From the IMG/VR virus record IMGVR_UViG_3300005714_000005, positions 41,751 through 105,750 of that record: 64,000 bases of DNA; one strand, 5' to 3'. Numbering within the stretch: position 1 is the stretch's first letter; each line of letters opens with the position of its first letter. The translations under genes were made by a program, and so were the position numbers. Of the stretch, positions 1-64,000 are shown piece by piece. The DNA comes from a virus. Its lineage: Duplodnaviria; Caudoviricetes. The notes beneath the pieces were generated by a model, which saw only the letters and a program-made list of their open reading frames with translations, searched no databases and had not been told where the DNA came from.

Positions 1-115
1 ATCTATCTAGTCGAATTATCCATAGTAAACTAGCAAGTAATACAACAATGGGAATTATCTCAATTCCTATTATAGTCCATACGAAAGCTATGCGTAGTAG
101 ACGCTAGGTGATAAA

Positions 116-874
116 ATGGGAAAAGAAAACTATTTGAAATATTATTTGAATCAACCAATAGAAACTTCTGTTGGTAAACCTCTCTATTGTATACTACTCA
201 AAGATTGGGAAAATTATATAAAAATAGCAAGTAAATACTTGACAATTTGCGATTTGTTTCTAAGGAGACGTTTAGAATTGTCAGAGGAAATCAAGCTATT
301 TGATTATATCATATTGGTTGCTATCAATGAGAATGATATTGGAAATTTAGAACAAATGTTTAGTCTAGCTTTCCGAGAACCTGTCAGATGTTTTGCTATG
401 TTTAAACAAGGTAAAATTGACATTGAGCGAACATTCTTTGCAGTAGGAGATTTTGACGAAAAGAAATATGTCATCAATCGTGATAACTACGAAGAAATTA
501 GAGAAATCATGATGGAGCAATCTCTACTACATGACCCTCTAGTTGGTAAGAATGAATTGTCTCAAAAGTTGATTGACAAGGCAATAGAGAAAAAAGCAAG
601 AAGTATGAGTAATGGTAAAAAATCAAGTACGGAAGCTATGTTGGTATTAAACTCAACTGCATTCCCCATTGATTTAGAAACCTATACATTCTATCAACTT
701 CAAGCTCAATATGAAATATTAAATCGCAAGGAAAATGCACTTGCGGTACATATTTATCGTTCACAAGGAGCTAAGATAGACCCTATCATGCTCAATGAGG
801 ATTTATCTATACATGACAATCCTTATTCATTTGAAAAATTATTCAGAGTGGACAATAAACAACTTGGTGGATAA
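116..874 (+). CDS. Hypothetical tail-region protein
   Basis: 252-aa ORF with AGGTGA RBS, immediately upstream of the tail tube gene. Confidence 0.55.
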   Translation: MGKENYLKYYLNQPIETSVGKPLYCILLKDWENYIKIASKYLTICDLFLRRRLELSEEIKLFDYIILVAINENDIGNLEQMFSLAFREPVRCFAMFKQGKIDIERTFFAVGDFDEKKYVINRDNYEEIREIMMEQSLLHDPLVGKNELSQKLIDKAIEKKARSMSNGKKSSTEAMLVLNSTAFPIDLETYTFYQLQAQYEILNRKENALAVHIYRSQGAKIDPIMLNEDLSIHDNPYSFEKLFRVDNKQLGG

Positions 875-940
875 AGTCAAGATGACTTTATATATAGTGT
901 CTATGACACAAATTTAAAAACAAGAAAGGATGATGTTTTA

Positions 941-1687
941 ATGGGTGCTTATTCAGAGTATTTATTAGATGTTGCTAACATCTCAATCATTGACAATGCT
1001 ACACAAATGCAATTAGCAACTGCTACATTAAAAACACACAATATTTCTCAATCAGTTGATACTTCTGACATTCGTGGGGGTCAAGGAAATGAGTTATTAA
1101 CTCGTATCAAATCAAACAAAACTGTAACTATCACTATCGAAGATGTTTGTCACAATCGTGATTTCTTAGCTTTAGCTATGGGTTCTACTGTTGAGAAAGC
1201 TAAAACAAACTTCGTAGGACATACAGTAGCTAAAGAATACACTATCGAAACAGCAAATGAAATCACTTTAAGCCCTGCACCAAAAGCATCAACTGCTACT
1301 ATCAAGTGTTGGGATTCTAAAGGAAAAGCTGTTGACGGAAATTGGGCAACTAACAAATTAACAGTTACAGGCGCTCAAAAAGGCGAAGTATATACTGTCG
1401 GTTCTTATGAGTATGAAGTAAAAACTGGAGACTTTGTTGCAATTTCTTCTAACAAATTCTCAGGAACTTATACATTAGTAATGGAAGAGCCTGTAGTTGA
1501 CTTAGACTTAAATGTAATTGCTTACAAAAAATCAGTATTTCCTCGTGTACAAGCAGATGATTCATTTGAATTATCAGGAAGCTCTGAGCGTTCAGAGAAA
1601 ACTATCTCTTACACATTTACTGCATTAAAAACTAAAGGTTCTAATGAATTAGGATACTTCTACTATGAACCAGTACCAGGTATCTAG
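941..1687 (+). CDS. Probable major tail tube protein
   Basis: 248 aa, beta/Thr-rich, DIRGGQGN motif, strongly biased codon usage, followed by a hairpin, upstream of chaperone and tape measure genes. Confidence 0.65.
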   Translation: MGAYSEYLLDVANISIIDNATQMQLATATLKTHNISQSVDTSDIRGGQGNELLTRIKSNKTVTITIEDVCHNRDFLALAMGSTVEKAKTNFVGHTVAKEYTIETANEITLSPAPKASTATIKCWDSKGKAVDGNWATNKLTVTGAQKGEVYTVGSYEYEVKTGDFVAISSNKFSGTYTLVMEEPVVDLDLNVIAYKKSVFPRVQADDSFELSGSSERSEKTISYTFTALKTKGSNELGYFYYEPVPGI

Positions 1688-1694
1688 TTAGTTT

Positions 1695-1724
1695 GTAGTA
1701 CCCATCTTTTTTGGTGGGTATTAT
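1695..1724 (+). terminator. Hairpin after tail tube gene
   Basis: TAGTACCCATC/GGTGGGTATTA stem, weak U tract. Confidence 0.45.
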
Positions 1725-1766
1725 CAAGCTAATTATTATTTTCTGAAAAATGAAAGGATGATATGA

Positions 1767-2321
1767 ATGAAATTAGCAAAATTAGGATTTAAGAAATTAC
1801 GTTGTGTAGTTTATACACAAGATGGACAAGTAATGGTTTCACATAAAGAAGAACATATGCAACGCATTATTGATACATACGGAGCAGATTGTGTTGAGAT
1901 TTATAATCCAACAGAAAATGTACGCTCTCAAATTTTAGAATTATTAGAAGGTGGGCGTAAAGGATTTGAAAAAGTTGAATTAGGTAATATGGCTTTGTTA
2001 AAATCAATTGCTTTATTAACAAATATCGACTTTGGAGATTTAACAGATGAAGAAGCACAAGCTATTGTTAATAACCCAGGTGACATTCTTGAAGCAGTAA
2101 GTAATGAAGTATCTGCAATTCATATCGCATTATTACGTGGGCAATTCACAATTGCACAGTCATTAGCGACAATGCCTGAAGCTATCAAGAAACCGATGGT
2201 CGAAGAATTAGTAAAAAGCACAATGACTGAGGAAGAAATTCAAAAGCAACAAGAAATTAAAGAATTAGAAAAACAAATGAAACTATTAGAAGAAAAGAAG
2301 AAAGCCTTAAAAGGTGAATAG
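1767..2321 (+). CDS. Probable tail assembly chaperone
   Basis: 184-aa helical protein between tube and tape measure genes (positional call). Confidence 0.45.
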   Translation: MKLAKLGFKKLRCVVYTQDGQVMVSHKEEHMQRIIDTYGADCVEIYNPTENVRSQILELLEGGRKGFEKVELGNMALLKSIALLTNIDFGDLTDEEAQAIVNNPGDILEAVSNEVSAIHIALLRGQFTIAQSLATMPEAIKKPMVEELVKSTMTEEEIQKQQEIKELEKQMKLLEEKKKALKGE

Positions 2322-2323
2322 TT

Positions 2324-2800
2324 ATGAATAATGACCTTAAAGCCTTTAATAAACAAATTGTAAATCAATTCTACAAAGACTTGTATGCAGTATTGAATAG
2401 TAATGAATGTAAAAGATATTTCATTGAATTAATGACTCAATCAATTGAGGAAGAAGTTTATGACCGTTATTCACCTAAACAGTATGAGCGTAGACGTGAA
2501 GATGGCGGTTTGATTGATGAGAAGAATTATACCTACAGTGTGAAATTTGATAAAGATGGCATTACCGTCTACATGAAGAATATCACACGAGGCGTAGGTC
2601 GTGCTTTCATGATTGATGAAGGAATTGTCGAAGGAATAGGCTTTTATGATTGGGAAAAGAGTAACATTTATAAACTTCAACAAAATGGGGGATTCCCTCG
2701 TGACTTCTATACATACATGGAAATTTTAGTAGAAGATGATATTAAGTTTAAAAATATAATTCATAAGCAAATGGGCAAAAAAGGTTGGAAATTAATCTGA
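2324..2800 (+). CDS. Hypothetical structural (neck/tail completion-like) protein
   Basis: 158 aa, VYDRYSPKQYERR...GGL and PRDF motifs typical of siphovirus tail-region proteins. Confidence 0.45.
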   Translation: MNNDLKAFNKQIVNQFYKDLYAVLNSNECKRYFIELMTQSIEEEVYDRYSPKQYERRREDGGLIDEKNYTYSVKFDKDGITVYMKNITRGVGRAFMIDEGIVEGIGFYDWEKSNIYKLQQNGGFPRDFYTYMEILVEDDIKFKNIIHKQMGKKGWKLI

Positions 2801-2868
2801 AGGGGAGAGACACGAAATTAGGACACATTAGGTCTAATTACCATGTGTTTCTCCCCTTTTCTTTTTCG
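2799..2868 (+). terminator. Long hairpin plus U tract directly upstream of the tape measure gene
   Basis: AAGGGGAGAGACAC...GTGTTTCTCCCCTT followed by TTCTTTT. Confidence 0.6.
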
Positions 2869-2891
2869 CTCAAGAAAGGAAGTGAGGACAC

Positions 2892-5800
2892 ATGGCTATT
2901 GGATTTAGCTATACGCTATCACCTGATGAGTCCAAATCAATGGCTGAGTTACAGAAGTTTATTGATAAAGTTTCAAACAAGAAAATAGATATAAAATTAA
3001 ATTTAGGTGATTTAATAGGCAAGGGTGCGGGCATTCAAGTTGGTGATGAAGTAGGTAAGAGCATTGGAGACGGAATTGCCAAAGGTGTTGAACAAAGCAC
3101 AGAAAAAGTTCGCCAAGCAACTGATAGACAAATCAAGCTAGTACAAGACAGATTAAACAATAGTTTAAATAATTTAACACTTCGAGCTGACAGTAAAGGA
3201 TTGCAAGGATTATTGCCCGTTGATGATATTATAGCTCAGATTGATAAGCTAGGTCAATCAGGAGAAAGTCTTAGACAAATAAATTTAACTGCGGCAGAAA
3301 TTCGTGCAGAGTTGCAAATGTGGGGACAAGCCTTAAATAATGATAGCAAAGAATTAGAAGAAGTTGTAGGACTTGCAGGTGAATTAGCCGATAAAGTTGC
3401 CAAACAAAAGGAAACTGCTTTAAACAATCAAGCATTACAACAACAGATAAAACTCAAACAAGCAGATATTGAGAAAGAAGTAGAGCGAATTAGATTAACT
3501 AAGGAATATTTGCAATTATCTGAAAAAGAGAAATTGGCTTTCGATAAAAAAGCAGAAGCTATGCAAATAGAAGCCTATGCAATGGAAGGTGTATCTCAAC
3601 AATTTGAGGAATATACACACCAATTAAAAGAGGAAGAGCAGTTAATGACTGCCAAACGAATTGATGACGTAGCAGATGCTTATGACAAATTGAGTGGCAC
3701 AATCCAAAACTTAGTTGTACGTTATGCTTCATTACAATTGGTACTTCACAAAATGAAAGAATATTTTCAAGAAGCAGTCCAATATGTATATGATATTGAT
3801 GACGCTTATACTGACGTTGCAGTATCAATGGATATTACACGAGAAGAATTTGCTAAGTGGACAGAAGATGCGAAAGAAATAGCCTATGCAAATGGGGTAG
3901 CAACAACTTCTATCATGGACATGGTTAAAATCTACGCTTCTGCGGGTGAGGAAATTGGTGATATTTCAGATAAACTTGCAGGTACTGCCATGATTCAGAA
4001 TATCACTCAATTTGATACTGAAACTACTACCAACATTGTAAACTCAATTATCGCACAGTTCAAGCTATTAGACAAGGAAATTAATGGTACAACAGGAAAT
4101 GTTGCAAATGCAATTGAGTACATGGGTGATAGATTAATTGCAATTTCCAATGAATTATCTATTGACAACATTAAAGGTATTCAAGAGATGGCAAATGCCA
4201 TTGATGACGCAGGTTCGGTAATCAATGCTAGCGGTGGTACTATGGAATGGTACATGGGTGTTACGAGTGCATTAGCCGAAGCGACTAACTCAACGGGAAG
4301 CGAGATCGGGGCAACGATGCGAATGGTAACTGCTCGTACTCTTCGTCAGGGTGAAGCTGTATCAGAACTTGAAGCATCAGGTGAAGATTTAGAATTTGCC
4401 ATGTCTAAAGCCGAGGATGCTTTAAAAGGTATTGGTGTAACAATTCGTGGTGAAACTGCCGACTCATTAAGAGGTATCGAAGAAATTATTGATGACGTAG
4501 CAGATGCTTGGGATACTTTATCGGATTCACAACGTCAAGCAGTATCAGAAGCAATGGCAGGTACTCAACGTTCTTCTATGTTTTTCGCATTAATTGAGAA
4601 CTATGAGAAAGTAAAAGAACTACGCGAGATTGGTCTAAATGCAGAAGATGAATTAGCTAAAGCTAACCAAGTTCGTGTTGAATCGTTAGCAGGTTTGCAA
4701 GGTCAGTTAGAAGTAACAAAACAAGCACTTTATGCAACTCTCCTAAGCCAAGATGATATGATGGGCATCTTAAAAGGTAGCGACTTCTTATTACAAGGAT
4801 TAACAAAAGTTGTTGCATTTATCAAAGATCATGCAGTAGTCATTATTGGCACACTTGTAACTAGCTTTACTGCCTTAGAATTAAAAATGTATTCATTGGG
4901 CAAAGGTGGGGCAATTTTAGCTGCACAAAATAAAATAGCTTCATTCGTAAAAGCTATTGGAACTTTAATGCAACAGTTAGGATTGGCAACAACAGTTCTC
5001 GGTGGTTTTTGGGGAGCTATGGCTATCACAGGTGGCATAGCAGTAGGAATAAGTGCATTTACTGCATTGAATAATAAAATAAAAGAAACAAAAGAAACCA
5101 TTGAGGGAGTAACGGAAGTTACTGAAAACCTAAATGATACATTAGAAAAAGTCGAAATGACAGGTAAGTTGGTAGACCAATATAAAAAAGCTAATGAAGA
5201 ATTAGAAACTATGTTGGTTGGTACAGACGAATATGCCGAGAAGCAAGAAGAAATCATTAGCTTAAAACAACAGTTAATGAAATATTCTCCTGAGTATAAG
5301 TCATTATTGGAAAACGAAACTTTAGAGTTAGAAAAACAATACAACATCATGAAAGGTATGTTGGACTTAGAGTCTAGGGAAGCTATTCAAGAAGCAATCG
5401 ACAATTTACCTAAAGCAAGTACAGGAATCGAAACCAAACGTGCAAGAGGTATTGTAGGTAATCTTGATGACGTTGAACAACTACTGCAAAATTTTGTAAA
5501 AGCAAAAGAAGATTATGAGGCATTGGTAGCAAATCAAGCTAATGTTCCAATTGAGCAAATGAGAGAATATCAAAATCAAATGGAAATAGCAAGAAAGAAT
5601 ATGGAGCAATCTGAAAAAGATTTCCGAGATTCAATGTCGCCATTATCAGATTCTTTATCTTGGGTAGAAAATTATAATGAAGCCATTAAAAAAGGTATAG
5701 AAACATTTGCAGATATTGGTGGTCGTAATCCTATTGAGTTACCTGACGGAACAGTAGAAAAATATCAAGATATTGCAAGTTTATATTATGACATCAAGGG

Positions 5801-8800
5801 AATGGCAGAAGAAACTACAGAAAATGCTAAGGAACAAGCCTCAGTATTAGAAAGTATTAAAAATATGGAAGTGGGTAAAACTTTCAAACTTGACAACCTA
5901 AATTCAGAAGGCTTAAATCAGTTAATTGGCGAACTTGGCAGAGTTAAAAATAGTGGAGAAGAAGCTGAATTAATTCTCAAGAAAATGAAAAGTGCATTTA
6001 GCGATATACCTGAAGATATAGAAACCTTAGCAGATGCTATTGATTATCTAAATGATAAAATCAAAGATACTACTGAAGCGTCAAAATTAAAAGAATTGAA
6101 TGACGATTATATCAAATTGGGAGAGAATATGCAAGAAGCCCAAAAGCTACTAAACTCTCTATTAGACACTCCTTCTATTGATACATTAAGAAGAGCATTT
6201 GATTCAGATTTACTGAATGACTTCAATGGTTCATTTACTGATACTGTTGCGATAGCAGACCATCTTACAAATAAAATTAGAGAGATGGAAGATGCAATGT
6301 ACTCTGCTACTGCAAACATGGCATTGGCAAATAATCAAGCGTGGGATGACATGACATCTAAAATGGCAGAATCGCTAGGTACAAGTGTAAATGACTTTCA
6401 AGATTTTGTCAACAAAGTTAATGGTTTAAGACAAGTTGATTTGAAAAATTGTGAAAATGCAACACAGGCTCAGAATTTAATGGAAGCTCAATTGGCTACG
6501 AATGGTATGAAATACTATGTAGAGATGATTAACTCTAAGGCTAGTAATCGTCAAACAGATATGCAAAATGTTATTGAGTTCTTAAATACACAAGGAGCAA
6601 AAGAAGCTCAAACTGTACAACAACTAGCAGATATGTGGGCAGCATTTTACAAAGCAAAAGCAGACGCCATCAATGCAGAAATTCAAGAGTTCAACAAGAA
6701 AGTTGGAGAGATGAACAAGATGGGGCATAGCCTTGATTCTTGGGAAGGCTTCGAAGACATGATTATGGGTAAAAATGGTGTCTCTAAAACAGCTAAACAT
6801 CAGTATTCAAAACTCCAAGAACAGTTGACTTCTTTAAATAACTTAAACTCAAGTTTCACAAACTATTTCGCAGGAATTAAAGATACATTCAAAGGAATAA
6901 CTGGTGGATTATCACAATCTTTAGCAAGTACCGAAAAATTAACAAACTTTATCAAAAACTACGGTAAAGATTCGAAGAAGAAGAAAGATAGTTCCAAAGA
7001 TAAAAATAAAGATAAAGATAAAAAAGAAATAGCGGATTTAGATTTAAAAATTGATAAATTTAGAGAGTATGAAGAGGCGGTCAACAGAGCTTCTGAGGCT
7101 CTACAAAGAAATCAAGAAGCCCAACGTATGGTAAGTTCTAAATCTGAACTGAAGAAACTCTTAACAGATGAAATCGACCTGATGAAGAAGAAAAAAGAGT
7201 CATTAGGTAAATTACAAGAAGAATACAAAAAAGAGCAAGAGTTCTTAAAAAGTCGTCTTGAAATATCAGGACTTATCTTCAAGGGTGATGAAATAGCAGG
7301 AGATAAGATTACTGGTGGTTCGGTGGCAGACCGTTTAAAAGATGCAGAAAAATGGTCTAATGCTGCTTCAGGTAAAGAAAAAGAGTGGCGTATAAATGAT
7401 ACTGTAAACTTCCAAAAGAACATTGATGCTTACTACGAATTAATGAACCAATTGGGGAAAGTCACTTCTGAATACAATGACATGGTTTTTGAAATTGAGC
7501 AAACGAAGAAAGCTCATGAAGAACTTCTAAAACAGATTGAGAATTTGGTTGATAGATACTATGAACTAGAAGATGCGATTAGTGATACAGGTCGTGCATT
7601 AGATAGATTCAGACGTAAAAAAGATGACTTGACTACAGTTGAGGAAGCCATTGCATATCATAAGGAAGAAAACAAACTAATCCAAGATAAAATCAATGCC
7701 TACGAAAAACTTTTAGCAGAGCAAAATAAAGCTAAGGAAGAAAGTAGAAAAGAGTTAGCTTCAAAAGGATTCAAGTTTGATGAATTTGGCAATGTTATCA
7801 ATTATAAAGACAGAATTAAAGAACTACAAGACTATGCAAATACATTAGCAGGCAATGCTCAAAAAGCTCAGATTGAACACATTGAGTCATTGAATGAGAT
7901 GATTAACAAGTATACTGACTTAACCAATAGTGCAATTCCTAAAACTGAAGATGCTATTCTTGACTTAAAAGATGAAATTAAAGATGCTAATAAAGAATTT
8001 GAGGAAATGATTAAAACAGTTGAGAAACTTGGTGAGAAATACTATGGCTTAACTGTATTGCTAAATAAAATTGACTCTGCTTTAGCATTGAATAAAACTT
8101 TACAAGAGAGTGCAACTGGTGAAAGACGAGTTGAGCTATTGAATGAAGAAATCAAGTTAATCAGAGAGAAACAAAGTTTACTAATGCAACAAAAAGAAGC
8201 ATACGAACAAACTGCTAGTTCTCTCAAAGGTCAATTAGTGGAATATGGTGTTGCTTTCAAAGAAGATAGAACTATTAGCAACTACGAGTGGTTGGCAGAA
8301 ATGTATGAGAAACGTGCTAATGCCTTAGTTGGTGAAGCAAGAGATAAAGTATTGAAAGAATACGAAAAACTTGTTGAATTGATGAAAGAGTATGACGAAG
8401 TGACTTTAGATAGCTTACCTCATCTTACTCAAGAATGGGAGAAATATTCAAACACTATCAAAGACATTGAAAAAAGTAAACTTGAGTCAATCACCAATGT
8501 TGAGAAAAAGATAACAAGTGCTTTAGAAAGTGAATTGACTAAACGATACAATCGTATCAAAGAGTCTATTCAAAAACAAAAAGACTTGTACAATAAACAG
8601 TATCAACAAGAAGATTGGGATAAGAAGTTATCTGCTGAACAACGTAAGCTAGACGAAATCAAGCAACAAATGGTGGAGTTATCAAGAGATACATCTGCCT
8701 CAGGTCAAGCCAAACTTGAGCAACTGAAACAAGAATATCAACAACAGTTAGATGCTATCAATGACATGATTAGAGAAAATGAGAAAGAGTTAGGTAATCA

Positions 8801-9269
8801 ACGTTTTGATGAAGAAATCAATAAGATTGAAGAAGAACTCAAAGACGCTATTTCTCCTGAGAATCTTGCCAACATGGTAAATCAAGCATTAGTATCAGGA
8901 TTTGCAACTGTTGGAGACGAGGTTGTAGAATTAAATGCTCTCATGACTGATTGGTTAAACAAAACAGGTGATGGTTTATATTCTATTGGTGACTACTTGA
9001 AAAATGAATTGATTGCTAGTTTACAAGAGGCTAAGATTTTAATGCAAGATGTAGGAATAACTGGCGATATTGCAAGTCGTTCAATGAGAACTATCGTAGA
9101 CGCAGACGTTAATCCTAGAGGTAGAAATACAGGAGTAGTCTTTAATGCACCTTTCCTAGAAATTCAAGGAAATATTACAGAAGAAGTATTCCCACGAGTT
9201 CAATCTATGATTCAAACTGCTAAAAATGAAATCATTACCGATATTGAAAGAGTTATTAATCAAAATTAA
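2892..9269 (+). CDS. Tail tape measure protein
   Basis: 2125 aa, coiled coil, TP901/PhageMin_Tail-type core (GSEIGATMRMV...DAWDTLSDSQRQAVSEAMAG), hydrophobic segment at about aa 650-730. Confidence 0.93.
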   Translation: MAIGFSYTLSPDESKSMAELQKFIDKVSNKKIDIKLNLGDLIGKGAGIQVGDEVGKSIGDGIAKGVEQSTEKVRQATDRQIKLVQDRLNNSLNNLTLRADSKGLQGLLPVDDIIAQIDKLGQSGESLRQINLTAAEIRAELQMWGQALNNDSKELEEVVGLAGELADKVAKQKETALNNQALQQQIKLKQADIEKEVERIRLTKEYLQLSEKEKLAFDKKAEAMQIEAYAMEGVSQQFEEYTHQLKEEEQLMTAKRIDDVADAYDKLSGTIQNLVVRYASLQLVLHKMKEYFQEAVQYVYDIDDAYTDVAVSMDITREEFAKWTEDAKEIAYANGVATTSIMDMVKIYASAGEEIGDISDKLAGTAMIQNITQFDTETTTNIVNSIIAQFKLLDKEINGTTGNVANAIEYMGDRLIAISNELSIDNIKGIQEMANAIDDAGSVINASGGTMEWYMGVTSALAEATNSTGSEIGATMRMVTARTLRQGEAVSELEASGEDLEFAMSKAEDALKGIGVTIRGETADSLRGIEEIIDDVADAWDTLSDSQRQAVSEAMAGTQRSSMFFALIENYEKVKELREIGLNAEDELAKANQVRVESLAGLQGQLEVTKQALYATLLSQDDMMGILKGSDFLLQGLTKVVAFIKDHAVVIIGTLVTSFTALELKMYSLGKGGAILAAQNKIASFVKAIGTLMQQLGLATTVLGGFWGAMAITGGIAVGISAFTALNNKIKETKETIEGVTEVTENLNDTLEKVEMTGKLVDQYKKANEELETMLVGTDEYAEKQEEIISLKQQLMKYSPEYKSLLENETLELEKQYNIMKGMLDLESREAIQEAIDNLPKASTGIETKRARGIVGNLDDVEQLLQNFVKAKEDYEALVANQANVPIEQMREYQNQMEIARKNMEQSEKDFRDSMSPLSDSLSWVENYNEAIKKGIETFADIGGRNPIELPDGTVEKYQDIASLYYDIKGMAEETTENAKEQASVLESIKNMEVGKTFKLDNLNSEGLNQLIGELGRVKNSGEEAELILKKMKSAFSDIPEDIETLADAIDYLNDKIKDTTEASKLKELNDDYIKLGENMQEAQKLLNSLLDTPSIDTLRRAFDSDLLNDFNGSFTDTVAIADHLTNKIREMEDAMYSATANMALANNQAWDDMTSKMAESLGTSVNDFQDFVNKVNGLRQVDLKNCENATQAQNLMEAQLATNGMKYYVEMINSKASNRQTDMQNVIEFLNTQGAKEAQTVQQLADMWAAFYKAKADAINAEIQEFNKKVGEMNKMGHSLDSWEGFEDMIMGKNGVSKTAKHQYSKLQEQLTSLNNLNSSFTNYFAGIKDTFKGITGGLSQSLASTEKLTNFIKNYGKDSKKKKDSSKDKNKDKDKKEIADLDLKIDKFREYEEAVNRASEALQRNQEAQRMVSSKSELKKLLTDEIDLMKKKKESLGKLQEEYKKEQEFLKSRLEISGLIFKGDEIAGDKITGGSVADRLKDAEKWSNAASGKEKEWRINDTVNFQKNIDAYYELMNQLGKVTSEYNDMVFEIEQTKKAHEELLKQIENLVDRYYELEDAISDTGRALDRFRRKKDDLTTVEEAIAYHKEENKLIQDKINAYEKLLAEQNKAKEESRKELASKGFKFDEFGNVINYKDRIKELQDYANTLAGNAQKAQIEHIESLNEMINKYTDLTNSAIPKTEDAILDLKDEIKDANKEFEEMIKTVEKLGEKYYGLTVLLNKIDSALALNKTLQESATGERRVELLNEEIKLIREKQSLLMQQKEAYEQTASSLKGQLVEYGVAFKEDRTISNYEWLAEMYEKRANALVGEARDKVLKEYEKLVELMKEYDEVTLDSLPHLTQEWEKYSNTIKDIEKSKLESITNVEKKITSALESELTKRYNRIKESIQKQKDLYNKQYQQEDWDKKLSAEQRKLDEIKQQMVELSRDTSASGQAKLEQLKQEYQQQLDAINDMIRENEKELGNQRFDEEINKIEEELKDAISPENLANMVNQALVSGFATVGDEVVELNALMTDWLNKTGDGLYSIGDYLKNELIASLQEAKILMQDVGITGDIASRSMRTIVDADVNPRGRNTGVVFNAPFLEIQGNITEEVFPRVQSMIQTAKNEIITDIERVINQN
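7041..8480 (+). repeat. Three ~160-aa internal repeats in the tape measure protein
   Basis: IDKFREYEEAVNRASEAL / VDRYYELEDAISDTGRAL / GEKYYGLTVLLNKIDSAL, each followed by a G(L/F/V)xF segment; starts near 7041, 7542 and 8025. Confidence 0.65.
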
Positions 9270-9294
9270 GAGAGGGTAACACCTCTCTTTTTAT
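9268..9294 (+). terminator. Intrinsic terminator after tape measure gene
   Basis: AAGAGAGG-GTAACA-CCTCTCTT followed by TTT. Confidence 0.7.
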
Positions 9295-9317
9295 TATTAC
9301 AAGAAAGGGGGTAGGAA

Positions 9318-12300
9318 TTGAAAATGTTTAGACCTATTTATTTTAAAGAAAATGATTGTAAACTAATCCTAATGAAGAATAGACATGAGGAGCTAATTGA
9401 GATTAATCTTGATGTCAATGAGGTTGAAAAAGTTACCTTTAACGTAGAAGAACCTGCTACAATGATTATCAACGTGCCAATGTATATTAATCGTTTCATG
9501 GGTTCAACAGACCAAAAAATTAAAAACCCTGTGTTTGATTTAATCAAAGGGAAAATGCAACTTGTATTAGAAATCAATAATGACAAGTATAAATTTTTTG
9601 TTGACTCAATCAAAGAAAATGAGAAAAAGGAAGGTTCAGTAAAAACCATAACTTGTCGTGAGTGGCAACAAACTCTAAGCAAGATTAATTGCAACATGAA
9701 AGAGGGAGTTATTACAAGACAACTTTATAGAGGAACTAATCAACTTGAAGTTGGGGAAGGTATGTTGGATTTATTTGTTAATAGTTGCAAAGGTTGGAGT
9801 GTTGGTCATGTAGACCAAAAAGCTCAACAAGAATTAACAATGACTGCATCTTCAGAAAAGGTAATTCTTTATGAAAATTTAACTATTGACGAAGTTAAGG
9901 TCAATACAACAGACGAACCAAATAATTGGTTATTCAATCGTGACATATCTATCAACATTGGTGATAAACCTTTAAATATGACAATCAGTTGGGATACTAC
10001 TGTTTATGATACAAACGGAAAAGTTTACATCAATGCAACAAATGAACACAATTTCTCTAACCTACCTTATGCAGTTAAAAATATTAAAGCAGAGTATATT
10101 GTTACACCTCGCTATCCTTACGGTATTAAGTATACTATAACCTATATCAACGATACAACAGAAGAATTTAGTTTTGCATTTATCAACTGTAAAGGGTTGA
10201 AACTTGTAGCCAAGACAGTTAATGTTGTATATGAATTAGGAGATTTTGTTGAGAATTGGGTAACTAAATATCGTAGCTTTCAAGCTCAAACAACTTCATG
10301 GCTAACAATGTTATCTCAAATTGAAGAAATGTTTGATTGTATTATCACATTCGATTCTTATAATCAAATTATCAATGCTTATGACAAATCAACCTTTGGG
10401 AAAGAAACAGGTTTATATTTATCATATGATAATGCCTTAAAGGAAATTACAAAGGAAAAGAAAATAGAAGATATTGTTACACGCTTGGTTGTAGAAAGCA
10501 ATAATACTTCTATTGCAAGCGTCAACCCTTTGGGTACAGACTATATTGAGTCATTCAAATATTTCCAAAATGCAGGTATTATGTCTAATGAATTAACTTA
10601 TGCTATGGAGCAATATGATAAGCTATTAGCATTAAAAGACAAAGAATTTGATACTATTAAGATAGACTTATATGCTAAAAATCAACAGATTACATTGGTA
10701 ACAGGTCGATTAACTTCTTTAGAAAATAAGCTCACAGCAGAAAATGCTATTTTGAGTTCATATATCAAATTCAAAAATGATGCACCTGAGAATGAGAAAG
10801 ACGCTTGGGCTAAGAAACAAGCTGAACAACAAGCAATCGTTGCTGATTTGGAACTTCAAATCGCACTAGCTAAAAAAGAGTTAGAGAAATTAAATAAAGA
10901 AGCAGATGCTTTACAAAAATCATTAACTCAAATTGGGATTGATATTAAAAAGGAAAATGCGGTATTCAATGGAGAGAAGTTATTCTCTGAAGCATTATTG
11001 CTAGAATTATCAGACTATATCATAGAGTCAACTATATCTGATGAGGTGTATTTAACTTCAACCGCTTTATATAATCATGCGAAAAAGACATTAGATGATA
11101 TGCAATCGGTAGTAGTCGATTTCTCAATAGCAGATGCAAATGTGGATTTCCTAAATAGATTACGCACCCCAAATGGATTTGGTGATTTCATCTTCTTGGG
11201 AGCAAAAGTTGATATTGAGGATAGAAGTGGAGAATTGGTTGGTACAGATGGTAGAGTTATTCTTTATGGATTTGACTATAATCCTAAACTCAATAGAATT
11301 ACCAACTTGCAATTCACCAACAACAAAGAAAAACCAGTATCGGCATTAAAGGCAATTGGAAATATTCGACAAGCAGTAAATGCTACCAAATCATTAACAG
11401 ATTTCTATAAATCTACTTGGGAGCAAACAAGAGATCAAGTCATAGACGTTGGGAATATTATCAACAATGGTTTAGACTTGGCAGCTCAAAAGATACGCTC
11501 GCAGACTTCTAAAAATATTATTGACATGACAGAAGCAGGTATCTTCCTAATTGATGCTAAAGACACTAAAAATCAATTGGGTATGATTAATGATTTAATT
11601 TGCATGACCGATGACAAATGGAAAACAAGTCGTATCGCTATTTCACCTGAAGGAATTATAGCAGACCAATTAATTGGTAGAGTTATCTTAGGTCAAGAAT
11701 TGTATATCTCTAATGGAGATTTTGGATTTCTTGTAAGAGAAAATGGATTAACAATTAGAGATAAAGCAGGCTCAGACAAAATCTTCTTAGGTTTAAACAA
11801 TGGTGAGCCAACCTTTAAATTAGGAATGAATAAGCAACAAGACCACCTAATGTGGGAAAATGGTGAGTTATCTATTCGTGCTAAGAAAATATCTATCGGT
11901 GCAGATGATGTAGTCACTAGCACTACGCTCAGTATCGAAGTAGGGAAAATTCAGACTCAAATTAAGGATACTGAAAATTCATTGCAAAGTAGTATTACTC
12001 AAACTGCGAGTGATATTAGAACTGAAATTAAAGATACGAAAGATGGCTTAGAGTCAAGTATTAATCAGACTGCAAGTTCAATTCGTACAGAACTCAAAGA
12101 TACGAAAAATGACCTAGAGAGTTCAATCACTCAAACTGCTAAGGATATTAGATTGGAAGTGTCTGACGTTAAATCAGGATTGGAAAGTAGCATTAGTCAA
12201 ACCGCTAGTGATATTCGATTGGAAGTTAGCACAACTGATAGTAACTTACGTTCATTAATCAGTCAAACCAAATCAGATATTGAATTATCAGTATCTAACG

Positions 12301-13439
12301 AAGTTAAAGATTTACGTGCTTCAATCAAAGTCAATGCAGATAACATTACATCTACGGTTGAAAACACCAAAAGAAGTGGTATCGAATTATTACCGCAAGG
12401 ATTTAGGAGAAATTCTTCTAGTGGATACTTTAGTTCATACAATACACACCATGTTAATGAGTGGGGATTGTACACTACTGGTAGGGAGTGGGTAGGTACT
12501 GATTTTATAGCAATAGACCCGTTGTTGCCACTTTCATATTATTTTTATGTTCAAAATACTGGTGGGAGAAATCCATTAACCTATGTTGGAATCGAGCAAC
12601 ACGACTGGAAAAAACAACCGATAGGTGCAAATGCGAGTACAATTTATTTCATTCATGAAAAATTCACAGGTTATAAAACTGTGTCGGGTGTACTAGAAGC
12701 AGGAGCGTTAGATAGTAACACTAAATTCATCAAATTTAGATTTTTAACTAACTGGGATGATAGCGGAATTGCTGAAAGTTATATTCACGAAATGTCGTTA
12801 AAGCAACTGGCAAACATAAACTCATCAACACAGATTGCACAAATGGATGATAGAATTACTTCTACTGTCACTTCTATTAGTACGGTGGACGGGAAAGTTA
12901 ATTCTGCTCAATCACAAATTGACCAACAAGCTACACAAATAGCATCGAAAGTGGATGTTAATGGTGTTAAGTCAATTATCCAACAAAATCCTGAGTCGGT
13001 ACGAATTGGATTCAATGGCATATCTAACTATTTTGATTTAAATGCCCAAAGATTACGAGTTGGTCATGTCGATGGTTCATACACAGAAATTGGGCAACAT
13101 GGTATCATGTACTTTGCACATGGGAGTGGGAATAGATACCACAATCTAATGAAGCAAGGTTGGTTAGGACAAATTCAAGGAACTCAATGGAGCAGAACAA
13201 TTTCCCTACCCCCTGAATTTAGAGGTAAAGCATTTTCAGTTATCGTAAGTGTTACCGAGGTAAATGCTATCAATACACATGATGTTATCAAACATTTTAA
13301 AGTTACTGTGCCTCATGATACTGTTGACTATGCCAATGGTACATTTATTATCAATATGTCGGCAGTTGCCTATTGGGTGCCAGGTCAACAACTTGCTACT
13401 GCAATTCAAAGTGACATATCTTGGATAGCAATAGCTTAA
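9318..13439 (+). CDS. Tail hub/spike (Tal-like) protein
   Basis: 1373 aa after the tape measure gene; prophage-tail-type N-terminus, AISPEGIIADQLIG motif, gp58-like coiled-coil repeats, C-terminal beta domain. Confidence 0.8.
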   Translation: MKMFRPIYFKENDCKLILMKNRHEELIEINLDVNEVEKVTFNVEEPATMIINVPMYINRFMGSTDQKIKNPVFDLIKGKMQLVLEINNDKYKFFVDSIKENEKKEGSVKTITCREWQQTLSKINCNMKEGVITRQLYRGTNQLEVGEGMLDLFVNSCKGWSVGHVDQKAQQELTMTASSEKVILYENLTIDEVKVNTTDEPNNWLFNRDISINIGDKPLNMTISWDTTVYDTNGKVYINATNEHNFSNLPYAVKNIKAEYIVTPRYPYGIKYTITYINDTTEEFSFAFINCKGLKLVAKTVNVVYELGDFVENWVTKYRSFQAQTTSWLTMLSQIEEMFDCIITFDSYNQIINAYDKSTFGKETGLYLSYDNALKEITKEKKIEDIVTRLVVESNNTSIASVNPLGTDYIESFKYFQNAGIMSNELTYAMEQYDKLLALKDKEFDTIKIDLYAKNQQITLVTGRLTSLENKLTAENAILSSYIKFKNDAPENEKDAWAKKQAEQQAIVADLELQIALAKKELEKLNKEADALQKSLTQIGIDIKKENAVFNGEKLFSEALLLELSDYIIESTISDEVYLTSTALYNHAKKTLDDMQSVVVDFSIADANVDFLNRLRTPNGFGDFIFLGAKVDIEDRSGELVGTDGRVILYGFDYNPKLNRITNLQFTNNKEKPVSALKAIGNIRQAVNATKSLTDFYKSTWEQTRDQVIDVGNIINNGLDLAAQKIRSQTSKNIIDMTEAGIFLIDAKDTKNQLGMINDLICMTDDKWKTSRIAISPEGIIADQLIGRVILGQELYISNGDFGFLVRENGLTIRDKAGSDKIFLGLNNGEPTFKLGMNKQQDHLMWENGELSIRAKKISIGADDVVTSTTLSIEVGKIQTQIKDTENSLQSSITQTASDIRTEIKDTKDGLESSINQTASSIRTELKDTKNDLESSITQTAKDIRLEVSDVKSGLESSISQTASDIRLEVSTTDSNLRSLISQTKSDIELSVSNEVKDLRASIKVNADNITSTVENTKRSGIELLPQGFRRNSSSGYFSSYNTHHVNEWGLYTTGREWVGTDFIAIDPLLPLSYYFYVQNTGGRNPLTYVGIEQHDWKKQPIGANASTIYFIHEKFTGYKTVSGVLEAGALDSNTKFIKFRFLTNWDDSGIAESYIHEMSLKQLANINSSTQIAQMDDRITSTVTSISTVDGKVNSAQSQIDQQATQIASKVDVNGVKSIIQQNPESVRIGFNGISNYFDLNAQRLRVGHVDGSYTEIGQHGIMYFAHGSGNRYHNLMKQGWLGQIQGTQWSRTISLPPEFRGKAFSVIVSVTEVNAINTHDVIKHFKVTVPHDTVDYANGTFIINMSAVAYWVPGQQLATAIQSDISWIAIA
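11950..12360 (+). repeat. About six tandem 22-aa (66-nt) repeats in the Tal-like protein
   Basis: QTASDIRTEIKDTKDGLESSIN and variants. Confidence 0.85.
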
Positions 13440-13454
13440 TAAAGGAGAAGAGAA

Positions 13455-13709
13455 ATGAAAGTTTTATACGATACAATGACGATTTACTATCGACTAGAAA
13501 CAGGTACTATCAAAGAAATTCATAGTGGTTCTTGTGATATGTCTGTTTTTGGTGAAGAAAAGTCTGATTACGAGAAAATTTGGGGTTGTGTTGTAGTTGA
13601 TTATGACGAATATGTACGACTTAACCCAAGTCAATTTTTAATTGATTTAAACAAGAAAGATATTGTCTATACACAATCAACTTCAATAAACAAATATAGA
13701 AGTTTATAA
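13455..13709 (+). CDS. Small tail-associated hypothetical protein
   Basis: 84 aa, AAGGAG RBS. Confidence 0.65.
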   Translation: MKVLYDTMTIYYRLETGTIKEIHSGSCDMSVFGEEKSDYEKIWGCVVVDYDEYVRLNPSQFLIDLNKKDIVYTQSTSINKYRSL

Positions 13710-13731
13710 AATTTGAAAAGAGGAATAAAAT

Positions 13732-13887
13732 ATGAACCATACACAAGAGGAATTGATTCAAGCAATCAAAACATTAGCACAACAAAATGCTAATTTAAGT
13801 ATCGAAAATGCTTTACTGCAAGCAAAATTAGAAAGCGCTTATAGAAATATTGATGAATTATCACAAAATCAAGAAGAAACTAAATAA
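13732..13887 (+). CDS. Small coiled-coil protein (51 aa, not in ORF track)
   Basis: GAGGA RBS; MNHTQEELIQAIKTLAQQNANLSIENALLQAKLESAYRNIDELSQNQEETK fills the gap exactly. Confidence 0.7.
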   Translation: MNHTQEELIQAIKTLAQQNANLSIENALLQAKLESAYRNIDELSQNQEETK

Positions 13888-13901
13888 GGTGGTTAAATAA
13901 C

Positions 13902-14696
13902 ATGGCACAATTTAGACACACGAAGTTTTCTTTTGATGGGATAAGTTGTGACGAGTTTGGTTTAGTAATGGTGAGTGTTGATAACGATGAGCCAACGAAA
14001 CAAATTGGTGTTAAACGCTCACCCTCACTAACCGAGGCTAGTTATGGTAGATTCTCGTTTGATGGAATTGCTACTGAAACGCCTACCTTTACTTTTACTT
14101 TGTTAAAATGTTCAGATAACTATGACCCACAACCATTCACACAAGATGAACTTTTTAAAATCAATAGTTGGTTATTCAAGACCAAAGAATTTAGACCTTT
14201 TATTTCACAAGAAAATCCTGGTATCGTTTACTACGGAATGTTCGTAGGTGGTAACCTATGGCAAAATGAAGCTAATGAGGGATATTTAGAAGTGGAATTT
14301 CAATTAAATACCTCTCATGCCTATGGTGTCATTCAAAAAATTATTAAGTATGTAGATGGCACAAATGAATTTTCAATTAATTGTAAAGATAACGTAAATG
14401 GCTACTCTTTGCCTGATTTTGAATTTCATTTGCAAGATACCGAAACAGAGTTCAAAGTTCAGAATTTAACAACTGGGCAAGAGATGAAATATTTTGACTT
14501 AGATGAAAAAAGCCGAGAGGGGTATCTTTATAATGACGGTTGCCAACATACGGTTAGCTTAATTGACTCAACTGTAAATATGCGACCAAAATGTAATAAG
14601 AATTATCTAAGATTAGAATATGGAAATAACGATATAAAAATTATAGGTAAAGGTACTTTCATTATTTACGTACAACCTAAAGTAGCTTTACAATAA
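13902..14696 (+). CDS. Distal tail protein (Dit-like)
   Basis: FSFDGISCDEFGL N-terminus and YLRLEYGNNDIKI C-terminus typical of Dit proteins. Confidence 0.75.
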   Translation: MAQFRHTKFSFDGISCDEFGLVMVSVDNDEPTKQIGVKRSPSLTEASYGRFSFDGIATETPTFTFTLLKCSDNYDPQPFTQDELFKINSWLFKTKEFRPFISQENPGIVYYGMFVGGNLWQNEANEGYLEVEFQLNTSHAYGVIQKIIKYVDGTNEFSINCKDNVNGYSLPDFEFHLQDTETEFKVQNLTTGQEMKYFDLDEKSREGYLYNDGCQHTVSLIDSTVNMRPKCNKNYLRLEYGNNDIKIIGKGTFIIYVQPKVALQ

Positions 14697-14728
14697 TTAC
14701 AAAATATTTAAAAAGAAAGGGTGATAAA

Positions 14729-16474
14729 ATGAGCTATCTTGATGAGGAAAGTATTCTTTTTAAATTAAATACAGATAGAGATGGAAACCCAACATCGACA
14801 ATCACTACCGAACAACAACAAGTAGATACGTTAAAGAACTTAATCCAACTTGTCCAACTTCCTGACCATCTTCAAAATATTGAAGTAACAGATTCAAAAG
14901 GGCAACGAATGATACAAGTTAGAAATACTGATGCAGTATTAAAAGATAATGAAATTCGTGTTAGTTTCAATCAAGGTTTAATTTTCTTCTCACCTAATCG
15001 CAAGGGAGAAACATTTACTATCAAGTATTATGCACGAGGAATAGAGTTAATTTCAACCAATCGTTTATTCTCTCCTGAGCAACCAGGGATTCCTTTTGGA
15101 GATGTTATTCAACAAGTGCATCAATCTTTAGATACTCTAAAAGGTGTCATTGATGATGCTAGAGATGAATTAAACATTATTGAAGAAACTCATGGTGGTC
15201 TTATTCCTGCATATAATCACCTAAAAGAAGCAACTGCTGAGGGTGAGAGAGTAAATGCAACTGTGAAAGCCACAAATGAAACTGCAAAGCAAACAAATAC
15301 AACTCTTATTGGCAATATTAGCACAGGTAGGCAAGTAAGTCAAGACCTTGCAAGCAAGAGCAATGTAGGCGGTCAAATAATTAAAAATTTACAAGACTCT
15401 ACTGCAACCGCTAATCAAACAAATTCTACCTTAAATGCAACAATTCAAACTGGAAATGGAGTACATACAACTTTAACCAATGATATTAAGACTGCTAGAG
15501 AAGTTGATACAAAATTAGTAGCCGATACAAATGAGGCTAAGGCAGTTAATAAAAAGTTAGAAAGCAATACAGACGAAATTGTTCGTTGGAAAGATTATAG
15601 CAACGATACAATCAATGTCAACTATCCTCGCTTAGACATTGAGGTGCAATCACTTAATGCTAAGGTTAAAGTATTAGAAGATGACTCTATTGAAAGCACA
15701 CCTTACAATAATCAAATGGTTGATGCAATCTTTCCAAATTTACATTTAAATGTAGACAAGTTAGATAAGAAAGTAAATGATACAAAACAAGCAGTTGACA
15801 TGAATGTGATTGAAGTTAATAAATTAAAACAATCTGTTGATACGCTTAACAAGCACAATCATAATAGCACATATCTAGGTATAAATGCAACTGCACAAAA
15901 TAGCTTAAAATTGGGTGGGGCTTCTGCTTCTGTCGCACCAACTCCTAATACAATTGTTAAACGTGATGCACAAGGTCGTATTAATGTTGCTGTAGCTTCT
16001 GCTAATGTTTCTTTCTTAGACGAAACAGGTGAAATTGAAAGCGAGAATATTTCAGATGCTATCAAAGAGATTTGGGGTAAGACAAAGCAAGGCGTTGAAA
16101 CTCGACAAAGAACAAATGAAAAATTATCAGAGTGTGGAAATTGGACTCCTACAAGTTGTGACAACTCTGCAATTTCTATTTTAAATAGCAAAGGTAATTA
16201 TACAAGAATCCAAAATCAAATCAATCTAGTTGGTGAGATTACTTTTTCTATTGAAGAAGAGATTGACACTTTTGAAATTGAAGGATTGCCTTTTGCTTTA
16301 GGTGAGTCAGATTGTGATTATGTTGGAACTTGTGTAGATATTGATAATTCAATTATATCACCTATTTACATTTTATCAAAAGATAATGAGAAAATCACTA
16401 TCGACCTAAAACATGACGACATTCAGAAATCAGAATTGATTACTCTACGCTTCACATTAACTTATTCTATTTAA
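14729..16474 (+). CDS. Baseplate/tail fibre protein
   Basis: 581 aa, coiled coil, PNTIVKRDAQG motif, C-terminal GNWTP...GNYTRI...GLPF fibre-tip domain. Confidence 0.65.
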   Translation: MSYLDEESILFKLNTDRDGNPTSTITTEQQQVDTLKNLIQLVQLPDHLQNIEVTDSKGQRMIQVRNTDAVLKDNEIRVSFNQGLIFFSPNRKGETFTIKYYARGIELISTNRLFSPEQPGIPFGDVIQQVHQSLDTLKGVIDDARDELNIIEETHGGLIPAYNHLKEATAEGERVNATVKATNETAKQTNTTLIGNISTGRQVSQDLASKSNVGGQIIKNLQDSTATANQTNSTLNATIQTGNGVHTTLTNDIKTAREVDTKLVADTNEAKAVNKKLESNTDEIVRWKDYSNDTINVNYPRLDIEVQSLNAKVKVLEDDSIESTPYNNQMVDAIFPNLHLNVDKLDKKVNDTKQAVDMNVIEVNKLKQSVDTLNKHNHNSTYLGINATAQNSLKLGGASASVAPTPNTIVKRDAQGRINVAVASANVSFLDETGEIESENISDAIKEIWGKTKQGVETRQRTNEKLSECGNWTPTSCDNSAISILNSKGNYTRIQNQINLVGEITFSIEEEIDTFEIEGLPFALGESDCDYVGTCVDIDNSIISPIYILSKDNEKITIDLKHDDIQKSELITLRFTLTYSI

Positions 16475-16489
16475 TAAGGAGGAATACAT

Positions 16490-16792
16490 ATGGTAAATAC
16501 AAAAACAATTCAATTATCAATTGTTCAAGAAACAGTTCAATTGCTTGAAACTACTGAAAGTGGTATTTTACAAGTGCATGAGATTACACGCAATATTGAC
16601 CAATCAACAGGAACGGTATATGGTGAATCTCATTGGCGTACAACTTTAGCACCTACTGATACTGAGGAAGGTTTAGCTCAAGCACAAGAAATTTTAACAG
16701 AGAAAAATTTTGAGATTGCTTTATTACTATGGGACGAAGAAGTTGTAACTTCCTATCGTACTTTACAAGAAAAAGAAGAATTATCACGTTAA
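16490..16792 (+). CDS. Small fibre-associated protein or chaperone
   Basis: 100 aa, acidic, AAGGAGG RBS, follows a fibre gene. Confidence 0.55.
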   Translation: MVNTKTIQLSIVQETVQLLETTESGILQVHEITRNIDQSTGTVYGESHWRTTLAPTDTEEGLAQAQEILTEKNFEIALLLWDEEVVTSYRTLQEKEELSR

Positions 16793-16847
16793 TTAAAAGT
16801 CTTGGCTATATGTCAAGACTCATTTTATTAAGAAAGGAGTTGTTTAG

Positions 16848-19439
16848 ATGGCACAATATCAAGGAAGAATTGCTAAGTTGGCAGATAAGGATAATAATAC
16901 GGTTGTTCCTATCACCAATGCAAGAGCAGTTGAGGTAAGTAAAAATCGCAACCTTGAGGCAATTGTTGATAAAGTTGACGATATGGAAAATGTTGCTCAA
17001 CGAGTTTTCAATAATTCAATTACGCCAATAATCACGCCAATTCAAACTTCTGTACAACGACTAGACGGTATTGAAGCTAAAGCTAATGCCAATACTACAA
17101 AAGTCAACCAACTTGAACAAAAGCAAACTTCTGATAAAAATGAACTTGCCAACACGTTAAATGGTGTAAAGCAAAATGTCCAAACTATTGAGGGTAATGT
17201 TACCAATACTACTAATACCGTAACTCAACATACTCAACAGATTGCAGATTTAGAATATAGCGTTGGTGAAGTTTTGCCTAAAGCAGAGGAAGCGGTTGCT
17301 AAAGTTGATGGAATTTTAGGTGAGAAATATATTGATTGTATTGCACAAGGGAAGATGACACAAGTTGGTAAGCAATCAGATGGCAAAGTAGTTGCTATTG
17401 ATAATTCATTTGCAAAGAGCGCCATGTTGAAAGGTCAGACTTTGGTGAATTTAATAACTTCACAAACACCAATTAGAACAGGTTCGAACTATAAAGATTA
17501 CTCAATCGGGTATATAAAAGCTAATCAAAAATATTTAGCAATTTTTAATGCGGAATCATCTTCTAGTTTGTTAAGATGTGGGATTTTGAAAACAACAGGA
17601 GAATGGAATAGCGAAAACCTAATTGTAACAACAGGATTAAATAAGGTTGTATTAACAGCTACAACAGATGTGCAAGTAGGTTTTAGGGTTAGATATGGCG
17701 ATTCAGAAGTATCCCACACGTTAAATGTTTCGAATGTTAGACTTATCGAATATCAAGACGGAATGGAAAATTGGGATATTCCTTATTTTGAGGGAATGGC
17801 TAGTGTTAAAAATCTTGTTGTGACAAGTACAGGAAAGAACTTAATATCGTACTTACCGCCAACCGTAGCTAGTGGAATGACTTTAACACAAACCGATGTT
17901 AAGTCAGAATTAGCTATTAGTGGCACTTGCACCGCTAGTAATTATGATTATTATTTTGCACGTTCTACTCCTGGCGCTGTGATTGATACTGAAGTTACAA
18001 GACTATTAGTTAATGCACCTGTTGGGACAAAATTTGTCTTGTCAAACAATTTGGGGAAAGAATGTTATTTTGGAGTAAGTAGAAATGGTTCATCTACAAT
18101 AACATGGATAGCAGGTAAAGTTGGCTATGAAGTAAAAGCTGGGGATATTAATGTTCAAGCATTTGTTCGTTTTAAGCAAGGTGACACCTACAGTGGAGAA
18201 AGATTAAAAATCCAATTGGAGATAAGTCCATCTGTTACAACTTACGAACCATACAAATCACACATCACATCTTCAACAGAGGAAATTATCCTACGTTCGT
18301 TACCAAATGGTGTATGTGATACATTAAACTTGGTTACAGGTGAATATGTGCAACGTATTGGTGAGGTTGTGTTAAGTGGTGGTGAAAATTGGACTCCTTC
18401 AAGTAGCGTATCTAATACAGAGCTTCTTCGATTTGATTTAAACATGGGGATTTTGAAGGGCTATGGGAAAGTTTTGTTGTGCGATAAGTTTCCGTATCTC
18501 TATATACATAATCTTGTCGGAGGAAGCTCGACCGTCAATCAAGAATGTGTGTCAAACCACAGTACAAACGAAAGTCTAAACCTCGTTATTAGAAAAGATA
18601 GACTAGCACCACAAAATATCGATGGTTTTAGGACATGGCTAAAAGCCAACCCAGTAACAATCCAATACGAACTAGCAACACCTGTCACTAAAAAAGTTAA
18701 ATTATCAAATTCGCCATTTATGTTCAAAGATGGGCATATTATTTTATCTAGTGCTAATGATTTATTACCTACTTTTACTTATACTGCAACTGTTGGTATC
18801 AAAGGTCAAGTAGAAACATTAAGCAATGTAGTAAGCAATATCAAGATAGAAGATGGTGTCGTAGCTCCAAGTCCTAATACCCTCGCTAGACGCAACAACG
18901 AGGGAAACATCTATGCAAAAGATAAATTTATTTTTGAAGATGGGAAAGCCATAAAAGTAAATGGCGAACGTATTCAATGGGGAAATACAGCAGATTGGCA
19001 CAATATTCACGATAGCCAATCGCTACCTGTTGAAAAAGGCGTTTGGACACCTAGATTTGAGGGTGTGCTAGGTGGAGTGTGTAATACTTATGACATTCAA
19101 GAGGGAATTTATTGTCGCATAGACAAGTTGGTGCATATTCAACTGAAGTTAAGTGTTAATGATTATAAAGTATGTCAAGGTGTCTTTTGTGTTAGAGGAT
19201 TGCCATTTACACCAGGTAATGCACACACCGCACTTTCGATTGGAGTAATTAACAATTTAAAAACAACACTAGACAATGCTTCTGTAAATGCCTATATAGA
19301 CGCCTCTACCGATAAGATAATACTTGGATTTAATGAAATAAGAGATGGGTCAATGCACTATCAATTTGAAAATCCACAAGTTGCCAATCCCGCAAAACCT
19401 ATACTTTTAATAATTGCAGGAACATATATGATTGACTAA
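16848..19439 (+). CDS. Tail fibre/receptor-binding protein
   Basis: 863 aa; coiled coil, CBM-like insertions (YFEG, YEPYK, LRSLPNGVCD), C-terminal GVWTP...GLPF domain. Confidence 0.75.
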   Translation: MAQYQGRIAKLADKDNNTVVPITNARAVEVSKNRNLEAIVDKVDDMENVAQRVFNNSITPIITPIQTSVQRLDGIEAKANANTTKVNQLEQKQTSDKNELANTLNGVKQNVQTIEGNVTNTTNTVTQHTQQIADLEYSVGEVLPKAEEAVAKVDGILGEKYIDCIAQGKMTQVGKQSDGKVVAIDNSFAKSAMLKGQTLVNLITSQTPIRTGSNYKDYSIGYIKANQKYLAIFNAESSSSLLRCGILKTTGEWNSENLIVTTGLNKVVLTATTDVQVGFRVRYGDSEVSHTLNVSNVRLIEYQDGMENWDIPYFEGMASVKNLVVTSTGKNLISYLPPTVASGMTLTQTDVKSELAISGTCTASNYDYYFARSTPGAVIDTEVTRLLVNAPVGTKFVLSNNLGKECYFGVSRNGSSTITWIAGKVGYEVKAGDINVQAFVRFKQGDTYSGERLKIQLEISPSVTTYEPYKSHITSSTEEIILRSLPNGVCDTLNLVTGEYVQRIGEVVLSGGENWTPSSSVSNTELLRFDLNMGILKGYGKVLLCDKFPYLYIHNLVGGSSTVNQECVSNHSTNESLNLVIRKDRLAPQNIDGFRTWLKANPVTIQYELATPVTKKVKLSNSPFMFKDGHIILSSANDLLPTFTYTATVGIKGQVETLSNVVSNIKIEDGVVAPSPNTLARRNNEGNIYAKDKFIFEDGKAIKVNGERIQWGNTADWHNIHDSQSLPVEKGVWTPRFEGVLGGVCNTYDIQEGIYCRIDKLVHIQLKLSVNDYKVCQGVFCVRGLPFTPGNAHTALSIGVINNLKTTLDNASVNAYIDASTDKIILGFNEIRDGSMHYQFENPQVANPAKPILLIIAGTYMID

Positions 19440-19467
19440 TTATTCTCTCGAAAAGAGGAGGTAGAAA

Positions 19468-19689
19468 ATGCAAGGACAAATTGTAGTACATAAAAACAAG
19501 AAAACGCAACAAGTTGAATTTCCTGTAACGGTTGAACAAGCTATTGTTTCAAGCAAAGGAGTAAACCTAGCCGATACATTAGATGAACTCAGAGGAGAGA
19601 TAAATACTTTAACGGTGCAACTTCGACATTTGGAAGTGGCATTACGAAGTATTTCAGAGAATGAAGAGGAATACAAAAAGACCACCTAA
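19468..19689 (+). CDS. Small protein resembling the N-terminus of the 863-aa fibre
   Basis: QGQI...FPVTVEQAIVSSKGVNLADTLD versus QGRI...VPITNARAVEVSKNRNLEAIVD. Confidence 0.65.
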   Translation: MQGQIVVHKNKKTQQVEFPVTVEQAIVSSKGVNLADTLDELRGEINTLTVQLRHLEVALRSISENEEEYKKTT

Positions 19690-19819
19690 ATAGTGGTCTT
19701 CCCTAATAAAAAGCGTTAAAAAGTAATAAAAGTAGATTGAGTAAGTAGTGTGAATTATATAATACAAAGGAGAAAAATATTATATGTAAGCAAGATAGAT
19801 GGAAAGTCAACTTGCTTAC
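19673..19819 (-). ncRNA. Candidate antisense small RNA (~147 nt)
   Basis: Own extended -10 promoter, 5' hairpin GUAAGCAAG/CUUGCUUAC, anti-SD tract UUUUUCUCCUUU, terminator AAGACCAC/GUGGUCUU plus U tract oriented on the minus strand; no RBS-led ORF seen. Confidence 0.5.
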
Positions 19820-19825
19820 AATATT

Positions 19826-19855
19826 ATTATATCACACTACTCTATAATTATGCAA
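19826..19855 (-). promoter_or_regulatory. Sigma-A promoter antisense to the tail operon
   Basis: TTGCAT-18 nt-TATAAT with a TGTG extended -10 element. Confidence 0.6.
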
Positions 19856-19909
19856 CATAAATTAAATAAAATTAATAAATTAATAAATTTTTAAAATAGA
19901 GGTGATTTC

Positions 19910-20083
19910 ATGATTAAGAAAATCGGGGCAAATCCATACGGTGTAGTTGAATTCACTGCTTCAACAGTGGCGGAAATTGACGACTTACCAAAGAATGTTG
20001 GTCAAGGAAGTTACTGCCTAGTATTGGAAAATTCAGAGGTATATATGTTTGATGAGGCAACCTCAACTTGGGGAAAATTATAG
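19910..20083 (+). CDS. Small fibre-associated protein (57 aa, not in ORF track)
   Basis: GAGGTG RBS; MIKKIGANPYGVVEFTASTVAEIDDLP...YMFDEATSTWGKL. Confidence 0.7.
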   Translation: MIKKIGANPYGVVEFTASTVAEIDDLPKNVGQGSYCLVLENSEVYMFDEATSTWGKL

Positions 20084-20100
20084 GAAAAGAGGTGAAGTAA

Positions 20101-20709
20101 ATGGATATTGTAACTTACGCCTTATGTAAGAAAATGGCAAGTGGTAAAGGTGAAAAAGGGGATAAGGGAGATAAAGGAGATAGAGGTGAACAAGGTCTGC
20201 CTGGTAGAGATGGTGCTGATGGTGTCACTCCCAATTTACAAGTTGGTACTGTTACAACTCTACCTAGTGGTCAAAATGCTACGGTAACACAAAGTGGTAC
20301 AAAGGAAGACCCAATTTTCAATTTCTCTATTCCTCGTGGAGATAAGGGAATTTATGTTGGTGCTAAAGATACTGCACCCCCAACAGTTGATATTGTAATT
20401 GACCATTCTGACATGGGGCTATATTCTGATGAATTAGTAAATACACCTATTGTGGGCAATACCTTAACTTTAACTACTCGTAAAAATCAAACAACCACTA
20501 TGCAAAATAACACAACCATTGTATTGCCTAATGTAAATTCATTCACAGAGATTCATCTATTCTTTAGCACAACAAGTGAATTAACATTACAATTACCTGT
20601 CGATGTTAAATGGCAAACTCAACCGACTATCGAAGCTAATAAAGTGTATGAATTTATTTTCACATATGCAACCACTTGGCTTGGAGGGGCGGTATGCTAC
20701 AATGACTAA
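20101..20709 (+). CDS. Collagen-like fibre/adaptor protein
   Basis: Gly-X-Y run GEKGDKGDKGDRGEQGLPGRDGADG followed by a TPNLQVGTVTTLP...FSIPRG module. Confidence 0.8.
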   Translation: MDIVTYALCKKMASGKGEKGDKGDKGDRGEQGLPGRDGADGVTPNLQVGTVTTLPSGQNATVTQSGTKEDPIFNFSIPRGDKGIYVGAKDTAPPTVDIVIDHSDMGLYSDELVNTPIVGNTLTLTTRKNQTTTMQNNTTIVLPNVNSFTEIHLFFSTTSELTLQLPVDVKWQTQPTIEANKVYEFIFTYATTWLGGAVCYND

Positions 20710-21361
20710 GAAATTATTAATGAATAATTATTCTGAAAATGGATTAATGCCTGTCATGGATGGTTTGATTTGTTGGTTAGATGGTAGAGATGGTGAATTT
20801 GGTGATACCGTATGGGTAGATAGAAGTGGAAATGGGAATGACGCAACAGTGACAAACTGTGTGTGGACTGGGAAAGCTCTGAAAACAACTTCAGATTTAA
20901 GTGAATTTTTAGTTAGTAAAGAGATGATTAGTGGCGACAACAATCCCTATACATTGGAGATATATTTTTCTCGTTATGCAACAGATAGACCAAACGTAGC
21001 AGAGAATGTCATAATGGCTAATTCAGTAAAAGAATGGGGTTACTCAACCTCTCTTTATATTCGAGGGAATAAGTTGTTTTATGACGTAGGAAAACAAACT
21101 TTGGTTGATAACTCCGAGTTTAACAAGCCTTATCAAGTAGCTATTAGCAAAGTCCACCTCACAAGCAGGAAATCATTTGTTAATGGCAACTTTATTCAAG
21201 AGCGAGATGGATTCGTTGTAAAAGGGATTTCATTTTTGGGAAATTGGGACTCAACAAAAGCAAAATGCGATTATTACTCAATTAGATTATACAATCGTGC
21301 CTTGACAGAAGAAGAAATCCAACAAAATTACCTATACGAACAATCAATTGAAAGAGGGTGA
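20702..21361 (+). CDS. LamG/concanavalin-A-like jelly-roll protein (start revised to ATG 20702)
   Basis: WVDRSGNGNDAT and IRLYNRALTEEEIQQNY LamG hallmarks; GGAGG RBS upstream of 20702. Confidence 0.75.
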   Translation: MTKKLLMNNYSENGLMPVMDGLICWLDGRDGEFGDTVWVDRSGNGNDATVTNCVWTGKALKTTSDLSEFLVSKEMISGDNNPYTLEIYFSRYATDRPNVAENVIMANSVKEWGYSTSLYIRGNKLFYDVGKQTLVDNSEFNKPYQVAISKVHLTSRKSFVNGNFIQERDGFVVKGISFLGNWDSTKAKCDYYSIRLYNRALTEEEIQQNYLYEQSIERG

Positions 21362-21367
21362 TAACAA

Positions 21368-21916
21368 ATGTACGCTAAATTAGAAAATAACAAATTAACT
21401 TATGCACCAAAAAATTATAAAACTCCTACTCATTTAATCCTAAACTTTAATAGTAATATTACACTTATGGAGGAACATGGATTTAAGGAAGTAGTGGATA
21501 TTAAACCTGAATATGATAACTCTACCCACTATTTGTCGGTAGATAGCTATACAGAAGATGAAAATTCTATCACAATCAACTACACAATTAAAGATATTGA
21601 GCCTATTATTCAAGAGCCAACTTTAGAGGATAGAGTCTCACAATTAGAAACCAAAACCAAAGAGCAAGAAGTTGAAATTGAAATGAATCAAGATGCAATT
21701 AATTTCCTACTATTCCAAGCATTAGGAGTTGAGGGTAAACAAACGAAAGGGGCGAATACAATGGCAGCCTATTTAGCAAATCAAATTCTTAAAGGTAAAT
21801 TATCATATGAATTAGTAGTTAAACGATACCCTGAGTTTAAAGAGGATATTGATACAATCTTAATCCTTGAAGGGCGAGAAGATTTAATTAAAGAGGAAAA
21901 TTTAATGAAGCGATAA
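21368..21916 (+). CDS. Tail-associated protein with a possible internal start at 21761
   Basis: EPTLEDRVSQLE coiled coil; C-terminal MAAYLANQI... segment has its own AAAGGGG RBS. Confidence 0.65.
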   Translation: MYAKLENNKLTYAPKNYKTPTHLILNFNSNITLMEEHGFKEVVDIKPEYDNSTHYLSVDSYTEDENSITINYTIKDIEPIIQEPTLEDRVSQLETKTKEQEVEIEMNQDAINFLLFQALGVEGKQTKGANTMAAYLANQILKGKLSYELVVKRYPEFKEDIDTILILEGREDLIKEENLMKR

Positions 21917-21958
21917 TTCAATAGACATACCTTAAAGCAAGAAAGGAGGAATTTCTAT

Positions 21959-23905
21959 ATGTCTATTTATGTAAGAGATGAACATGGCGTGTTACAAGCT
22001 CTGAAAATCCCTGCATACAAGGGTGAAAAAGGGGAGGCAGGGGTAACACCTAATCTTACGATTGGGAATGTTACAACCCTACCTTATGACCAACAAGCCA
22101 CTGTTGTAATCAGAGGGGATAAGGAAAATCCTATCATTGACTTTGGTATTCCTAAAGGTCAAGATGGAACTGGAGTTGGGGGAAATAATGTCTTTGATAC
22201 AGACATTCAGTTCGTTCCTGACCCAATTAAGCAAATTGCAGAAACACCTAATGGAACTCCAATTGGTTTCATTATGGATAGATACGCTCGTGTTGAAGCC
22301 TACAAATCAATTAAGAGAATAGGTGTCCAAGTGCGAGGATTTGATGGGCAAAATACTATTGCTTCAAATGTTAAAGCATTTGCAATTAACGCAGATACTC
22401 ATGAGGTTATGGAGTTATTACATGACCAAACAGGAACAACCCCTATTGAATTAATTGATGGTAAAACATTTGCCATGATTAATGTAAACAAAACTTATAA
22501 TGTCAATACTGTCTTTGCTTTCGGTATTTCTCGTTCAGGGAGCTATGGAAATGGTAGTGGTTTAGCAGTACAAGAAGGAACGAATAAAAACTTAATGGCT
22601 TCTGCCAATGCCCCAACAGTAGGGACAAGATTAGCAGAATGGACAAGTTCAAATTGGACTATGGGTGTATATTTTGAATTTAATTCAACAATGGCAGGTA
22701 GCTTAACGCAAGAGGTTGCTAATGAGGTTGCTAAAATCAACAACTCAACCGAAGAATATGCACTATTCAGTACAGCTAGGGGTGACTTTGATAACTCAAC
22801 TGCTTTTCGTATTCCTGCTATTGTAGTTACGCCTAAAGGTACGATTATTGCTGCATCTGACATCAGACGTAAAACTGCATTTGACCAATCGTTAATTGAC
22901 AATGGTATCTCACGTTCAACAGACGGAGGTAAAACATGGACTCAAAAAGTTGTTATGAGAAATAGTGGAGTTAGTGACTGGTCTCGTGCAATGGACTCTA
23001 CTATGCTATCTGCTAAGAATGGTGATGTTTATATCTTGTGTGGTGCTTGGGATAGTAATCGTGGCAATTGGGAAACATCAACTTCAACACCTGACCCTGA
23101 TTGGAAAGTACGATTAGCAAAGTCTACTGATGATGGAGTAACATGGACTGAAACTGATATTTCAAGAACGACTTTAAACCAACCACAAGATACAGTATCT
23201 TGGTTAGGTGGAGTTGGTACAGGTATTGAAATGTCAGACGGTACATTAGTATTCCCAATCCAAATATGTAGACGAGACGGAAATGCAAACTATGTAACTG
23301 CGGGTATTATCTACTCTAAAGACAATGGGGCAACATGGACTATGAGTGCAAGTTTTACACCTCGTAATAACCGCATCTCAGAAAACATGGTGGCAGAAGT
23401 TGAAAATGGCATGTTGATATTAACTGGTCGGAATGAGTCAAGTGGAGTTCGTCCTGCTTACTACACAAGAGATTTAGGTGCTACATGGCAAACTCATAGC
23501 TTTATGCACAATTTAATCCATACCAATGCTCGTCCATGTCAAGGTTCATTCATTACGTTTGATACTTTAGGTGGTCGTAGAGTTGGATTAGTATCAACAC
23601 CGACTTCGGGTGGAGGAACTCGTAGAGATTTAGGTGTTACCCTAATTGACTTCAATGGTCAAAAGACTAAATTGCTAAAAGTATTCTTCCCAACACCATA
23701 TACAGGTGGGGGTTATTCTTCACTTGCAACAGGATTCCGTAATGGGAAACGAATCTTAGTGGTAGCCTATGAAGCACAAGGTCAAATTCATTATCAAGAT
23801 TTAACGTATTTATTAACCGACATTGAAATGCTTACTAATGGCAATGTAAATTTAACAATAGTAACAAATGACGAAATTGACACAATTATTGGTGCATTAA
23901 ATTAG
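21959..23905 (+). CDS. Exo-alpha-sialidase (GH33, clostridial NanH-like) fused to a collagen/fibre N-terminus
   Basis: FRIP motif, four Asp-boxes (STDGGKTW, STDDGVTW, SKDNGATW, TRDLGATW), WLGGVG, SENM, CQGSF, GGGYS. Confidence 0.92.
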   Translation: MSIYVRDEHGVLQALKIPAYKGEKGEAGVTPNLTIGNVTTLPYDQQATVVIRGDKENPIIDFGIPKGQDGTGVGGNNVFDTDIQFVPDPIKQIAETPNGTPIGFIMDRYARVEAYKSIKRIGVQVRGFDGQNTIASNVKAFAINADTHEVMELLHDQTGTTPIELIDGKTFAMINVNKTYNVNTVFAFGISRSGSYGNGSGLAVQEGTNKNLMASANAPTVGTRLAEWTSSNWTMGVYFEFNSTMAGSLTQEVANEVAKINNSTEEYALFSTARGDFDNSTAFRIPAIVVTPKGTIIAASDIRRKTAFDQSLIDNGISRSTDGGKTWTQKVVMRNSGVSDWSRAMDSTMLSAKNGDVYILCGAWDSNRGNWETSTSTPDPDWKVRLAKSTDDGVTWTETDISRTTLNQPQDTVSWLGGVGTGIEMSDGTLVFPIQICRRDGNANYVTAGIIYSKDNGATWTMSASFTPRNNRISENMVAEVENGMLILTGRNESSGVRPAYYTRDLGATWQTHSFMHNLIHTNARPCQGSFITFDTLGGRRVGLVSTPTSGGGTRRDLGVTLIDFNGQKTKLLKVFFPTPYTGGGYSSLATGFRNGKRILVVAYEAQGQIHYQDLTYLLTDIEMLTNGNVNLTIVTNDEIDTIIGALN

Positions 23906-23918
23906 GAGGACGATATTC

Positions 23919-25073
23919 ATGAATAACAAATTTATCAACGGAGAAAAATTACAATATGCTTTCACTCAATTATGGGCTAAAATGAAAAACACATTTGCCC
24001 AAAAGAATGGGGAAAATACATTCACTAAGAAAAATACTTTTGACGAAGCTGTTATGATTAAACGTGAATCTATGTATATTCATAGTCCAATTAACAACAA
24101 GCCTGCCACATTAACAGGAATGCAAAAACTTGCAGGGTATCGTGGTTATACTTCACACTCTAACGGAAATAACGGTTATGTAAAATCTGTTAAAGTTCGA
24201 GTTAAAGATGACTCTACTGTAGGACATACACTTCGTTATATTGATTTATGGGCGGTAGAGAAAAAAGATAATTTGGCACAAGACGTTATTGTTGGTAAAA
24301 TGTATGATTCTTCAGTAACTTGGCTAGCTGTAAAGGAAGAAGAAGGATTTGGTAAATACGTTGAAATCTTCGTTAATCGCAAATTCGAGAATGAAACATA
24401 TTTCTTAGTTGAGCATAGCAATAGTGTTACGTATACAAAACCAACTGACGAAGATGATAATGACATTGTTTATGCACGAAAAGGTACAGTTCCTGAAGTG
24501 GGCACTTCAGGTCTTACATCAGAAAGTAAGCGTTATTTATTACAATATGGTTTAGTTGGAGAAAGCATGAACATTGCTCGTGAGTTAGAAAAAATCTCTA
24601 ATGGTACTGGGAAACTTGTTTCAAGTGTCAATACTATTAAACCAAACGATAAAGGTGATGTTACTGTTGCACCAAAAGACATTCCTGGTTTATTAAGCGA
24701 CAATGGTAAAATCCACCCTACTCTTGTTCCTGATGTTGCAATTACAAAAGTTACGGTGGTCGATACAGAGAAAGAAGCTATGGAACTTAGCTCAAGTATC
24801 GGGGATATTGTAATCCGCAATGACTTGAATGGTGAATCTTATATCTGTAAGAATCCACAAGGAGGCACATTCGCAGAACGTTTCATTCGTGTAGGTAGTG
24901 CAAGTGATGCAGTTAAAACAATCAACAATCAAGCAGCCAGTGCAGGTAACGTTGATTTAGGATTAAAAGCAACTACAACTCAACTTGAATTAACTGTAAA
25001 TAGCCAAACTGTCGCTACTTTACCTATTATCACAGACCAAGAAGTAAACAACATTATCAACGGTCTTAACTAA
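23919..25073 (+). CDS. Fibre/appendage protein
   Basis: NTFTKKNTF linker, beta-sandwich module, VSSVN...GDVTV fibre motifs. Confidence 0.7.
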   Translation: MNNKFINGEKLQYAFTQLWAKMKNTFAQKNGENTFTKKNTFDEAVMIKRESMYIHSPINNKPATLTGMQKLAGYRGYTSHSNGNNGYVKSVKVRVKDDSTVGHTLRYIDLWAVEKKDNLAQDVIVGKMYDSSVTWLAVKEEEGFGKYVEIFVNRKFENETYFLVEHSNSVTYTKPTDEDDNDIVYARKGTVPEVGTSGLTSESKRYLLQYGLVGESMNIARELEKISNGTGKLVSSVNTIKPNDKGDVTVAPKDIPGLLSDNGKIHPTLVPDVAITKVTVVDTEKEAMELSSSIGDIVIRNDLNGESYICKNPQGGTFAERFIRVGSASDAVKTINNQAASAGNVDLGLKATTTQLELTVNSQTVATLPIITDQEVNNIINGLN

Positions 25074-25119
25074 TTTTAAATAATATCTAAGAACAAAAAT
25101 ATAAAAGGGAGGAAACGGA

Positions 25120-26745
25120 ATGTCTATCGTAGATAAGTCACATCTTCAAGATGTGGCTTTAGGTATTTGGAATAAAATCCAAATGAAATTAAATGCTTAT
25201 GTCCATAAGACAAAGGAGAACGTAGTCGTAGGTAAGACTGTGCTATTCGATGGGTACATATCAGGTAATGTCCTAGCTACTTTAAATAATCCAAAAGCAA
25301 CAGGCTACATTAAAACTGACTCAGCTTTCTTTGTCTGCGAACAATTATTAGTGTCTGCCAACCAAAAGGTTGGTCAGATTACTATTGGAATTGTCGACAG
25401 TAAACAAGTTGGTGATATTGTCACAGGAGTAAACATTGGAGTGGTTAGACGCTCCGATAAAAAAGTTTTAGAATATCTAATGCGAAATGGCGTTGGTGTT
25501 GCTCATAAGAATACGATAAGCGATTTAGGTTGCGATAGAGCAATTACAATCAACGTTGATAAATCATGGTCAGATGACGTTTACCTAATGGTTGGTGCTA
25601 ATGGGGCATTATGGGGAGATCGTGATAACAACTATGGCGGAGATGCTCTTGGTGGTCTAACATTACCTGCTGTGGGTAGTACAATTCAACTTAACCGAAA
25701 TGGTAACTATGTTGGTAAAGCTATTATTCATGGTGATGGAATTGCATTGCGAGATTTAGCAAACTCTAGTGTCAATGGAGTTACAAAAGATGAGTTTAAT
25801 CAATTCAAGGGTGAAAATCAACAAGCTCATCAAACAATGACAAATAGTATCAATAGTGCTAATAGCAATATCACATCACAAGGTCAACGTATTGGTAGCT
25901 TGGAGAGTGGTACTGCTAAATTAAATGCTCGCAATAGATTTACTGCTCAAAATACTTTTATGGAAAGAAATCCTATTGTTGAGAAATATGCTTCAATCAA
26001 AGATATTTTTACAGCAGATGGAGTAGACTCATTCTTAGCGGGTGGGCTATACTGTTGTAATCCACAGGCGGGTATTACAGATTATAACGCCCATATTTCT
26101 GCAATAGTTGTTCCTATTAAAGATTCACAACCAGGAGATACAGTTGAGGCTTCATACTTCACAGTTAATGCTACTACTAGACAATTAACAAGTGATATTC
26201 TTGAAGCTAAAACACATACAGTTTTAGATGTGCAGTATAAAGGTGAATATTGTATTGCTCTTAATGTAGACAGAACTTTTAACTATCCTGTTTCTTTCGG
26301 AATCCGAGTTATGGATAAAGTTTTAGTAGGTAGACGAATTGGTATGTTGAAACAAGATTTACCAAACCAAGTCAACAACAATGCTTGGAGTTATTATATC
26401 AAGCCTACAAATGGACAATACATAGGAAATTATAATGCAAAGTTTACAGTTCCTTATATGATTGCTCGAAGAATTAGCTCAGAACTTATTACCAAATATG
26501 ACATCAACATCATGAATAATCCTACAGGTGAGATTAAATTCTTAGCTTATGATGCAGGTGAAGTTACAGAAATCAATGGGCGTACTTGGTTGAGATGTGA
26601 TGGGCAATCAGTGCCAACTTCGGAGTATAATGAATTATGTAAAGCTATTCAACCTGTATCAGAAGATGGTTCAGAAGTATCGGTAGATTTCAAATTACCA
26701 AGTAATAATTCACCTGTTGGGTATACTTACATTTGTGCTAAATAA
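25120..26745 (+). CDS. Fibre protein with C-terminal phage tail-collar domain
   Basis: PTGEIKF...WLRCDGQSV...YNELCKAI...FKLP...YICAK collar signature; two internal beta-sandwich modules. Confidence 0.8.
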   Translation: MSIVDKSHLQDVALGIWNKIQMKLNAYVHKTKENVVVGKTVLFDGYISGNVLATLNNPKATGYIKTDSAFFVCEQLLVSANQKVGQITIGIVDSKQVGDIVTGVNIGVVRRSDKKVLEYLMRNGVGVAHKNTISDLGCDRAITINVDKSWSDDVYLMVGANGALWGDRDNNYGGDALGGLTLPAVGSTIQLNRNGNYVGKAIIHGDGIALRDLANSSVNGVTKDEFNQFKGENQQAHQTMTNSINSANSNITSQGQRIGSLESGTAKLNARNRFTAQNTFMERNPIVEKYASIKDIFTADGVDSFLAGGLYCCNPQAGITDYNAHISAIVVPIKDSQPGDTVEASYFTVNATTRQLTSDILEAKTHTVLDVQYKGEYCIALNVDRTFNYPVSFGIRVMDKVLVGRRIGMLKQDLPNQVNNNAWSYYIKPTNGQYIGNYNAKFTVPYMIARRISSELITKYDINIMNNPTGEIKFLAYDAGEVTEINGRTWLRCDGQSVPTSEYNELCKAIQPVSEDGSEVSVDFKLPSNNSPVGYTYICAK

Positions 26746-26771
26746 GATTTCATTAGCAAGGGGGTGAGATA

Positions 26772-27410
26772 ATGAAACTTACTCAAGAACAATATGAACT
26801 TTGCACATTTCTGAATGATTGCGTTTATAATGAATTGGCTTATCCACCTACTATGAATATGACTAATCGTATTGTTAAAGGAAGTGGTTTGAGGGTTGAG
26901 ATTTTTGACTTCCCTCAGACCACTTTTGTTATATTCTGTGGTACGAATAGAGGTAGTTGGAGAGATTGGCTAACCAATTTCAAAGTTGGATTTGGTTTTG
27001 GATTAGTACCTAACCAACATAGACAAGCATTAGCAATCGTTCGTGATGAATTATGCAAAGCTCAATTTAAAGGCAAAGATTTAATTGTCGCAGGACACTC
27101 ATTGGGTTCAGGACTGATGGAGTATAGTATTGCCAACTTAGGTAATACAGAATACGACAACTATATAGGAATTGGGTACAATGGTTGTGGAGTTAAACAT
27201 TTGGGTGGATATGCAAAAGAGGGGAAAATTCTTAATATCGTCACAACTCGTGATATTCTAAACGGTATTACTAGCAAATTGCCAGGAAAGAAATATATGA
27301 AACACTATGGGGAAATCCAATATGTTAAAGATAATAGCACTTGGAATCCTATCAAGTCACACTCTAACTTTTCAGTTATGATGGACTATAAAATTAACGA
27401 AGGAGAATGA
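26772..27410 (+). CDS. Class-3 lipase-like alpha/beta hydrolase
   Basis: VAGHSLG nucleophile elbow, IFCGT (FRGT-like) motif, DW..N, candidate Asp (RDIL) and His (SHS). Confidence 0.8.
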   Translation: MKLTQEQYELCTFLNDCVYNELAYPPTMNMTNRIVKGSGLRVEIFDFPQTTFVIFCGTNRGSWRDWLTNFKVGFGFGLVPNQHRQALAIVRDELCKAQFKGKDLIVAGHSLGSGLMEYSIANLGNTEYDNYIGIGYNGCGVKHLGGYAKEGKILNIVTTRDILNGITSKLPGKKYMKHYGEIQYVKDNSTWNPIKSHSNFSVMMDYKINEGE

Positions 27411-27413
27411 AAT

Positions 27414-28001
27414 ATGAAAGAAGTATGGAAAGATATTTACTATACAGATGAAGTAACGGAAGAAATAATTGATTTTCGTGGATATTATCAAATTAGTAAT
27501 TTGGGAAGAGTTAAAAGTTTGGCAAGAGTTCACTTTAGAAAAAATGGTGTAAAATTGTCAATACGAGAGAAAGTAATTAGCCCAGGCGATAATGGTCATG
27601 GCTACCTATTTGTCACTCTCTATAATGGCGAAAGCAAAAAGAGATTCTATGTTCATAGGTTGGTTGGGCAAATGTTTCTCCAAAAAGAAGAGGGTAAAAT
27701 CTATATAGACCATATTGATACCAATAGAACTAATAATTGTGTTGAGAATTTAAGATGGTGTACACAAAAAGAAAATGCAAACAATAGCCTCACGTTAAAA
27801 CGCAATAGCGACTCAAAAGACAAAACTAGAGTTATTGCCATAAACGAAAAAGACTGCAAAGTTATAATGTTAAAGAGTATATCTGACGGAAAGAAAATCG
27901 GCTTTGACAAGGCAGCTATTTGGCGTTGTTGCAACGGAAAACAAAAGGAACATTTGGGTTACAAATTTCAATATGTTGAGAAAAGAGGAATGATAGCATG
28001 A
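27414..28001 (+). CDS. Free-standing NUMOD4-HNH homing endonuclease
   Basis: YQISNLGRVKS, VHRLV, IDHIDTNRTNNCVENLRWCT. Confidence 0.9.
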   Translation: MKEVWKDIYYTDEVTEEIIDFRGYYQISNLGRVKSLARVHFRKNGVKLSIREKVISPGDNGHGYLFVTLYNGESKKRFYVHRLVGQMFLQKEEGKIYIDHIDTNRTNNCVENLRWCTQKENANNSLTLKRNSDSKDKTRVIAINEKDCKVIMLKSISDGKKIGFDKAAIWRCCNGKQKEHLGYKFQYVEKRGMIA

Positions 28002-28732
28002 CTTACATATTTAAACAAGATTTAGTACCAAGTAACAAATATTCAATCAAAGCTCCTTATTCTATGATACCACAATATATCACAATCCACAACACTTCAA
28101 ACTCTGCACCCGCACAAAACGAAATTAACTACATGAAAAACAATAATAACCAAGTTTCTTATCACGTATGTATAGATGAGAAATACGTTATCCAAGCAAT
28201 CCCTTTTAATCGTAATGCATGGCACGCAGGAGATGGTGCTTATGGTAGTGGAAATCGCAAATCTATCGGCATTGAAATTGCACGTTCGACTGGCGACATT
28301 AATCTATTTAAACAGGCAGAAGCTAACTGTGCTAAATATGTAGCTACTCTATTAAAACAATATGGTTGGGGAATTGACCGAGTTAAACGTCATAAAGACT
28401 GGTCTGGCAAATACTGTCCTCACAAAACGATGGATTTAGGTTGGGATAGATTTTTAAATATGATTAAAGCAGAATTGAATGCTTTAAACAAACTTACTCA
28501 ACCAACACCTAGCAAACCAACACAAGACACTTCATTCAAAGTTAAGGTTATTGCTAAAGAATTAAATGTGCGTAAATCTGCTTCATTTGATAGTGCAGTA
28601 GTGACTACTGTTAAGAAAGGTGAAGTGTACACTATTGTTGAGGTTAAGAATGGATTAGGTTTATTGAAATCTTACAAAGACAAACGTGACGGTTGGATTT
28701 CAATACACTCTGCCTATGTGCAAAAAGTTTAA
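27998..28732 (+). CDS. Endolysin: N-acetylmuramoyl-L-alanine amidase (Amidase_2, CwlA/XlyA-like) with SH3 domain
   Basis: ITIHNT, AWHAGDG, SIGIEI, HKDWSGKYCP; C-terminal LNVRKSAS...GWI. Confidence 0.92.
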   Translation: MTYIFKQDLVPSNKYSIKAPYSMIPQYITIHNTSNSAPAQNEINYMKNNNNQVSYHVCIDEKYVIQAIPFNRNAWHAGDGAYGSGNRKSIGIEIARSTGDINLFKQAEANCAKYVATLLKQYGWGIDRVKRHKDWSGKYCPHKTMDLGWDRFLNMIKAELNALNKLTQPTPSKPTQDTSFKVKVIAKELNVRKSASFDSAVVTTVKKGEVYTIVEVKNGLGLLKSYKDKRDGWISIHSAYVQKV

Positions 28733-28745
28733 TATGAATAAATAA

Positions 28746-28776
28746 AAATAGACATCCTTAGTGGTGTCTATTTATT
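28746..28776. terminator. Hairpin after endolysin gene
   Basis: AAATAGACATC/GGTGTCTATTT. Confidence 0.65.
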
Positions 28777-28795
28777 TGAATATATAATTTGAAAG

Positions 28796-29623
28796 GTGAT
28801 TTTTATGCTATACGATACAACAATTTCAATCAAGTCGAAAAATTTCATATTCCTAAATGAGAGAAAGAAAGTCCTTATGTCATTTGATGATGACTTCATT
28901 TTCTCAATTGGAAATCAAAACAAAAATCTAGTGATAGATTATATGCAATTCTTAGCCTATACGGATTTGACTCTAAAGACTTGTACCAATATCAAATACA
29001 ACATCACATTATTCTTTACTTGGAATCGTGACCATAACAAATGCAAAAATTTCAAACAGATTACAATGAGTCAAGCTAGAGAGTTTTTCCTATGGGTGAA
29101 AGATAATGGGTATTCATACACTAGAGCAAAAATCATGCGTACAGATATTGTAGGATTAGCAGACTTTGGAGAGTTTGTATTAGGTCGTGAGCCATTTAGC
29201 AAAGGAAATATGACTAACCAATGGTATGGATATACGAACTTTTGGCGAGAAGTTGATATTATGCAACGTGAAGATTTAAGCAAATTAAATGAGCCAAATA
29301 GTGTATCATTTCCAAAGGAAAAGTTAGAAACGTTGAGAATGTATTTATCAATGAAACATGACTATTTAGGATTGGTCATTTTAGACTATGCTCACTTAGG
29401 TGCAGATATTTTAACTTTACGTATTGATAGTGAAGATTTCAATCCTGCCAAGAAATATACGGAGCAATATTTACGTTGGCGTGAGAGAAATGGCATTATC
29501 CTACCTGATGTGCTATTGATGAAAAATGATAATGGAGATTATATCCCAATGGGATTGGTAGAGTTGAGAGCCTATACAAGAATGTTCTCAGTCTTTCTAG
29601 GGAAGGAGTTTGTTATATGCTAA
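28796..29623 (+). CDS. Degenerate tyrosine-recombinase-family protein (core-binding domain kept, catalytic C-terminus missing)
   Basis: NKNLVIDYMQFL...KTC..IKYNITLFFTW...GYSYTR SAM-like pattern; no GxR..E arginine, and the ORF ends before any HxxR or catalytic Tyr. Confidence 0.6.
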   Translation: MIFMLYDTTISIKSKNFIFLNERKKVLMSFDDDFIFSIGNQNKNLVIDYMQFLAYTDLTLKTCTNIKYNITLFFTWNRDHNKCKNFKQITMSQAREFFLWVKDNGYSYTRAKIMRTDIVGLADFGEFVLGREPFSKGNMTNQWYGYTNFWREVDIMQREDLSKLNEPNSVSFPKEKLETLRMYLSMKHDYLGLVILDYAHLGADILTLRIDSEDFNPAKKYTEQYLRWRERNGIILPDVLLMKNDNGDYIPMGLVELRAYTRMFSVFLGKEFVIC

Positions 29624-29661
29624 GAGGGGTGATTTATAAATAGAAGGGAAGTGCGTTTGCT

Positions 29662-30021
29662 TTGATAGATAATATGCCACTCATTGAGGAACGATTACTA
29701 GACTATGGTGTGTTGGGGATAATTTGTATTATTTTAATCATAGCTATTGTTTGCTTATATACGAGACAACAGAAATTCATGGAAGAAAGACAAGAAGCTA
29801 TGGAAGCACGAATGGACAAAATTGAACTAAACCAAAGAGAGACAAATGAAACGTTTAGTAGGGTAGTCGAAATTTTTACAGCAACAACCAAGAATTTTGA
29901 GGGGCAAAATAGTCTGCTCAATGATATGAAAATGCAAAATGAAAAAGTCCAATGGGAACTTGGCGTAATTAATCAAAAGGTTGACAAGATTCAAGAGAAA
30001 CAAGATAAACTAACCAAATAG
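29662..30021 (+). CDS. BhlA/UviB-like holin or lysis membrane protein
   Basis: Single N-terminal TM helix (YGVLGIICIILIIAIVCLY) plus coiled coil, within the lysis module. Confidence 0.6.
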   Translation: MIDNMPLIEERLLDYGVLGIICIILIIAIVCLYTRQQKFMEERQEAMEARMDKIELNQRETNETFSRVVEIFTATTKNFEGQNSLLNDMKMQNEKVQWELGVINQKVDKIQEKQDKLTK

Positions 30022-30039
30022 GATTAAGGAGAATTTGAA

Positions 30040-30285
30040 GTGGTAAAGACCAAAGAAAATCACAGAAACAAAAAGAAAACACCTCGTACTCATGAGGAAT
30101 TGGATTTTAGTAAGTTTAACGATATAGTTAAACATAAAACTAAACCAAACTACAAAGGTAAAGAACGTACTTTACTCGATAAAGAGCGTGAAGAACGAGG
30201 AGATTTCAAGAAACATAAGGGGAAACAAAATAAGCAAAGCAGTAAGAATGGGTACAAAGGCAATAAACCGAAATATAATAAATAA
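30040..30285 (+). CDS. Small highly basic protein
   Basis: 81 aa, Lys-rich, AAGGAG RBS, GTG start. Confidence 0.6.
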   Translation: MVKTKENHRNKKKTPRTHEELDFSKFNDIVKHKTKPNYKGKERTLLDKEREERGDFKKHKGKQNKQSSKNGYKGNKPKYNK

Positions 30286-30287
30286 AT

Positions 30288-30334
30288 CAAAAGGGATAGA
30301 TACTTTAATTAGTGTCTATCCCTTACCTTTTTTG
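30288..30334. terminator. Terminator at the convergence of the late and early arms
   Basis: AAGGGATAGATAC/GTGTCTATCCCTT flanked by A and T tracts. Confidence 0.85.
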
Positions 30335-30338
30335 CGTT

Positions 30339-31163
30339 TTACATTGTAAAATATTTAATTAAATCATCGTGGAATAAATCAATTGCTTGTTGGGTTACTT
30401 TACTTGAGTTAAAGTAAACTTTACCGTATTCACAAAGAAAATTATTGGCACGAATTTTTATTTTTTTATCTTGATGGTCATATTGAATATAATATTTAGA
30501 TTGACTAGAATCATTCCAATCAATCTCATTCCCACTATTCTCATCACTAAAGCGTTGTAACTTGCGGAATAAAGTTTGCTTGAAATCAATTTCCTCTGCT
30601 TTTTCTTTAGTTGAAAAATAGTTGGCTCTATCGTACATATCATCGCAAGTCGCATCATTAAGCTCCCACAAGTCACCAAAATCTCGGCTATTGATAATGG
30701 TGAATTTCTCCTCCTTGCTTTCGTCAACTCGTTCCCAACCTGTTAAATTCTTAGGCTCAATATATTCTTCATATTTGGCAGAGAAACTGAAGTTGCTATC
30801 AATATACCACTTAGCTTCATCATCAAAATAATTTTTATAGTAGACATATCCTTCTTCAATTTTGTAAATAAGGATACCACCTATTTCAAGTACCATTTTA
30901 CCTTCTTTCATTAAATCAACAGCTTCAAGCCCACTTAATGTTTTATTATCTTCTTTCATATCTTTCTCCTCACTTTCATTAACAATTTCAAATTTCCAAA
31001 GGCGACCATTTAAAGTAACTTCTGACTTATTTCCACGATTATTCATAACCAAATACCAATTTCTGCAAAAACTATCTGTTTCGACAAACACACCCTCATA
31101 AATATCGCCAACTGTGAAGAATACATTATCACTATTTTTACTATAAGTACACTTAAATTTCAT
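30339..31163 (-). CDS. Hypothetical mosaic phage protein
   Basis: 274 aa, AGGAGAG RBS. Confidence 0.7.
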   Translation of the reverse strand: MKFKCTYSKNSDNVFFTVGDIYEGVFVETDSFCRNWYLVMNNRGNKSEVTLNGRLWKFEIVNESEEKDMKEDNKTLSGLEAVDLMKEGKMVLEIGGILIYKIEEGYVYYKNYFDDEAKWYIDSNFSFSAKYEEYIEPKNLTGWERVDESKEEKFTIINSRDFGDLWELNDATCDDMYDRANYFSTKEKAEEIDFKQTLFRKLQRFSDENSGNEIDWNDSSQSKYYIQYDHQDKKIKIRANNFLCEYGKVYFNSSKVTQQAIDLFHDDLIKYFTM

Positions 31164-31202
31164 ATGTATCTCTCCTTTTTAGTTGACTAGGGAATTTTAA
31201 CC

Positions 31203-32006
31203 CTAGTCAATGTATTCCCATCTGCAACCGAGATATGTCTTTCTTTCTCCTCGGCAAACTCGTCTTATTCCTTGCTTTGCCAATTTAGGGTTGTCAAATT
31301 GCTTGCTTGCAACATTAACATTTGTAAATTCTTCACCAGTTTCAACATTTCTTACTTTCCTCATTTTGGCTTCTGTGCGAATCCTATAATTTTTGTACTC
31401 TTCTTCTCCCATTTTTCTTCCTTTGTTCGCTTTTGAAATCTTCTCTTTTGTTTCTTCTGTATGTCTTATCCCCTTACGAGCCTCAGACATTCTCTTTCTA
31501 GCTTCTTCGCTTATGGGATTCTGTTTATAATATTCTTTTAAGCCCTTTGATATATTTTCTGCGTGTTGTTTCGTCTTGGGTTTCTTATTGCTTTTTGAAA
31601 TCTTGTCTTTTTGTTCTTGCGGCATTACATAGCCTTTATGAGAATTAGACAATCTCCTTCTTTCTTCTTCGGAAAATTTATAGCCTTTAACTCCTTGACC
31701 GCCAACAGTTAAATTGTATCCGTTTGGCTCAAAAGTGTTTAATTGACGTATATAGAATATTTCTTTTTCATGTAATTCTTCTCTACTATACCCAATGTCC
31801 AATTCCTCAATAGTGAAATTCTTTTCGCCAAATTCTTTTATCGCTTTATGAATAAGCGTATCTACTTTTTTATGTTTATGTTTTAAGAATCTTTCTCTTA
31901 GAGTTTTTGTTGTTTGTCCAACATATCGCTTCCCATTTAGCAAGTTGGTTATTACATAAACTCTGCCATATACATTTTGTCCTTTCTCTGTACTCAACCT
32001 TTCCAA
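31203..32006 (-). CDS. Free-standing GIY-YIG homing endonuclease with NUMOD3 repeats
   Basis: RVYVITNLLNGKRYVGQT, GYNLTVGG, HTEETKEKISKANKG. Confidence 0.9.
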   Translation of the reverse strand: MERLSTEKGQNVYGRVYVITNLLNGKRYVGQTTKTLRERFLKHKHKKVDTLIHKAIKEFGEKNFTIEELDIGYSREELHEKEIFYIRQLNTFEPNGYNLTVGGQGVKGYKFSEEERRRLSNSHKGYVMPQEQKDKISKSNKKPKTKQHAENISKGLKEYYKQNPISEEARKRMSEARKGIRHTEETKEKISKANKGRKMGEEEYKNYRIRTEAKMRKVRNVETGEEFTNVNVASKQFDNPKLAKQGIRRVCRGERKTYLGCRWEYID

Positions 32007-32668
32007 CCCTTTCTAATAAATTTCCAATCCACACCCTCAATATCAAGTTCGATATTGGGCGAAGAAACCCACAAATCAATCTTGTTAGCAGTATCGCAAG
32101 CAGAACAAGCATCAAGAATAATCGCATTCTTAACTTCTCCACTTGGGAATTTCATCTCAATGATTGATCCGTAGATATTCCATATTCCCTTATCATTTTG
32201 CCCGCTAGCCATAACTTCATTTAAACTAATAGCAACTATCCGAGCATAACCATATTCTTCATCATCATAATGGAAAATGCCATCAATATTTTCTATCTTG
32301 GGGCTAGTATAATAAAATCCTGCTCCAACTGATTTTTCATTTTCAAATGTTCCATAATACGTTTGACGATAACCTCTACGATTAAAACTATCTAACCATT
32401 CTTGATATTGACGTTCTTTTTCTTCTTCTGCTAATCGAATAGCCTCTTGTTCTTCTGCATATTCATAATATCCTTGCACATATTCTAGTGTATCCAAGTC
32501 AAGAAGCTCACGAGAATAACTAGGTGCAAGAATATCCTCTATGATTTGCTCTATTTGTTTTTCCTCAACTTGGGAGTATGGTAAACTCCGTTGGGTGGCA
32601 TCTTCAGACACCACACTATCTTGACATAAAGTTGCAGATAGTGCTATACAAAGTGGCACACTTACCAT
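31994..32668 (-). CDS. Exported 3D/DPBB-like cell-wall-acting protein
   Basis: Signal-peptide-like N-terminus; TYY...IVA...YGSIIE...ILDAC...IDLWV pattern. Confidence 0.55.
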   Translation of the reverse strand: MVSVPLCIALSATLCQDSVVSEDATQRSLPYSQVEEKQIEQIIEDILAPSYSRELLDLDTLEYVQGYYEYAEEQEAIRLAEEEKERQYQEWLDSFNRRGYRQTYYGTFENEKSVGAGFYYTSPKIENIDGIFHYDDEEYGYARIVAISLNEVMASGQNDKGIWNIYGSIIEMKFPSGEVKNAIILDACSACDTANKIDLWVSSPNIELDIEGVDWKFIRKGWKG

Positions 32669-32710
32669 TGTATACCCACTCCTTTCCTTGATTTAAAATT
32701 TATTTAATGT

Positions 32711-33259
32711 TTATTTCCCACTTGAGCCTAATGCTCCTACACCTCGTTCAGAAGTGAATGTAAGTAGTTGGTCATAAGGAATTTCTGCAAGATTGAACTT
32801 AGGCACAGGTAACATAATGAATTGTGCAATTGCTTTGTTGCTTGGGTAAACCACTGTTTTATGATAAACTTTATTGAGTTGTTCAATCATGGCTTTAAAC
32901 TCATCTGTTGCAACAACTTCTGCATTTTTAACCAAAACAATAGGATAGTCATTTCCATTCCCAATCGGACAGAACCATTCACCTCGGAATGAACCCTCAA
33001 TAACACCTGAATGTTGTGTCATATTTTGAGTTCCTGTTGAACCACGTTCTTTCAAGATTGCTACATAATCAGTAGAGAAACAAGTTGCAATACCTGTTGG
33101 AATTAATTCTACCTCATGTGGTTTGATTACAAGATAATCTGCATTTAGACAAGCATAAATGTCATAACCTGCATCACAATCACGTTTAGATGGAATAATT
33201 GCTTCAGGCTTAACCTTTGCGAATAAAATTGTATCATTGCTTACTGTTGCTAAATTCAT
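32711..33259 (-). CDS. dut: dUTPase (trimeric type; start revised to 33259)
   Basis: AGYDI, ERGS, GVIEGSFRGE, IAQ, ERGVGALGSSG motifs. Confidence 0.93.
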   Translation of the reverse strand: MNLATVSNDTILFAKVKPEAIIPSKRDCDAGYDIYACLNADYLVIKPHEVELIPTGIATCFSTDYVAILKERGSTGTQNMTQHSGVIEGSFRGEWFCPIGNGNDYPIVLVKNAEVVATDEFKAMIEQLNKVYHKTVVYPSNKAIAQFIMLPVPKFNLAEIPYDQLLTFTSERGVGALGSSGK

Positions 33260-33313
33260 ATGTATCATTTCCTTTCCTGTATTAATATTCCCACCAACCA
33301 CCCTACATTTAAT

Positions 33314-33342
33314 ATTATAAACTATTGAAATATAAATGTCAA
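33314..33342 (-). promoter_or_regulatory. Sigma-A promoter
   Basis: TTGACA-17-TATAAT. Confidence 0.85.
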
Positions 33343-33361
33343 CTATTTTGTTAAAATATTT

Positions 33362-33988
33362 TTAGTTTTCGATAATAATCCACTTATCTGTGATTTCATA
33401 GTATGCCAAGTCGGTAACTTCCCAATATGAAAATTCATCGCCATAAGAACGTTTTAAGCTATCATTGTGTAGCTTATAGTAAAATCCTGTTAAGTCAGAT
33501 TTGATAATCTTTCCTTCCTCTAATGCAAGTTGAGCTTCTTGAAAATCTACTTGTTTCACCTCTTGTTTCTTGAAGAATAAATCCTTATTTGTTAAACTTA
33601 AACAACCTGATTTATCCCCAATTCTAAGGATTCCTTCTTCACAATTAATGAATTTATTCCCACACTCATAAATCTCACCCTCTTGAATGTTGTTGATTAC
33701 TTCTCGCCAAGTGAGAGAAGTTTTATCTTTGTCAATATCTCTAACCCATGTTACTGTTGTATGATGTCCTGGCTCTCTACCAAAAACAAGACTACTAATC
33801 TCGTGTTCAAAATAAATAGGCTCTCCCTCAAAATAGTTCTTTTTCGTAGGTTTATCACCTGAAACCCATGAATACCCGTATTCTTCGCATTCAATTAAAA
33901 AATCTTTCATATCATCTTCTGTAACACACTTAACCTCAAATTCTCCATTTTCAAATCCTAACCAATTAAAGTATTTCATATATATCAT
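33362..33988 (-). CDS. Hypothetical mosaic phage protein
   Basis: 208 aa, AAGGAG RBS. Confidence 0.7.
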   Translation of the reverse strand: MIYMKYFNWLGFENGEFEVKCVTEDDMKDFLIECEEYGYSWVSGDKPTKKNYFEGEPIYFEHEISSLVFGREPGHHTTVTWVRDIDKDKTSLTWREVINNIQEGEIYECGNKFINCEEGILRIGDKSGCLSLTNKDLFFKKQEVKQVDFQEAQLALEEGKIIKSDLTGFYYKLHNDSLKRSYGDEFSYWEVTDLAYYEITDKWIIIEN

Positions 33989-33993
33989 TCTCC

Positions 33994-34629
33994 TTATTTA
34001 TTATATTTATATGTATTGGTAATTTCATGGTAGCACGATTGACAAGTTGACATATAGTAGTCATCACCCTCAATGTCACCAACTTGAATAGCATCTCCCT
34101 CGCATAAAGGTTGACCATTGATATATCTCACATGAGTTGTCGCTTTATTTGTACAATTCTTAATCGAACATTTACTTTTGATTTCTTCTGTACTATCTGC
34201 TAAGACTAGCAACTCTTGGCTAGCTTCAAATAGTTCATTAAGGTAGCTTGTCTTTAGTCCATAGCAGAATACCTTGACATTATATCGACTACGAGTTAAT
34301 TCCCACAATTGTTGAATATGCTCTTTGGTAGCAAAATTAATTTCATCTACAAAGATACACACATCGTCAAGTTTACCACCTTGAGACAAATGTTGCCCCA
34401 TTAGAGAGAATACAAACTTAAACAAGTTAGTATCTTTATCAAATACATGACATGGCAACTCACTCTTGATTGCACGAGATTTAATTGTATTCTCTGAGCG
34501 AGTATCAATTGATGGTTTCAACACGAATGTCGTTGATCCCGATTGCTCAAATTGATGTTGCTTACAGATGAGTTGTCCACTTTTTAGGCTAGACATTGTG
34601 CCATAGAAATAGTATAATTTACCTTTCAT
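33994..34629 (-). CDS. tdk: Thymidine kinase
   Basis: YGTMSSLKS P-loop, KPSIDTR, FVDEINF, YGL, C-terminal Zn-binding cysteines. Confidence 0.92.
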   Translation of the reverse strand: MKGKLYYFYGTMSSLKSGQLICKQHQFEQSGSTTFVLKPSIDTRSENTIKSRAIKSELPCHVFDKDTNLFKFVFSLMGQHLSQGGKLDDVCIFVDEINFATKEHIQQLWELTRSRYNVKVFCYGLKTSYLNELFEASQELLVLADSTEEIKSKCSIKNCTNKATTHVRYINGQPLCEGDAIQVGDIEGDDYYMSTCQSCYHEITNTYKYNK

Positions 34630-34666
34630 GTTTTCCTCCTGATATTATGACTTGTTTTATATTTAT

Positions 34667-34696
34667 ATTATATACTATAAGTTTATAAATGTCAAC
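34667..34696 (-). promoter_or_regulatory. Sigma-A promoter with dyad over the -35
   Basis: TTGACA-17-TATAAT; plus strand GTTTAT-AAAT-GTCAAC. Confidence 0.85.
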
Positions 34697-34702
34697 CATT
34701 TT

Positions 34703-35320
34703 TTATATTTTATATGTATAATTTAATCCCATTAGATTACTCAACTTTTGCTTCAATTGTACTTCTTTCTTGCGAAGATATGAATTGGTATTCAATCCCA
34801 TTAATACACGTAACTCATCTCGACTGACTTGCTTAATGTATTTATAGTAGAATAGCTTTTGCTCGCTGTTGTTAAGTTGCTCATAAGCCCACCAAATATT
34901 TTTATCTCCATCGTTGAGAATATATTCATAATCATTCAATCCGTTGTGTAGATAATCTTCAATTGTTCCATCTTCACTTCCACTTTTGCCAAACACAGGG
35001 GTTGCAATTGAGATAGTTAAATCACTAGGAACTCGTTTAGCTCTACCTCGTCTATCAAACTCGTGCGATAACTCTCCCCTAACTTTCCAATAAACATGGG
35101 TAGAGAATTTAGCTTCTTTACTACAATCAAAAGTATCAATTGCTTTAATAACACCCATGTAGCATATACTTGCTAAATCTTCGTCAAATACCCCATCATT
35201 GTGGGCAATAACAGTTTTTCTAATCATACCTTTAACAGACAGGAAAAGTTGAGTTTTAGCGTCTTCATCTCCCCTCTGTGCTTTACTCACCATTTCATTT
35301 GTAACTTCAATTTGTTCCAT
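34703..35320 (-). CDS. Phage-encoded sigma-70 family factor (sporulation SigF/SigG-like)
   Basis: AQRGDEDAK, EDL...MGVIKAIDTFD..KEAKFSTHVYWKVRGE region 2; degenerate region 4. Confidence 0.85.
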   Translation of the reverse strand: MEQIEVTNEMVSKAQRGDEDAKTQLFLSVKGMIRKTVIAHNDGVFDEDLASICYMGVIKAIDTFDCSKEAKFSTHVYWKVRGELSHEFDRRGRAKRVPSDLTISIATPVFGKSGSEDGTIEDYLHNGLNDYEYILNDGDKNIWWAYEQLNNSEQKLFYYKYIKQVSRDELRVLMGLNTNSYLRKKEVQLKQKLSNLMGLNYTYKI

Positions 35321-35359
35321 CTTTCATTTCCTCCATTTATTATCTTATTGACATTTATA

Positions 35360-35400
35360 ATTATAAACAAAAAGAGTAGAAAAGTCAACCCTTTCTACTC
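35360..35400 (-). promoter_or_regulatory. Sigma-A promoter overlapping the upstream operon terminator
   Basis: TTGACT-17-TATAAT embedded in a GAGTAGAAA/TTTCTACTC plus T5 hairpin. Confidence 0.75.
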
Positions 35401-35408
35401 AAAATAGT

Positions 35409-35720
35409 TTATAAAATTTCAACTTCTTCGTCAAGATTATCAATTACATATTCAATAACTTCGTCTATGTCATCTTCACTACCCATATATTCACCGTCCC
35501 AAGTATAGTGAGTTACAGTAAAAGTTTCGATGTCATTAGCCCCAAGAAAACAATCTTGACAATAGTATAAGTCACCCTGTTTGTAATGTGCTAGCGTAAG
35601 ATTACATGAAGAACACTCATACCCATACTCTTCACAATCCCCTTGAATTGGTGGGGTTACCCTTTTGAAACATTCTTCTCTATGATACCAATAGCAATTT
35701 TCACAGTTCTTCATTCTCAT
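35409..35720 (-). CDS. Small Cys-rich (Zn-binding) protein
   Basis: Several CxxC motifs. Confidence 0.65.
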   Translation of the reverse strand: MRMKNCENCYWYHREECFKRVTPPIQGDCEEYGYECSSCNLTLAHYKQGDLYYCQDCFLGANDIETFTVTHYTWDGEYMGSEDDIDEVIEYVIDNLDEEVEIL

Positions 35721-35726
35721 CTCTCC

Positions 35727-36230
35727 TTAATTATTTAATTCATGTAATACAACTTCGCCTTTAGCTAGTGATTGTTGGATATCAATAATTCGTTGGTTAC
35801 TAGAACCACGATAGTTTAACTTGGGATTATACAATTCTTGCACAAACTCCCCATCAACCAAGACATCTAAGTATTGGCTCAACTCAAGCAACTTAACTTC
35901 TTCGGCTTGTTTATTGCTCCATAGCCATATTTTAACAGTTGGTAATTCTGTTTTTACTCTTTTTACTAATTTTGTTAATAGAGGAATATTTACCAACTCT
36001 AGGGGTTCTCCTCCAAGTATTGATAAATCCCTCTTAACAAAGTTATTGTCTTTCAATAAGGCAATAATATAGTCAATGGTATCCTCTGTGAATGGTTTGC
36101 CCAATTTAAAATCCCATGTTTCTTTGTTGAAACAATGGGGGCAACGCTTTGAGCAACCTTGCACCCAAAGACTTACTCTTATTCCTGTTCCATTGGTAGT
36201 GTCAAACTCCTTTATTCTATTGTATCTCAT
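35727..36230 (-). CDS. nrdG: Anaerobic ribonucleotide reductase activase
   Basis: NGTGIRVSLWVQGCSKRCPHCFN, LGGEP, RGSSNQR. Confidence 0.95.
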   Translation of the reverse strand: MRYNRIKEFDTTNGTGIRVSLWVQGCSKRCPHCFNKETWDFKLGKPFTEDTIDYIIALLKDNNFVKRDLSILGGEPLELVNIPLLTKLVKRVKTELPTVKIWLWSNKQAEEVKLLELSQYLDVLVDGEFVQELYNPKLNYRGSSNQRIIDIQQSLAKGEVVLHELNN

Positions 36231-36239
36231 ACATATCTC

Positions 36240-39216
36240 CTATAAATGTTTTACTCGATTTGTAATATCAAGCATACGACTATGACACCATTTTGTTTCA
36301 GAAATATAGCCACAAGTTCGTCTTACAACAGAAAGTTTATCTTGATTCTTCTCCCCACATTGAGGACAATACCATTTTAAATCTTCGTCTACTGACATAA
36401 CTCCGTCAAAGCCACAAGTTGAACAAGTATCTGATTCGGTATTGATTTCTGCATAGATATTATTTTCATACATAAATTGAAGTAATTGAACCACAGCAGG
36501 AATGTTATGAGTCATATTATCAATCTCAATATATGTTATAGTTCCACCTAGACTATATTGAGCAAACTCTTGTTCACGCTTTAATTTTTCAAAAGCATTG
36601 ATGTGTTGTTTAATATCAATATGATAACTATTGATTAAATAACCCTTATCTGTAATTCCTTCAATATCTCCAAATTGTTGTTGCAACTTATCTGAGAATT
36701 GACCTGCGGTTGACTCGCTCGGTGTCCCATAAAGAGCGAACAATAATCCTGTTTCTTTTTTGATTTTATCTTTGTAGTCATTCATAAATTGCATAATCTC
36801 TAAAGCAAAGGCACGACCTTCTTCCTCGACTAAAGTGTGTCCTGTCATATATTTAACAGTTTCATGTAGACCAATATAGCCAATAGTTACCGTAAAATTA
36901 CGCTCATCAATTGCCTTGATAATATCATCTTCAGGGTTTAATCGAGCAATTGCTCCATACTGCCATAAGATAGGGGCAGTTTTTGCTTTTACGCCTTTCA
37001 TCTTTTCATAACGCAAAATTCCCATTTCTTTGCTTAAATCCATGCGATTTGCTAAAATGCTAAAGAATTTGTCTTTATCTTTTTTTGAAGTTAAAGCAAC
37101 ATGAGGTAATGAGATTGTTGTCACACCTAAATTCCCACGACCATACATATCAAATGTACCATCTTTACGTTGAACGGGTGTTAAAAAAGCTCTACATCCC
37201 CGATACGTTCAACTAGACTCGCTAGGTCTAGCCAGTTCTCACATGAACTTCTATGTGTCACCACATAGTCCAGACTATATCACATTCTTATACTCCATTA
37301 GCAAATATAAGAATCCCACCGTTTCCACTCGCTCGAGTGTACTCTACTTGCTTCTTCATTTAAGTATTTCTCTTAAATTATGCTTTCGATAGTCGTTTGG
37401 CATTTCTATTTGTTGCTACCATTTACTTTAATTTTCAATATACTCTATGCTAAGAATTCCATGATTTCTATATCCCATTGTTTTCTTTTGTAACCAATGT
37501 TTCACACAGCCATCTGTAACTCCAAGTATATCTGCTAGTTGTTGTTTGAAATCAAAATCAGCAACCTTTCCATTTTCAAACTCCACTCTAAATGGTTTAT
37601 ATTCTTTTGTGTTTATTTCTTTTCTACTGTGTCTCTCGTTTTCTAATCTTGATGTCCATTCTAGGTTTTCGATTGAATTGTTTGACTTATCTCCATCAAT
37701 ATGATTAACTTCATCATAATTATTTGGATTATCTATAAAGTGTAATGCAACTAATCTATGTCTAAAAAATCTCTGTTTTCTATTTGTCTTTTTGTCATAT
37801 AAACAGACTCTATAATATCCACCATTGTTTATGTCGCCCTTTATTTTATTTTTTGTTTTAATATTCAATACTTCACCATTTTGATTCACACAGTATAAAT
37901 CTTCCCAATCTTTAATTGGTTTCCACATATGTTTCACCTCACTTTTTTGAGGTAGCAACAAATAATTTAGCACAGGATTATCTTAATTGTAAGACGTTCC
38001 CTGTTTAGATGGGTTTTCGATAAGTGTCACCACTTAAAGGCACAAGTTACTTTATGCAAGGATAAGCAGTTCCATATAATTCTTTCATCACTCTAACACT
38101 AATGTAGTCAGGTGATAAACGTTTAGCAGTAGATAAAGCACTTAATTCAGTCAGATAGTAATATTTACTACCCCCATATGTATTATTTTCATCTAAGAAA
38201 TAAAGTAGCTTAGGGAATGTTTGAGAAGTCTTTATTCCAAACTCATTTTCAATTCCTTTAATTCGTTGTTTTAAAAACTCCTCAATTAGCATAGCAGTTT
38301 CTTCTTCATACTCAGGATTCTCAGAAATATACATTGCTAGAGAAACAAAAGGTGCTTGACCATTTGTACCTGAAATCGTTGAGATTTGATAGTTAAATAA
38401 TTGAACTGAGTGCTTGATTTCACGTTTTAAGCGTTTCATTACTACTTCTTCAAAATTGTCACATGCTAGACCATCTTCAATTAATTCTCGTTTAATTCGC
38501 TCCTTCTCAATGCGAACAAAAGGGGCTAAATGACTCAACGTCATAGTTTGCCCTCCATAAGTGCAACTTGACACTTGGGCAGATATTTGAGTTGCAACTG
38601 TCATGGCAGTTCTTAAAGATTTTGGTTTACGAATTGCCTTCTTGTTGATAACAGTTCCGTTTTGCAACATATCTTCAAGGTTAATAAGCTCACAATTGTA
38701 AATACCATTCATATAGTAATCAAGGTCGTGTATCTTAATTGCCCCCATGTTGTGTGCTTGTACAATATGAGGAGGTATCATATAATTTGTAGCAACGATT
38801 TTACTAACTTCACCTGCAATTAAGTCACGTTGGGTAGAAGCCAATTCTGCTTGTTTGTTTGAATTTTCAGACATTACATCTTCATTTGTCATCTCTACCA
38901 ATCCAATAACACTTTGAATTAGCTTATCATTCTTATTAGTACGCTTGTATGACTGAACTGAACGATAACCCTCATATGCTCGTGCCACTTCCATTCGGTC
39001 AAATTCAATTAAGCACTCAAATACCTTTTTCTCAACATCGTAGATAGAAGGAGTGTTTTTTGCTAGTTCAAAGCAATCCTCAATTTGAGTAGCAACTTCT
39101 TTAGCAATATCTTCTTCAATATAGCCAACACCATATTTCATGGCTTTGATAATTGCTACCTCAATTTTTGTTTTGTCGAATTGAACAGTTTCTCCATTTC
39201 GTTTAATAATCTGCAT
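36240..39216 (-). CDS. nrdD: Class III ribonucleotide reductase, spliced join(39216..38054,37200..36240), 707 aa
   Basis: ATP cone; splicing restores YPC-MGCRAFL; GRGNLG, TPSE, RRTCGY glycyl-radical motif. Confidence 0.95.
37201..38053 (-). mobile_element. Group I intron in nrdD (853 nt)
   Basis: Exon 1 ends in U (TGC AT), intron ends in G, R element AACGACTA and S element GATATAGTC. Confidence 0.92.
37428..37928 (-). CDS. Intron-encoded NUMOD4-HNH endonuclease (start revised to 37928)
   Basis: MWKPIKDWEDLY, RHRLVA, VNHIDGDKSNN..ENLEW; GAGGTG RBS. Confidence 0.9.
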   Translation of the reverse strand: MWKPIKDWEDLYCVNQNGEVLNIKTKNKIKGDINNGGYYRVCLYDKKTNRKQRFFRHRLVALHFIDNPNNYDEVNHIDGDKSNNSIENLEWTSRLENERHSRKEINTKEYKPFRVEFENGKVADFDFKQQLADILGVTDGCVKHWLQKKTMGYRNHGILSIEYIEN

Positions 39217-39269
39217 ATCATCATTCCTTTCTTATTAAAAACTCCACCCTACCACCCTTTACATTTATA

Positions 39270-39300
39270 ATTATATACTTAAAGTTGATAAATGTAAACT
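39270..39300 (-). promoter_or_regulatory. Sigma-A promoter with dyad
   Basis: TTTACA-17-TATAAT; AGTTGAT-AAAT-GTAAACT. Confidence 0.8.
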
Positions 39301-39315
39301 AAATTAGTCAACTTT

Positions 39316-40110
39316 TTAAATTTCAACAGAAGAAAGTCTCTCCTCTGCAATCTTGCAATATTCCTCACTAATTTCAAAACCTATGTATTTTCGATTGGAC
39401 AACTTAGCCATTTTGGCAGTTGTTCCACTTCCCATGAATGGGTCAAGAATAACGTCTCCTTCATTTGACCAGGAGAAGATATGGTCATGAGCCAACTGTT
39501 CAGGGAAGATTGCAGGGTGTTTATGTGCAACTTTGTCTTTTGAGGCGAAGCCGCCTCCCACGGTATATTTCCATATGTTATTTCTAGGTGAGAAATCAGG
39601 AACAGGCTTGATTTTAGAAGTTTCTTTTAAGTCATTATCCACTCCACGTTGGGTGTTCTTTCCCCAATTCGTATGTCCTGCCCATTTGTTGGGCTTGTCG
39701 CAAATCAGGTTTGCTGTCTTAGGTTTCCCTTTGCTAAAAACAAACATATATTCAAATATTTGAGTGTATCTGTTTCCATTTCTTTTAGCAGGAAAAGAAC
39801 TCGTGTTTTTCTCATATATCATTGTATCATGTAATTTAAAACCATTATCGAGAAAAGATAGAGCTTGCCTAAATGAAGTTCCAGTTTCTGAGCCATTTTT
39901 AACTTGGTCGCCAACTACCCAAACGACCACCCCTCCCACTTTCAGAACACGATACAACTCTTTTGCTATGTCATCAACGTTAAAAGAGAAACCATTGTAT
40001 TTTCTAATATTGTCATAAGGTGGCGAAGTTACTACTAAGTCCACAGTTTCGTTTTGTAATTGCTTCATACCTTCTAAACAATCCATATTATAGATTTTGT
40101 TTAATTCCAT
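39316..40110 (-). CDS. Orphan beta-class N4-cytosine/N6-adenine DNA methyltransferase
   Basis: TSPPY catalytic motif precedes the DPFMGSGTT SAM-binding motif; HPAIFP. Confidence 0.92.
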   Translation of the reverse strand: MELNKIYNMDCLEGMKQLQNETVDLVVTSPPYDNIRKYNGFSFNVDDIAKELYRVLKVGGVVVWVVGDQVKNGSETGTSFRQALSFLDNGFKLHDTMIYEKNTSSFPAKRNGNRYTQIFEYMFVFSKGKPKTANLICDKPNKWAGHTNWGKNTQRGVDNDLKETSKIKPVPDFSPRNNIWKYTVGGGFASKDKVAHKHPAIFPEQLAHDHIFSWSNEGDVILDPFMGSGTTAKMAKLSNRKYIGFEISEEYCKIAEERLSSVEI

Positions 40111-40121
40111 ATTTCTTCCTC

Positions 40122-42390
40122 CTAAATTTCACCTAGCAACATATGGTATAGGAATGTTCGCTTGTGTTTAATGTTACTTGTTCTAATTGCTCTATTCATA
40201 GCTTTTGTTTCCACAATTAGAGTACACTTCTTCTTAGCACGAGTAACTAACGTGTACAATTGCTCACGATTGAGCATAGTGAAGTGTGAATAGTCAAGAC
40301 AACCAATTAGATAAGGAATACCACTACCTTGCGATTTATGTGTGGTAATTGCATAGCCTAAGTCGATAGAGGTCAAGTCCTTAGCACCAACTTCAACTTT
40401 ACCTATATTATAGAAGTCAATTAAGGCATCTTCTAATTCTGAGCCTAAACGCTCAACTTCACCCATATTACCATTGAAAATATTTGGATCAGTTTTATAG
40501 TTATTCTTCAAGTTGATAACCTTATCACCTTTGTAGATAGTATAAGGTTCTTTCTTAGTTCCTAATTCAATGCCTTGCCCTCGTCTACGAGGTGATAGCA
40601 CAATATCTTGCACAAGTTGATTAACTTTATAACATGACGTACCATTTGACTTGGTAGGCAATACAACGCCTATCTGAGATATATCTTTACATTCTTTGTA
40701 CATCTCTTTAAACTCTTGAATAATCAAATCAATAGATGGTTTTGTTTCACCTTTTTCACATGAGAATCCGATGACTTTTAAATCTTGTAATTCACCTAAG
40801 ATTTCCTCACCAACCCAAGAATCTTTATATCGACATTTACCTTGAGCAACTTCAATAGAGAAAGGGATAATACCTGACTTAGCACCTTGTCGATGAATTT
40901 TATCAAACGTAACACAAGGAACAATTTCACTATCAATTAAATCTGTCATGACATTGCCAACACCAATAGACTCCAACTGATTGGTATCACCCAACATAAC
41001 TAACTTGCTACCTGTTGGAATAGCTTTGATTAAACTCAAGAATAATTGAGCATCAACCATTGAAGTTTCATCTAGGATTATCATATTATACTCTAGTGGA
41101 TTCTTTTCATTTCTAGTAAATCCATCACGACCAGGATTGTAACCTAATAATCGATGAATTGTATGCCCCTCTTGACCTGTAATATCGGTTAAGTTGACAG
41201 AGGCTTTACCACTTAAAGCAGTTTGAGCAAATGTATATCCGTCATCAAGACATGATAGCACACCTGCAACTGCGGAACTTTTACCTACTCCTGGCGTACC
41301 CCCTGATAATTGTGACATTTGAATCTGCAATAGCAAATACACCTTCTAATTGTCGCTCAGTAAATTCCCAACCTTGACGTTTCTCTTGTTGCTTAATGCG
41401 ACTCATAGCAACTTCTCTATCTAGTTGAATATTGTTGTCACCATTTTGCAAACGTTGAATATGATAGGCAATTTCTTTTTCCATTGAATAATATTCTTCA
41501 AGGGCAAATACGTCACCCTCATCATTTGGGATATGAATAACCTTGCCATCTTTAATCAATTGCTCTAGGCAATCATCCATTAACTCTAAATCTTTCAAAT
41601 CCAATTGGTCGACAATTGCACTTTCCAACAATTCTAAAGTTGTGTATGTATGCCCACTCTCTCCAATATTCTCAAAGTGATATAATATGTATGCTCGAAT
41701 AGTTCGTGGGTCATTGGCAGGGATACCAAATTTCTGAGCAATCTCATCTGCTTTAGAAAATCCAATACCCTTTACTTCCTCTGCTAATACATAAGGATTA
41801 CGTTTGATTTTCTCTAATGCGACATCAGGCGACTTATAATGAGATACTAACCTTTGCACCATATTAGGTGTTAAGCCAGTAGACACCAACTCAATATGTG
41901 AAGCACCACAATCTTTACACTCTAGGTATCTATCAATCATTTTTTGAGCAGTTTTAGCACCAACCCCTTTAACTTTGCATAAGGCTTGAATATCTTCATT
42001 CGCAAAAGCAGTAAATGGGTCATCAAGAGCATTATACATTTCTTCAATTTGTCTATCTGTTAAGAAAATAGACAAGAAATCACGTTTCTGATTTTCATTC
42101 TCCATAGGTCGAAATTCTTGACTATACGATACTTCATATTGCCACTCGCCATATTGCTCATTGTACACTTTCTTACCATGAATCAAATAGGTTGAGTTGT
42201 CATCTCGCATAAATACTTGATTACCAATAAGACTAACTTCACCTCTATTGGATTCAAATCCTTCTTCCTTAGCAGGTTCAATAATTTCAACTCGGTTAAT
42301 CTGCCAAGCACCTGACTCAACTTCTCTCAATTTCTTAGGATGAAATCGTCTGATAAACTTAACTTTAAATTTATATACTGTTTCTTCCAC
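40122..42390 (-). CDS. recD2: RecD2-like SF1B helicase with a +1 frame break in Walker A (~755 aa if joined)
   Basis: HhH and NPY.L..EVKGIGF in the first ORF; GVGKS, DETSM, LGDTNQL, HRQ, YAITTHKSQG, YTLVTRA in the second. Confidence 0.88.
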
Positions 42391-42424
42391 TCTCTCACCT
42401 CTCCTTATTAATGTTTACATTGTT

Positions 42425-42455
42425 ATTATATACTCCTAGTTTATAAAAGTCAACT
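42425..42455 (-). promoter_or_regulatory. Sigma-A promoter with dyad
   Basis: TTGACT-17-TATAAT; AGTTTAT-AAAA-GTCAACT. Confidence 0.85.
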
Positions 42456-42461
42456 AAAATG

Positions 42462-42493
42462 TGAATAAAATTTTAAAAAGTTGAATATAATAA
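42462..42493 (+). promoter_or_regulatory. Sigma-G-like antisense promoter, copy 1
   Basis: TGAATA-18 nt-TATAATA. Confidence 0.45.
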
Positions 42494-42515
42494 TTTTTAC
42501 CTAAGTAGATAAAAT

Positions 42516-42542
42516 AAAAAGATAGGAAATTAATCCTATCTT
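42516..42542 (-). terminator. Intrinsic terminator
   Basis: AAGATAGGA/TCCTATCTT plus T tract on the minus strand. Confidence 0.75.
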
Positions 42543-42801
42543 ACTCACACACCATAGCACTACTCATATCTAGCCAAGATACAAAATCCTTTTGATTAAA
42601 ATCATATTTCTCAATGGCTTTCAATTCTCCACTTTCATAGTAGTGTAATAATACATCGTATTCGCCATCTTTGAGGAAATCATGTTTCTCAATAACATCA
42701 TAGGCGAAATCAATGTTATCGGGCGTAACTGCTGTTAGCACAACTGTTTCATATTCTAGTTTATATTTCTCTTTCGCAATTAATACAAATACTTCATTCA
42801 T
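42541..42801 (-). CDS. Hypothetical protein
   Basis: 86 aa, AGGAGG RBS. Confidence 0.65.
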   Translation of the reverse strand: MNEVFVLIAKEKYKLEYETVVLTAVTPDNIDFAYDVIEKHDFLKDGEYDVLLHYYESGELKAIEKYDFNQKDFVSWLDMSSAMVCE

Positions 42802-42816
42802 ATGTATCTCCTCCTT

Positions 42817-43542
42817 TTAATATAGCCATTCATTTTCTAAATAGCAGAATGCGTATACTGCCCCACCAGTTAAACCTAACCATAGAATCCAAAACATAAC
42901 CAACCCCACAGTTCCTCTGCTAATCAAATAATCATAAGTGCCTTGTGTTGATATATTCTCATAGAGTTTAACATTTTTGCCAATGTTATTATCTTTCAAA
43001 TTGGTAAAAATCGTACCTTGCAATTGACTAGGAGTTCCATAGTATTTATATCTGACTTTTGAACTTGTCTTAATTGTTGTTATGTAGTTTGTACCAGGTG
43101 TTACAAATTGATTAAAATCAAACTCAATACCTAAGAAAGTTACCTTGTCAACTTTTCTATACTCTTTATCAACAGCATCCCAAGTCCAATATGTTTCAGT
43201 TCGATAGCAAGTTGATTTACCACATTGGTAGCTTACCGTTCTTGTGTGTTGAGTATATCTTTCTTTTACTTTCTTGAGGTACATATATTCACCCTCAATT
43301 TCGTTATAGGTGACTGGCTCTAAAGCAACCAGTTCACCATAAACGAAAGCATTTCCTACATTGGTATTCATTCCATATTCAAATAAATCTTTACTTTCAA
43401 TATGAATTGCCTTATTGTAGATTTCATTTTTATCAATTGTGTGTTGTTTAATTGCACCATGTATCCACAATCCAATTAACAACATAAAACACACAATACC
43501 AATACTTACAATTATTTCTCTCTTTGTAATCTCCATAATCAT
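42817..43542 (-). CDS. Two-TM membrane protein coupled to LemA
   Basis: N- and C-terminal TM helices; adjacent to lemA. Confidence 0.7.
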   Translation of the reverse strand: MIMEITKREIIVSIGIVCFMLLIGLWIHGAIKQHTIDKNEIYNKAIHIESKDLFEYGMNTNVGNAFVYGELVALEPVTYNEIEGEYMYLKKVKERYTQHTRTVSYQCGKSTCYRTETYWTWDAVDKEYRKVDKVTFLGIEFDFNQFVTPGTNYITTIKTSSKVRYKYYGTPSQLQGTIFTNLKDNNIGKNVKLYENISTQGTYDYLISRGTVGLVMFWILWLGLTGGAVYAFCYLENEWLY

Positions 43543-43546
43543 TTAC

Positions 43547-44092
43547 CTAGTTACCAAACAAGTTTGTTGGAGCATCGGATGGAGCATTATATTCTAAATA
43601 GTTAAACTCAATAGGTTCATAACCTAACATATCTAAGAACATACGATTAGGGAATTTCTTGACATAACGATTATATTCTTTAATTTGTTTGTTATAGTTA
43701 CTACGATATTGAGCAATTAAGTTCTCAGTTACACTTAATTCATTCATTAGAGTTTTATAGTTTTCATTTGCTTTTAACTCAGGATATGCTTCTGCAACAG
43801 CAGAAATTAATGTATTAACTTCACTAATATCGCCTTTAGATTGACCACGAGCTTCAACAACTTTTTGTAAAGTTTCTGCTTCATGTTTGTCATAGTTTTT
43901 AACTGTATCAACTAAGTTGTAAATTAAGTCAACTCGGCGTTTCTCTTGAACCTCAATGTCTGAATTAGCTGCTTTAACTTGTTCCTCTAAGACAAAAGCA
44001 TTATTTTGATACCCATTCACAAAGAATACACCTAAAATTCCAACAAATAGAATAGTTGCAATACTAATTAATACCAGTTTTAATCCATTCAT
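43547..44092 (-). CDS. lemA: LemA family membrane protein
   Basis: N-terminal TM helix, KRRVDLIYNLVDTVK.Y, EAYPELKANENY, TENLIA..R..YN, FP. Confidence 0.92.
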   Translation of the reverse strand: MNGLKLVLISIATILFVGILGVFFVNGYQNNAFVLEEQVKAANSDIEVQEKRRVDLIYNLVDTVKNYDKHEAETLQKVVEARGQSKGDISEVNTLISAVAEAYPELKANENYKTLMNELSVTENLIAQYRSNYNKQIKEYNRYVKKFPNRMFLDMLGYEPIEFNYLEYNAPSDAPTNLFGN

Positions 44093-44108
44093 AATATCAC
44101 TTCTCCTT

Positions 44109-44396
44109 TTACATAGTTTGATTGTACATAGAACGCATAATATCCTCTAAGAACTCAAATCCATAATATTCCTTAACTGGGAATAACAAACGTGAATTAG
44201 TCCATTTAGAATGCTTGATAGTCAAGATAATTTTATCTGTTGAGTATTCAGATTTATCATTTTCTTCATATAGGCAAGACACAATAAATTCTAAATCTCC
44301 ATCTTCACTTTCCTCTGCAAAACGTTCCTCTTGAATTTTATCAACTGCATATTGAATTGCTTCAATAATATCAAATCCCATAAATGACATATTCAT
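44109..44396 (-). CDS. Hypothetical protein
   Basis: 95 aa, GAGGAG RBS. Confidence 0.65.
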   Translation of the reverse strand: MNMSFMGFDIIEAIQYAVDKIQEERFAEESEDGDLEFIVSCLYEENDKSEYSTDKIILTIKHSKWTNSRLLFPVKEYYGFEFLEDIMRSMYNQTM

Positions 44397-44403
44397 CTCT
44401 CCT

Positions 44404-44982
44404 CTACTTACTTAAAATTTGTTGAACTCTGCCACTACGAACTTGAGCATCTAGTTCTAATTTCTTTAATTCAATTTGTTTATCAATCATTTCTTTTTCA
44501 TGTGCTTTAAGCAATTCAACTGTTGCTAATTCGTAGGCTTGTTCGTTACTCATGCCACAGTTTATAAGGGCAGTATATCGACCACAAATTTCAGATACGC
44601 CAACAATCCCCTTACAAAATTCTTCAACATCTAATGTGTAAGAGTTGTCCATATTGACCATTTTGATAGGCTCTAGCACAATAGGCTTTGTATTGGGTTT
44701 GCTTGTTGATACTTCTTCAAGCCCATCTTCAACTTCCTCAAGCTCGTCTTCTTCACCCATGACTTCTTCTACTACGCTTAGAATATTATGCAAGCCATTG
44801 TCACCAATTTCCTCAACGATGGCTTTGATGATTGGTGACAATTCTTCATTTGTTAATTGCTCAGTCATAACTGCAAACTCTAAATATGTAGTTCCTGTTA
44901 AGTCAATCTCTTGACCATCAATTCCAAACACTATAACCCCATTTAATTCTTCGATAACACTATTCATAGTTAATTTAGCCAT
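44404..44982 (-). CDS. Acidic hypothetical protein (start revised to 44982)
   Basis: AAGGAGAG RBS before MAKLTMN. Confidence 0.65.
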   Translation of the reverse strand: MAKLTMNSVIEELNGVIVFGIDGQEIDLTGTTYLEFAVMTEQLTNEELSPIIKAIVEEIGDNGLHNILSVVEEVMGEEDELEEVEDGLEEVSTSKPNTKPIVLEPIKMVNMDNSYTLDVEEFCKGIVGVSEICGRYTALINCGMSNEQAYELATVELLKAHEKEMIDKQIELKKLELDAQVRSGRVQQILSK

Positions 44983-44995
44983 ATATACTCTCTCC

Positions 44996-45583
44996 TTATA
45001 AGTTCTCAATTTTATGTGCAATTCCTTTTTCAATCGAATCCTGTGCATTGTACCAAATATCTGTATTGGTTACATATGGTCGTTGAATTTCTTCTTCTGT
45101 CATGCTAGTATTAGCACGTAGGTAGTCATTAACTTTGCTTTCTAACATTTTGTTAAATGCTAAGTCAACTTCCATTTCTTTGAAAGTTCCTCGTGTCATA
45201 GACGAACCCTGATGATTTAGCAAGAAAGCAAATTCACCAACAGTTCGATGAGTTCCACTAGCGTATAATATGAAGCCACAAGACGCCGCAAGTGAATTAC
45301 AATGTGTATGAATTGTATAACCATTTGCTTTCATTGTTTCAATTGTTTCTAATAGGGCGAATAATGCTAGAACCGAACCACCCTCAGAACAAATGGTAAT
45401 TCTTATGTATAATTCCTCTTTTGGTGTTTTCACCAAGCTATCGTATTCTCGTACCTTATTGAGTAAATCAATAATCTCATAACAATACTCACGAGTAAAT
45501 GCCTTATTGAAATGGATATTTCGTGTGTCTAACACTTGCACAATATCATTTAATGTATCTTGTTGCATAAGTAATGGATTCAT
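44996..45583 (-). CDS. ClpP-like serine protease (start revised to 45583)
   Basis: ICSEGGSV, LAASCG (Ser), NHQ (His), TDIWY (Asp), GIAHKI. Confidence 0.85.
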   Translation of the reverse strand: MNPLLMQQDTLNDIVQVLDTRNIHFNKAFTREYCYEIIDLLNKVREYDSLVKTPKEELYIRITICSEGGSVLALFALLETIETMKANGYTIHTHCNSLAASCGFILYASGTHRTVGEFAFLLNHQGSSMTRGTFKEMEVDLAFNKMLESKVNDYLRANTSMTEEEIQRPYVTNTDIWYNAQDSIEKGIAHKIENL

Positions 45584-45587
45584 ATTC

Positions 45588-46061
45588 TCACCCCTTGTTA
45601 ATATGGTCTGTTGCTTCTTGAATTGATAAACCTTCAATCAATACTAAATATTTAAACTTTGCTAAAATATCTTGTGCAATTTTCTTAGCGACTTCAATAT
45701 CATTTGCATGAATATCTCGTGCAACTAGACTAGGATTTTTACTCAATGAACGTTCTCTTAAATTCATTTGTTTAATTTCATCATAGTGTTTTATATCATC
45801 TTTATGGACAAAAACACTTCTAGTTTCAAGGCTATCTTTCTCTAAGTCAATATAAGCTTTCCAATGTTTATACAACTTGGTTTTTGGAAAATCTTGATTA
45901 CCTTGTTTGATAGGAATTACATAAAGGTTGTCACCATATCTAGTTCCACCATTACTATTGTGATAATAGCAATATTGTTGTGCTTCTTCCTCGTTTTCAA
46001 AATAACACTCTACATTCCAATCTGAATAGCAACCATAAAATACTCCATATATCATTTTCAT
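45588..46061 (-). CDS. Hypothetical protein bounded by 19-bp direct repeats (start revised to 46061)
   Basis: AAGGGGTG RBS; IYGVFYGCYSDW N-terminus. Confidence 0.65.
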   Translation of the reverse strand: MKMIYGVFYGCYSDWNVECYFENEEEAQQYCYYHNSNGGTRYGDNLYVIPIKQGNQDFPKTKLYKHWKAYIDLEKDSLETRSVFVHKDDIKHYDEIKQMNLRERSLSKNPSLVARDIHANDIEVAKKIAQDILAKFKYLVLIEGLSIQEATDHINKG

Positions 46062-46065
46062 ATTC

Positions 46066-46275
46066 TCACCCCTTGAAATTTTTAACTTTGTAATCACCAT
46101 GACGTTTCATATTCTCTTGACATAATCGGTTATAGTGATTATCGTTAAAATCTAATTCTTTCTTCTTATTTAATTTATCACGTTTATATGTATGAATCAC
46201 TTTTGCTACAACATACTTTTGACAACTTGCATGACAACCCACATAACGTTCTGTACAATCTTTACAACATTTCAT
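46066..46275 (-). CDS. Small Cys/His Zn-binding protein
   Basis: CCKDCTERYVGCHASCQKY. Confidence 0.7.
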   Translation of the reverse strand: MKCCKDCTERYVGCHASCQKYVVAKVIHTYKRDKLNKKKELDFNDNHYNRLCQENMKRHGDYKVKNFKG

Positions 46276-46326
46276 TTTATTTCTTCTCTCCTTGTGTTTA
46301 ATTTATTTAACTGCCTTACATTTATT

Positions 46327-46356
46327 ATTATATACTAGGAGTTTACAAAAGTAAAC
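46327..46356 (-). promoter_or_regulatory. Sigma-A promoter with perfect dyad
   Basis: TTTACT-17-TATAAT; GTTTAC-AAAA-GTAAAC. Confidence 0.8.
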
Positions 46357-46383
46357 CCCTAATTTAAACTTTTTTAATATTTT

Positions 46384-49300
46384 TTAATCTTCTGTGCGAT
46401 AACGTTCGTCTTGCAACAAGCATACACCATCTTCATATATCTTTTCAATTAAGCTAGTTGAGTGTGACCACAATCCGTTCTTGTATGACTTCACTCTAAA
46501 AATATCACCATTGCGAATACCACGAATCATGAGTAAATTACCTCGTTGAAACCATGACTTCTCGACAACTTTATTCTTACCTGTTTCTTCATCAGGAATA
46601 GAAATAGACTTGTCATAGAAAGCAAACTGCCCTGCTTGGTATTTACAATTGACAACCCCAAATTCAGTTAATAGGGTTAGGGTATGTTTATTTTTATTCT
46701 TACCTAAGACAACTCCACAAATTTGTTCAATTTTGAATTTAGGAATACGGATAACTTCACCCGTTTCCTTGTTAGTCTTTTCCCAATAATCCTCAATTAC
46801 AGGTTCGGTTGGTAATTCAAAGTGGTTGGCAATATTGTAGTATTCCTTATTGATATGACTCAATTCATGGTCACTATAGTACATGGCTAGACTTTCAAAT
46901 TCCCAAGAGGCAACAGTACCCTCTGCATGGGCTTTTTTGACGTCTCTGAACAACGATTCATTGTAGGCTTGTAATAACTCATCACTACGCATAAAGTCCA
47001 ACAGACGACCAATCTTACGCTTATAGATAGCTTCAAATGAATCTTTGCTTGTTGCTCCACTTTCTACCCAAATAGCACTTGAATAGTATTGTCCGTCATC
47101 TTCTACATACTCCCAATGTTTACCTTGTTGTAACTCAGGGAACATATTGAAGAAAGCATCAACAACTTCTTGGGTATCAACTTCATCTACACCATCTAAT
47201 AGATACCACTTTTTAGATTTCGTAACTTTATATCCATCAACTTTATGAAATGGTAATTTACCATCATCAACCTTAACACCTTGACGTAAATATTCTCGGA
47301 AATCATAATACATTAATTCCTCATCATATTCACTAGGGATTAAACCACGTTGGATTAATTGATCTAGGTTTGAAGCAGTAATTGCTTTCTTATTAGGATA
47401 TTCCATATGTAGATACTCATCAAGCAACTCAACTCGTGTCTTGTTGGGTTCAATCGTATCAAATGAACCTGCTTTGATTAGATTAATCATTTGCTCTTTG
47501 CTAATTAATGCTTTCTTTTGCACCTTGCCATCTTTGTTGATTACCTCTTGCTTTGTTAAGTGCAATCTATCATGAAAATCTTTCATTGACGTATAAGGTC
47601 GATTAGCAATAATAATCTCGGCAGTTTTATTATTGATTGATGATATACCCTTTAGACCAAAGATAATTGAGTTTGTTTGTTCATCGGGAATGAAACCTGT
47701 TAATGCTTTGTTAATGTCAGGCAAAGCAATAGTTACACCTTGTTTTTGTAAAGTTGCAATTGCTCCACCCATAGCTTCACGGTCAGTACCATTCTCTTTA
47801 TTCTCACCCTCAGTCGTTTCACGTTCAATAGCACCTGACTCTGTAAGCAATACAGAAGTTGCCCAATAGATAGGTGGGAATGAAGTAGCATAATAAGCCT
47901 CTTGTAATGCAATTTGACTATAAGGGATACAATGATGCTTACTAAATCCATCGTTTATACCCCCTCTTTCGAGGTACTTTAACACTAATTTAATAGTGGG
48001 ACTAGACTATATCTTCTTATGTGCTTATTAATTATAATATACTTTAGCAAATACCCATTTATAACCCCATACTGTTTTTCGTTTGCCTAAACAACAATGT
48101 GAGATTGCTCCATTATCTCTCTTTCCTAACTCCTTATAGGCTTCAGTTATTAGAGGATAATGTTTAATAAAATTACCTTCTAAGTCAAGTTGAACGCAAC
48201 CATCTGAACATAACCATTTATCATAAACGTCTTTAACAGGTTCATTATCAATGTCAACTCTTCTCCATTGATATTCATAATGAACACCACCATCAAAGAC
48301 TAATTTATTATTATATTGATTTTCTCTTATTCCTAGTTGTCTCATGGCTTCGCTTATTGAAATATATCTGCCTATGTATTGACCTCTTAGATCATAAACA
48401 TCAACTTCTTTTTGATGTGAGCATAGTTTATTATCCATAGCATGACGCATATTTTCTTCAGCAGTACACCACTCAAGGTTGGTTACACAATTGTTTTTCT
48501 TATTGCCATCTATGTGATTTACATAGCGTTTATTATCTTTATTTTCAATAAAATATTCTGCCACTAAACGATGGGCGTATAGATAATATTTATTTGAATC
48601 ACACGCTATACAATATTGACAATAATCTGATTTCTTATTAACTTTTGGTGTTAATACACCTTGTGTTTTCCAATGTAGTTTGTCAACTCGTCTACATCTT
48701 CCCAAAGAAGAAATTTCATATAAGGTTTCTTTGCTTTCAATATAAATTCTTTTCCACTCTTCCAATTTATTTTCCTTTCCTAAACACATAAGTTGTGGCA
48801 CTTCCAAACAAGGACTTTCACCTTGAATGTACTCTCTTCCGAGATAGTCGTTGCACGTTTCTGTCAATAACAGACTTCGCACAGGATTACCATATCATTT
48901 CTGACTTAGGCTTCCCCTGTTAGCTCATTAATTCATCATCATTTCCTATGATTACTCAGTCGTTTAATGAACACCCTATATTTATAGGTTCACCACAAAT
49001 GGGCTATTTGCTTAACCCCTCTTGCATCTTAATTTGAACATTCATTACATAATCTAGCAATACTTTTCGATTTCCTAAAGCTAGACCACATTTATAATAT
49101 TCTTCCTTAGACTTCTTGATTTTGGCTTTATCTTTTTTACTGATTGCCTTACGTAAAGAGTTGGCTTGAGGAATTGTAAAACCTGCTACACGTTTATCCA
49201 TACATAGCAACATCATACCCTCTTGATTAGATAAAGTACCACAATCGTAATCCAAGTGTTCGTGCATAGCTTGGCGTTCTTCTTCATTAAGTCCATAGTC

Positions 49301-52300
49301 AATCATTTCTTGTTCCCATTGCTCAGGATTTTCACGTAAACGAATGTAGCGTTCAGCAGGTTGTTCGCCATCTTCTGCAACAAGTCGCATTAGTGAATTG
49401 GTATTGGCAAGTTCGACTAGAGAACGTGGCTTGATTGTTTGTAGGGTTTTCATACCGATAGGTGTCTCGTATTGAAATGCTTTAAGTAATTGTCCACTAC
49501 CTAAAATGTCATATAATCTACTATCTTCAAAATCCATAACATTAGGGTGAATGTTATGACGATAGGTTTCTTTTAAACTACCTTTATCTTCCATATGCCC
49601 ATATTCAACCAATAATTCCAATGTATTCTGAATCATTGAAGCACCTTCAGTCTTGAGGAAATCCAGTTTAATCCCACCACAAGCCTCGACATCCTCTAAC
49701 GCATATTGAGTAGTGATAGCACCATTTTTTGAAGTCATTAGGGCGGTACAATCTATAATATCCATATGAGGAACAACTCCACCTGGATGAACTCCACGAC
49801 CGTTAATTAATCCCTCGATACCCTTGATTGCTTCATATAGACCTTCATACTTATCTATCTCTCTGACAAACTCTTTAATAGGTTCATATTCCAATTCTTC
49901 ATTACCAAACACAACATTTTGCAATGAGCGTACTGTACCTCGGTCAGTAGGTATTAGACTTGATAAATACATACCAATATCGCTACCAATTTCTAAACCA
50001 CGACAAGCAGTTTGAATGGCAGACTTTAAGGTTTCTGTTTTGTAAGTACCTACATGAACTAACTCACCACCAATGCTTTGCATATATTTACGACATTCAT
50101 CAAATACAATTTCTGCCCTACTTGAATTAATATCTATATCTATATCGGCAATTTCAATTTTATTCTTTTCAATGAAACGCCAATGTTCTAATGGTAAAGG
50201 TTGCTTCAATGGATTGATTTGCACGATTTCTAAGAGATAATTTAGAATAACAAGTCACCCCAAAGTTTCCTTTGGGCTTGGACTATCTCTTCAACACAGA
50301 TGTGTTGTCTTGCGCTTCGAGGTGTGGTTAATTCACCCCTACTCTACTCACTCACAAGAGCTTTCGATAGTCTCTACATTACTTTTCTATCTTCCATCTG
50401 TAGCCATATCTAACTTGGTTTGATTGTATCCCTTGTCTTATTGAAGTAACAAATATTTTATAAGTTGTGGTTGTCAAACCTCTTTTAATACAATGGTCAT
50501 AAGCTTCTTTTCTGTTGTTAAATATTAAACATTCACTAGCATTTTCAGCAATAATAGTAACTTGTTCTATTTTCGCCTCAGACAAATTCTTTTTATGTTC
50601 TTCAGATTTGGGTTTATTGGTCAGAGATTTGGCAATATTTTGTTTCCATTCTTCAGTTCTTTCAACTGATTTCATTTTCTCTATGGTTTCTTGCTTATGC
50701 TTACTTCCAGTTCTTCTTTCTATGTGAAGTTTTTTCCGCTCCTCTGTCCATTTAACTCCCATGTTTTTCTTAACTGCACTTAATTTAGCCCTTTGCTCAG
50801 GCGTTCTTCTCTTGCCTTTGTTTGCCTGTGAAATCTTTTGCTTAATATCTTCTGACAATTTATAGCCCTCTCCACCAGGAGTCATATTATAATGCTCTTG
50901 GCTTAAATATGTATTGTATTTGGCAATATAGTATATTTCTCTTTCTGAAGCTTCTTCCTCGGAAAGCCCTTCTTCTAATATCTCCCACTTGAAAGCCTCT
51001 TCAGGATATTTTCGCAAAGCACGACAGAAAGCCGATTGCCGCCCTCTCTTGCTATCTATATAATGTTTTCTCCTTCTCTCTTTTAGAGTTTGACTTGTCT
51101 TACCAATATACATATGCCCATTTATTTTATTAACAACTAGATAAACTAAACTCATGTTTTCCTCCTTTTCTTATAAAGGAAGATAGAAAAATAACACGGT
51201 ATTACCACTATCCTTTTTAAGGACTTAGGCTCTCTTACCAGACAATTTACGTCTATGACCGTTAGCAACTCTTTTGAGTTACACCACAGAACCACTGTGT
51301 TCACAAGATTTATACTGAGCCTATAACCTTAACCCAGCTGCTGAACCACGAGAAATAGCAAGAATTGAATTAGCATCATTCCAAATAATATCAATAAACT
51401 TATTCATAAGAATGAAGTATGCAGACATATTCAGATTACCAAATTTGGCAATACCCAATATTTCTTCAAATTCCATGTTGACACGTTTGAACGTTTCCCA
51501 CCATTCTTTTTTATCTGAAATCAAGAATGTATCACTCGCTCCTTGCATAGCTAATGACATCAAATAACCGTCATATAGATTTTCACTCTCCCAAGCATCT
51601 AAGCATAATGAGAAATCCATTTCATTGTCATAGAGCATGTCCAATATTTCTTCATTCTTAAACCACTCTCCTTCAGGCGGTAAAGGAATTTCACATACTT
51701 GCTGTGGTTTACGAATATCATATGTAGTAATTGACTCTTTGATTTTCCATGTATTCATGATACATTCATCAACAAACTCTGCACCCAAATAGAAATCCAA
51801 GTGTTTATGTATTTCTTCTGAACTCATGTGATAGGTTGTTTCATAGAAATCATCACGCTCACGAGCATTAGACTTTTCCTCATTCTTATCGGCAGTTAAG
51901 AAGATACTATGTAACCATTTATATTCTGCACTTAGGAAGTGAGCATCAGTTGCAATTGTAGCTTGAACACCTCTATCACGAATCCAAGTGTTGACTACTT
52001 CTTGCTCAGTAATGATTTCTTCACCATTTTCGTCATATTTGCGTAAATGAGGTTGCATTTCTAAATAGAAATTCTCTTTACCAAATACACCTTGACACCA
52101 ATAAATAAAATCATTTACTTTATCATATTCTTCTGCTAAAATATGCTTGGCAGTAAATCCACCTAAACAACTTGAAGTAGCTACCAAATGACCAGGATTA
52201 CTACCAACAATTTCTTCAAGGTCTGAGTAGTAAGTGGGTTTTCGTTCAACACCTTTCCAAGTAAAGATACGTGACCAAGCACGAGTTGACAATTCTTTTA

Positions 52301-52685
52301 ATTGTCTATGCCCAATTTCATCCTTTGCTAACAAGATAAAGTGGTAGAAAGTTACTCGCTCTTTATTCGCCATGCGTTGGTATATATCTTCATCAACAAG
52401 ATAGATTTCATTACCTAAAATCAACTTGAAGTCTTGAGGAATATCTCCATTCTTTTTAAGTTTCTCCCATGCTTGAATTGCTTTTACATGACCACCTACT
52501 GACTCATGATCTGTAAAGGCAACTGCTTTCTGACCTAGACTAGCTACATATTTCATAACTTTCTCTGCCTTGTTAATACTATCTCGGAAACCAATAATAT
52601 TGCTATAGTCAGTATGTGAGTGTAGGTTTACAAAATAATCTACCAATGCTTCGAGGTAGGTTGTAAAACAGTCTTTATTGTTCAA
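46384..52685 (-). CDS. dnaE: DNA polymerase III alpha-like (family C), spliced join(52685..51332,50250..49015,47951..46384), 1385 aa
   Basis: PHP domain (LHSHTDYS, TDHE, TDAH); splicing restores RGSAAG-FILNYLL and QEG-YGFSKHH; DIDID, HPGG, KLDFL. Confidence 0.95.
47952..49014 (-). mobile_element. Group I intron 2 in dnaE (1063 nt)
   Basis: GGG T|...G|AT GGA TTT junction; R element CAACGACTA, S element AAGATATAGTC; ORF lies between R and S. Confidence 0.92.
48028..48765 (-). CDS. Intron-encoded HNH endonuclease with NUMOD1-like domains (probable TTG start at 48765)
   Basis: YEISSLGR, AHRLVA, VNHIDGNKKNNCVTNLEW. Confidence 0.88.
   Translation of the reverse strand: MEEWKRIYIESKETLYEISSLGRCRRVDKLHWKTQGVLTPKVNKKSDYCQYCIACDSNKYYLYAHRLVAEYFIENKDNKRYVNHIDGNKKNNCVTNLEWCTAEENMRHAMDNKLCSHQKEVDVYDLRGQYIGRYISISEAMRQLGIRENQYNNKLVFDGGVHYEYQWRRVDIDNEPVKDVYDKWLCSDGCVQLDLEGNFIKHYPLITEAYKELGKRDNGAISHCCLGKRKTVWGYKWVFAKVYYN
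50251..51331 (-). mobile_element. Group I intron 1 in dnaE (1081 nt)
   Basis: P1 GCUGGGU/GCUCAGU with a U-G pair at the splice site, terminal G, R element GAGACTA, S element AAGAGATAGTC. Confidence 0.92.
50379..51155 (-). CDS. Intron-encoded GIY-YIG endonuclease with NUMOD3 repeats
   Basis: LVYLVVNKINGHMYIGKT, YNMTPGG. Confidence 0.9.
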   Translation of the reverse strand: MSLVYLVVNKINGHMYIGKTSQTLKERRRKHYIDSKRGRQSAFCRALRKYPEEAFKWEILEEGLSEEEASEREIYYIAKYNTYLSQEHYNMTPGGEGYKLSEDIKQKISQANKGKRRTPEQRAKLSAVKKNMGVKWTEERKKLHIERRTGSKHKQETIEKMKSVERTEEWKQNIAKSLTNKPKSEEHKKNLSEAKIEQVTIIAENASECLIFNNRKEAYDHCIKRGLTTTTYKIFVTSIRQGIQSNQVRYGYRWKIEK

Positions 52686-52719
52686 CTCAACTCATCTCCT
52701 CTCTTTAACTTACAATATT

Positions 52720-52750
52720 ATTATATACTCGAGGTTTACAAAAGTCAACT
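52720..52750 (-). promoter_or_regulatory. Sigma-A promoter with dyad
   Basis: TTGACT-17-TATAAT; GTTTAC-AAAA-GTCAAC. Confidence 0.85.
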
Positions 52751-52787
52751 AGATTTTTATCAAAAACAAATAAAATTTAATTTTATG

Positions 52788-52819
52788 TGAATAAATATAG
52801 AAATGTTTGCATATAATAA
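52788..52819 (+). promoter_or_regulatory. Sigma-G-like antisense promoter, copy 2
   Basis: TGAATA-18 nt-TATAATA. Confidence 0.45.
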
Positions 52820-52827
52820 ATGAGCAT

Positions 52828-52853
52828 AAGAAAAGAGAGGGCTACGCCTCTCT
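52828..52853 (-). terminator. Intrinsic terminator after recJ
   Basis: AGAGAGG/CCTCTCT plus TTTCTT on the minus strand. Confidence 0.75.
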
Positions 52854-55828
52854 ACTTAACTCCAAATTTTCGTCTACGTCTACCACTATCTGCATTAATA
52901 GGTCGTGTGACAAACTCTTTAATGCTTACTTGTGGGTAGTTTTTACCATTAAATTCATTAACCTCAAATGTACCAATGACAGTTACTTCAATCTTTTTAT
53001 TACCTACACTATCAGTACCTAATCCACGAGTTTGTTTACTATTCTCACATACAAATTCCTTATAAACATCGGCAGAAGTGAATGGTCGTACAAAGGTGAT
53101 TTCCTCACCATTGACATTAGTTGTAAATTTCATCATGGTTTGAGTCTTACCCAATCGTTGCACATCGGCAGTTTCAATTTCAATATTCTTAATAACAAAG
53201 ATAGGTTTCTCCATACCTTTGCCACCAAAGATAGACATAACTTTACCAACTCGCTCAATATGTCGATTTTTAAGTTTAGTAACATCAATCTCCATGTCAA
53301 CATGATATACAGGTGTTAAATCTTGCCCTTCTAATTGAGCATTACACCACTCTTGAAGTTGAGTTGCATTATTTCTATCAAATGTGATCCCAAATGCTCC
53401 TTGATGCGTGTGAATCCTATGTTTCCATAGGCACAGACTATCTCTTAATCATCTCAAAGATGACCACACCCTTTTCGAGCAACGTGTGAATAGTTACCCT
53501 ACTTCGCTACTAAGCGAATAGTCGTTACAGGTTATTAAAACTTTATACTATCTACTTTTGTTTTCTAATAGGATAATCATACCCCTCTATTCTTGACCAA
53601 TCACGTCTTCCATAGTTAATATTGTCAAGCATGGCTCTTGTTAAACCATGCTTAATTTTAATATCACCCAATGTCAACTCTGACGTAAGCAAATCAATTA
53701 CGATTTCCTCTATTTTAGCTTGTGTAGGTCTTTTGGATAGAGGTTTAGTTTCTTTTCGCAAAGGGTATACTTCATTTTCATCGCAATGATGTTTTCCTAT
53801 GTTAATCATCGTTATGGACGACCTAGACACCCCATACTTCTTAGAAAGTTCTTTCTGAGTTAGATTTGTTTCTTTTAAGTCCTTTTTGATTAATTGTACC
53901 AACTCTTTATCAAGGTCTTTGTCTTTTACTCTTAATGGATAATTATACTCTTCTATTTTGTGATTTCTTCCTACTCTACAATCATCTATATAATTCATCT
54001 TTACTTCGCACATCTCGGCTATTTCTTCTTCTGCAAAAGTAGTCCAATAAAGTAAATCTGACACCATGAGAAATGTTGATTTCGGATAGTGTAAAAACTC
54101 CGTTCTTGGTGGCTCTTCTCCTCCTTTTGTGGAGTTGTATCCATTTCTAAAAGTGTCATAGAACTCAATAAAATAAATCTCCATCTCACAATAATTCTCA
54201 TACTCTCCAAGAGATTCCGTTATAAAGTTTTCCATTCCATATTTTACAATAGCTCTAGCCAACTTTGTTTTCTCTTTGTGAGCCTTTCTTTTATGCTCCT
54301 CAAAGCGTCTCAAGTAGTCAGTAGACTGTCCTATATAACTCTTGCCATTAATTATATTTGTTATTTTGTAGATATGCTTTTTCTTCATTTTCTCACTCCT
54401 CTTAGTGAGACAGTATAAAGTTTTAATCTTCCCACGAGATTGCCATATCCATTTAGGACTTAGGTTTCCTCGTTAGCACACTTTCAAAAGTGTACCCCCA
54501 CCACCAATGGGAAAAGGTGTGACTGGGCAATCTTATTTACCCGAACAAGTTATCATACCGCTAGAACTCAACCATTCATTCAAATTGCTAATAGGGAATT
54601 TATCATAGTTACGACCACTACCACCCTCTTTGTTTAGTAACAATACAGGTCGCATATACTCTTGTGCTAATTTGTTAGCAACCAATCCACCATGACCATT
54701 ACCAATTTTATCTGTTGAGTCATAGATAATAACAGGATTGTTTTGCAATTCGTTAGACTCGATTTCACTCTTGATAAGTGCTAATTCTTTCTTAACTTCT
54801 CTATCTTGTGTTCCTTTGATAGATTTTGCTCTACGGATAATATTTGCTTGTAAACTTTCCTCAATTGGTAATTTATCAGGATTATCTTTTGTTTTCTTCT
54901 GAGGTTGGTAAATTCGTGTTTCTTCAAAGTTGACCAATGCCTTGAATAAATCATATCTATCTTCTAACGAACCTTGTCGGAAGATAGCATTAATAATAGG
55001 AGCTACATCCCAACCGATTGTATCAATCGTAACTTCTGATACGTCTTTACGTTTTGAGGCTTCTTCAAGAATAGCCTGTAGCAATAAACTTGACTTACCA
55101 TATTCTTTCAATCCTTCAAGAATTAAGAATCGAGTTTCATAATTACGAATATCAACCAAATCCGCAACTAAACCTGTAGCAACTAAATCCATGTATTCAT
55201 GTGCATTAGGTTCTAATCCCAATTCTTCAAAGTAGCGATATTCAAATTCATCTAGGAATTTATAAACTACTCCAGGTGCAGATAGAGTTGGGTTAGGATA
55301 TTGCCCATCTTGATTGTTGATGACACAAGCAGGTGTATCACTAATATCAACATCAATTTCATGGTGGTCTAGGATAAGCAAATCAATACCCATTTCATCT
55401 AATACTTTATGCCATTCTAAATCACTAGACGAGCTATCAGGTGCAATAATTAAATTTGTTTCTTTTGGAATACGAGATACAAAATCCTCATTTAACCCAT
55501 GTCGTTTTCCCTCGTTGCAATCAAATGTCAATGCTACATGAGGGAAATTACGTTTAATCCATAGGTATGTATATGAGGCACTCGTGATGCCATCGCAATC
55601 GCAATCTATGAAAACATGAATATTTGGATTCTCTTGTTCTAAATGAAATTTCAACATCTCCAACCCTAAGTCAATATTCTTTAACAAATTAGGGTCATGA
55701 ATAACGTCTTCTTGTAAATTTAAGAAAGTTGTAGGGTCTTGAACCCCACGAACTTCCAATAGCTTATGTAAAAATTGCTCTTCGCTTAATCGGTCAATAT
55801 TGGTATTAATTCTTGCTGCATACTTCAT
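52852..55828 (-). CDS. recJ: RecJ-like DHH ssDNA exonuclease, spliced join(55828..54539,53406..52852), 614 aa
   Basis: DCDCDG, HGL, ILDHH, INNQ, ADLVD, GSGR; splicing restores CSG-HQGAFG. Confidence 0.93.
53407..54538 (-). mobile_element. Group I intron in recJ (1132 nt)
   Basis: GGT|...G|CAT CAA GGA junction; R element TAACGACTA, S element AAGAGATAGTC. Confidence 0.92.
53552..54388 (-). CDS. Intron-encoded GIY-YIG endonuclease with C-terminal HTH repeats
   Basis: HIYKITNIINGKSYIGQS, GYNSTKGG. Confidence 0.9.
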   Translation of the reverse strand: MKKKHIYKITNIINGKSYIGQSTDYLRRFEEHKRKAHKEKTKLARAIVKYGMENFITESLGEYENYCEMEIYFIEFYDTFRNGYNSTKGGEEPPRTEFLHYPKSTFLMVSDLLYWTTFAEEEIAEMCEVKMNYIDDCRVGRNHKIEEYNYPLRVKDKDLDKELVQLIKKDLKETNLTQKELSKKYGVSRSSITMINIGKHHCDENEVYPLRKETKPLSKRPTQAKIEEIVIDLLTSELTLGDIKIKHGLTRAMLDNINYGRRDWSRIEGYDYPIRKQK

Positions 55829-55852
55829 CTATTCACTCTCCCTCAATCATTT

Positions 55853-56020
55853 TTACTCTTTGTCAAATAGTTTTTCTGAATAATAGACTTTCTGTTCTTC
55901 AGTCAAATCAACATAGACATCCGATATATCGGTCAACACTTGATTCACAGTTTTTGGCTTTCCATTTTTGTCTTTGGTTTGTATTCCCAATTCATTTAAG
56001 ACCTTATTCTTCATGTTCAT
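55853..56020 (-). CDS. 55-aa protein resembling a tape-measure core segment (not in ORF track)
   Basis: AGGAGAG RBS; MNMKNKVLNELGIQTKDKNGKPKTVNQVLTDISDVYVDLTEEQKVYYSEKLFDKE. Confidence 0.75.
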   Translation of the reverse strand: MNMKNKVLNELGIQTKDKNGKPKTVNQVLTDISDVYVDLTEEQKVYYSEKLFDKE

Positions 56021-56029
56021 TCACTCTCC

Positions 56030-56323
56030 TTATTTACTCACTCTAATACTACCATCTGATTCATAGATAGGCGTTAATGTCATTCCATATCCAACATAAA
56101 AATAATAGTAATGCACTCCCGTTTGTGTATCACGTACTTCTCTAAGTTCACTTGTTATTTTTTCAACAATTTCAAATCTATCTCCACTATAGTTAATATA
56201 ATCAACTTCTTTTTGTTGTAGTGGATTTTCAATTGCATTACCATTTTCGTCTAAGTAAACGACTTTTTGCTTACATCCTACAAGAGTTAGAAGTGATAAT
56301 AAAATAATTAAATACTTCTTCAT
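56030..56323 (-). CDS. Small lipoprotein
   Basis: MKKYLIILLSLLTLVGC lipobox; RDTQTGVHY motif. Confidence 0.8.
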   Translation of the reverse strand: MKKYLIILLSLLTLVGCKQKVVYLDENGNAIENPLQQKEVDYINYSGDRFEIVEKITSELREVRDTQTGVHYYYFYVGYGMTLTPIYESDGSIRVSK

Positions 56324-56337
56324 CTATTCACTCTCCT

Positions 56338-57489
56338 TTACACATTAAATAATTCTTTAAAATCTTCATCAACATCTACAATGGTCACTTTATTCTTCAT
56401 CAGATACTCAAACTTTTCCTTACCCCTATCACATGGGGCATCTTTCATGCTCAACTTATCATCAAAGTCAATTAATAAATTAACTGTCATGTAGCTATGT
56501 AGCAACTTACATGCCTTCTTCAATTTCTCAAAGTAGGCAAACATCAACCTTTGCTCTTTAGTACCATCATATTGCTCACTATAATATTCCTCACAATATT
56601 CCTTATCCCAAGCAAAGGTGACTTCAGTTACTCCTAGTGCCAATAGAATATCTCTATGAATGATACCAAAGTTCGTACCATAAGTTGCCAATGCAAAACA
56701 TTCTCCTTGATAATACGAATCCACGATACCCACCGACTTTTCCGACTCGAATACAATAGCTTTACGTTTAGTTCTAATGACTTGTTGATTTTCATATAAT
56801 CCGTATAAAGTTGTAGATGTGGGGAATCGGTATGACTCCCCTTGATATTCAAGTGGCATATACTTGAATCCTCTCTCAACTGTTTGCTCATCAAAGTTAC
56901 GAACACGAATACCTATTAATCCACCCTCTATATTCCTCACAGGAATAATAGCACGATTTCTATTGTGGTCGTATCGGAAATCAAACTTATCGGCAGTATA
57001 ACCATCTATTCCTTCTTCTTGCCAACATAAGGGGTAGACTTTTGCAAATTTGTCCAATACTTCATCATCGTATAGAGTTTCAACCTTACGGACTTCACGT
57101 TTCTTTCGATTGTGTATTGCTAGAAAATCCATATCACGATTTTCTTCCGTAACACGTTTCAGACCTCTATTTCTCTTACGAGTGTTGACATTTACACCTA
57201 TGTATTTACCAATTGTTTGAATGATTTCTTGAAAGGGCATTCCACTTAAATGCTCAATCAAGTCAACTAGATTTCCATGTACTCCGCAACGGTAACAATG
57301 GAATTTACCAACTTCTTCATCGTTAGTGGGTTCATAGTAATATAGCTTATGCTTTTGACTACCACAACATAAAGCTTCAAATAGGATATTACCCTCTCTA
57401 TCATGAATGAAGTCTATATTGTACATATCAACCAATATGTGCTTAATATCATCTCTACTAACTTTCTTTAATAAATCCTTAACTTCCAT
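56338..57489 (-). CDS. DNA primase
   Basis: N-terminal Zn finger (CC...CYRC), IIPVRN..G.LIGIRVR, LYGL, TOPRIM FESEKS and AWDK. Confidence 0.88.
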   Translation of the reverse strand: MEVKDLLKKVSRDDIKHILVDMYNIDFIHDREGNILFEALCCGSQKHKLYYYEPTNDEEVGKFHCYRCGVHGNLVDLIEHLSGMPFQEIIQTIGKYIGVNVNTRKRNRGLKRVTEENRDMDFLAIHNRKKREVRKVETLYDDEVLDKFAKVYPLCWQEEGIDGYTADKFDFRYDHNRNRAIIPVRNIEGGLIGIRVRNFDEQTVERGFKYMPLEYQGESYRFPTSTTLYGLYENQQVIRTKRKAIVFESEKSVGIVDSYYQGECFALATYGTNFGIIHRDILLALGVTEVTFAWDKEYCEEYYSEQYDGTKEQRLMFAYFEKLKKACKLLHSYMTVNLLIDFDDKLSMKDAPCDRGKEKFEYLMKNKVTIVDVDEDFKELFNV

Positions 57490-57504
57490 AGGGATTCAAC
57501 CTCC

Positions 57505-59226
57505 CTAGCTTCTAGCTCTTCCTCTGCCGCGTACTCTTGGCTTAGCTTCGATAATCTCCCCTGTTTCTTCATCGAAAGGTATATCCTCAAAAATCTCAAC
57601 TGTATCTGAAATTAATTCATCAAATGGAGTTGGCTCTTTTTGTTCGACACCTAATTCATTTGTTTCAACAATCTCTATCTTTTTTAGATTAGCTTTATCA
57701 ATCTTCTTCTGTTTGTAATTCCAATCGGTAACAAATAAGTCAACGGTGTGCATATTTCCTAAATCTACATATTGCCAAATCTTTAGCATAGTATCTCGCC
57801 CACCACGATTTTTATAAAGGTTGATTACCATGTTTGGCTCTAGTGTATAGAGTGTAGAAATTTCTTCAACTAGCTTCAATTCCTTATCAGTAGGTCGGAA
57901 ACAAGTGATACCAACATCTGCTCTCATTTGTAAAGATTTGGCATCTTTAATGGCAGATGAGTCACGAATATTATAATCTTGTCGTGCATTATCGGATACC
58001 TGCGTATATGCTTCAACATAAATGTCAAACTCATTTGCAATTGTTTTTAATTGAGTAGACAAGTTGAATAAAACCATATCAGGTCGAACTTGCATGCCTT
58101 TTGTTTGAGCAGAATATTCAGCACTTAGGTTAGGAGTTAATTCTACATAGTCTAAGATAAATGCCCCAATATCATGTTTGCTAGTGTATTGTTCAACAAT
58201 TTGGTAGATAAATGCACAATCATAGTTAGGCTCATTCTCAAGGTAGATAGGTGATTTCTTAGAAATCTCTTTTGCTTTCTCAATGCGAGATAACTCCTCA
58301 TCTGTCAGTTCCCAAGTTTTGATTTTATGCTCATCTACTCCACTAATCGTAGATAAGATAATAGGCTCAATCTCACGATATAAGTCCATTTCCGTACCCA
58401 AGTATAAAGTTGGTACTGTTTCACCATATGGGTTAGGAACAAATTTCTTTTGTTTCTCATCCCACATTTCTTCACATGATAGAATACATAACTGTTTGAT
58501 ACCTAAGCGGGTTTTTCCACTTCCACTGTCTTTGGAAATTACGCTAAATGCTCTACGTCTTGCACCACGAATTAAAGTATCCAATATTGGGCTAATTGTT
58601 CGCCAACCGTATTCAGGAGCTTGTTTGAATGTTTCAATCAATTCATCTACTCCCTCACCTGCTTTACGTGAGTTTTCAACTCCTCTTCGTGTGTAAGAAC
58701 CACGAATTTCAGACATCTTAGAGGTATAGTGTTTAATGATTGAGTTTAAGTCCATTTTATAGAAGTCTTGTCTTTGTTGTTCAAGGAAAGCTCCCTCAAT
58801 TTCAGTTTCATCAAGAATATCGCTTACGTCAAATCCAATTGAAATCATGTCACGAAGATAAGCATATTTCTGAACAATGCCATGATAATATTCATAGTTG
58901 GTTAAATTAGCATCTTCGATTAAAGCTATAATCCAATCGGACTCATCACCAATCTCAAAGAAACGATTGTAGGCTAAAGTTGAGTTAGCATACATATAAT
59001 TCTCAATGTCGCCCAATGTTATCTCATTCATTCCTCTATCTGCTAGAGCCTTAATTGTTTCAAACAATAGCTTATGATTCTTGTTTAAAAAATAAGACGA
59101 GTCTAACTTGTACGTTTTTGAGTTTACAAGTGAGGGATTGTGCATAAGACAACCCAACACTTTGCAACCCGAACGAGGGCAGTAATATCTGCTTATAATA
59201 CTTTTATTTGCTTTCATTAATCCCAT
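57505..59226 (-). CDS. dnaB: Replicative DnaB-like helicase
   Basis: DSGSGKT, GTEM, ILDYV, YTQV, RAD, YKNRGG. Confidence 0.9.
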   Translation of the reverse strand: MGLMKANKSIISRYYCPRSGCKVLGCLMHNPSLVNSKTYKLDSSYFLNKNHKLLFETIKALADRGMNEITLGDIENYMYANSTLAYNRFFEIGDESDWIIALIEDANLTNYEYYHGIVQKYAYLRDMISIGFDVSDILDETEIEGAFLEQQRQDFYKMDLNSIIKHYTSKMSEIRGSYTRRGVENSRKAGEGVDELIETFKQAPEYGWRTISPILDTLIRGARRRAFSVISKDSGSGKTRLGIKQLCILSCEEMWDEKQKKFVPNPYGETVPTLYLGTEMDLYREIEPIILSTISGVDEHKIKTWELTDEELSRIEKAKEISKKSPIYLENEPNYDCAFIYQIVEQYTSKHDIGAFILDYVELTPNLSAEYSAQTKGMQVRPDMVLFNLSTQLKTIANEFDIYVEAYTQVSDNARQDYNIRDSSAIKDAKSLQMRADVGITCFRPTDKELKLVEEISTLYTLEPNMVINLYKNRGGRDTMLKIWQYVDLGNMHTVDLFVTDWNYKQKKIDKANLKKIEIVETNELGVEQKEPTPFDELISDTVEIFEDIPFDEETGEIIEAKPRVRGRGRARS

Positions 59227-59238
59227 ATATCATTCTCC

Positions 59239-59760
59239 TTAGTCAATTAAATCTTCGTCATTGACAATATCATCAAGATTTACTTTATAGCTAGGTTTTG
59301 CTTTTTGCCTTTTAGGATTGTGACTTCTTATCTCTACTGTTTCGTATTCAATCTCTCCACATTGAGAATTATGTTCACGAGCCTCATCATAAATCTTGAA
59401 GAATTGTCTAGCTCTTAGCTCCATATATGGGAATATCCCTACAACACCATAATCTTCACTAATCTCTTTCTTTTCTATTTCATATGTATAAGTAAGGATT
59501 CTGTCCAATACCCACCAATCCCACTTATAGTTAGTAGATTTAGATTCCTCAATCATCTTCTTGAGTTGTATCCATTCTACTTGGCTAGGTGGTCTACCAA
59601 TCACTTCTTGAAAGTGAAGATAGAAATAATGTTGTTCGACAATTTCTTGTGAAAAGGATTGCTCAAAGCAGTCATAGCAATATTTCTTGCGTTTGTAATT
59701 AACAATGTAATCTGCATTGAATTGATTTTCACAAACACTACACTTAGTTGGCTTTGCCAT
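59239..59760 (-). CDS. Zn-finger protein upstream of the helicase (possible loader)
   Basis: CSVC...CYDC; positional call. Confidence 0.6.
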   Translation of the reverse strand: MAKPTKCSVCENQFNADYIVNYKRKKYCYDCFEQSFSQEIVEQHYFYLHFQEVIGRPPSQVEWIQLKKMIEESKSTNYKWDWWVLDRILTYTYEIEKKEISEDYGVVGIFPYMELRARQFFKIYDEAREHNSQCGEIEYETVEIRSHNPKRQKAKPSYKVNLDDIVNDEDLID

Positions 59761-59783
59761 TTGTTCACGCTCCTTTCATAATT

Positions 59784-59815
59784 ATTATATTTCAAAGGTT
59801 GAGAAAAGTCAACCT
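59784..59815 (-). promoter_or_regulatory. Sigma-A promoter with dyad
   Basis: TTGACT-17-TATAAT; AGGTTGA-GAAAAG-TCAACCT. Confidence 0.85.
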
Positions 59816-59827
59816 CTGAAATGAAAA

Positions 59828-60004
59828 TTAATCAACTTTTGTAAACTTTGCATTTAGGATTTCCAATGTTAAATGCACAGGTTGAATAGCACCTAGCACA
59901 TATAATGTACCATTACTTGCCTCATAGATAATTCCAAATTCATCTTCAAATTTGGTTGGGTTATCTATACCAATGCTTAACACATCTTCAATTGTATATT
60001 TCAT
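59828..60004 (-). CDS. Small hypothetical protein (start revised to 60004)
   Basis: AGGAGAG RBS before MKYTIEDV. Confidence 0.6.
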   Translation of the reverse strand: MKYTIEDVLSIGIDNPTKFEDEFGIIYEASNGTLYVLGAIQPVHLTLEILNAKFTKVD

Positions 60005-60015
60005 ATGTATCTCTC

Positions 60016-60957
60016 CTATTCTTCTAAATGATTGATAACTAATTGCACAGATTGACGTAAGCAACGTCTTAGATGATTAAATTCATCTTGACTACCTTTC
60101 TTAACGTCAACTTGTCTTGCATAGTCCTCTGCACATTTTAACTTATCTATTAAAGCCTTATAATCAAATGAATTATCATCAAACTTGCCAAAGTGTTCTT
60201 TATATTTGGTAGTGATAATTTCTTCTAATTCTTGTTTATCTTTTTCGTAGTAAGATTGACAATCCTCTAAAGTGCCGATAATATTTTGTTTCACTTCCCA
60301 CGACTTATCAAACACATATGTACCAAAGGCAACTAAAAATCTAATCCCACTGTGCGATGAGTTGCTCCACACCTTTTTATCTTTCGTATCGTGATAATCT
60401 AATTTACCAACATAACCCATGCCCAATGACTCAAAACAATTTTTGACAATATCCTCAATTGCACGTTGTCTACTGTAAGTGAATAAACTTGCTTCTTTTT
60501 CGCCACCTGAGAACAAGAAATTATTTAGAATAAATGGATTACCTGTGTCATATACTGTCTTGAGAACCTCAACCTTGATAGGATTACCAATGGTTTGAAT
60601 ATCCTCTTTTACAGGTTGCCAAATTTCAACAAACTTACGATAAGCAAATTCATCTTCGAGAGTGTCCCAACACTCGTCCTCAAGGTTATATTTACTTGAT
60701 AGTTGTTTACATTTATCACTATATGCTTCAACACTTATAGTTTCTGTTCCATTGGTATAATGCTTAGTAACTTTAGTGAGTGATACTAAACGAATATCGT
60801 CAACATTGGCTACCCCTAGTTGTTTACCTTTATAATCTGTTGTGTATAATTCACCATCAACTAGGTAAGTCCTATTACCTAGTAACTTAACAATTGTCAA
60901 CTCTTTGTCGCTAAATTCAATTGCATCTAATTTTTGTTCAGGAATTTGTATTGTCAT
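60016..60957 (-). CDS. Hypothetical protein
   Basis: 313 aa with its own promoter and RBS. Confidence 0.75.
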   Translation of the reverse strand: MTIQIPEQKLDAIEFSDKELTIVKLLGNRTYLVDGELYTTDYKGKQLGVANVDDIRLVSLTKVTKHYTNGTETISVEAYSDKCKQLSSKYNLEDECWDTLEDEFAYRKFVEIWQPVKEDIQTIGNPIKVEVLKTVYDTGNPFILNNFLFSGGEKEASLFTYSRQRAIEDIVKNCFESLGMGYVGKLDYHDTKDKKVWSNSSHSGIRFLVAFGTYVFDKSWEVKQNIIGTLEDCQSYYEKDKQELEEIITTKYKEHFGKFDDNSFDYKALIDKLKCAEDYARQVDVKKGSQDEFNHLRRCLRQSVQLVINHLEE

Positions 60958-60994
60958 ATCTCTTATCTCCTCTCTGTTTGCTTGTTACACTATT

Positions 60995-61025
60995 ATTATA
61001 TACACTAAGTTGATAAAAGTAAACT
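60995..61025 (-). promoter_or_regulatory. Sigma-A promoter with dyad
   Basis: TTTACT-17-TATAAT; AGTTGAT-AAAA-GTAAACT. Confidence 0.8.
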
Positions 61026-61051
61026 ACTTTTTAAATAATTTTGAAATTTTA

Positions 61052-61083
61052 TGAATAAATTTCACATGAGTGGAATATAATAA
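61052..61083 (+). promoter_or_regulatory. Sigma-G-like antisense promoter, copy 3
   Basis: TGAATA-18 nt-TATAATA. Confidence 0.45.
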
Positions 61084-61091
61084 ATAGACAT

Positions 61092-61117
61092 AAGAAAAGA
61101 GAGGTATTACCCTCTCC
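61092..61117 (-). terminator. Intrinsic terminator
   Basis: GAGAGG/CCTCTC plus TTTTCTT on the minus strand. Confidence 0.7.
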
Positions 61118-61125
61118 TTTATGTA

Positions 61126-62205
61126 TTATTCAGCTTGCGATAATAAGTGTTCTAAGTCGTCTAAGATAGAATGAGCTGTTTGTAATTGTTTATCTGTCAA
61201 TTTATCAATCTCGTCAGGACTATTTAAGTAATTTAATAACACATCGTCTGCTTGTTGTGTTAATCCTTTTTTGTCTAATTCCTCTAGTATCTCGAAGATA
61301 GAATCTTTAGCTTCCTCTAATGTGATTGTAAATGTAGATTCGTATTTTTCTTGTACATCTTCGAACCCACCTAATTCTGCTCCTTCGATTTCGGCTTGTT
61401 TTACAATTCCATCGTAGATTGCTTGTCTAACAATTTGAGCATCCCATTTCTCAAATTTAGTTTGAACATAAGGAAAACGACAACGAGCAAACCATCCGTA
61501 TGATTCTTCTGTTGGCATGCGCTCAACTAAATATGCAGTAGATGGAATAACTTGGTCATTTTCGTCACTACCGTTTGATTGTAAGTAGAATGAGAAGTCT
61601 GCTAAATCTTTAACCGCTTTTGCAATACGTTTCTCACAAGCTAAATCTAAATACCCTTCAATTTCTTTAGACTCGGCAGGGTGTCCAATGAAGAATATTG
61701 TGTAGCCAACTCGTGTGATTGGGTAGAAGAAACGAGCCACCTCTGTTGAATAGTCTTCCCATTGAGAACCATGAGATCCTGCTTTTTTAAACTTCTCAAC
61801 ACCCTCAATATCACAGATGTAGTCTTTCATCATTCCACTCATAACTTCAAGACCGTCAATAATAACACCGATTGTATGACCTTGTTTTAAAGCCCCTAGA
61901 AGTCGTTTGTCTGTTGTTAATTTACGGAAGTGTTTACGAACATCTGCCCATTTCGATAATTTTAAAATCTTTGTTCCTGTTAAAGCATTTGAACCTGGTT
62001 CAAAAGGTAAGATAAATGAGTTCTTAACCATTTTAGCACATTGTGAAGTCTTCCCAGTATTATTATTTCCTGTTACCAAGAAAATTTTTCCTTGTAAATC
62101 GGGATTTAACTTTGCAGTCGTTACATCGTCTCCAAAAACGTCACCTGCCAAAGCGTCAAAATTGAAATCTTCTAAATTAAAATCCATTACTTTATCTTTT
62201 GCCAT
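61126..62205 (-). CDS. AAA_24/Sak4-like P-loop ATPase (recombination or annealing)
   Basis: GNNNTGKT, FEPGSNAL, IIDGL, FIGH, ARCRF. Confidence 0.8.
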   Translation of the reverse strand: MAKDKVMDFNLEDFNFDALAGDVFGDDVTTAKLNPDLQGKIFLVTGNNNTGKTSQCAKMVKNSFILPFEPGSNALTGTKILKLSKWADVRKHFRKLTTDKRLLGALKQGHTIGVIIDGLEVMSGMMKDYICDIEGVEKFKKAGSHGSQWEDYSTEVARFFYPITRVGYTIFFIGHPAESKEIEGYLDLACEKRIAKAVKDLADFSFYLQSNGSDENDQVIPSTAYLVERMPTEESYGWFARCRFPYVQTKFEKWDAQIVRQAIYDGIVKQAEIEGAELGGFEDVQEKYESTFTITLEEAKDSIFEILEELDKKGLTQQADDVLLNYLNSPDEIDKLTDKQLQTAHSILDDLEHLLSQAE

Positions 62206-62331
62206 ATGTACATTTCTCCTTTATAATTCATTTATTATCAATTCTAACATTGTTTATTTGCCTTCTAAGAGCATTTAACCCATGAGTAGATAAATTATAA
62301 GGGGAGGGGTTAAGCTCCCCTCATAGCTTAA

Positions 62332-63444
62332 TTATCGGCGGAAACGGTTGCGTTGTCCTGCTACTGGTGTTGCAGTTCCTTCTGCTTTAGGTGTAGTTGT
62401 TGTTGCATTTGCTCGGAATGAACCACGACCACGAGTTGCAGTTGTTTCTTGTTTTGGCTCATTTTGACGAGCTTCCCATTTCTTTAATTCTTCTGCAACG
62501 TTGGCTTGGCGTAAGTTGATAGCATCACGAATATCTTCTACATCGAACACTTCACCATCACCTAGTGGTTGTAAACCAACCAATAACATTTCACGATGAG
62601 ATTGTCGTTTAGTATTTACCGCTTTACGTTTACGACCAAATCCTTTACGTTCAGTTTCTTCTTCAACTGCTTCAACTTCAGTTTCAACATAGTAACCATT
62701 TAATTCTGCTACTACTTCCCAAGATAATCCGATTACTTCATCAGGATATTCTAATAATTCTCCACCTAAATCGTATTCTTCTTCTTCCTCAGTTGCAGGT
62801 AATACTCCTGCTACGAATTGAGTTTTTAAGCAACGGATTACTTGGTTATCTTTTGAACCATATGTATAAGGAATTGCCATTGTTACAATCGCACGACCTG
62901 TTTCTTCATCAGTTGCTTTATCAATTTCAGGTTGCACATCTTCAATTAAACCATTTAATACAACTTCGTTTTCTAAGCGAATATCTTCTTTAGGTTCACC
63001 TAATGAAATCTTAGCAAATCCTAATTCAACTCGGTAGTTCTCAACTAATTCACCTGTTTGAGAGTAGTAGTAGTTATCCACCATTTTTAAGTTTGTGTGA
63101 CCTTGTTTATCTTTACCCCATACTGAAATTGTTGGTGTTTTAGTTAAATCACGAGTCTTGAAGAATGTTTCAACTTCTTCATTAGCCATAGCTTCTAATG
63201 CTTGTGAAGTGTTGTCCATTTCACCATTGTAGAATGAAACAATACGATTTTGTACATTCACAGTTGCAAATTGATTTTCACCAGTTTGGATTGTAATATA
63301 TCCATTGTGAGCGTCTACTTTATCACCTTTTTTGAAATCGTTGCTATCCCAACGTGCTTCAATTTGTTTTTTCTCGATTTTGTATCCTGCGATAACTCCT
63401 GATAATTGAATTTCATTTGCGATGTTCTTAACGTTAATTGCCAT
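62332..63444 (-). CDS. Probable single-stranded DNA-binding protein (double OB-fold)
   Basis: Two NE(I/V).L.G.I repeats, acidic, highly biased codons, directly upstream of the AAA_24 gene. Confidence 0.55.
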   Translation of the reverse strand: MAINVKNIANEIQLSGVIAGYKIEKKQIEARWDSNDFKKGDKVDAHNGYITIQTGENQFATVNVQNRIVSFYNGEMDNTSQALEAMANEEVETFFKTRDLTKTPTISVWGKDKQGHTNLKMVDNYYYSQTGELVENYRVELGFAKISLGEPKEDIRLENEVVLNGLIEDVQPEIDKATDEETGRAIVTMAIPYTYGSKDNQVIRCLKTQFVAGVLPATEEEEEYDLGGELLEYPDEVIGLSWEVVAELNGYYVETEVEAVEEETERKGFGRKRKAVNTKRQSHREMLLVGLQPLGDGEVFDVEDIRDAINLRQANVAEELKKWEARQNEPKQETTATRGRGSFRANATTTTPKAEGTATPVAGQRNRFRR

Positions 63445-63571
63445 ATATATCTTCTCCTTCTTGCCCTTCTCTTGAGGCTCTCTTAATTATTTTAGTTTGG
63501 GTTTAGGTATGACCACTTAACGACCATGCCATTCCATCAAGTGGAGAATTGCTTAGTTGTTGTACATTTAT

Positions 63572-63602
63572 ATTATATACATTCAGTTGTCAAAAGTCAA
63601 CT
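63572..63602 (-). promoter_or_regulatory. Sigma-A promoter with dyad
   Basis: TTGACT-17-TATAAT; AGTTGTC-AAAA-GTCAACT. Confidence 0.85.
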
Positions 63603-63604
63603 AA

Positions 63605-63832
63605 TTATTTACGTTTTTTGCTAACTTCTTCTTTTTTAGTGAATTTAGATAATTCAGATTTCACATAAGCTAAATCTGCTTGGTTTAATAACATATCGTT
63701 TTTGATTACTACTTTGTTACCACGATTAAATGCTACCATTTTATCTAATCCATTTACAGTTACTACTGCTTTTTGTCCTTTAGTATCAATTGTTAAAGTT
63801 CCTTGACTGTTGTTTTTTAAAGTTACATTCAT
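63605..63832 (-). CDS. Small basic hypothetical protein
   Basis: 75 aa, AAGGAG RBS. Confidence 0.7.
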   Translation of the reverse strand: MNVTLKNNSQGTLTIDTKGQKAVVTVNGLDKMVAFNRGNKVVIKNDMLLNQADLAYVKSELSKFTKKEEVSKKRK

Positions 63833-63935
63833 ATGTATCGTTCTCCTTTGAGTTATATTTTCTAGGCTAATTCCCTAGAGTAGAAAGATTAATTTCTTAA
63901 TCTCTCTCGTTCTAATTAACTAGCTCACATTTATT

Positions 63936-63967
63936 ATTATATACTCTTTGTTGATATTAGTCAACAA
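63936..63967 (-). promoter_or_regulatory. Sigma-A promoter with dyad
   Basis: TTGACT-17-TATAAT; TTGTTGA-TATTAG-TCAACAA. Confidence 0.85.
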
Positions 63968-64000
63968 CTTTTTTAAACTTTTTATTTTTTATGTATATTT

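Follow-up and report, generated by a model that had tools for sequence, protein, structure and literature searches.

The gene under study (21959-23905) lies in an IMG/VR phage record estimated to be 68% complete, within the 64,000-nucleotide stretch of DNA that was analysed as a whole (the window). It sits inside a late tail operon, with an endolysin gene downstream and, on the upstream side, genes for the tape measure, Dit and fibres, is preceded by a strong ribosome-binding site, and is co-oriented with and tightly packed against its neighbours (gaps of 42 and 13 nt). The features of the locus are as follows.

2892-9269, plus strand: tape measure protein (PHROG)
9318-13439, plus strand: minor tail protein (PHROG)
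13902-14696, plus strand: Dit (PHROG)
14729-16474, plus strand: 581-aa protein, part of the upstream tail module (2892-19439)
16848-19439, plus strand: 863-aa tail fibre (PHROG)
20101-20709, plus strand: 202-aa protein with a true collagen-like run (nine G-X-Y triplets) and a beta module like that in residues 1-75 of the fusion protein
21945-21949, plus strand: Shine-Dalgarno GGAGG, with the ATG 9 nt downstream (direct reading of the sequence)
21959-23905, plus strand: fibre-sialidase fusion gene, stop codon included, 648 aa (ORF list)
21959-22183, plus strand: residues 1-75, a conserved peptide at the N-terminus, a pair of G-X-Y triplets and a single beta module, trimeric by prediction
22184-22738, plus strand: residues 76-260, orphan middle region (low-confidence model, structure look-up)
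22739-23818, plus strand: residues 261-620, GH33 exo-alpha-sialidase six-bladed beta-propeller (sequence and structure matches)
23819-23902, plus strand: residues 621-648, 28-residue C-terminal tail ending ...LTIVTNDEIDTIIGALN (C-termini compared by eye)
23919-25073, plus strand: 384-aa protein, gene directly after the sialidase, sharing the C-terminal motif ...LPIITDQEVNNIINGLN
25120-26745, plus strand: 541-aa fibre-like protein whose C-terminus weakly matches a tail collar
27998-28732, plus strand: endolysin, Amidase_2 and SH3_3 (Pfam), closing the structural/lysis block
30291-30324, plus strand: strong intrinsic terminator (14-bp stem and T-run), end of the plus-strand late unit

Operon context and the phage

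GC skew shows a strand switch at about 30 kb, no terminator comparable to that at 30291 flanks the sialidase gene, and neither a promoter nor a terminator signal specific to that gene rises above background. Several other fibre proteins are encoded by the same phage, and the fibre-sialidase could be an accessory to a different main receptor-binding protein. The 384-aa product of the following gene has no Pfam or PHROG family match; the 541-aa product beyond it matches Pfam Collar under the curated cut-off (E = 4e-4) and has a C-terminus like those of the related proteins P0004, P0172 and P0176. ORF 26772 was considered as a sialate O-acetylesterase partner and ruled out, as it has a class-3 lipase or Tle-like phospholipase fold with GHSLG and is not an SGNH/SASA esterase.

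No match was found among 50,697 phage records when 20 kb of the window was searched by megablast. The minor tail protein had no match in five Clostridia genomes, and 4 of 399 scored Clostridia-class genomes gave matches at 24-27% identity only; no close prophage relative was found among these 399. From the tail and endolysin matches the affiliation can be narrowed no further than SPbeta/Tsamsa/c-st-like phages of Bacillota, the endolysin being about 50% identical to those of Tsamsa-like and SPbeta-like Bacillus phages. We propose that the phage is a large SPbeta/Tsamsa-like siphophage of a low-GC Bacillota host.

The GH33 propeller and its active site

The product matches Pfam BNR_3 (E = 3.9e-32) and BNR (E = 8e-8), and phmmer against the PDB returned Clostridium perfringens NanH (8ub5, E = 8e-78, residues 261-617) and the Salmonella sialidase (2sil/3sil, E = 6e-55). 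The AF2 model of the domain has a pLDDT of about 90 over residues 265-625, and NanH 8ub5 is also its top Foldseek match (TM 0.91, rmsd 1.9 Å, E = 2e-36, 41% identity). Matches of this strength, in family and structure alike, lie far beyond chance. An earlier reading of the DNA, made from the sequence only, had claimed an intact NanH-like GH33 catalytic set, and every motif that it quoted is indeed present in the translation: FRIP (R284), AFDQ (D309), SENM (E475), TGR (R491), TRRD (R555), GGGYS (Y586) and four Asp-boxes (SRSTDGGKTW 318-327, KSTDDGVTW 388-396, YSKDNGATW 452-460 and YTRDLGATW 502-510).

Twelve active-site residues were defined (R284, R303, D309, M345, D346, W371, W382, E475, R491, R555, Y586 and E605). 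Alignment to 1dil/2sil, by counting, equates R284, R303, D309, E475 and R491 with Arg37, Arg56, Asp62, Glu231 and Arg246, and places R555, Y586 and E605 on the TRSD, GYS and YEA motifs, respectively. The Arg triad R284/R491/R555 (aligned to St Arg37, Arg246 and Arg309) is invariant in all 46 GH33 rows of the alignment, and the Tyr nucleophile Y586, its partner Glu E475 and the acid/base D309 correspond to St Tyr342, Glu231 and Asp62; the PDB sequences 8ub5 and 8um0 differ, D to N, at the residue aligned with D309. The Neu5Ac N-acetyl pocket (M345, D346, W371 and W382) is fully kept. We propose that the propeller is a catalytically competent NanH-type exo-alpha-sialidase, an activity predicted from these residues.

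The closest relatives of the catalytic domain are the small clostridial NanH enzymes (43-45% identity). The C. perfringens 'small' sialidase (8ub5, 8um0, 9dku) and NanH of Salmonella Typhimurium LT2/Fels-1 (2sil, 3sil; 32-34% identity) have the same six-bladed propeller and share with the phage protein the Arg triad, the Asp acid/base, the Tyr/Glu pair, the Neu5Ac pocket and the four Asp-boxes. These enzymes are, however, stand-alone catalytic domains of about 380 aa, the clostridial relatives compared here with signal peptides, whereas the phage protein adds a 260-residue phage-fibre extension and the 28-residue C-terminal tail and has no signal peptide.

An identity as a GH58 endosialidase tailspike was rejected, in agreement with the earlier assignment to GH33: a Pfam scan (E ≤ 0.01) matched neither End_beta_propel nor any related endosialidase family and returned only BNR/GH33-type families, and the top structural matches of the propeller are all GH33. 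GH58 is a separate family with a different catalytic mechanism that cuts within alpha-2,8 polysialic acid. The GH58 tailspikes of K1 coliphages (endoNF of K1F, phi92) nonetheless resemble the phage protein in displaying a sialic-acid-cleaving six-bladed propeller on the tail, on a trimeric scaffold (here predicted), and both are likely to be receptor-binding and receptor-destroying; the phage protein differs in being a predicted exo-acting GH33 enzyme with a retaining Tyr nucleophile and in its Gram-positive host.

Fibre modules and recurrence of the design

The N-terminus of the product, MSIYVRDEHGVLQALKIPAYKGEKGEAG, lacks a hydrophobic h-region, which bears out the earlier view that there is no signal peptide and sets the protein apart from the cellular homologues P0007-P0014, all of which start with MKK and a hydrophobic run. 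The beta module that had been noticed in both this protein and ORF 20101 is 47.8% identical between them over 67 aa (E = 2e-15; consensus TPNLxxGxVTTL...FGIPKGxDG), but only two G-X-Y triplets of the N-terminus fit its description as collagen-like; the genuine collagen run is that of ORF 20101. The module matches the minor tail protein family phrog_4120 and is contained in 1939 proteins, up to 25 tandem copies occurring in a single protein; the same residues 1-75 head at least 17 other proteins that diverge beyond them, one with a tail-collar domain. Residues 1-75 are presumed to be an attachment or shaft unit. When three copies of residues 1-100 were predicted as a homotrimer, the score was 0.62 against 0.00 for the best of three controls, with contact agreement between runs of at least 79% and partner pLDDT of at least 63. 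Of 30 solved homo-pairs, 20 reached the mark for this score, as did 1 of 23 single chains; these counts serve only as a rough benchmark because an alignment built for this analysis and three copies were used here.

In the AF2 model, pLDDT is below 50 over residues 1-264. Residues 76-260 are almost without homologues beyond the cluster of P0002, a full-length relative (83% identity), and in an Atlas structure look-up they matched proteins with a beta-sandwich (TM 0.55-0.61) and viral clusters without a name; this region is probably a beta-sandwich, with a possible role as a glycan-binding or spacer domain, and is weakly similar to residues 326-440 of ORF 25120 (E = 0.017). The C-terminal LTIVTNDEIDTIIGALN motif recurs, in a comparison by eye, at the C-termini of other fibre proteins, and a helix is predicted with low confidence at residues 637-647. 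The fusion of the enzyme to a fibre module, together with its position in a tail-fibre cluster, gives the earlier structural-fibre reading good support in the sequence.

The impression that the locus was unique was, in contrast, overstated. Across 27 phage-type proteins this GH33 domain is joined to at least six different fibre N-termini, BppU_N (P0023) and Phage_tail_fib (P0019) among them; most of these relatives (P0002-P0029) are assigned to phages on the strength of fibre-type N-termini and Pfam domains. By sequence, the design is thus not a one-off and recurs in many uncultivated phages. All 12 active-site residues are retained in all 27, a pattern that speaks for selection acting on catalysis and not just on the fold. 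An IMG/VR scan with an alignment as the query found only two loci (L003 and L004), and a scan with a single protein found none. Both are siphophage loci with the order TMP-Dit-Tal-[GH33 protein]-endolysin, in which the GH33 protein (1005 or 786 aa) occupies the receptor-binding slot; in L003 the propeller is the C-terminal, distal domain of a large receptor-slot protein. This order matches the Dit-Tal-RBP arrangement of Gram-positive siphophages, whose receptor-binding proteins, including those of BppU/BppL-type baseplates, likewise combine an N-terminal anchor that is conserved with a distal domain that varies. Known heads of the BppU/BppL type are lectin-like binders of cell-wall polysaccharide, whereas the head here is a complete glycoside hydrolase.

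A tblastn search of the fusion protein against the 50,697 phage records (E ≤ 1e-5) matched four records representing three distinct phages, with Kuttervirus absent from them. One is Fels-1, with a stand-alone homologue (36.5% identity), and the two others carry a homologue of the catalytic domain and no fibre fusion. The human-faecal record MT835944 has a 543-aa GH33 ORF in a context whose PHROG matches are uninformative. Phage matches to the propeller in BFVD reach 12-14% identity only. Virion proteins of other viruses that are annotated as sialidases are precedents for sialidase-fold domains on virions; in the literature on phage GH33 or exo-sialidase fibre proteins we found no paper describing a NanH-type GH33 domain in a phage fibre. 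A GH33 phylogeny, proposed earlier as a check, was approached with a quick tree in which small clostridial NanH enzymes adjoin, or fall among, the phage-fibre lineages; this raises the question of the direction of transfer of the domain between phages and bacteria, on which we make no claim.

Proposed function and target of the fibre sialidase

Domain identity, the intact active site, the fibre-module fusion, gene position and recurrence in other phages were computed; that the enzyme is active, is part of the virion and is a trimer, and what it acts on, we infer. We consider it likely that the product is a homotrimeric tail-fibre (side-fibre) protein, expressed late, with a distal GH33 exo-sialidase that is both receptor-binding and receptor-destroying. 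Residues 1-75, as an anchor or shaft module, would attach the protein at the tail tip, residues 76-260 would form a spacer or possibly a binding beta-sandwich, and the sialidase (residues 261-620) would be displayed at the distal end. The virion-borne enzyme would then bind and hydrolyse terminal Neu5Ac-type sialic acids on glycoconjugates met by the particle, the GH33 domain serving as a combined receptor-binding and receptor-destroying head.

The sequence fits animal sialoglycans and a sialylated bacterial surface glycan alike, and nothing in it separates the two. That the target is a sialylated or nonulosonic-acid-bearing glycan of the bacterial envelope is, in our estimate, an even prospect; sialoglycans that surround the bacteria and come from the animal host, such as mucin, are a possible but doubtful target, and something else again is unlikely. 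Since the GH33 protein of L003 and L004 occupies the receptor-binding slot, a bacterial-surface target is at least as strongly argued. We know of no sialylated receptor on gut Clostridia, and NeuB (PF03102) gave weak matches (27-43 bits) in the four Clostridia genomes with the closest cellular GH33 enzymes, which are not established hosts. The familiar substrates of phage tail enzymes are capsules, LPS and polysialic acid. A fibre head that is a NanH-type exo-sialidase differs from these enzymes, and its recurrence in many uncultivated phages of Gram-positive bacteria points either to sialylated (or nonulosonic-acid) receptors of a class not yet recognised on gut Firmicutes or to the editing of host mucus by phage particles.

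The second of these possibilities, put forward in the earlier reading, in which the virion sialidase acts on animal mucin sialoglycans, is one that we hold only tentatively. Binding and release, as by influenza neuraminidase, would allow the particle to pass through mucus or stay in it and to come upon bacteria embedded there, with Neu5Ac as a by-product. The natural substrates of the small clostridial NanH enzymes, to which the catalytic domain is closest, are host sialoglycans, the pocket for the N-acetyl group of Neu5Ac is intact, and other fibres of the phage could handle bacterial recognition. However, to our knowledge every tail-borne glycosidase of known substrate acts on bacterial surface polymers, the propeller of L003 is distal in a receptor-binding slot, and a Pfam scan of the fusion protein found no Ig-like or BACON-type mucus adhesin signature. 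The fuller version, a phage 'neuraminidase' that binds, cuts and moves through intestinal mucus and frees sialic acid for the microbiota, seems to us rather unlikely. For the feeding part of this idea the nearest precedent is the NanS-p sialate O-acetylesterases of Stx prophages, which are phage-encoded and act on mucin sialic acids but are not known to be tail parts, and which are esterases where the phage protein is a predicted glycosidase. If animal sialoglycans were the target, a class of Bacillota phages would modify the mammalian mucus layer directly, by an enzyme of their own.

An improbable alternative is that the propeller binds sialic acid as a lectin and turns over little or none of it, its catalytic residues being kept for ligand binding. 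Affinity, not turnover, is what receptor-binding proteins need, and inactive trans-sialidase-like lectins exist, such as the Tyr342His isoform of Trypanosoma cruzi, which is among the structural matches; but known lectin-like relatives are missing one of Tyr, Glu and Asp, and all three are invariant in 27 of 27 phage-type sequences from at least three deep lineages.

It is very improbable that the gene is non-structural cargo (a moron) like Fels-1 nanH, which is a prophage cargo gene and not a tail protein. On that reading its product would be a soluble sialidase, set free at lysis or made from a prophage for the bacterium's benefit, and its place among tail genes would be incidental. In favour of it, the homologue in Fels-1 stands alone, and the only two other distinct phages with a homologue among the 50,697 phage records have no fibre fusion. 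Here, however, the enzyme is covalently joined to a 260-residue extension that begins with a widespread fibre module of 75 residues, a predicted trimer, the gene lies mid-operon with no signals of its own above background, and the same domain is carried elsewhere on BppU_N, Phage_tail_fib and other fibre N-termini; fused and embedded in this way, it is not a stand-alone sialidase of the Fels-1 type.

The proteins of this family also offer signal-peptide-free and, by prediction, trimeric sialidases on modular scaffolds, which may be of use as glycan probes.

Tail operon and sialidase gene

The open reading frame (ORF) at 21959-23905, a + strand gene of 648 aa with a GGAGG ribosome-binding site 9 nt 5' of its ATG, fits a trimeric fibre predicted to display an active exo-sialidase. 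Its coordinates, strand and length in the ORF list are exactly those called from the sequence alone. Intergenic gaps of 42 and 13 nt flank the gene, and the sole strong terminator near the late block is at 30291-30324. An opposite-strand ORF inside the gene (22543-22902) is unsupported, GC skew assigning the whole 1-30 kb block to the + strand. The source IMG/VR record, whose 3' 64 kb is the window, holds 105,750 bases and is an estimated 68% complete; tail and endolysin proteins of the window share 24-50% identity with c-st, Tsamsa-like and SPbeta-like phages of Bacillota.

Genes of the tail region, in order
+ strand: tape measure, 2125 aa
+ strand: minor tail protein
+ strand: Dit
+ strand: 581-aa protein
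+ strand: tail fibre, 863 aa
+ strand: ORF 20101, collagen-like
+ strand: two small proteins
21959-23905, + strand: sialidase fibre
+ strand: two further fibre-like proteins
26772-27410, + strand: lipase-fold protein, 212 aa, GHSLG serine motif
27414-28001, + strand: HNH homing-endonuclease-like gene (phrog_59, E 6e-36)
+ strand: Amidase_2/SH3_3 endolysin

ORF 26772-27410, which follows the fibre genes and precedes the HNH and endolysin genes, had no Pfam or PDB sequence match; in the Atlas (features 0.97, structure TM 0.85) it resembles class-3 lipase/Tle-like phospholipase domains, mostly viral, a fold unlike that of an SGNH-type sialate esterase. The HNH gene, wedged between fibre cluster and endolysin, may be a mobile element inserted where two modules meet. 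Upstream, ORF 20603-21361 (+) overlaps the 3' end of ORF 20101 by 107 nt from its first ATG, and its true start is probably an internal ATG near 20702, ~8 nt before the upstream stop. It had no Pfam match; its C-terminus, YSIRLYNRALTEEEIQQNY, resembles a LamG_3/concanavalin-type lectin motif, and two relatives of the GH33 fibre (P0020, P0021) carry Pfam Laminin_G_3.

GH33 propeller and its relatives

Pfam matches to BNR_3 (E 3.9e-32) and BNR_2 (across residues 286-589) were accompanied by phmmer matches among all PDB sequences to Clostridium perfringens NanH (8ub5, E 8e-78, residues 261-617) and Salmonella Typhimurium sialidase (E 6e-55). When positions are counted in the alignment to the latter (1dil/2sil), R284, R303, D309, E475 and R491 align with Arg37, Arg56, Asp62, Glu231 and Arg246, and R555, Y586 and E605 with the TRSD, GYS and YEA motifs of Arg309, Tyr342 and Glu361. 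M345, D346, W371 and W382 are likewise conserved and are the counterparts of Met99/Asp100/Trp121/Trp128, which form the N-acetyl pocket; D309 lines up with the sole difference, a D-to-N change, between NanH sequences 8ub5 and 8um0. Built on a 47-row alignment, an AlphaFold2 model reached pLDDT ~90 over residues 265-625, and Foldseek matched its propeller to NanH (TM 0.91 normalised to NanH, rmsd 1.9 Å, 41% identity), the remaining matches listed being all GH33 enzymes or fusion constructs containing one. The sequence-only reading of a NanH-like catalytic set (Arg triad, Asp, Glu, Tyr and four Asp-boxes) is thereby borne out. In BFVD, the viral proteins that model mdc6eabb6bf0f matched best come from viruses of eukaryotes, namely the fibre of Passerine adenovirus 1 and the sialidase of Psittacine adenovirus 5; phage entries there reached only 12-14% identity.

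One full-length relative, P0002, is 83% identical (anchor 65%, middle region 83%, propeller 88%). Beyond it, many database proteins of 730-1100 aa share the GH33 domain at 35-47% identity and carry at least six kinds of fibre-type N-terminus, including the same anchor (P0016), BppU_N (P0023) and Phage_tail_fib (P0019); all 12 active-site residues are kept in 27 of 27 phage-type GH33 sequences. In two IMG/VR siphophage contigs, ordered TMP-Dit-Tal-[GH33 protein]-endolysin, the GH33 protein takes the slot that is classical for a receptor-binding protein, with the propeller as C-terminal domain in one. Across its holin region (12849-13247), one such locus, L004 (UViG_3300045988_133755), has 83.5% DNA identity to Terrisporobacter phage TPELB_ph1, a hint that the L004 phage infects a member of the Peptostreptococcaceae. 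Clostridium, Romboutsia and Faecalimicrobium have the nearest cellular enzymes, which are secreted, NanH-like and 43-45% identical. Clostridial cellular homologues all start with MKK and a hydrophobic run, whereas the sialidase fibre has no signal peptide, as had been noted from the sequence. In a quick unrooted GH33 tree, which gives no transfer direction, phage sequences fall in at least three lineages; P0001/P0002 (our protein and P0002) lie on a long branch next to the clade of secreted NanH enzymes from clostridia, and that clade groups with them, P0003-P0006 and P0015 (support 87), apart from other cellular clades.

Our literature search found no paper on a NanH-type GH33 in a phage fibre, and where a 2023 review covers how gut phage proteins interact with carbohydrates, it names GH33 for bacteria only. 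Less close precedents are GH58 endosialidase tailspikes, a virion protein of a Kuttervirus with an exo-alpha-sialidase annotation, an archaeal virus with a possible sialidase domain, and adenovirus fibre and sialidase proteins, so the predicted sialidase fibre would be a form of the already known glycosidase-tipped phage fibre and not categorically new.

Anchor module and possible targets of the enzyme

Residues 1-75 match PHROG minor-tail families and share 47.8% identity (E 2e-15) with residues 35-101 of ORF 20101, confirming the common N-terminal module proposed earlier. When residues 1-265 were searched exhaustively by HMMER, 1939 proteins matched (E <= 0.001), almost all of them over residues ~20-75 alone and often repeatedly within one protein; because of this recurrence, residues ~20-75 are, by sequence, presumably a common fibre shaft unit. 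This ~55-residue module (TPN...G.VTTL...F.IP.G), which matched no Pfam-A family, occurs in up to 25 tandem copies (25 stretches in the 2398-aa P0162). The block MxIYxRxxxGxLxPLxIPAxKG...FGIPKGxDG, from residue 1, recurs in 17 further proteins of 82-1198 aa, one ending in a tail-collar domain. These share their start and then diverge completely, a pattern typical of proteins whose attachment end is conserved while their distal heads are swapped. Predicted as three copies, residues 1-100 scored 0.62 (best of three controls, 0.00), with at least 79% of contacts agreeing across runs and partner pLDDT at least 63, and this supports a predicted homotrimer; the score reaches the mark used, as did those of 20 of 30 solved homo-pairs and of 1 of 23 single chains, a calibration that is only rough here.

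Anchor, tail operon and GH33 domain together fit the earlier proposal of a virion exo-sialidase, but nothing specific supports its assignment to mucin. We give roughly even odds to a bacterial-surface glycan as target, favoured by the relatives in the receptor-binding slot and by what is generally known of tail enzymes. Animal sialoglycans, including mucin, are a less probable target: the NanH-likeness of the propeller and its intact Neu5Ac pocket keep them plausible, but the same slot relatives and tail-enzyme knowledge point to the bacterial surface. That the gene is instead a moron (prophage cargo) is a weak alternative, given the fusion of the enzyme to a fibre module and the position of the gene within the tail operon. 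In its favour, among 50,697 deposited phage records, catalytic-domain homologues occurred in just two other distinct phages, Fels-1 and one faecal virome contig, both lacking the fibre fusion. A propeller acting as a lectin only is likewise a weak proposition, the catalytic Tyr, Glu and Asp being invariant in the 27 phage-type sequences.

Middle region and C-terminal motif

Residues 76-260 are almost without relatives and poorly modelled; an Atlas look-up, a lead only, suggests a beta-sandwich resembling unnamed viral proteins. The last 28 residues (23819-23902) end ...TNDEIDTIIGALN, and a similar motif closes ORF 23919, the next gene (24990-25070), and several unrelated fibre proteins. Recognised by eye, without a statistical test, it approximates [ST]-x-[DE]-[DE]-[IVF]-x-x-[IL]-[IL]-x-x-[LM] within the final 15 residues (for example TDQEVNNIINGLN) and also stands at the C-termini of P0003, P0005, P0006, P0015, P0175, P0226, P0236 and P0298; it may serve as a tag for docking or assembly.

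Follow-up and report, generated by a model that had tools for sequence, protein, structure and literature searches.

The stretch of DNA that we analysed (the window) covers the final 64 kb of an IMG/VR record, which has 105,750 bp and is estimated to be 68% complete. The tail genes and the other late genes are on the plus strand, and the replication genes are on the minus strand. Between two of the replication genes, a primase and a RecJ-like exonuclease, lies a small gene whose product resembles part of a tape-measure protein (TMP). We will refer to this gene and its product as the mini-gene and the mini-protein. The features of this region are:

59784-59812, minus strand: sigma-70-like promoter (TTGACT-17-TATAAT, 11/12; a consensus match only), the likely start of the operon
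56338-57489, minus strand: DnaG-type primase, the upstream border of a variable hotspot
56318-56336, minus strand: 19-nt exact direct repeat, primase-proximal copy, with the ribosome-binding site (RBS) and start of the lipoprotein gene
56030-56323, minus strand: lipoprotein cassette with DUF6440, 97 amino acids (PF20037, 1.3e-8; lipobox LVGC)
56024-56030, minus strand: Shine-Dalgarno sequence AGGAGAG, which overlaps the lipoprotein's stop codon and is part of a TAAGGAGAGTGA-type repeat
56015-56020, minus strand: ATGAAC, a deletion scar (by comparison with the relative L023)
55853-56020, minus strand: the mini-gene, 55 amino acids if counted from the first ATG (at 56020); stop codon TAA at 55855-55853
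55823-55841, minus strand: 19-nt exact direct repeat, recJ-proximal copy, with the RBS and start of recJ; ancestral, and also present in L002 and L003
54533-55828, minus strand: first part of the RecJ-like DHH exonuclease, the downstream border of the hotspot
52852-53295: second part of recJ (RecJ_OB)
52834-52853, minus strand: hairpin resembling an intrinsic terminator (a consensus match only), after recJ and the likely end of the operon

The putative operon comprises genes for a 173-aa protein, the DnaB helicase, the primase, the lipoprotein, the mini-protein, and RecJ, and has no strong internal signal. The initial annotation had reported an ORF with a strong RBS between the primase and recJ, and we found it with exact coordinates and strand, a length of 55 amino acids, and the AGGAGAG Shine-Dalgarno sequence.

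Two of the replication genes in this phage group have insertions. In the window, recJ is interrupted, with about 1.2 kb between the DHH and RecJ_OB parts, and the interruption carries a gene for a GIY-YIG endonuclease with a helix-turn-helix domain (53552-54388). (L003 and L023 have an uninterrupted RecJ of 614 amino acids.) Rfam at the gathering threshold gave no group I intron model in 49000-57000. In L023 (339-3209), the gene calls split the DnaB helicase in two (239 and 320 amino acids), with a LAGLIDADG-like ORF of 277 amino acids in between; this is a further mobile insertion.

In the relatives, the mini-gene's start codon is at the site of the window's second ATG (56014). The ancestral mini-protein therefore had 53 amino acids, starting at the second ATG, and the extra "MN" is a deletion scar. 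ATGAAC and the RBS before it match the RBS and first two codons of a Dam methylase gene that precedes the mini-gene in L023. (The methylase start in L023 reads ...taaggagagtgaATGAACATG; the window reads ...taaggagagtgaATGAAC and then, across the junction, ATGAAGAAT.) A deletion joined the methylase's RBS and ATGAAC to the mini-gene's own ATG (ATGAAGAAT). The predicted product is a soluble protein of 53 amino acids and about 6 kDa, with an acidic C-terminal half and no signal peptide. Two variants depart from otherwise invariant positions. In the window alone (55853-55870), the C-terminal L-F-G motif has D instead of G, which is invariant in all of the other mini-proteins and in TMPs. In P0013, a variant from a Logan contig, E replaces the invariant G of the L-G-I motif, but this could be an assembly error.

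The homology of the mini-protein to TMPs is based on four independent libraries and on the predicted fold. A resemblance to the TP901-type core had been noticed by eye, and profile searches bear it out: all three of the distinct family members match PF10145 (best E=2.2e-7, for a relative of the window's protein), and the window's protein matches profile positions 153-200 of 201 with E=6.3e-5. All three also match TIGR01760 (best 9.6e-6, at positions 194-238 of 349), and at least 13 PHROG families of TMPs match the mini-protein family (best 1.1e-8). The PF10145 score is 23.4 bits, and it falls short of the gathering cut-off of 33.2 because the mini-protein covers just a quarter of the domain (48 of 201 profile positions). 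The TIGR01760 score does not reach its cut-off either (18.5 bits against 28.8).

Searches of nucleotide sequences point the same way. When the window's protein was compared to 50,697 phage records with tblastn, there were only weak matches, but nearly all of them were inside TMP genes. A stand-alone relative, P0002, is 38.5% identical over residues 2-53 to the TMPs of Bacillus phages BMBtp2, proCM3, and TP21-L (tblastn, E=6e-8, 2.3 Gb). When the mini-protein was aligned to three TP901-type modules with hhalign, the match was at 98.1% (E=1e-13, 25% identity) and had no gaps. This alignment runs from the family's A-S-K to L-F-G-K-E, and the mini-gene ends right after that. The motifs that the mini-protein has in common with PF10145 and TIGR01760 are L-G-I/V, a D-x-N-G turn, L-S/T-x-x-Q-K/R, and L-F-G. 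The likeness to TMPs is far beyond chance, and the mini-protein is homologous over its full length to one module, of about 50 residues, from the core of TP901-type TMPs.

The AF2 model of the 53 residues alone has a pLDDT of 87.8, so the mini-protein folds confidently by itself in AF2. The model has a helix at 2-8, a hairpin-like turn at 13-19, and helices at 23-36 and 39-49. In other words, the module is predicted to consist of a short helix, a beta-hairpin turn with the TKD-NG motif, and two helices that end at LFG. The initial annotation had named the lack of a structural match to TMPs as grounds for rejection. In a Foldseek search of BFVD, the best matches were almost all models of TMPs or minor tail proteins (probability about 1, TM 0.6-0.74, rmsd 2-3 Å), so at the level of the predicted fold there is such a match. 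Solved structures gave less. A sequence search of the PDB returned only chance-level rows, Foldseek against the PDB gave no match at E<=0.001, and VIA-align against 48,161 chains gave no usable match (the best Z was 3.7, and HMG boxes had Z about 3). The edges of the mini-gene mark those of a unit that folds autonomously, in a family of proteins for which no structure of this region has been solved.

Since the alignment is full-length and ungapped, the excerpt corresponds to one structural unit. The mini-protein is homologous in sequence to the PF10145/TIGR01760 core and is predicted to share its mini-fold along the whole length of 53 residues, but it contains only a quarter of the domain and is below the cut-offs of the TMP core families. 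It also lacks the long helical ruler, the hydrophobic segments, and the tail-tip end of TMPs; it has 53 amino acids instead of 600-2100; and its gene is in a replication operon, on the opposite strand from the tail genes. Because it falls short of the family cut-offs and lacks every architectural feature of a TMP, we do not consider it to be a TMP. Very probably, it is a stand-alone excerpt of one compact module of the TP901-type TMP core.

Which TMP does the mini-protein resemble? The phage's own TMP is encoded elsewhere in the window:

2892-9269, plus strand: the phage's own TMP, 2125 amino acids, after two ORFs that are in the chaperone position and in different frames
4422-4562, plus strand: the homologous module within this TMP (residues about 511-557), at the end of its PF10145 domain

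The PF10145 domain of this TMP spans residues 326-557 (nt 3867-4562). (Further PF10145-like matches within the same TMP, at 5913-6317 of the window with E of 0.03-0.5, were rejected as helical noise.) The two ORFs directly 5' of the TMP gene (1767-2800 of the window) encode 184 and 158 amino acids and have no match in Pfam; the second is in another frame and starts 3 nt past the stop of the first. Such a two-frame pair of ORFs before the TMP gene is the usual layout of a frameshifted pair of tail chaperones (G/GT). The TMP gene of the relative G001 (IMGVR_UViG_3300045988_118936) is split by a group I intron (L011 1916-2244; RF00028, 69.1 bits, E=1e-16). Introns are unusual in tape-measure genes. 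This one falls within the PF10145 domain, where it precedes the module represented by the mini-gene by a few dozen codons, and its position marks the part of the TMP that is most conserved.

An alignment by eye had paired the mini-protein with the segment of the phage's own TMP at 4422-4560. This alignment is homologous (hhalign: 95%, E=4e-8, 16% identity, one gap), although the relation is detected by profile methods alone: BLASTP of the mini-protein against this TMP gave nothing significant. The initial annotation also stated that the mini-protein fits the TP901-type core better than it fits the phage's own TMP, and the hhalign results show the same order (98.1%, E=1e-13 versus 95%, E=4e-8). 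But the idea that it mimics this phage's own TMP specifically does not hold up, as it is closer to foreign TP901-type TMPs. From these sequence comparisons, the mini-gene is not a recent copy of the phage's own TMP; instead it resembles the canonical core from small temperate siphophages of Bacillota.

This pattern raises the possibility of a weapon against rival phages. The mini-protein could co-assemble with TP901-type TMPs, or it could compete for the tail chaperone, and it would then poison the tails of resident prophages or of co-infecting siphophages while sparing the phage's own divergent TMP core. For a poison to spare its own phage, it would have to show just the pattern that we see: it should be more like the TP901-type TMPs from small temperate phages of Bacillota (25-38% identity) than like the TMP of its own phage (16%). 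Interference with tail assembly by mobile elements is also established (the Tai proteins; PMC11364771), and the mini-protein is predicted to be cytoplasmic and is probably made early. However, none of the databases that we searched contained a specific target TMP with high identity, and the known interference systems are found in prophages and satellites, not in large phages during lytic growth. Also, published attempts to model TMP complexes with AF2 failed (PMC10747895). Overall, we consider both versions of the weapon, including the sparing of the phage's own tails, to be improbable, although among explanations by mimicry they are the main rival to the sensor mimic that is described below.

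To see if the mini-gene is a functional gene, we considered its relatives. We found it in 12 contigs, which represent 7 DNA variants and form two clades at 60% identity, and it is intact in all of them. A full HMMER scan of 1.8 billion representatives yielded just one stand-alone relative (P0002, with 53 amino acids and 60% identity), and cluster look-ups yielded further near-identical variants. (The remaining HMMER hits, to TPR-like repeat proteins, were dismissed as compositional.) No members outside of one phage lineage were found by a word-indexed search of 5.8 billion proteins, at near and longer lengths, or by scans of viral, metagenome, and genome contigs. Scans for relatives or prophage copies that were based on RecJ recovered just G001 and a single distant contig; none of the hits was in a bacterial genome. 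The ESM Atlas has small viral clusters (62-127 amino acids), some with PF10145 on 27-34% of their members, which are leads at most and might be fragmentary gene calls.

Between the two clades, there are 23 nonsynonymous differences at 129 sites and 21 synonymous differences at 30 sites (Fisher p=7e-8). Within the clades, there are few changes, and most of them are synonymous. Omega is about 0.1-0.3, or about 0.1 with the Jukes-Cantor correction. An antisense ORF is open in the window, but there are stops in the other clade, so the antisense frame is not conserved. The last helix (EEQKVY-SEKLF) is invariant between the clades, even though TMPs vary at this site. We conclude that the mini-gene is a real gene and is under purifying selection. 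The initial annotation had named a lack of stand-alone homologues under purifying selection as grounds for rejection, and the 12 contigs from two clades (p=7e-8) show that there are such homologues. The mini-gene's amino acids do change about 2.4 times faster than those of its neighbours (dN of 0.20, versus 0.08 for the primase and RecJ), which would fit with an arms race, but also with weaker constraint.

These data also bear on whether the mini-gene is a captured gene fragment that is carried beside recJ and has no function. The family is tiny, it is limited to one phage lineage, it is absent from one relative (G001), and illegitimate recombination is frequent in its region, all of which might be expected of a remnant. 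But the frame, the start, and the stop have been kept through about 28% nucleotide divergence, and the excess of synonymous changes is strong (p=7e-8). The gene has its own RBS in every arrangement, and the edges of the ORF are the edges of the structural module. Given the signal of selection, we think that a functionless remnant is very unlikely.

The interval between the primase and recJ has at least seven arrangements among the window and its relatives. (The primase of the window is 86% identical to that of L003 and 74% identical to that of L002.) These are:

Window: primase, lipoprotein, mini-gene, recJ
L003: primase, orf67, mini-gene, recJ
L023: primase, lipoprotein, orf67, Dam methylase, mini-gene, recJ
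L024 and L025: lipoprotein, orf67, orf66, mini-gene, recJ
L026 and L027: orf66, mini-gene, recJ
L008: orf67, mini-gene, orf157
L002 (from G001): primase, Dam methylase, recJ; the mini-gene is absent from the whole 120 kb

The hotspot (55823-56346 in the window, and the corresponding regions of L003, L008, and L023-L027) thus contains six different small genes, namely the DUF6440 lipoprotein, ORFs of 67, 66, and 157 amino acids, a D12 Dam methylase, and the TMP mini-gene. D12 Dam methylases are typical anti-restriction cargo. Across the relatives, the mini-gene is the most persistent tenant of the hotspot (it is directly upstream of recJ in five of the six arrangements that include it), and the other genes are swappable. 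Every cassette in the hotspot is preceded by a TAAGGAGAGTGA-type RBS repeat. The window's pair of 19-nt repeats are two of these, and a third, partial copy precedes the mini-gene's ORF. The repeats look like a substrate for recombination by which cassettes are gained and lost. The initial annotation described a repeat-bounded cassette. The repeats are real (the exact 19-nt pair), but the lipoprotein and the mini-gene are separate cassettes and not a single unit.

It had also been suggested that the mini-protein acts together with the adjacent lipoprotein. Such a pair might form a two-part superinfection-exclusion system that acts against incoming TMPs, in the manner of Ltp. The two genes do adjoin in the window, and the lipoprotein bears a slight resemblance to Cor exclusion lipoproteins (phrog_1119, E=0.009), for the most part in the signal peptide. 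But the lipoprotein does not always accompany the mini-gene: L003 and L008 carry only the latter of the two, and in L023-L025 there are other genes between them. Also, because the mini-protein has no export signal, the two proteins would be on opposite sides of the membrane. Because of their independent distribution, a joint system is nearly excluded. Taken by itself, the 97-aa lipoprotein is possibly a superinfection-exclusion moron, judging from its sequence. It also has a faint match to a PADLOC candidate, PDC-M46A (E=0.002).

The location beside recJ might instead suggest a role that is unrelated to tails. The mini-protein could be a reused helical module that acts as a partner or regulator of RecJ or the primase, or as a DNA-binding or regulatory factor. 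The mini-gene's site is constant, directly before recJ, in all but one of six arrangements, and its predicted co-transcription with replication genes would also be consistent with this. There are also weak signals of HMG boxes: Pfam's HMG_box_2 matches two of the three members with E=5e-4, and VIA reports HMG boxes at Z of about 3. However, these signals are at the level of noise (the best Z was 3.7). Furthermore, G001 has the same primase and RecJ but not the mini-gene, and in L008 a different gene comes after the mini-gene. We know of no replication protein family that uses the TMP-core module. We regard a tail-unrelated role as conceivable but doubtful.

Another interpretation is based on bacterial immunity. 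Phage structural proteins are what many bacterial immune receptors sense, and the conserved TMP core was added to these in 2026. Little is known about the ways in which phages respond to such receptors, since the sensed folds cannot easily mutate away. SeAvs18, which is a STAND immune receptor, binds a central helical segment of TMPs, of roughly 130 residues, which is the most conserved region of these proteins (PMC13581612, Nature 2026). The bound segment is necessary and sufficient for activation (PMC13581612). Similarly, the SNIPE nuclease contacts TMPs during injection (bioRxiv 10.1101/2025.11.03.685801). Because this segment is an immune epitope for SeAvs18 and SNIPE, a mimic of a conserved TMP segment has an obvious possible use.

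Our leading candidate for a function, which we offer tentatively, is that the mini-protein mimics the TMP-core epitope and blocks a sensor, such as one of the Avs18 type. This is possible but far from assured. In this scenario, the mini-protein would be made before the late tail proteins, and it would act via the module's recognition surface, mimicking the TMP core. It would occupy a protein that recognizes the TMP core without doing the job of a whole TMP. The most likely target would be an Avs18-like immune sensor in the host, for which the TMP core is the trigger. The fragment would fit in the sensor's pocket but would be too small to trigger oligomerisation, and so the alarm would be blunted once the real TMP appears.

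Several pieces of evidence favour this sensor mimic. First, there is the homology itself, from four libraries and the predicted fold, and the excerpt is one structural unit that AF2 folds alone (pLDDT 87.8). Second, the gene is intact in 12 contigs, with purifying selection (p=7e-8) and an invariant last helix. Third, it sits in a hotspot with D12 Dam methylases, where cassettes shuffle at the RBS-like repeats while the mini-gene stays, and it is in the same putative operon (59812 to 52834) as the helicase, the primase, and RecJ. This setting (a small accessory gene in a variable hotspot with Dam methylases, and early expression as inferred from the predicted operon) is of the counter-defence type, and the context fits an accessory or counter-defence role. 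Fourth, immunity that senses the TMP core has been published (PMC13581612; 10.1101/2025.11.03.685801).

There are also several caveats. Avs18 has so far been described in Proteobacteria. If a segment is sufficient as a trigger, then a piece of it might activate the sensor instead of blocking it. Because the mini-protein is only about 16% identical to the module in the phage's own TMP, it would not fool a sequence-specific sensor of that TMP, only a sensor that recognizes the fold. A close relative (G001/L002) lacks the mini-gene, and the amino acids evolve about 2.4 times faster than those of its neighbours. Finally, the segment that Avs18 recognizes is described without coordinates in the text, and it may or may not be the PF10145 module.

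More broadly, phages might repeatedly excise a small folded piece from the most conserved part of the TMP and produce it early, to act as a competitive antagonist of the Avs18-like pattern-recognition receptors that detect this same piece. We think this generalization is unlikely, but if it is true, then there would be a new class of anti-defence proteins, the self-derived epitope decoys, and this mini-gene would be among its first members. The profiles in PADLOC-DB do not match the mini-protein at E<=0.1, none of the catalogued anti-defence proteins are of the TMP-core-fragment type, and we did not find a TMP decoy or a stand-alone TMP-core mini-protein in the literature. A small and selected separate copy of a conserved piece of the TMP is a concrete and cheaply testable candidate for an answer to these receptors or for a weapon against rivals. 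If neither of these holds, then this is a clean case of a virion-protein module that was domesticated into an early accessory gene.

How does the mini-protein compare to known systems? SeAvs18 and SNIPE are host defence proteins, known from Proteobacteria, whereas the mini-protein is the product of a phage gene; no phage-encoded inhibitor or decoy has been described in the literature for either of them. The Tai proteins of prophages, PICIs, and P4-like satellites inhibit tail assembly (PMC11364771). Like the mini-gene, tai genes are accessory genes in hotspots of mobile elements, and Tai stops other phages from building their tails. But Tai targets the central tail fibre or needle and is not a fragment of a TMP, and we detected no similarity between it and the mini-protein. 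DSAD1 from SPbeta is a small phage protein that blocks DSR2, a sensor of the tail tube. In its proposed role, the mini-protein would be similar to DSAD1, as both would be small phage proteins that act against a sensor of a tail structural protein. To our knowledge, DSAD1 is not derived from the tail protein that is sensed. In contrast, the mini-protein, if it is an inhibitor, comes from the very family of proteins that is sensed. In this view, it would be an accessory protein that works by mimicry and that is built from a module of a virion protein.
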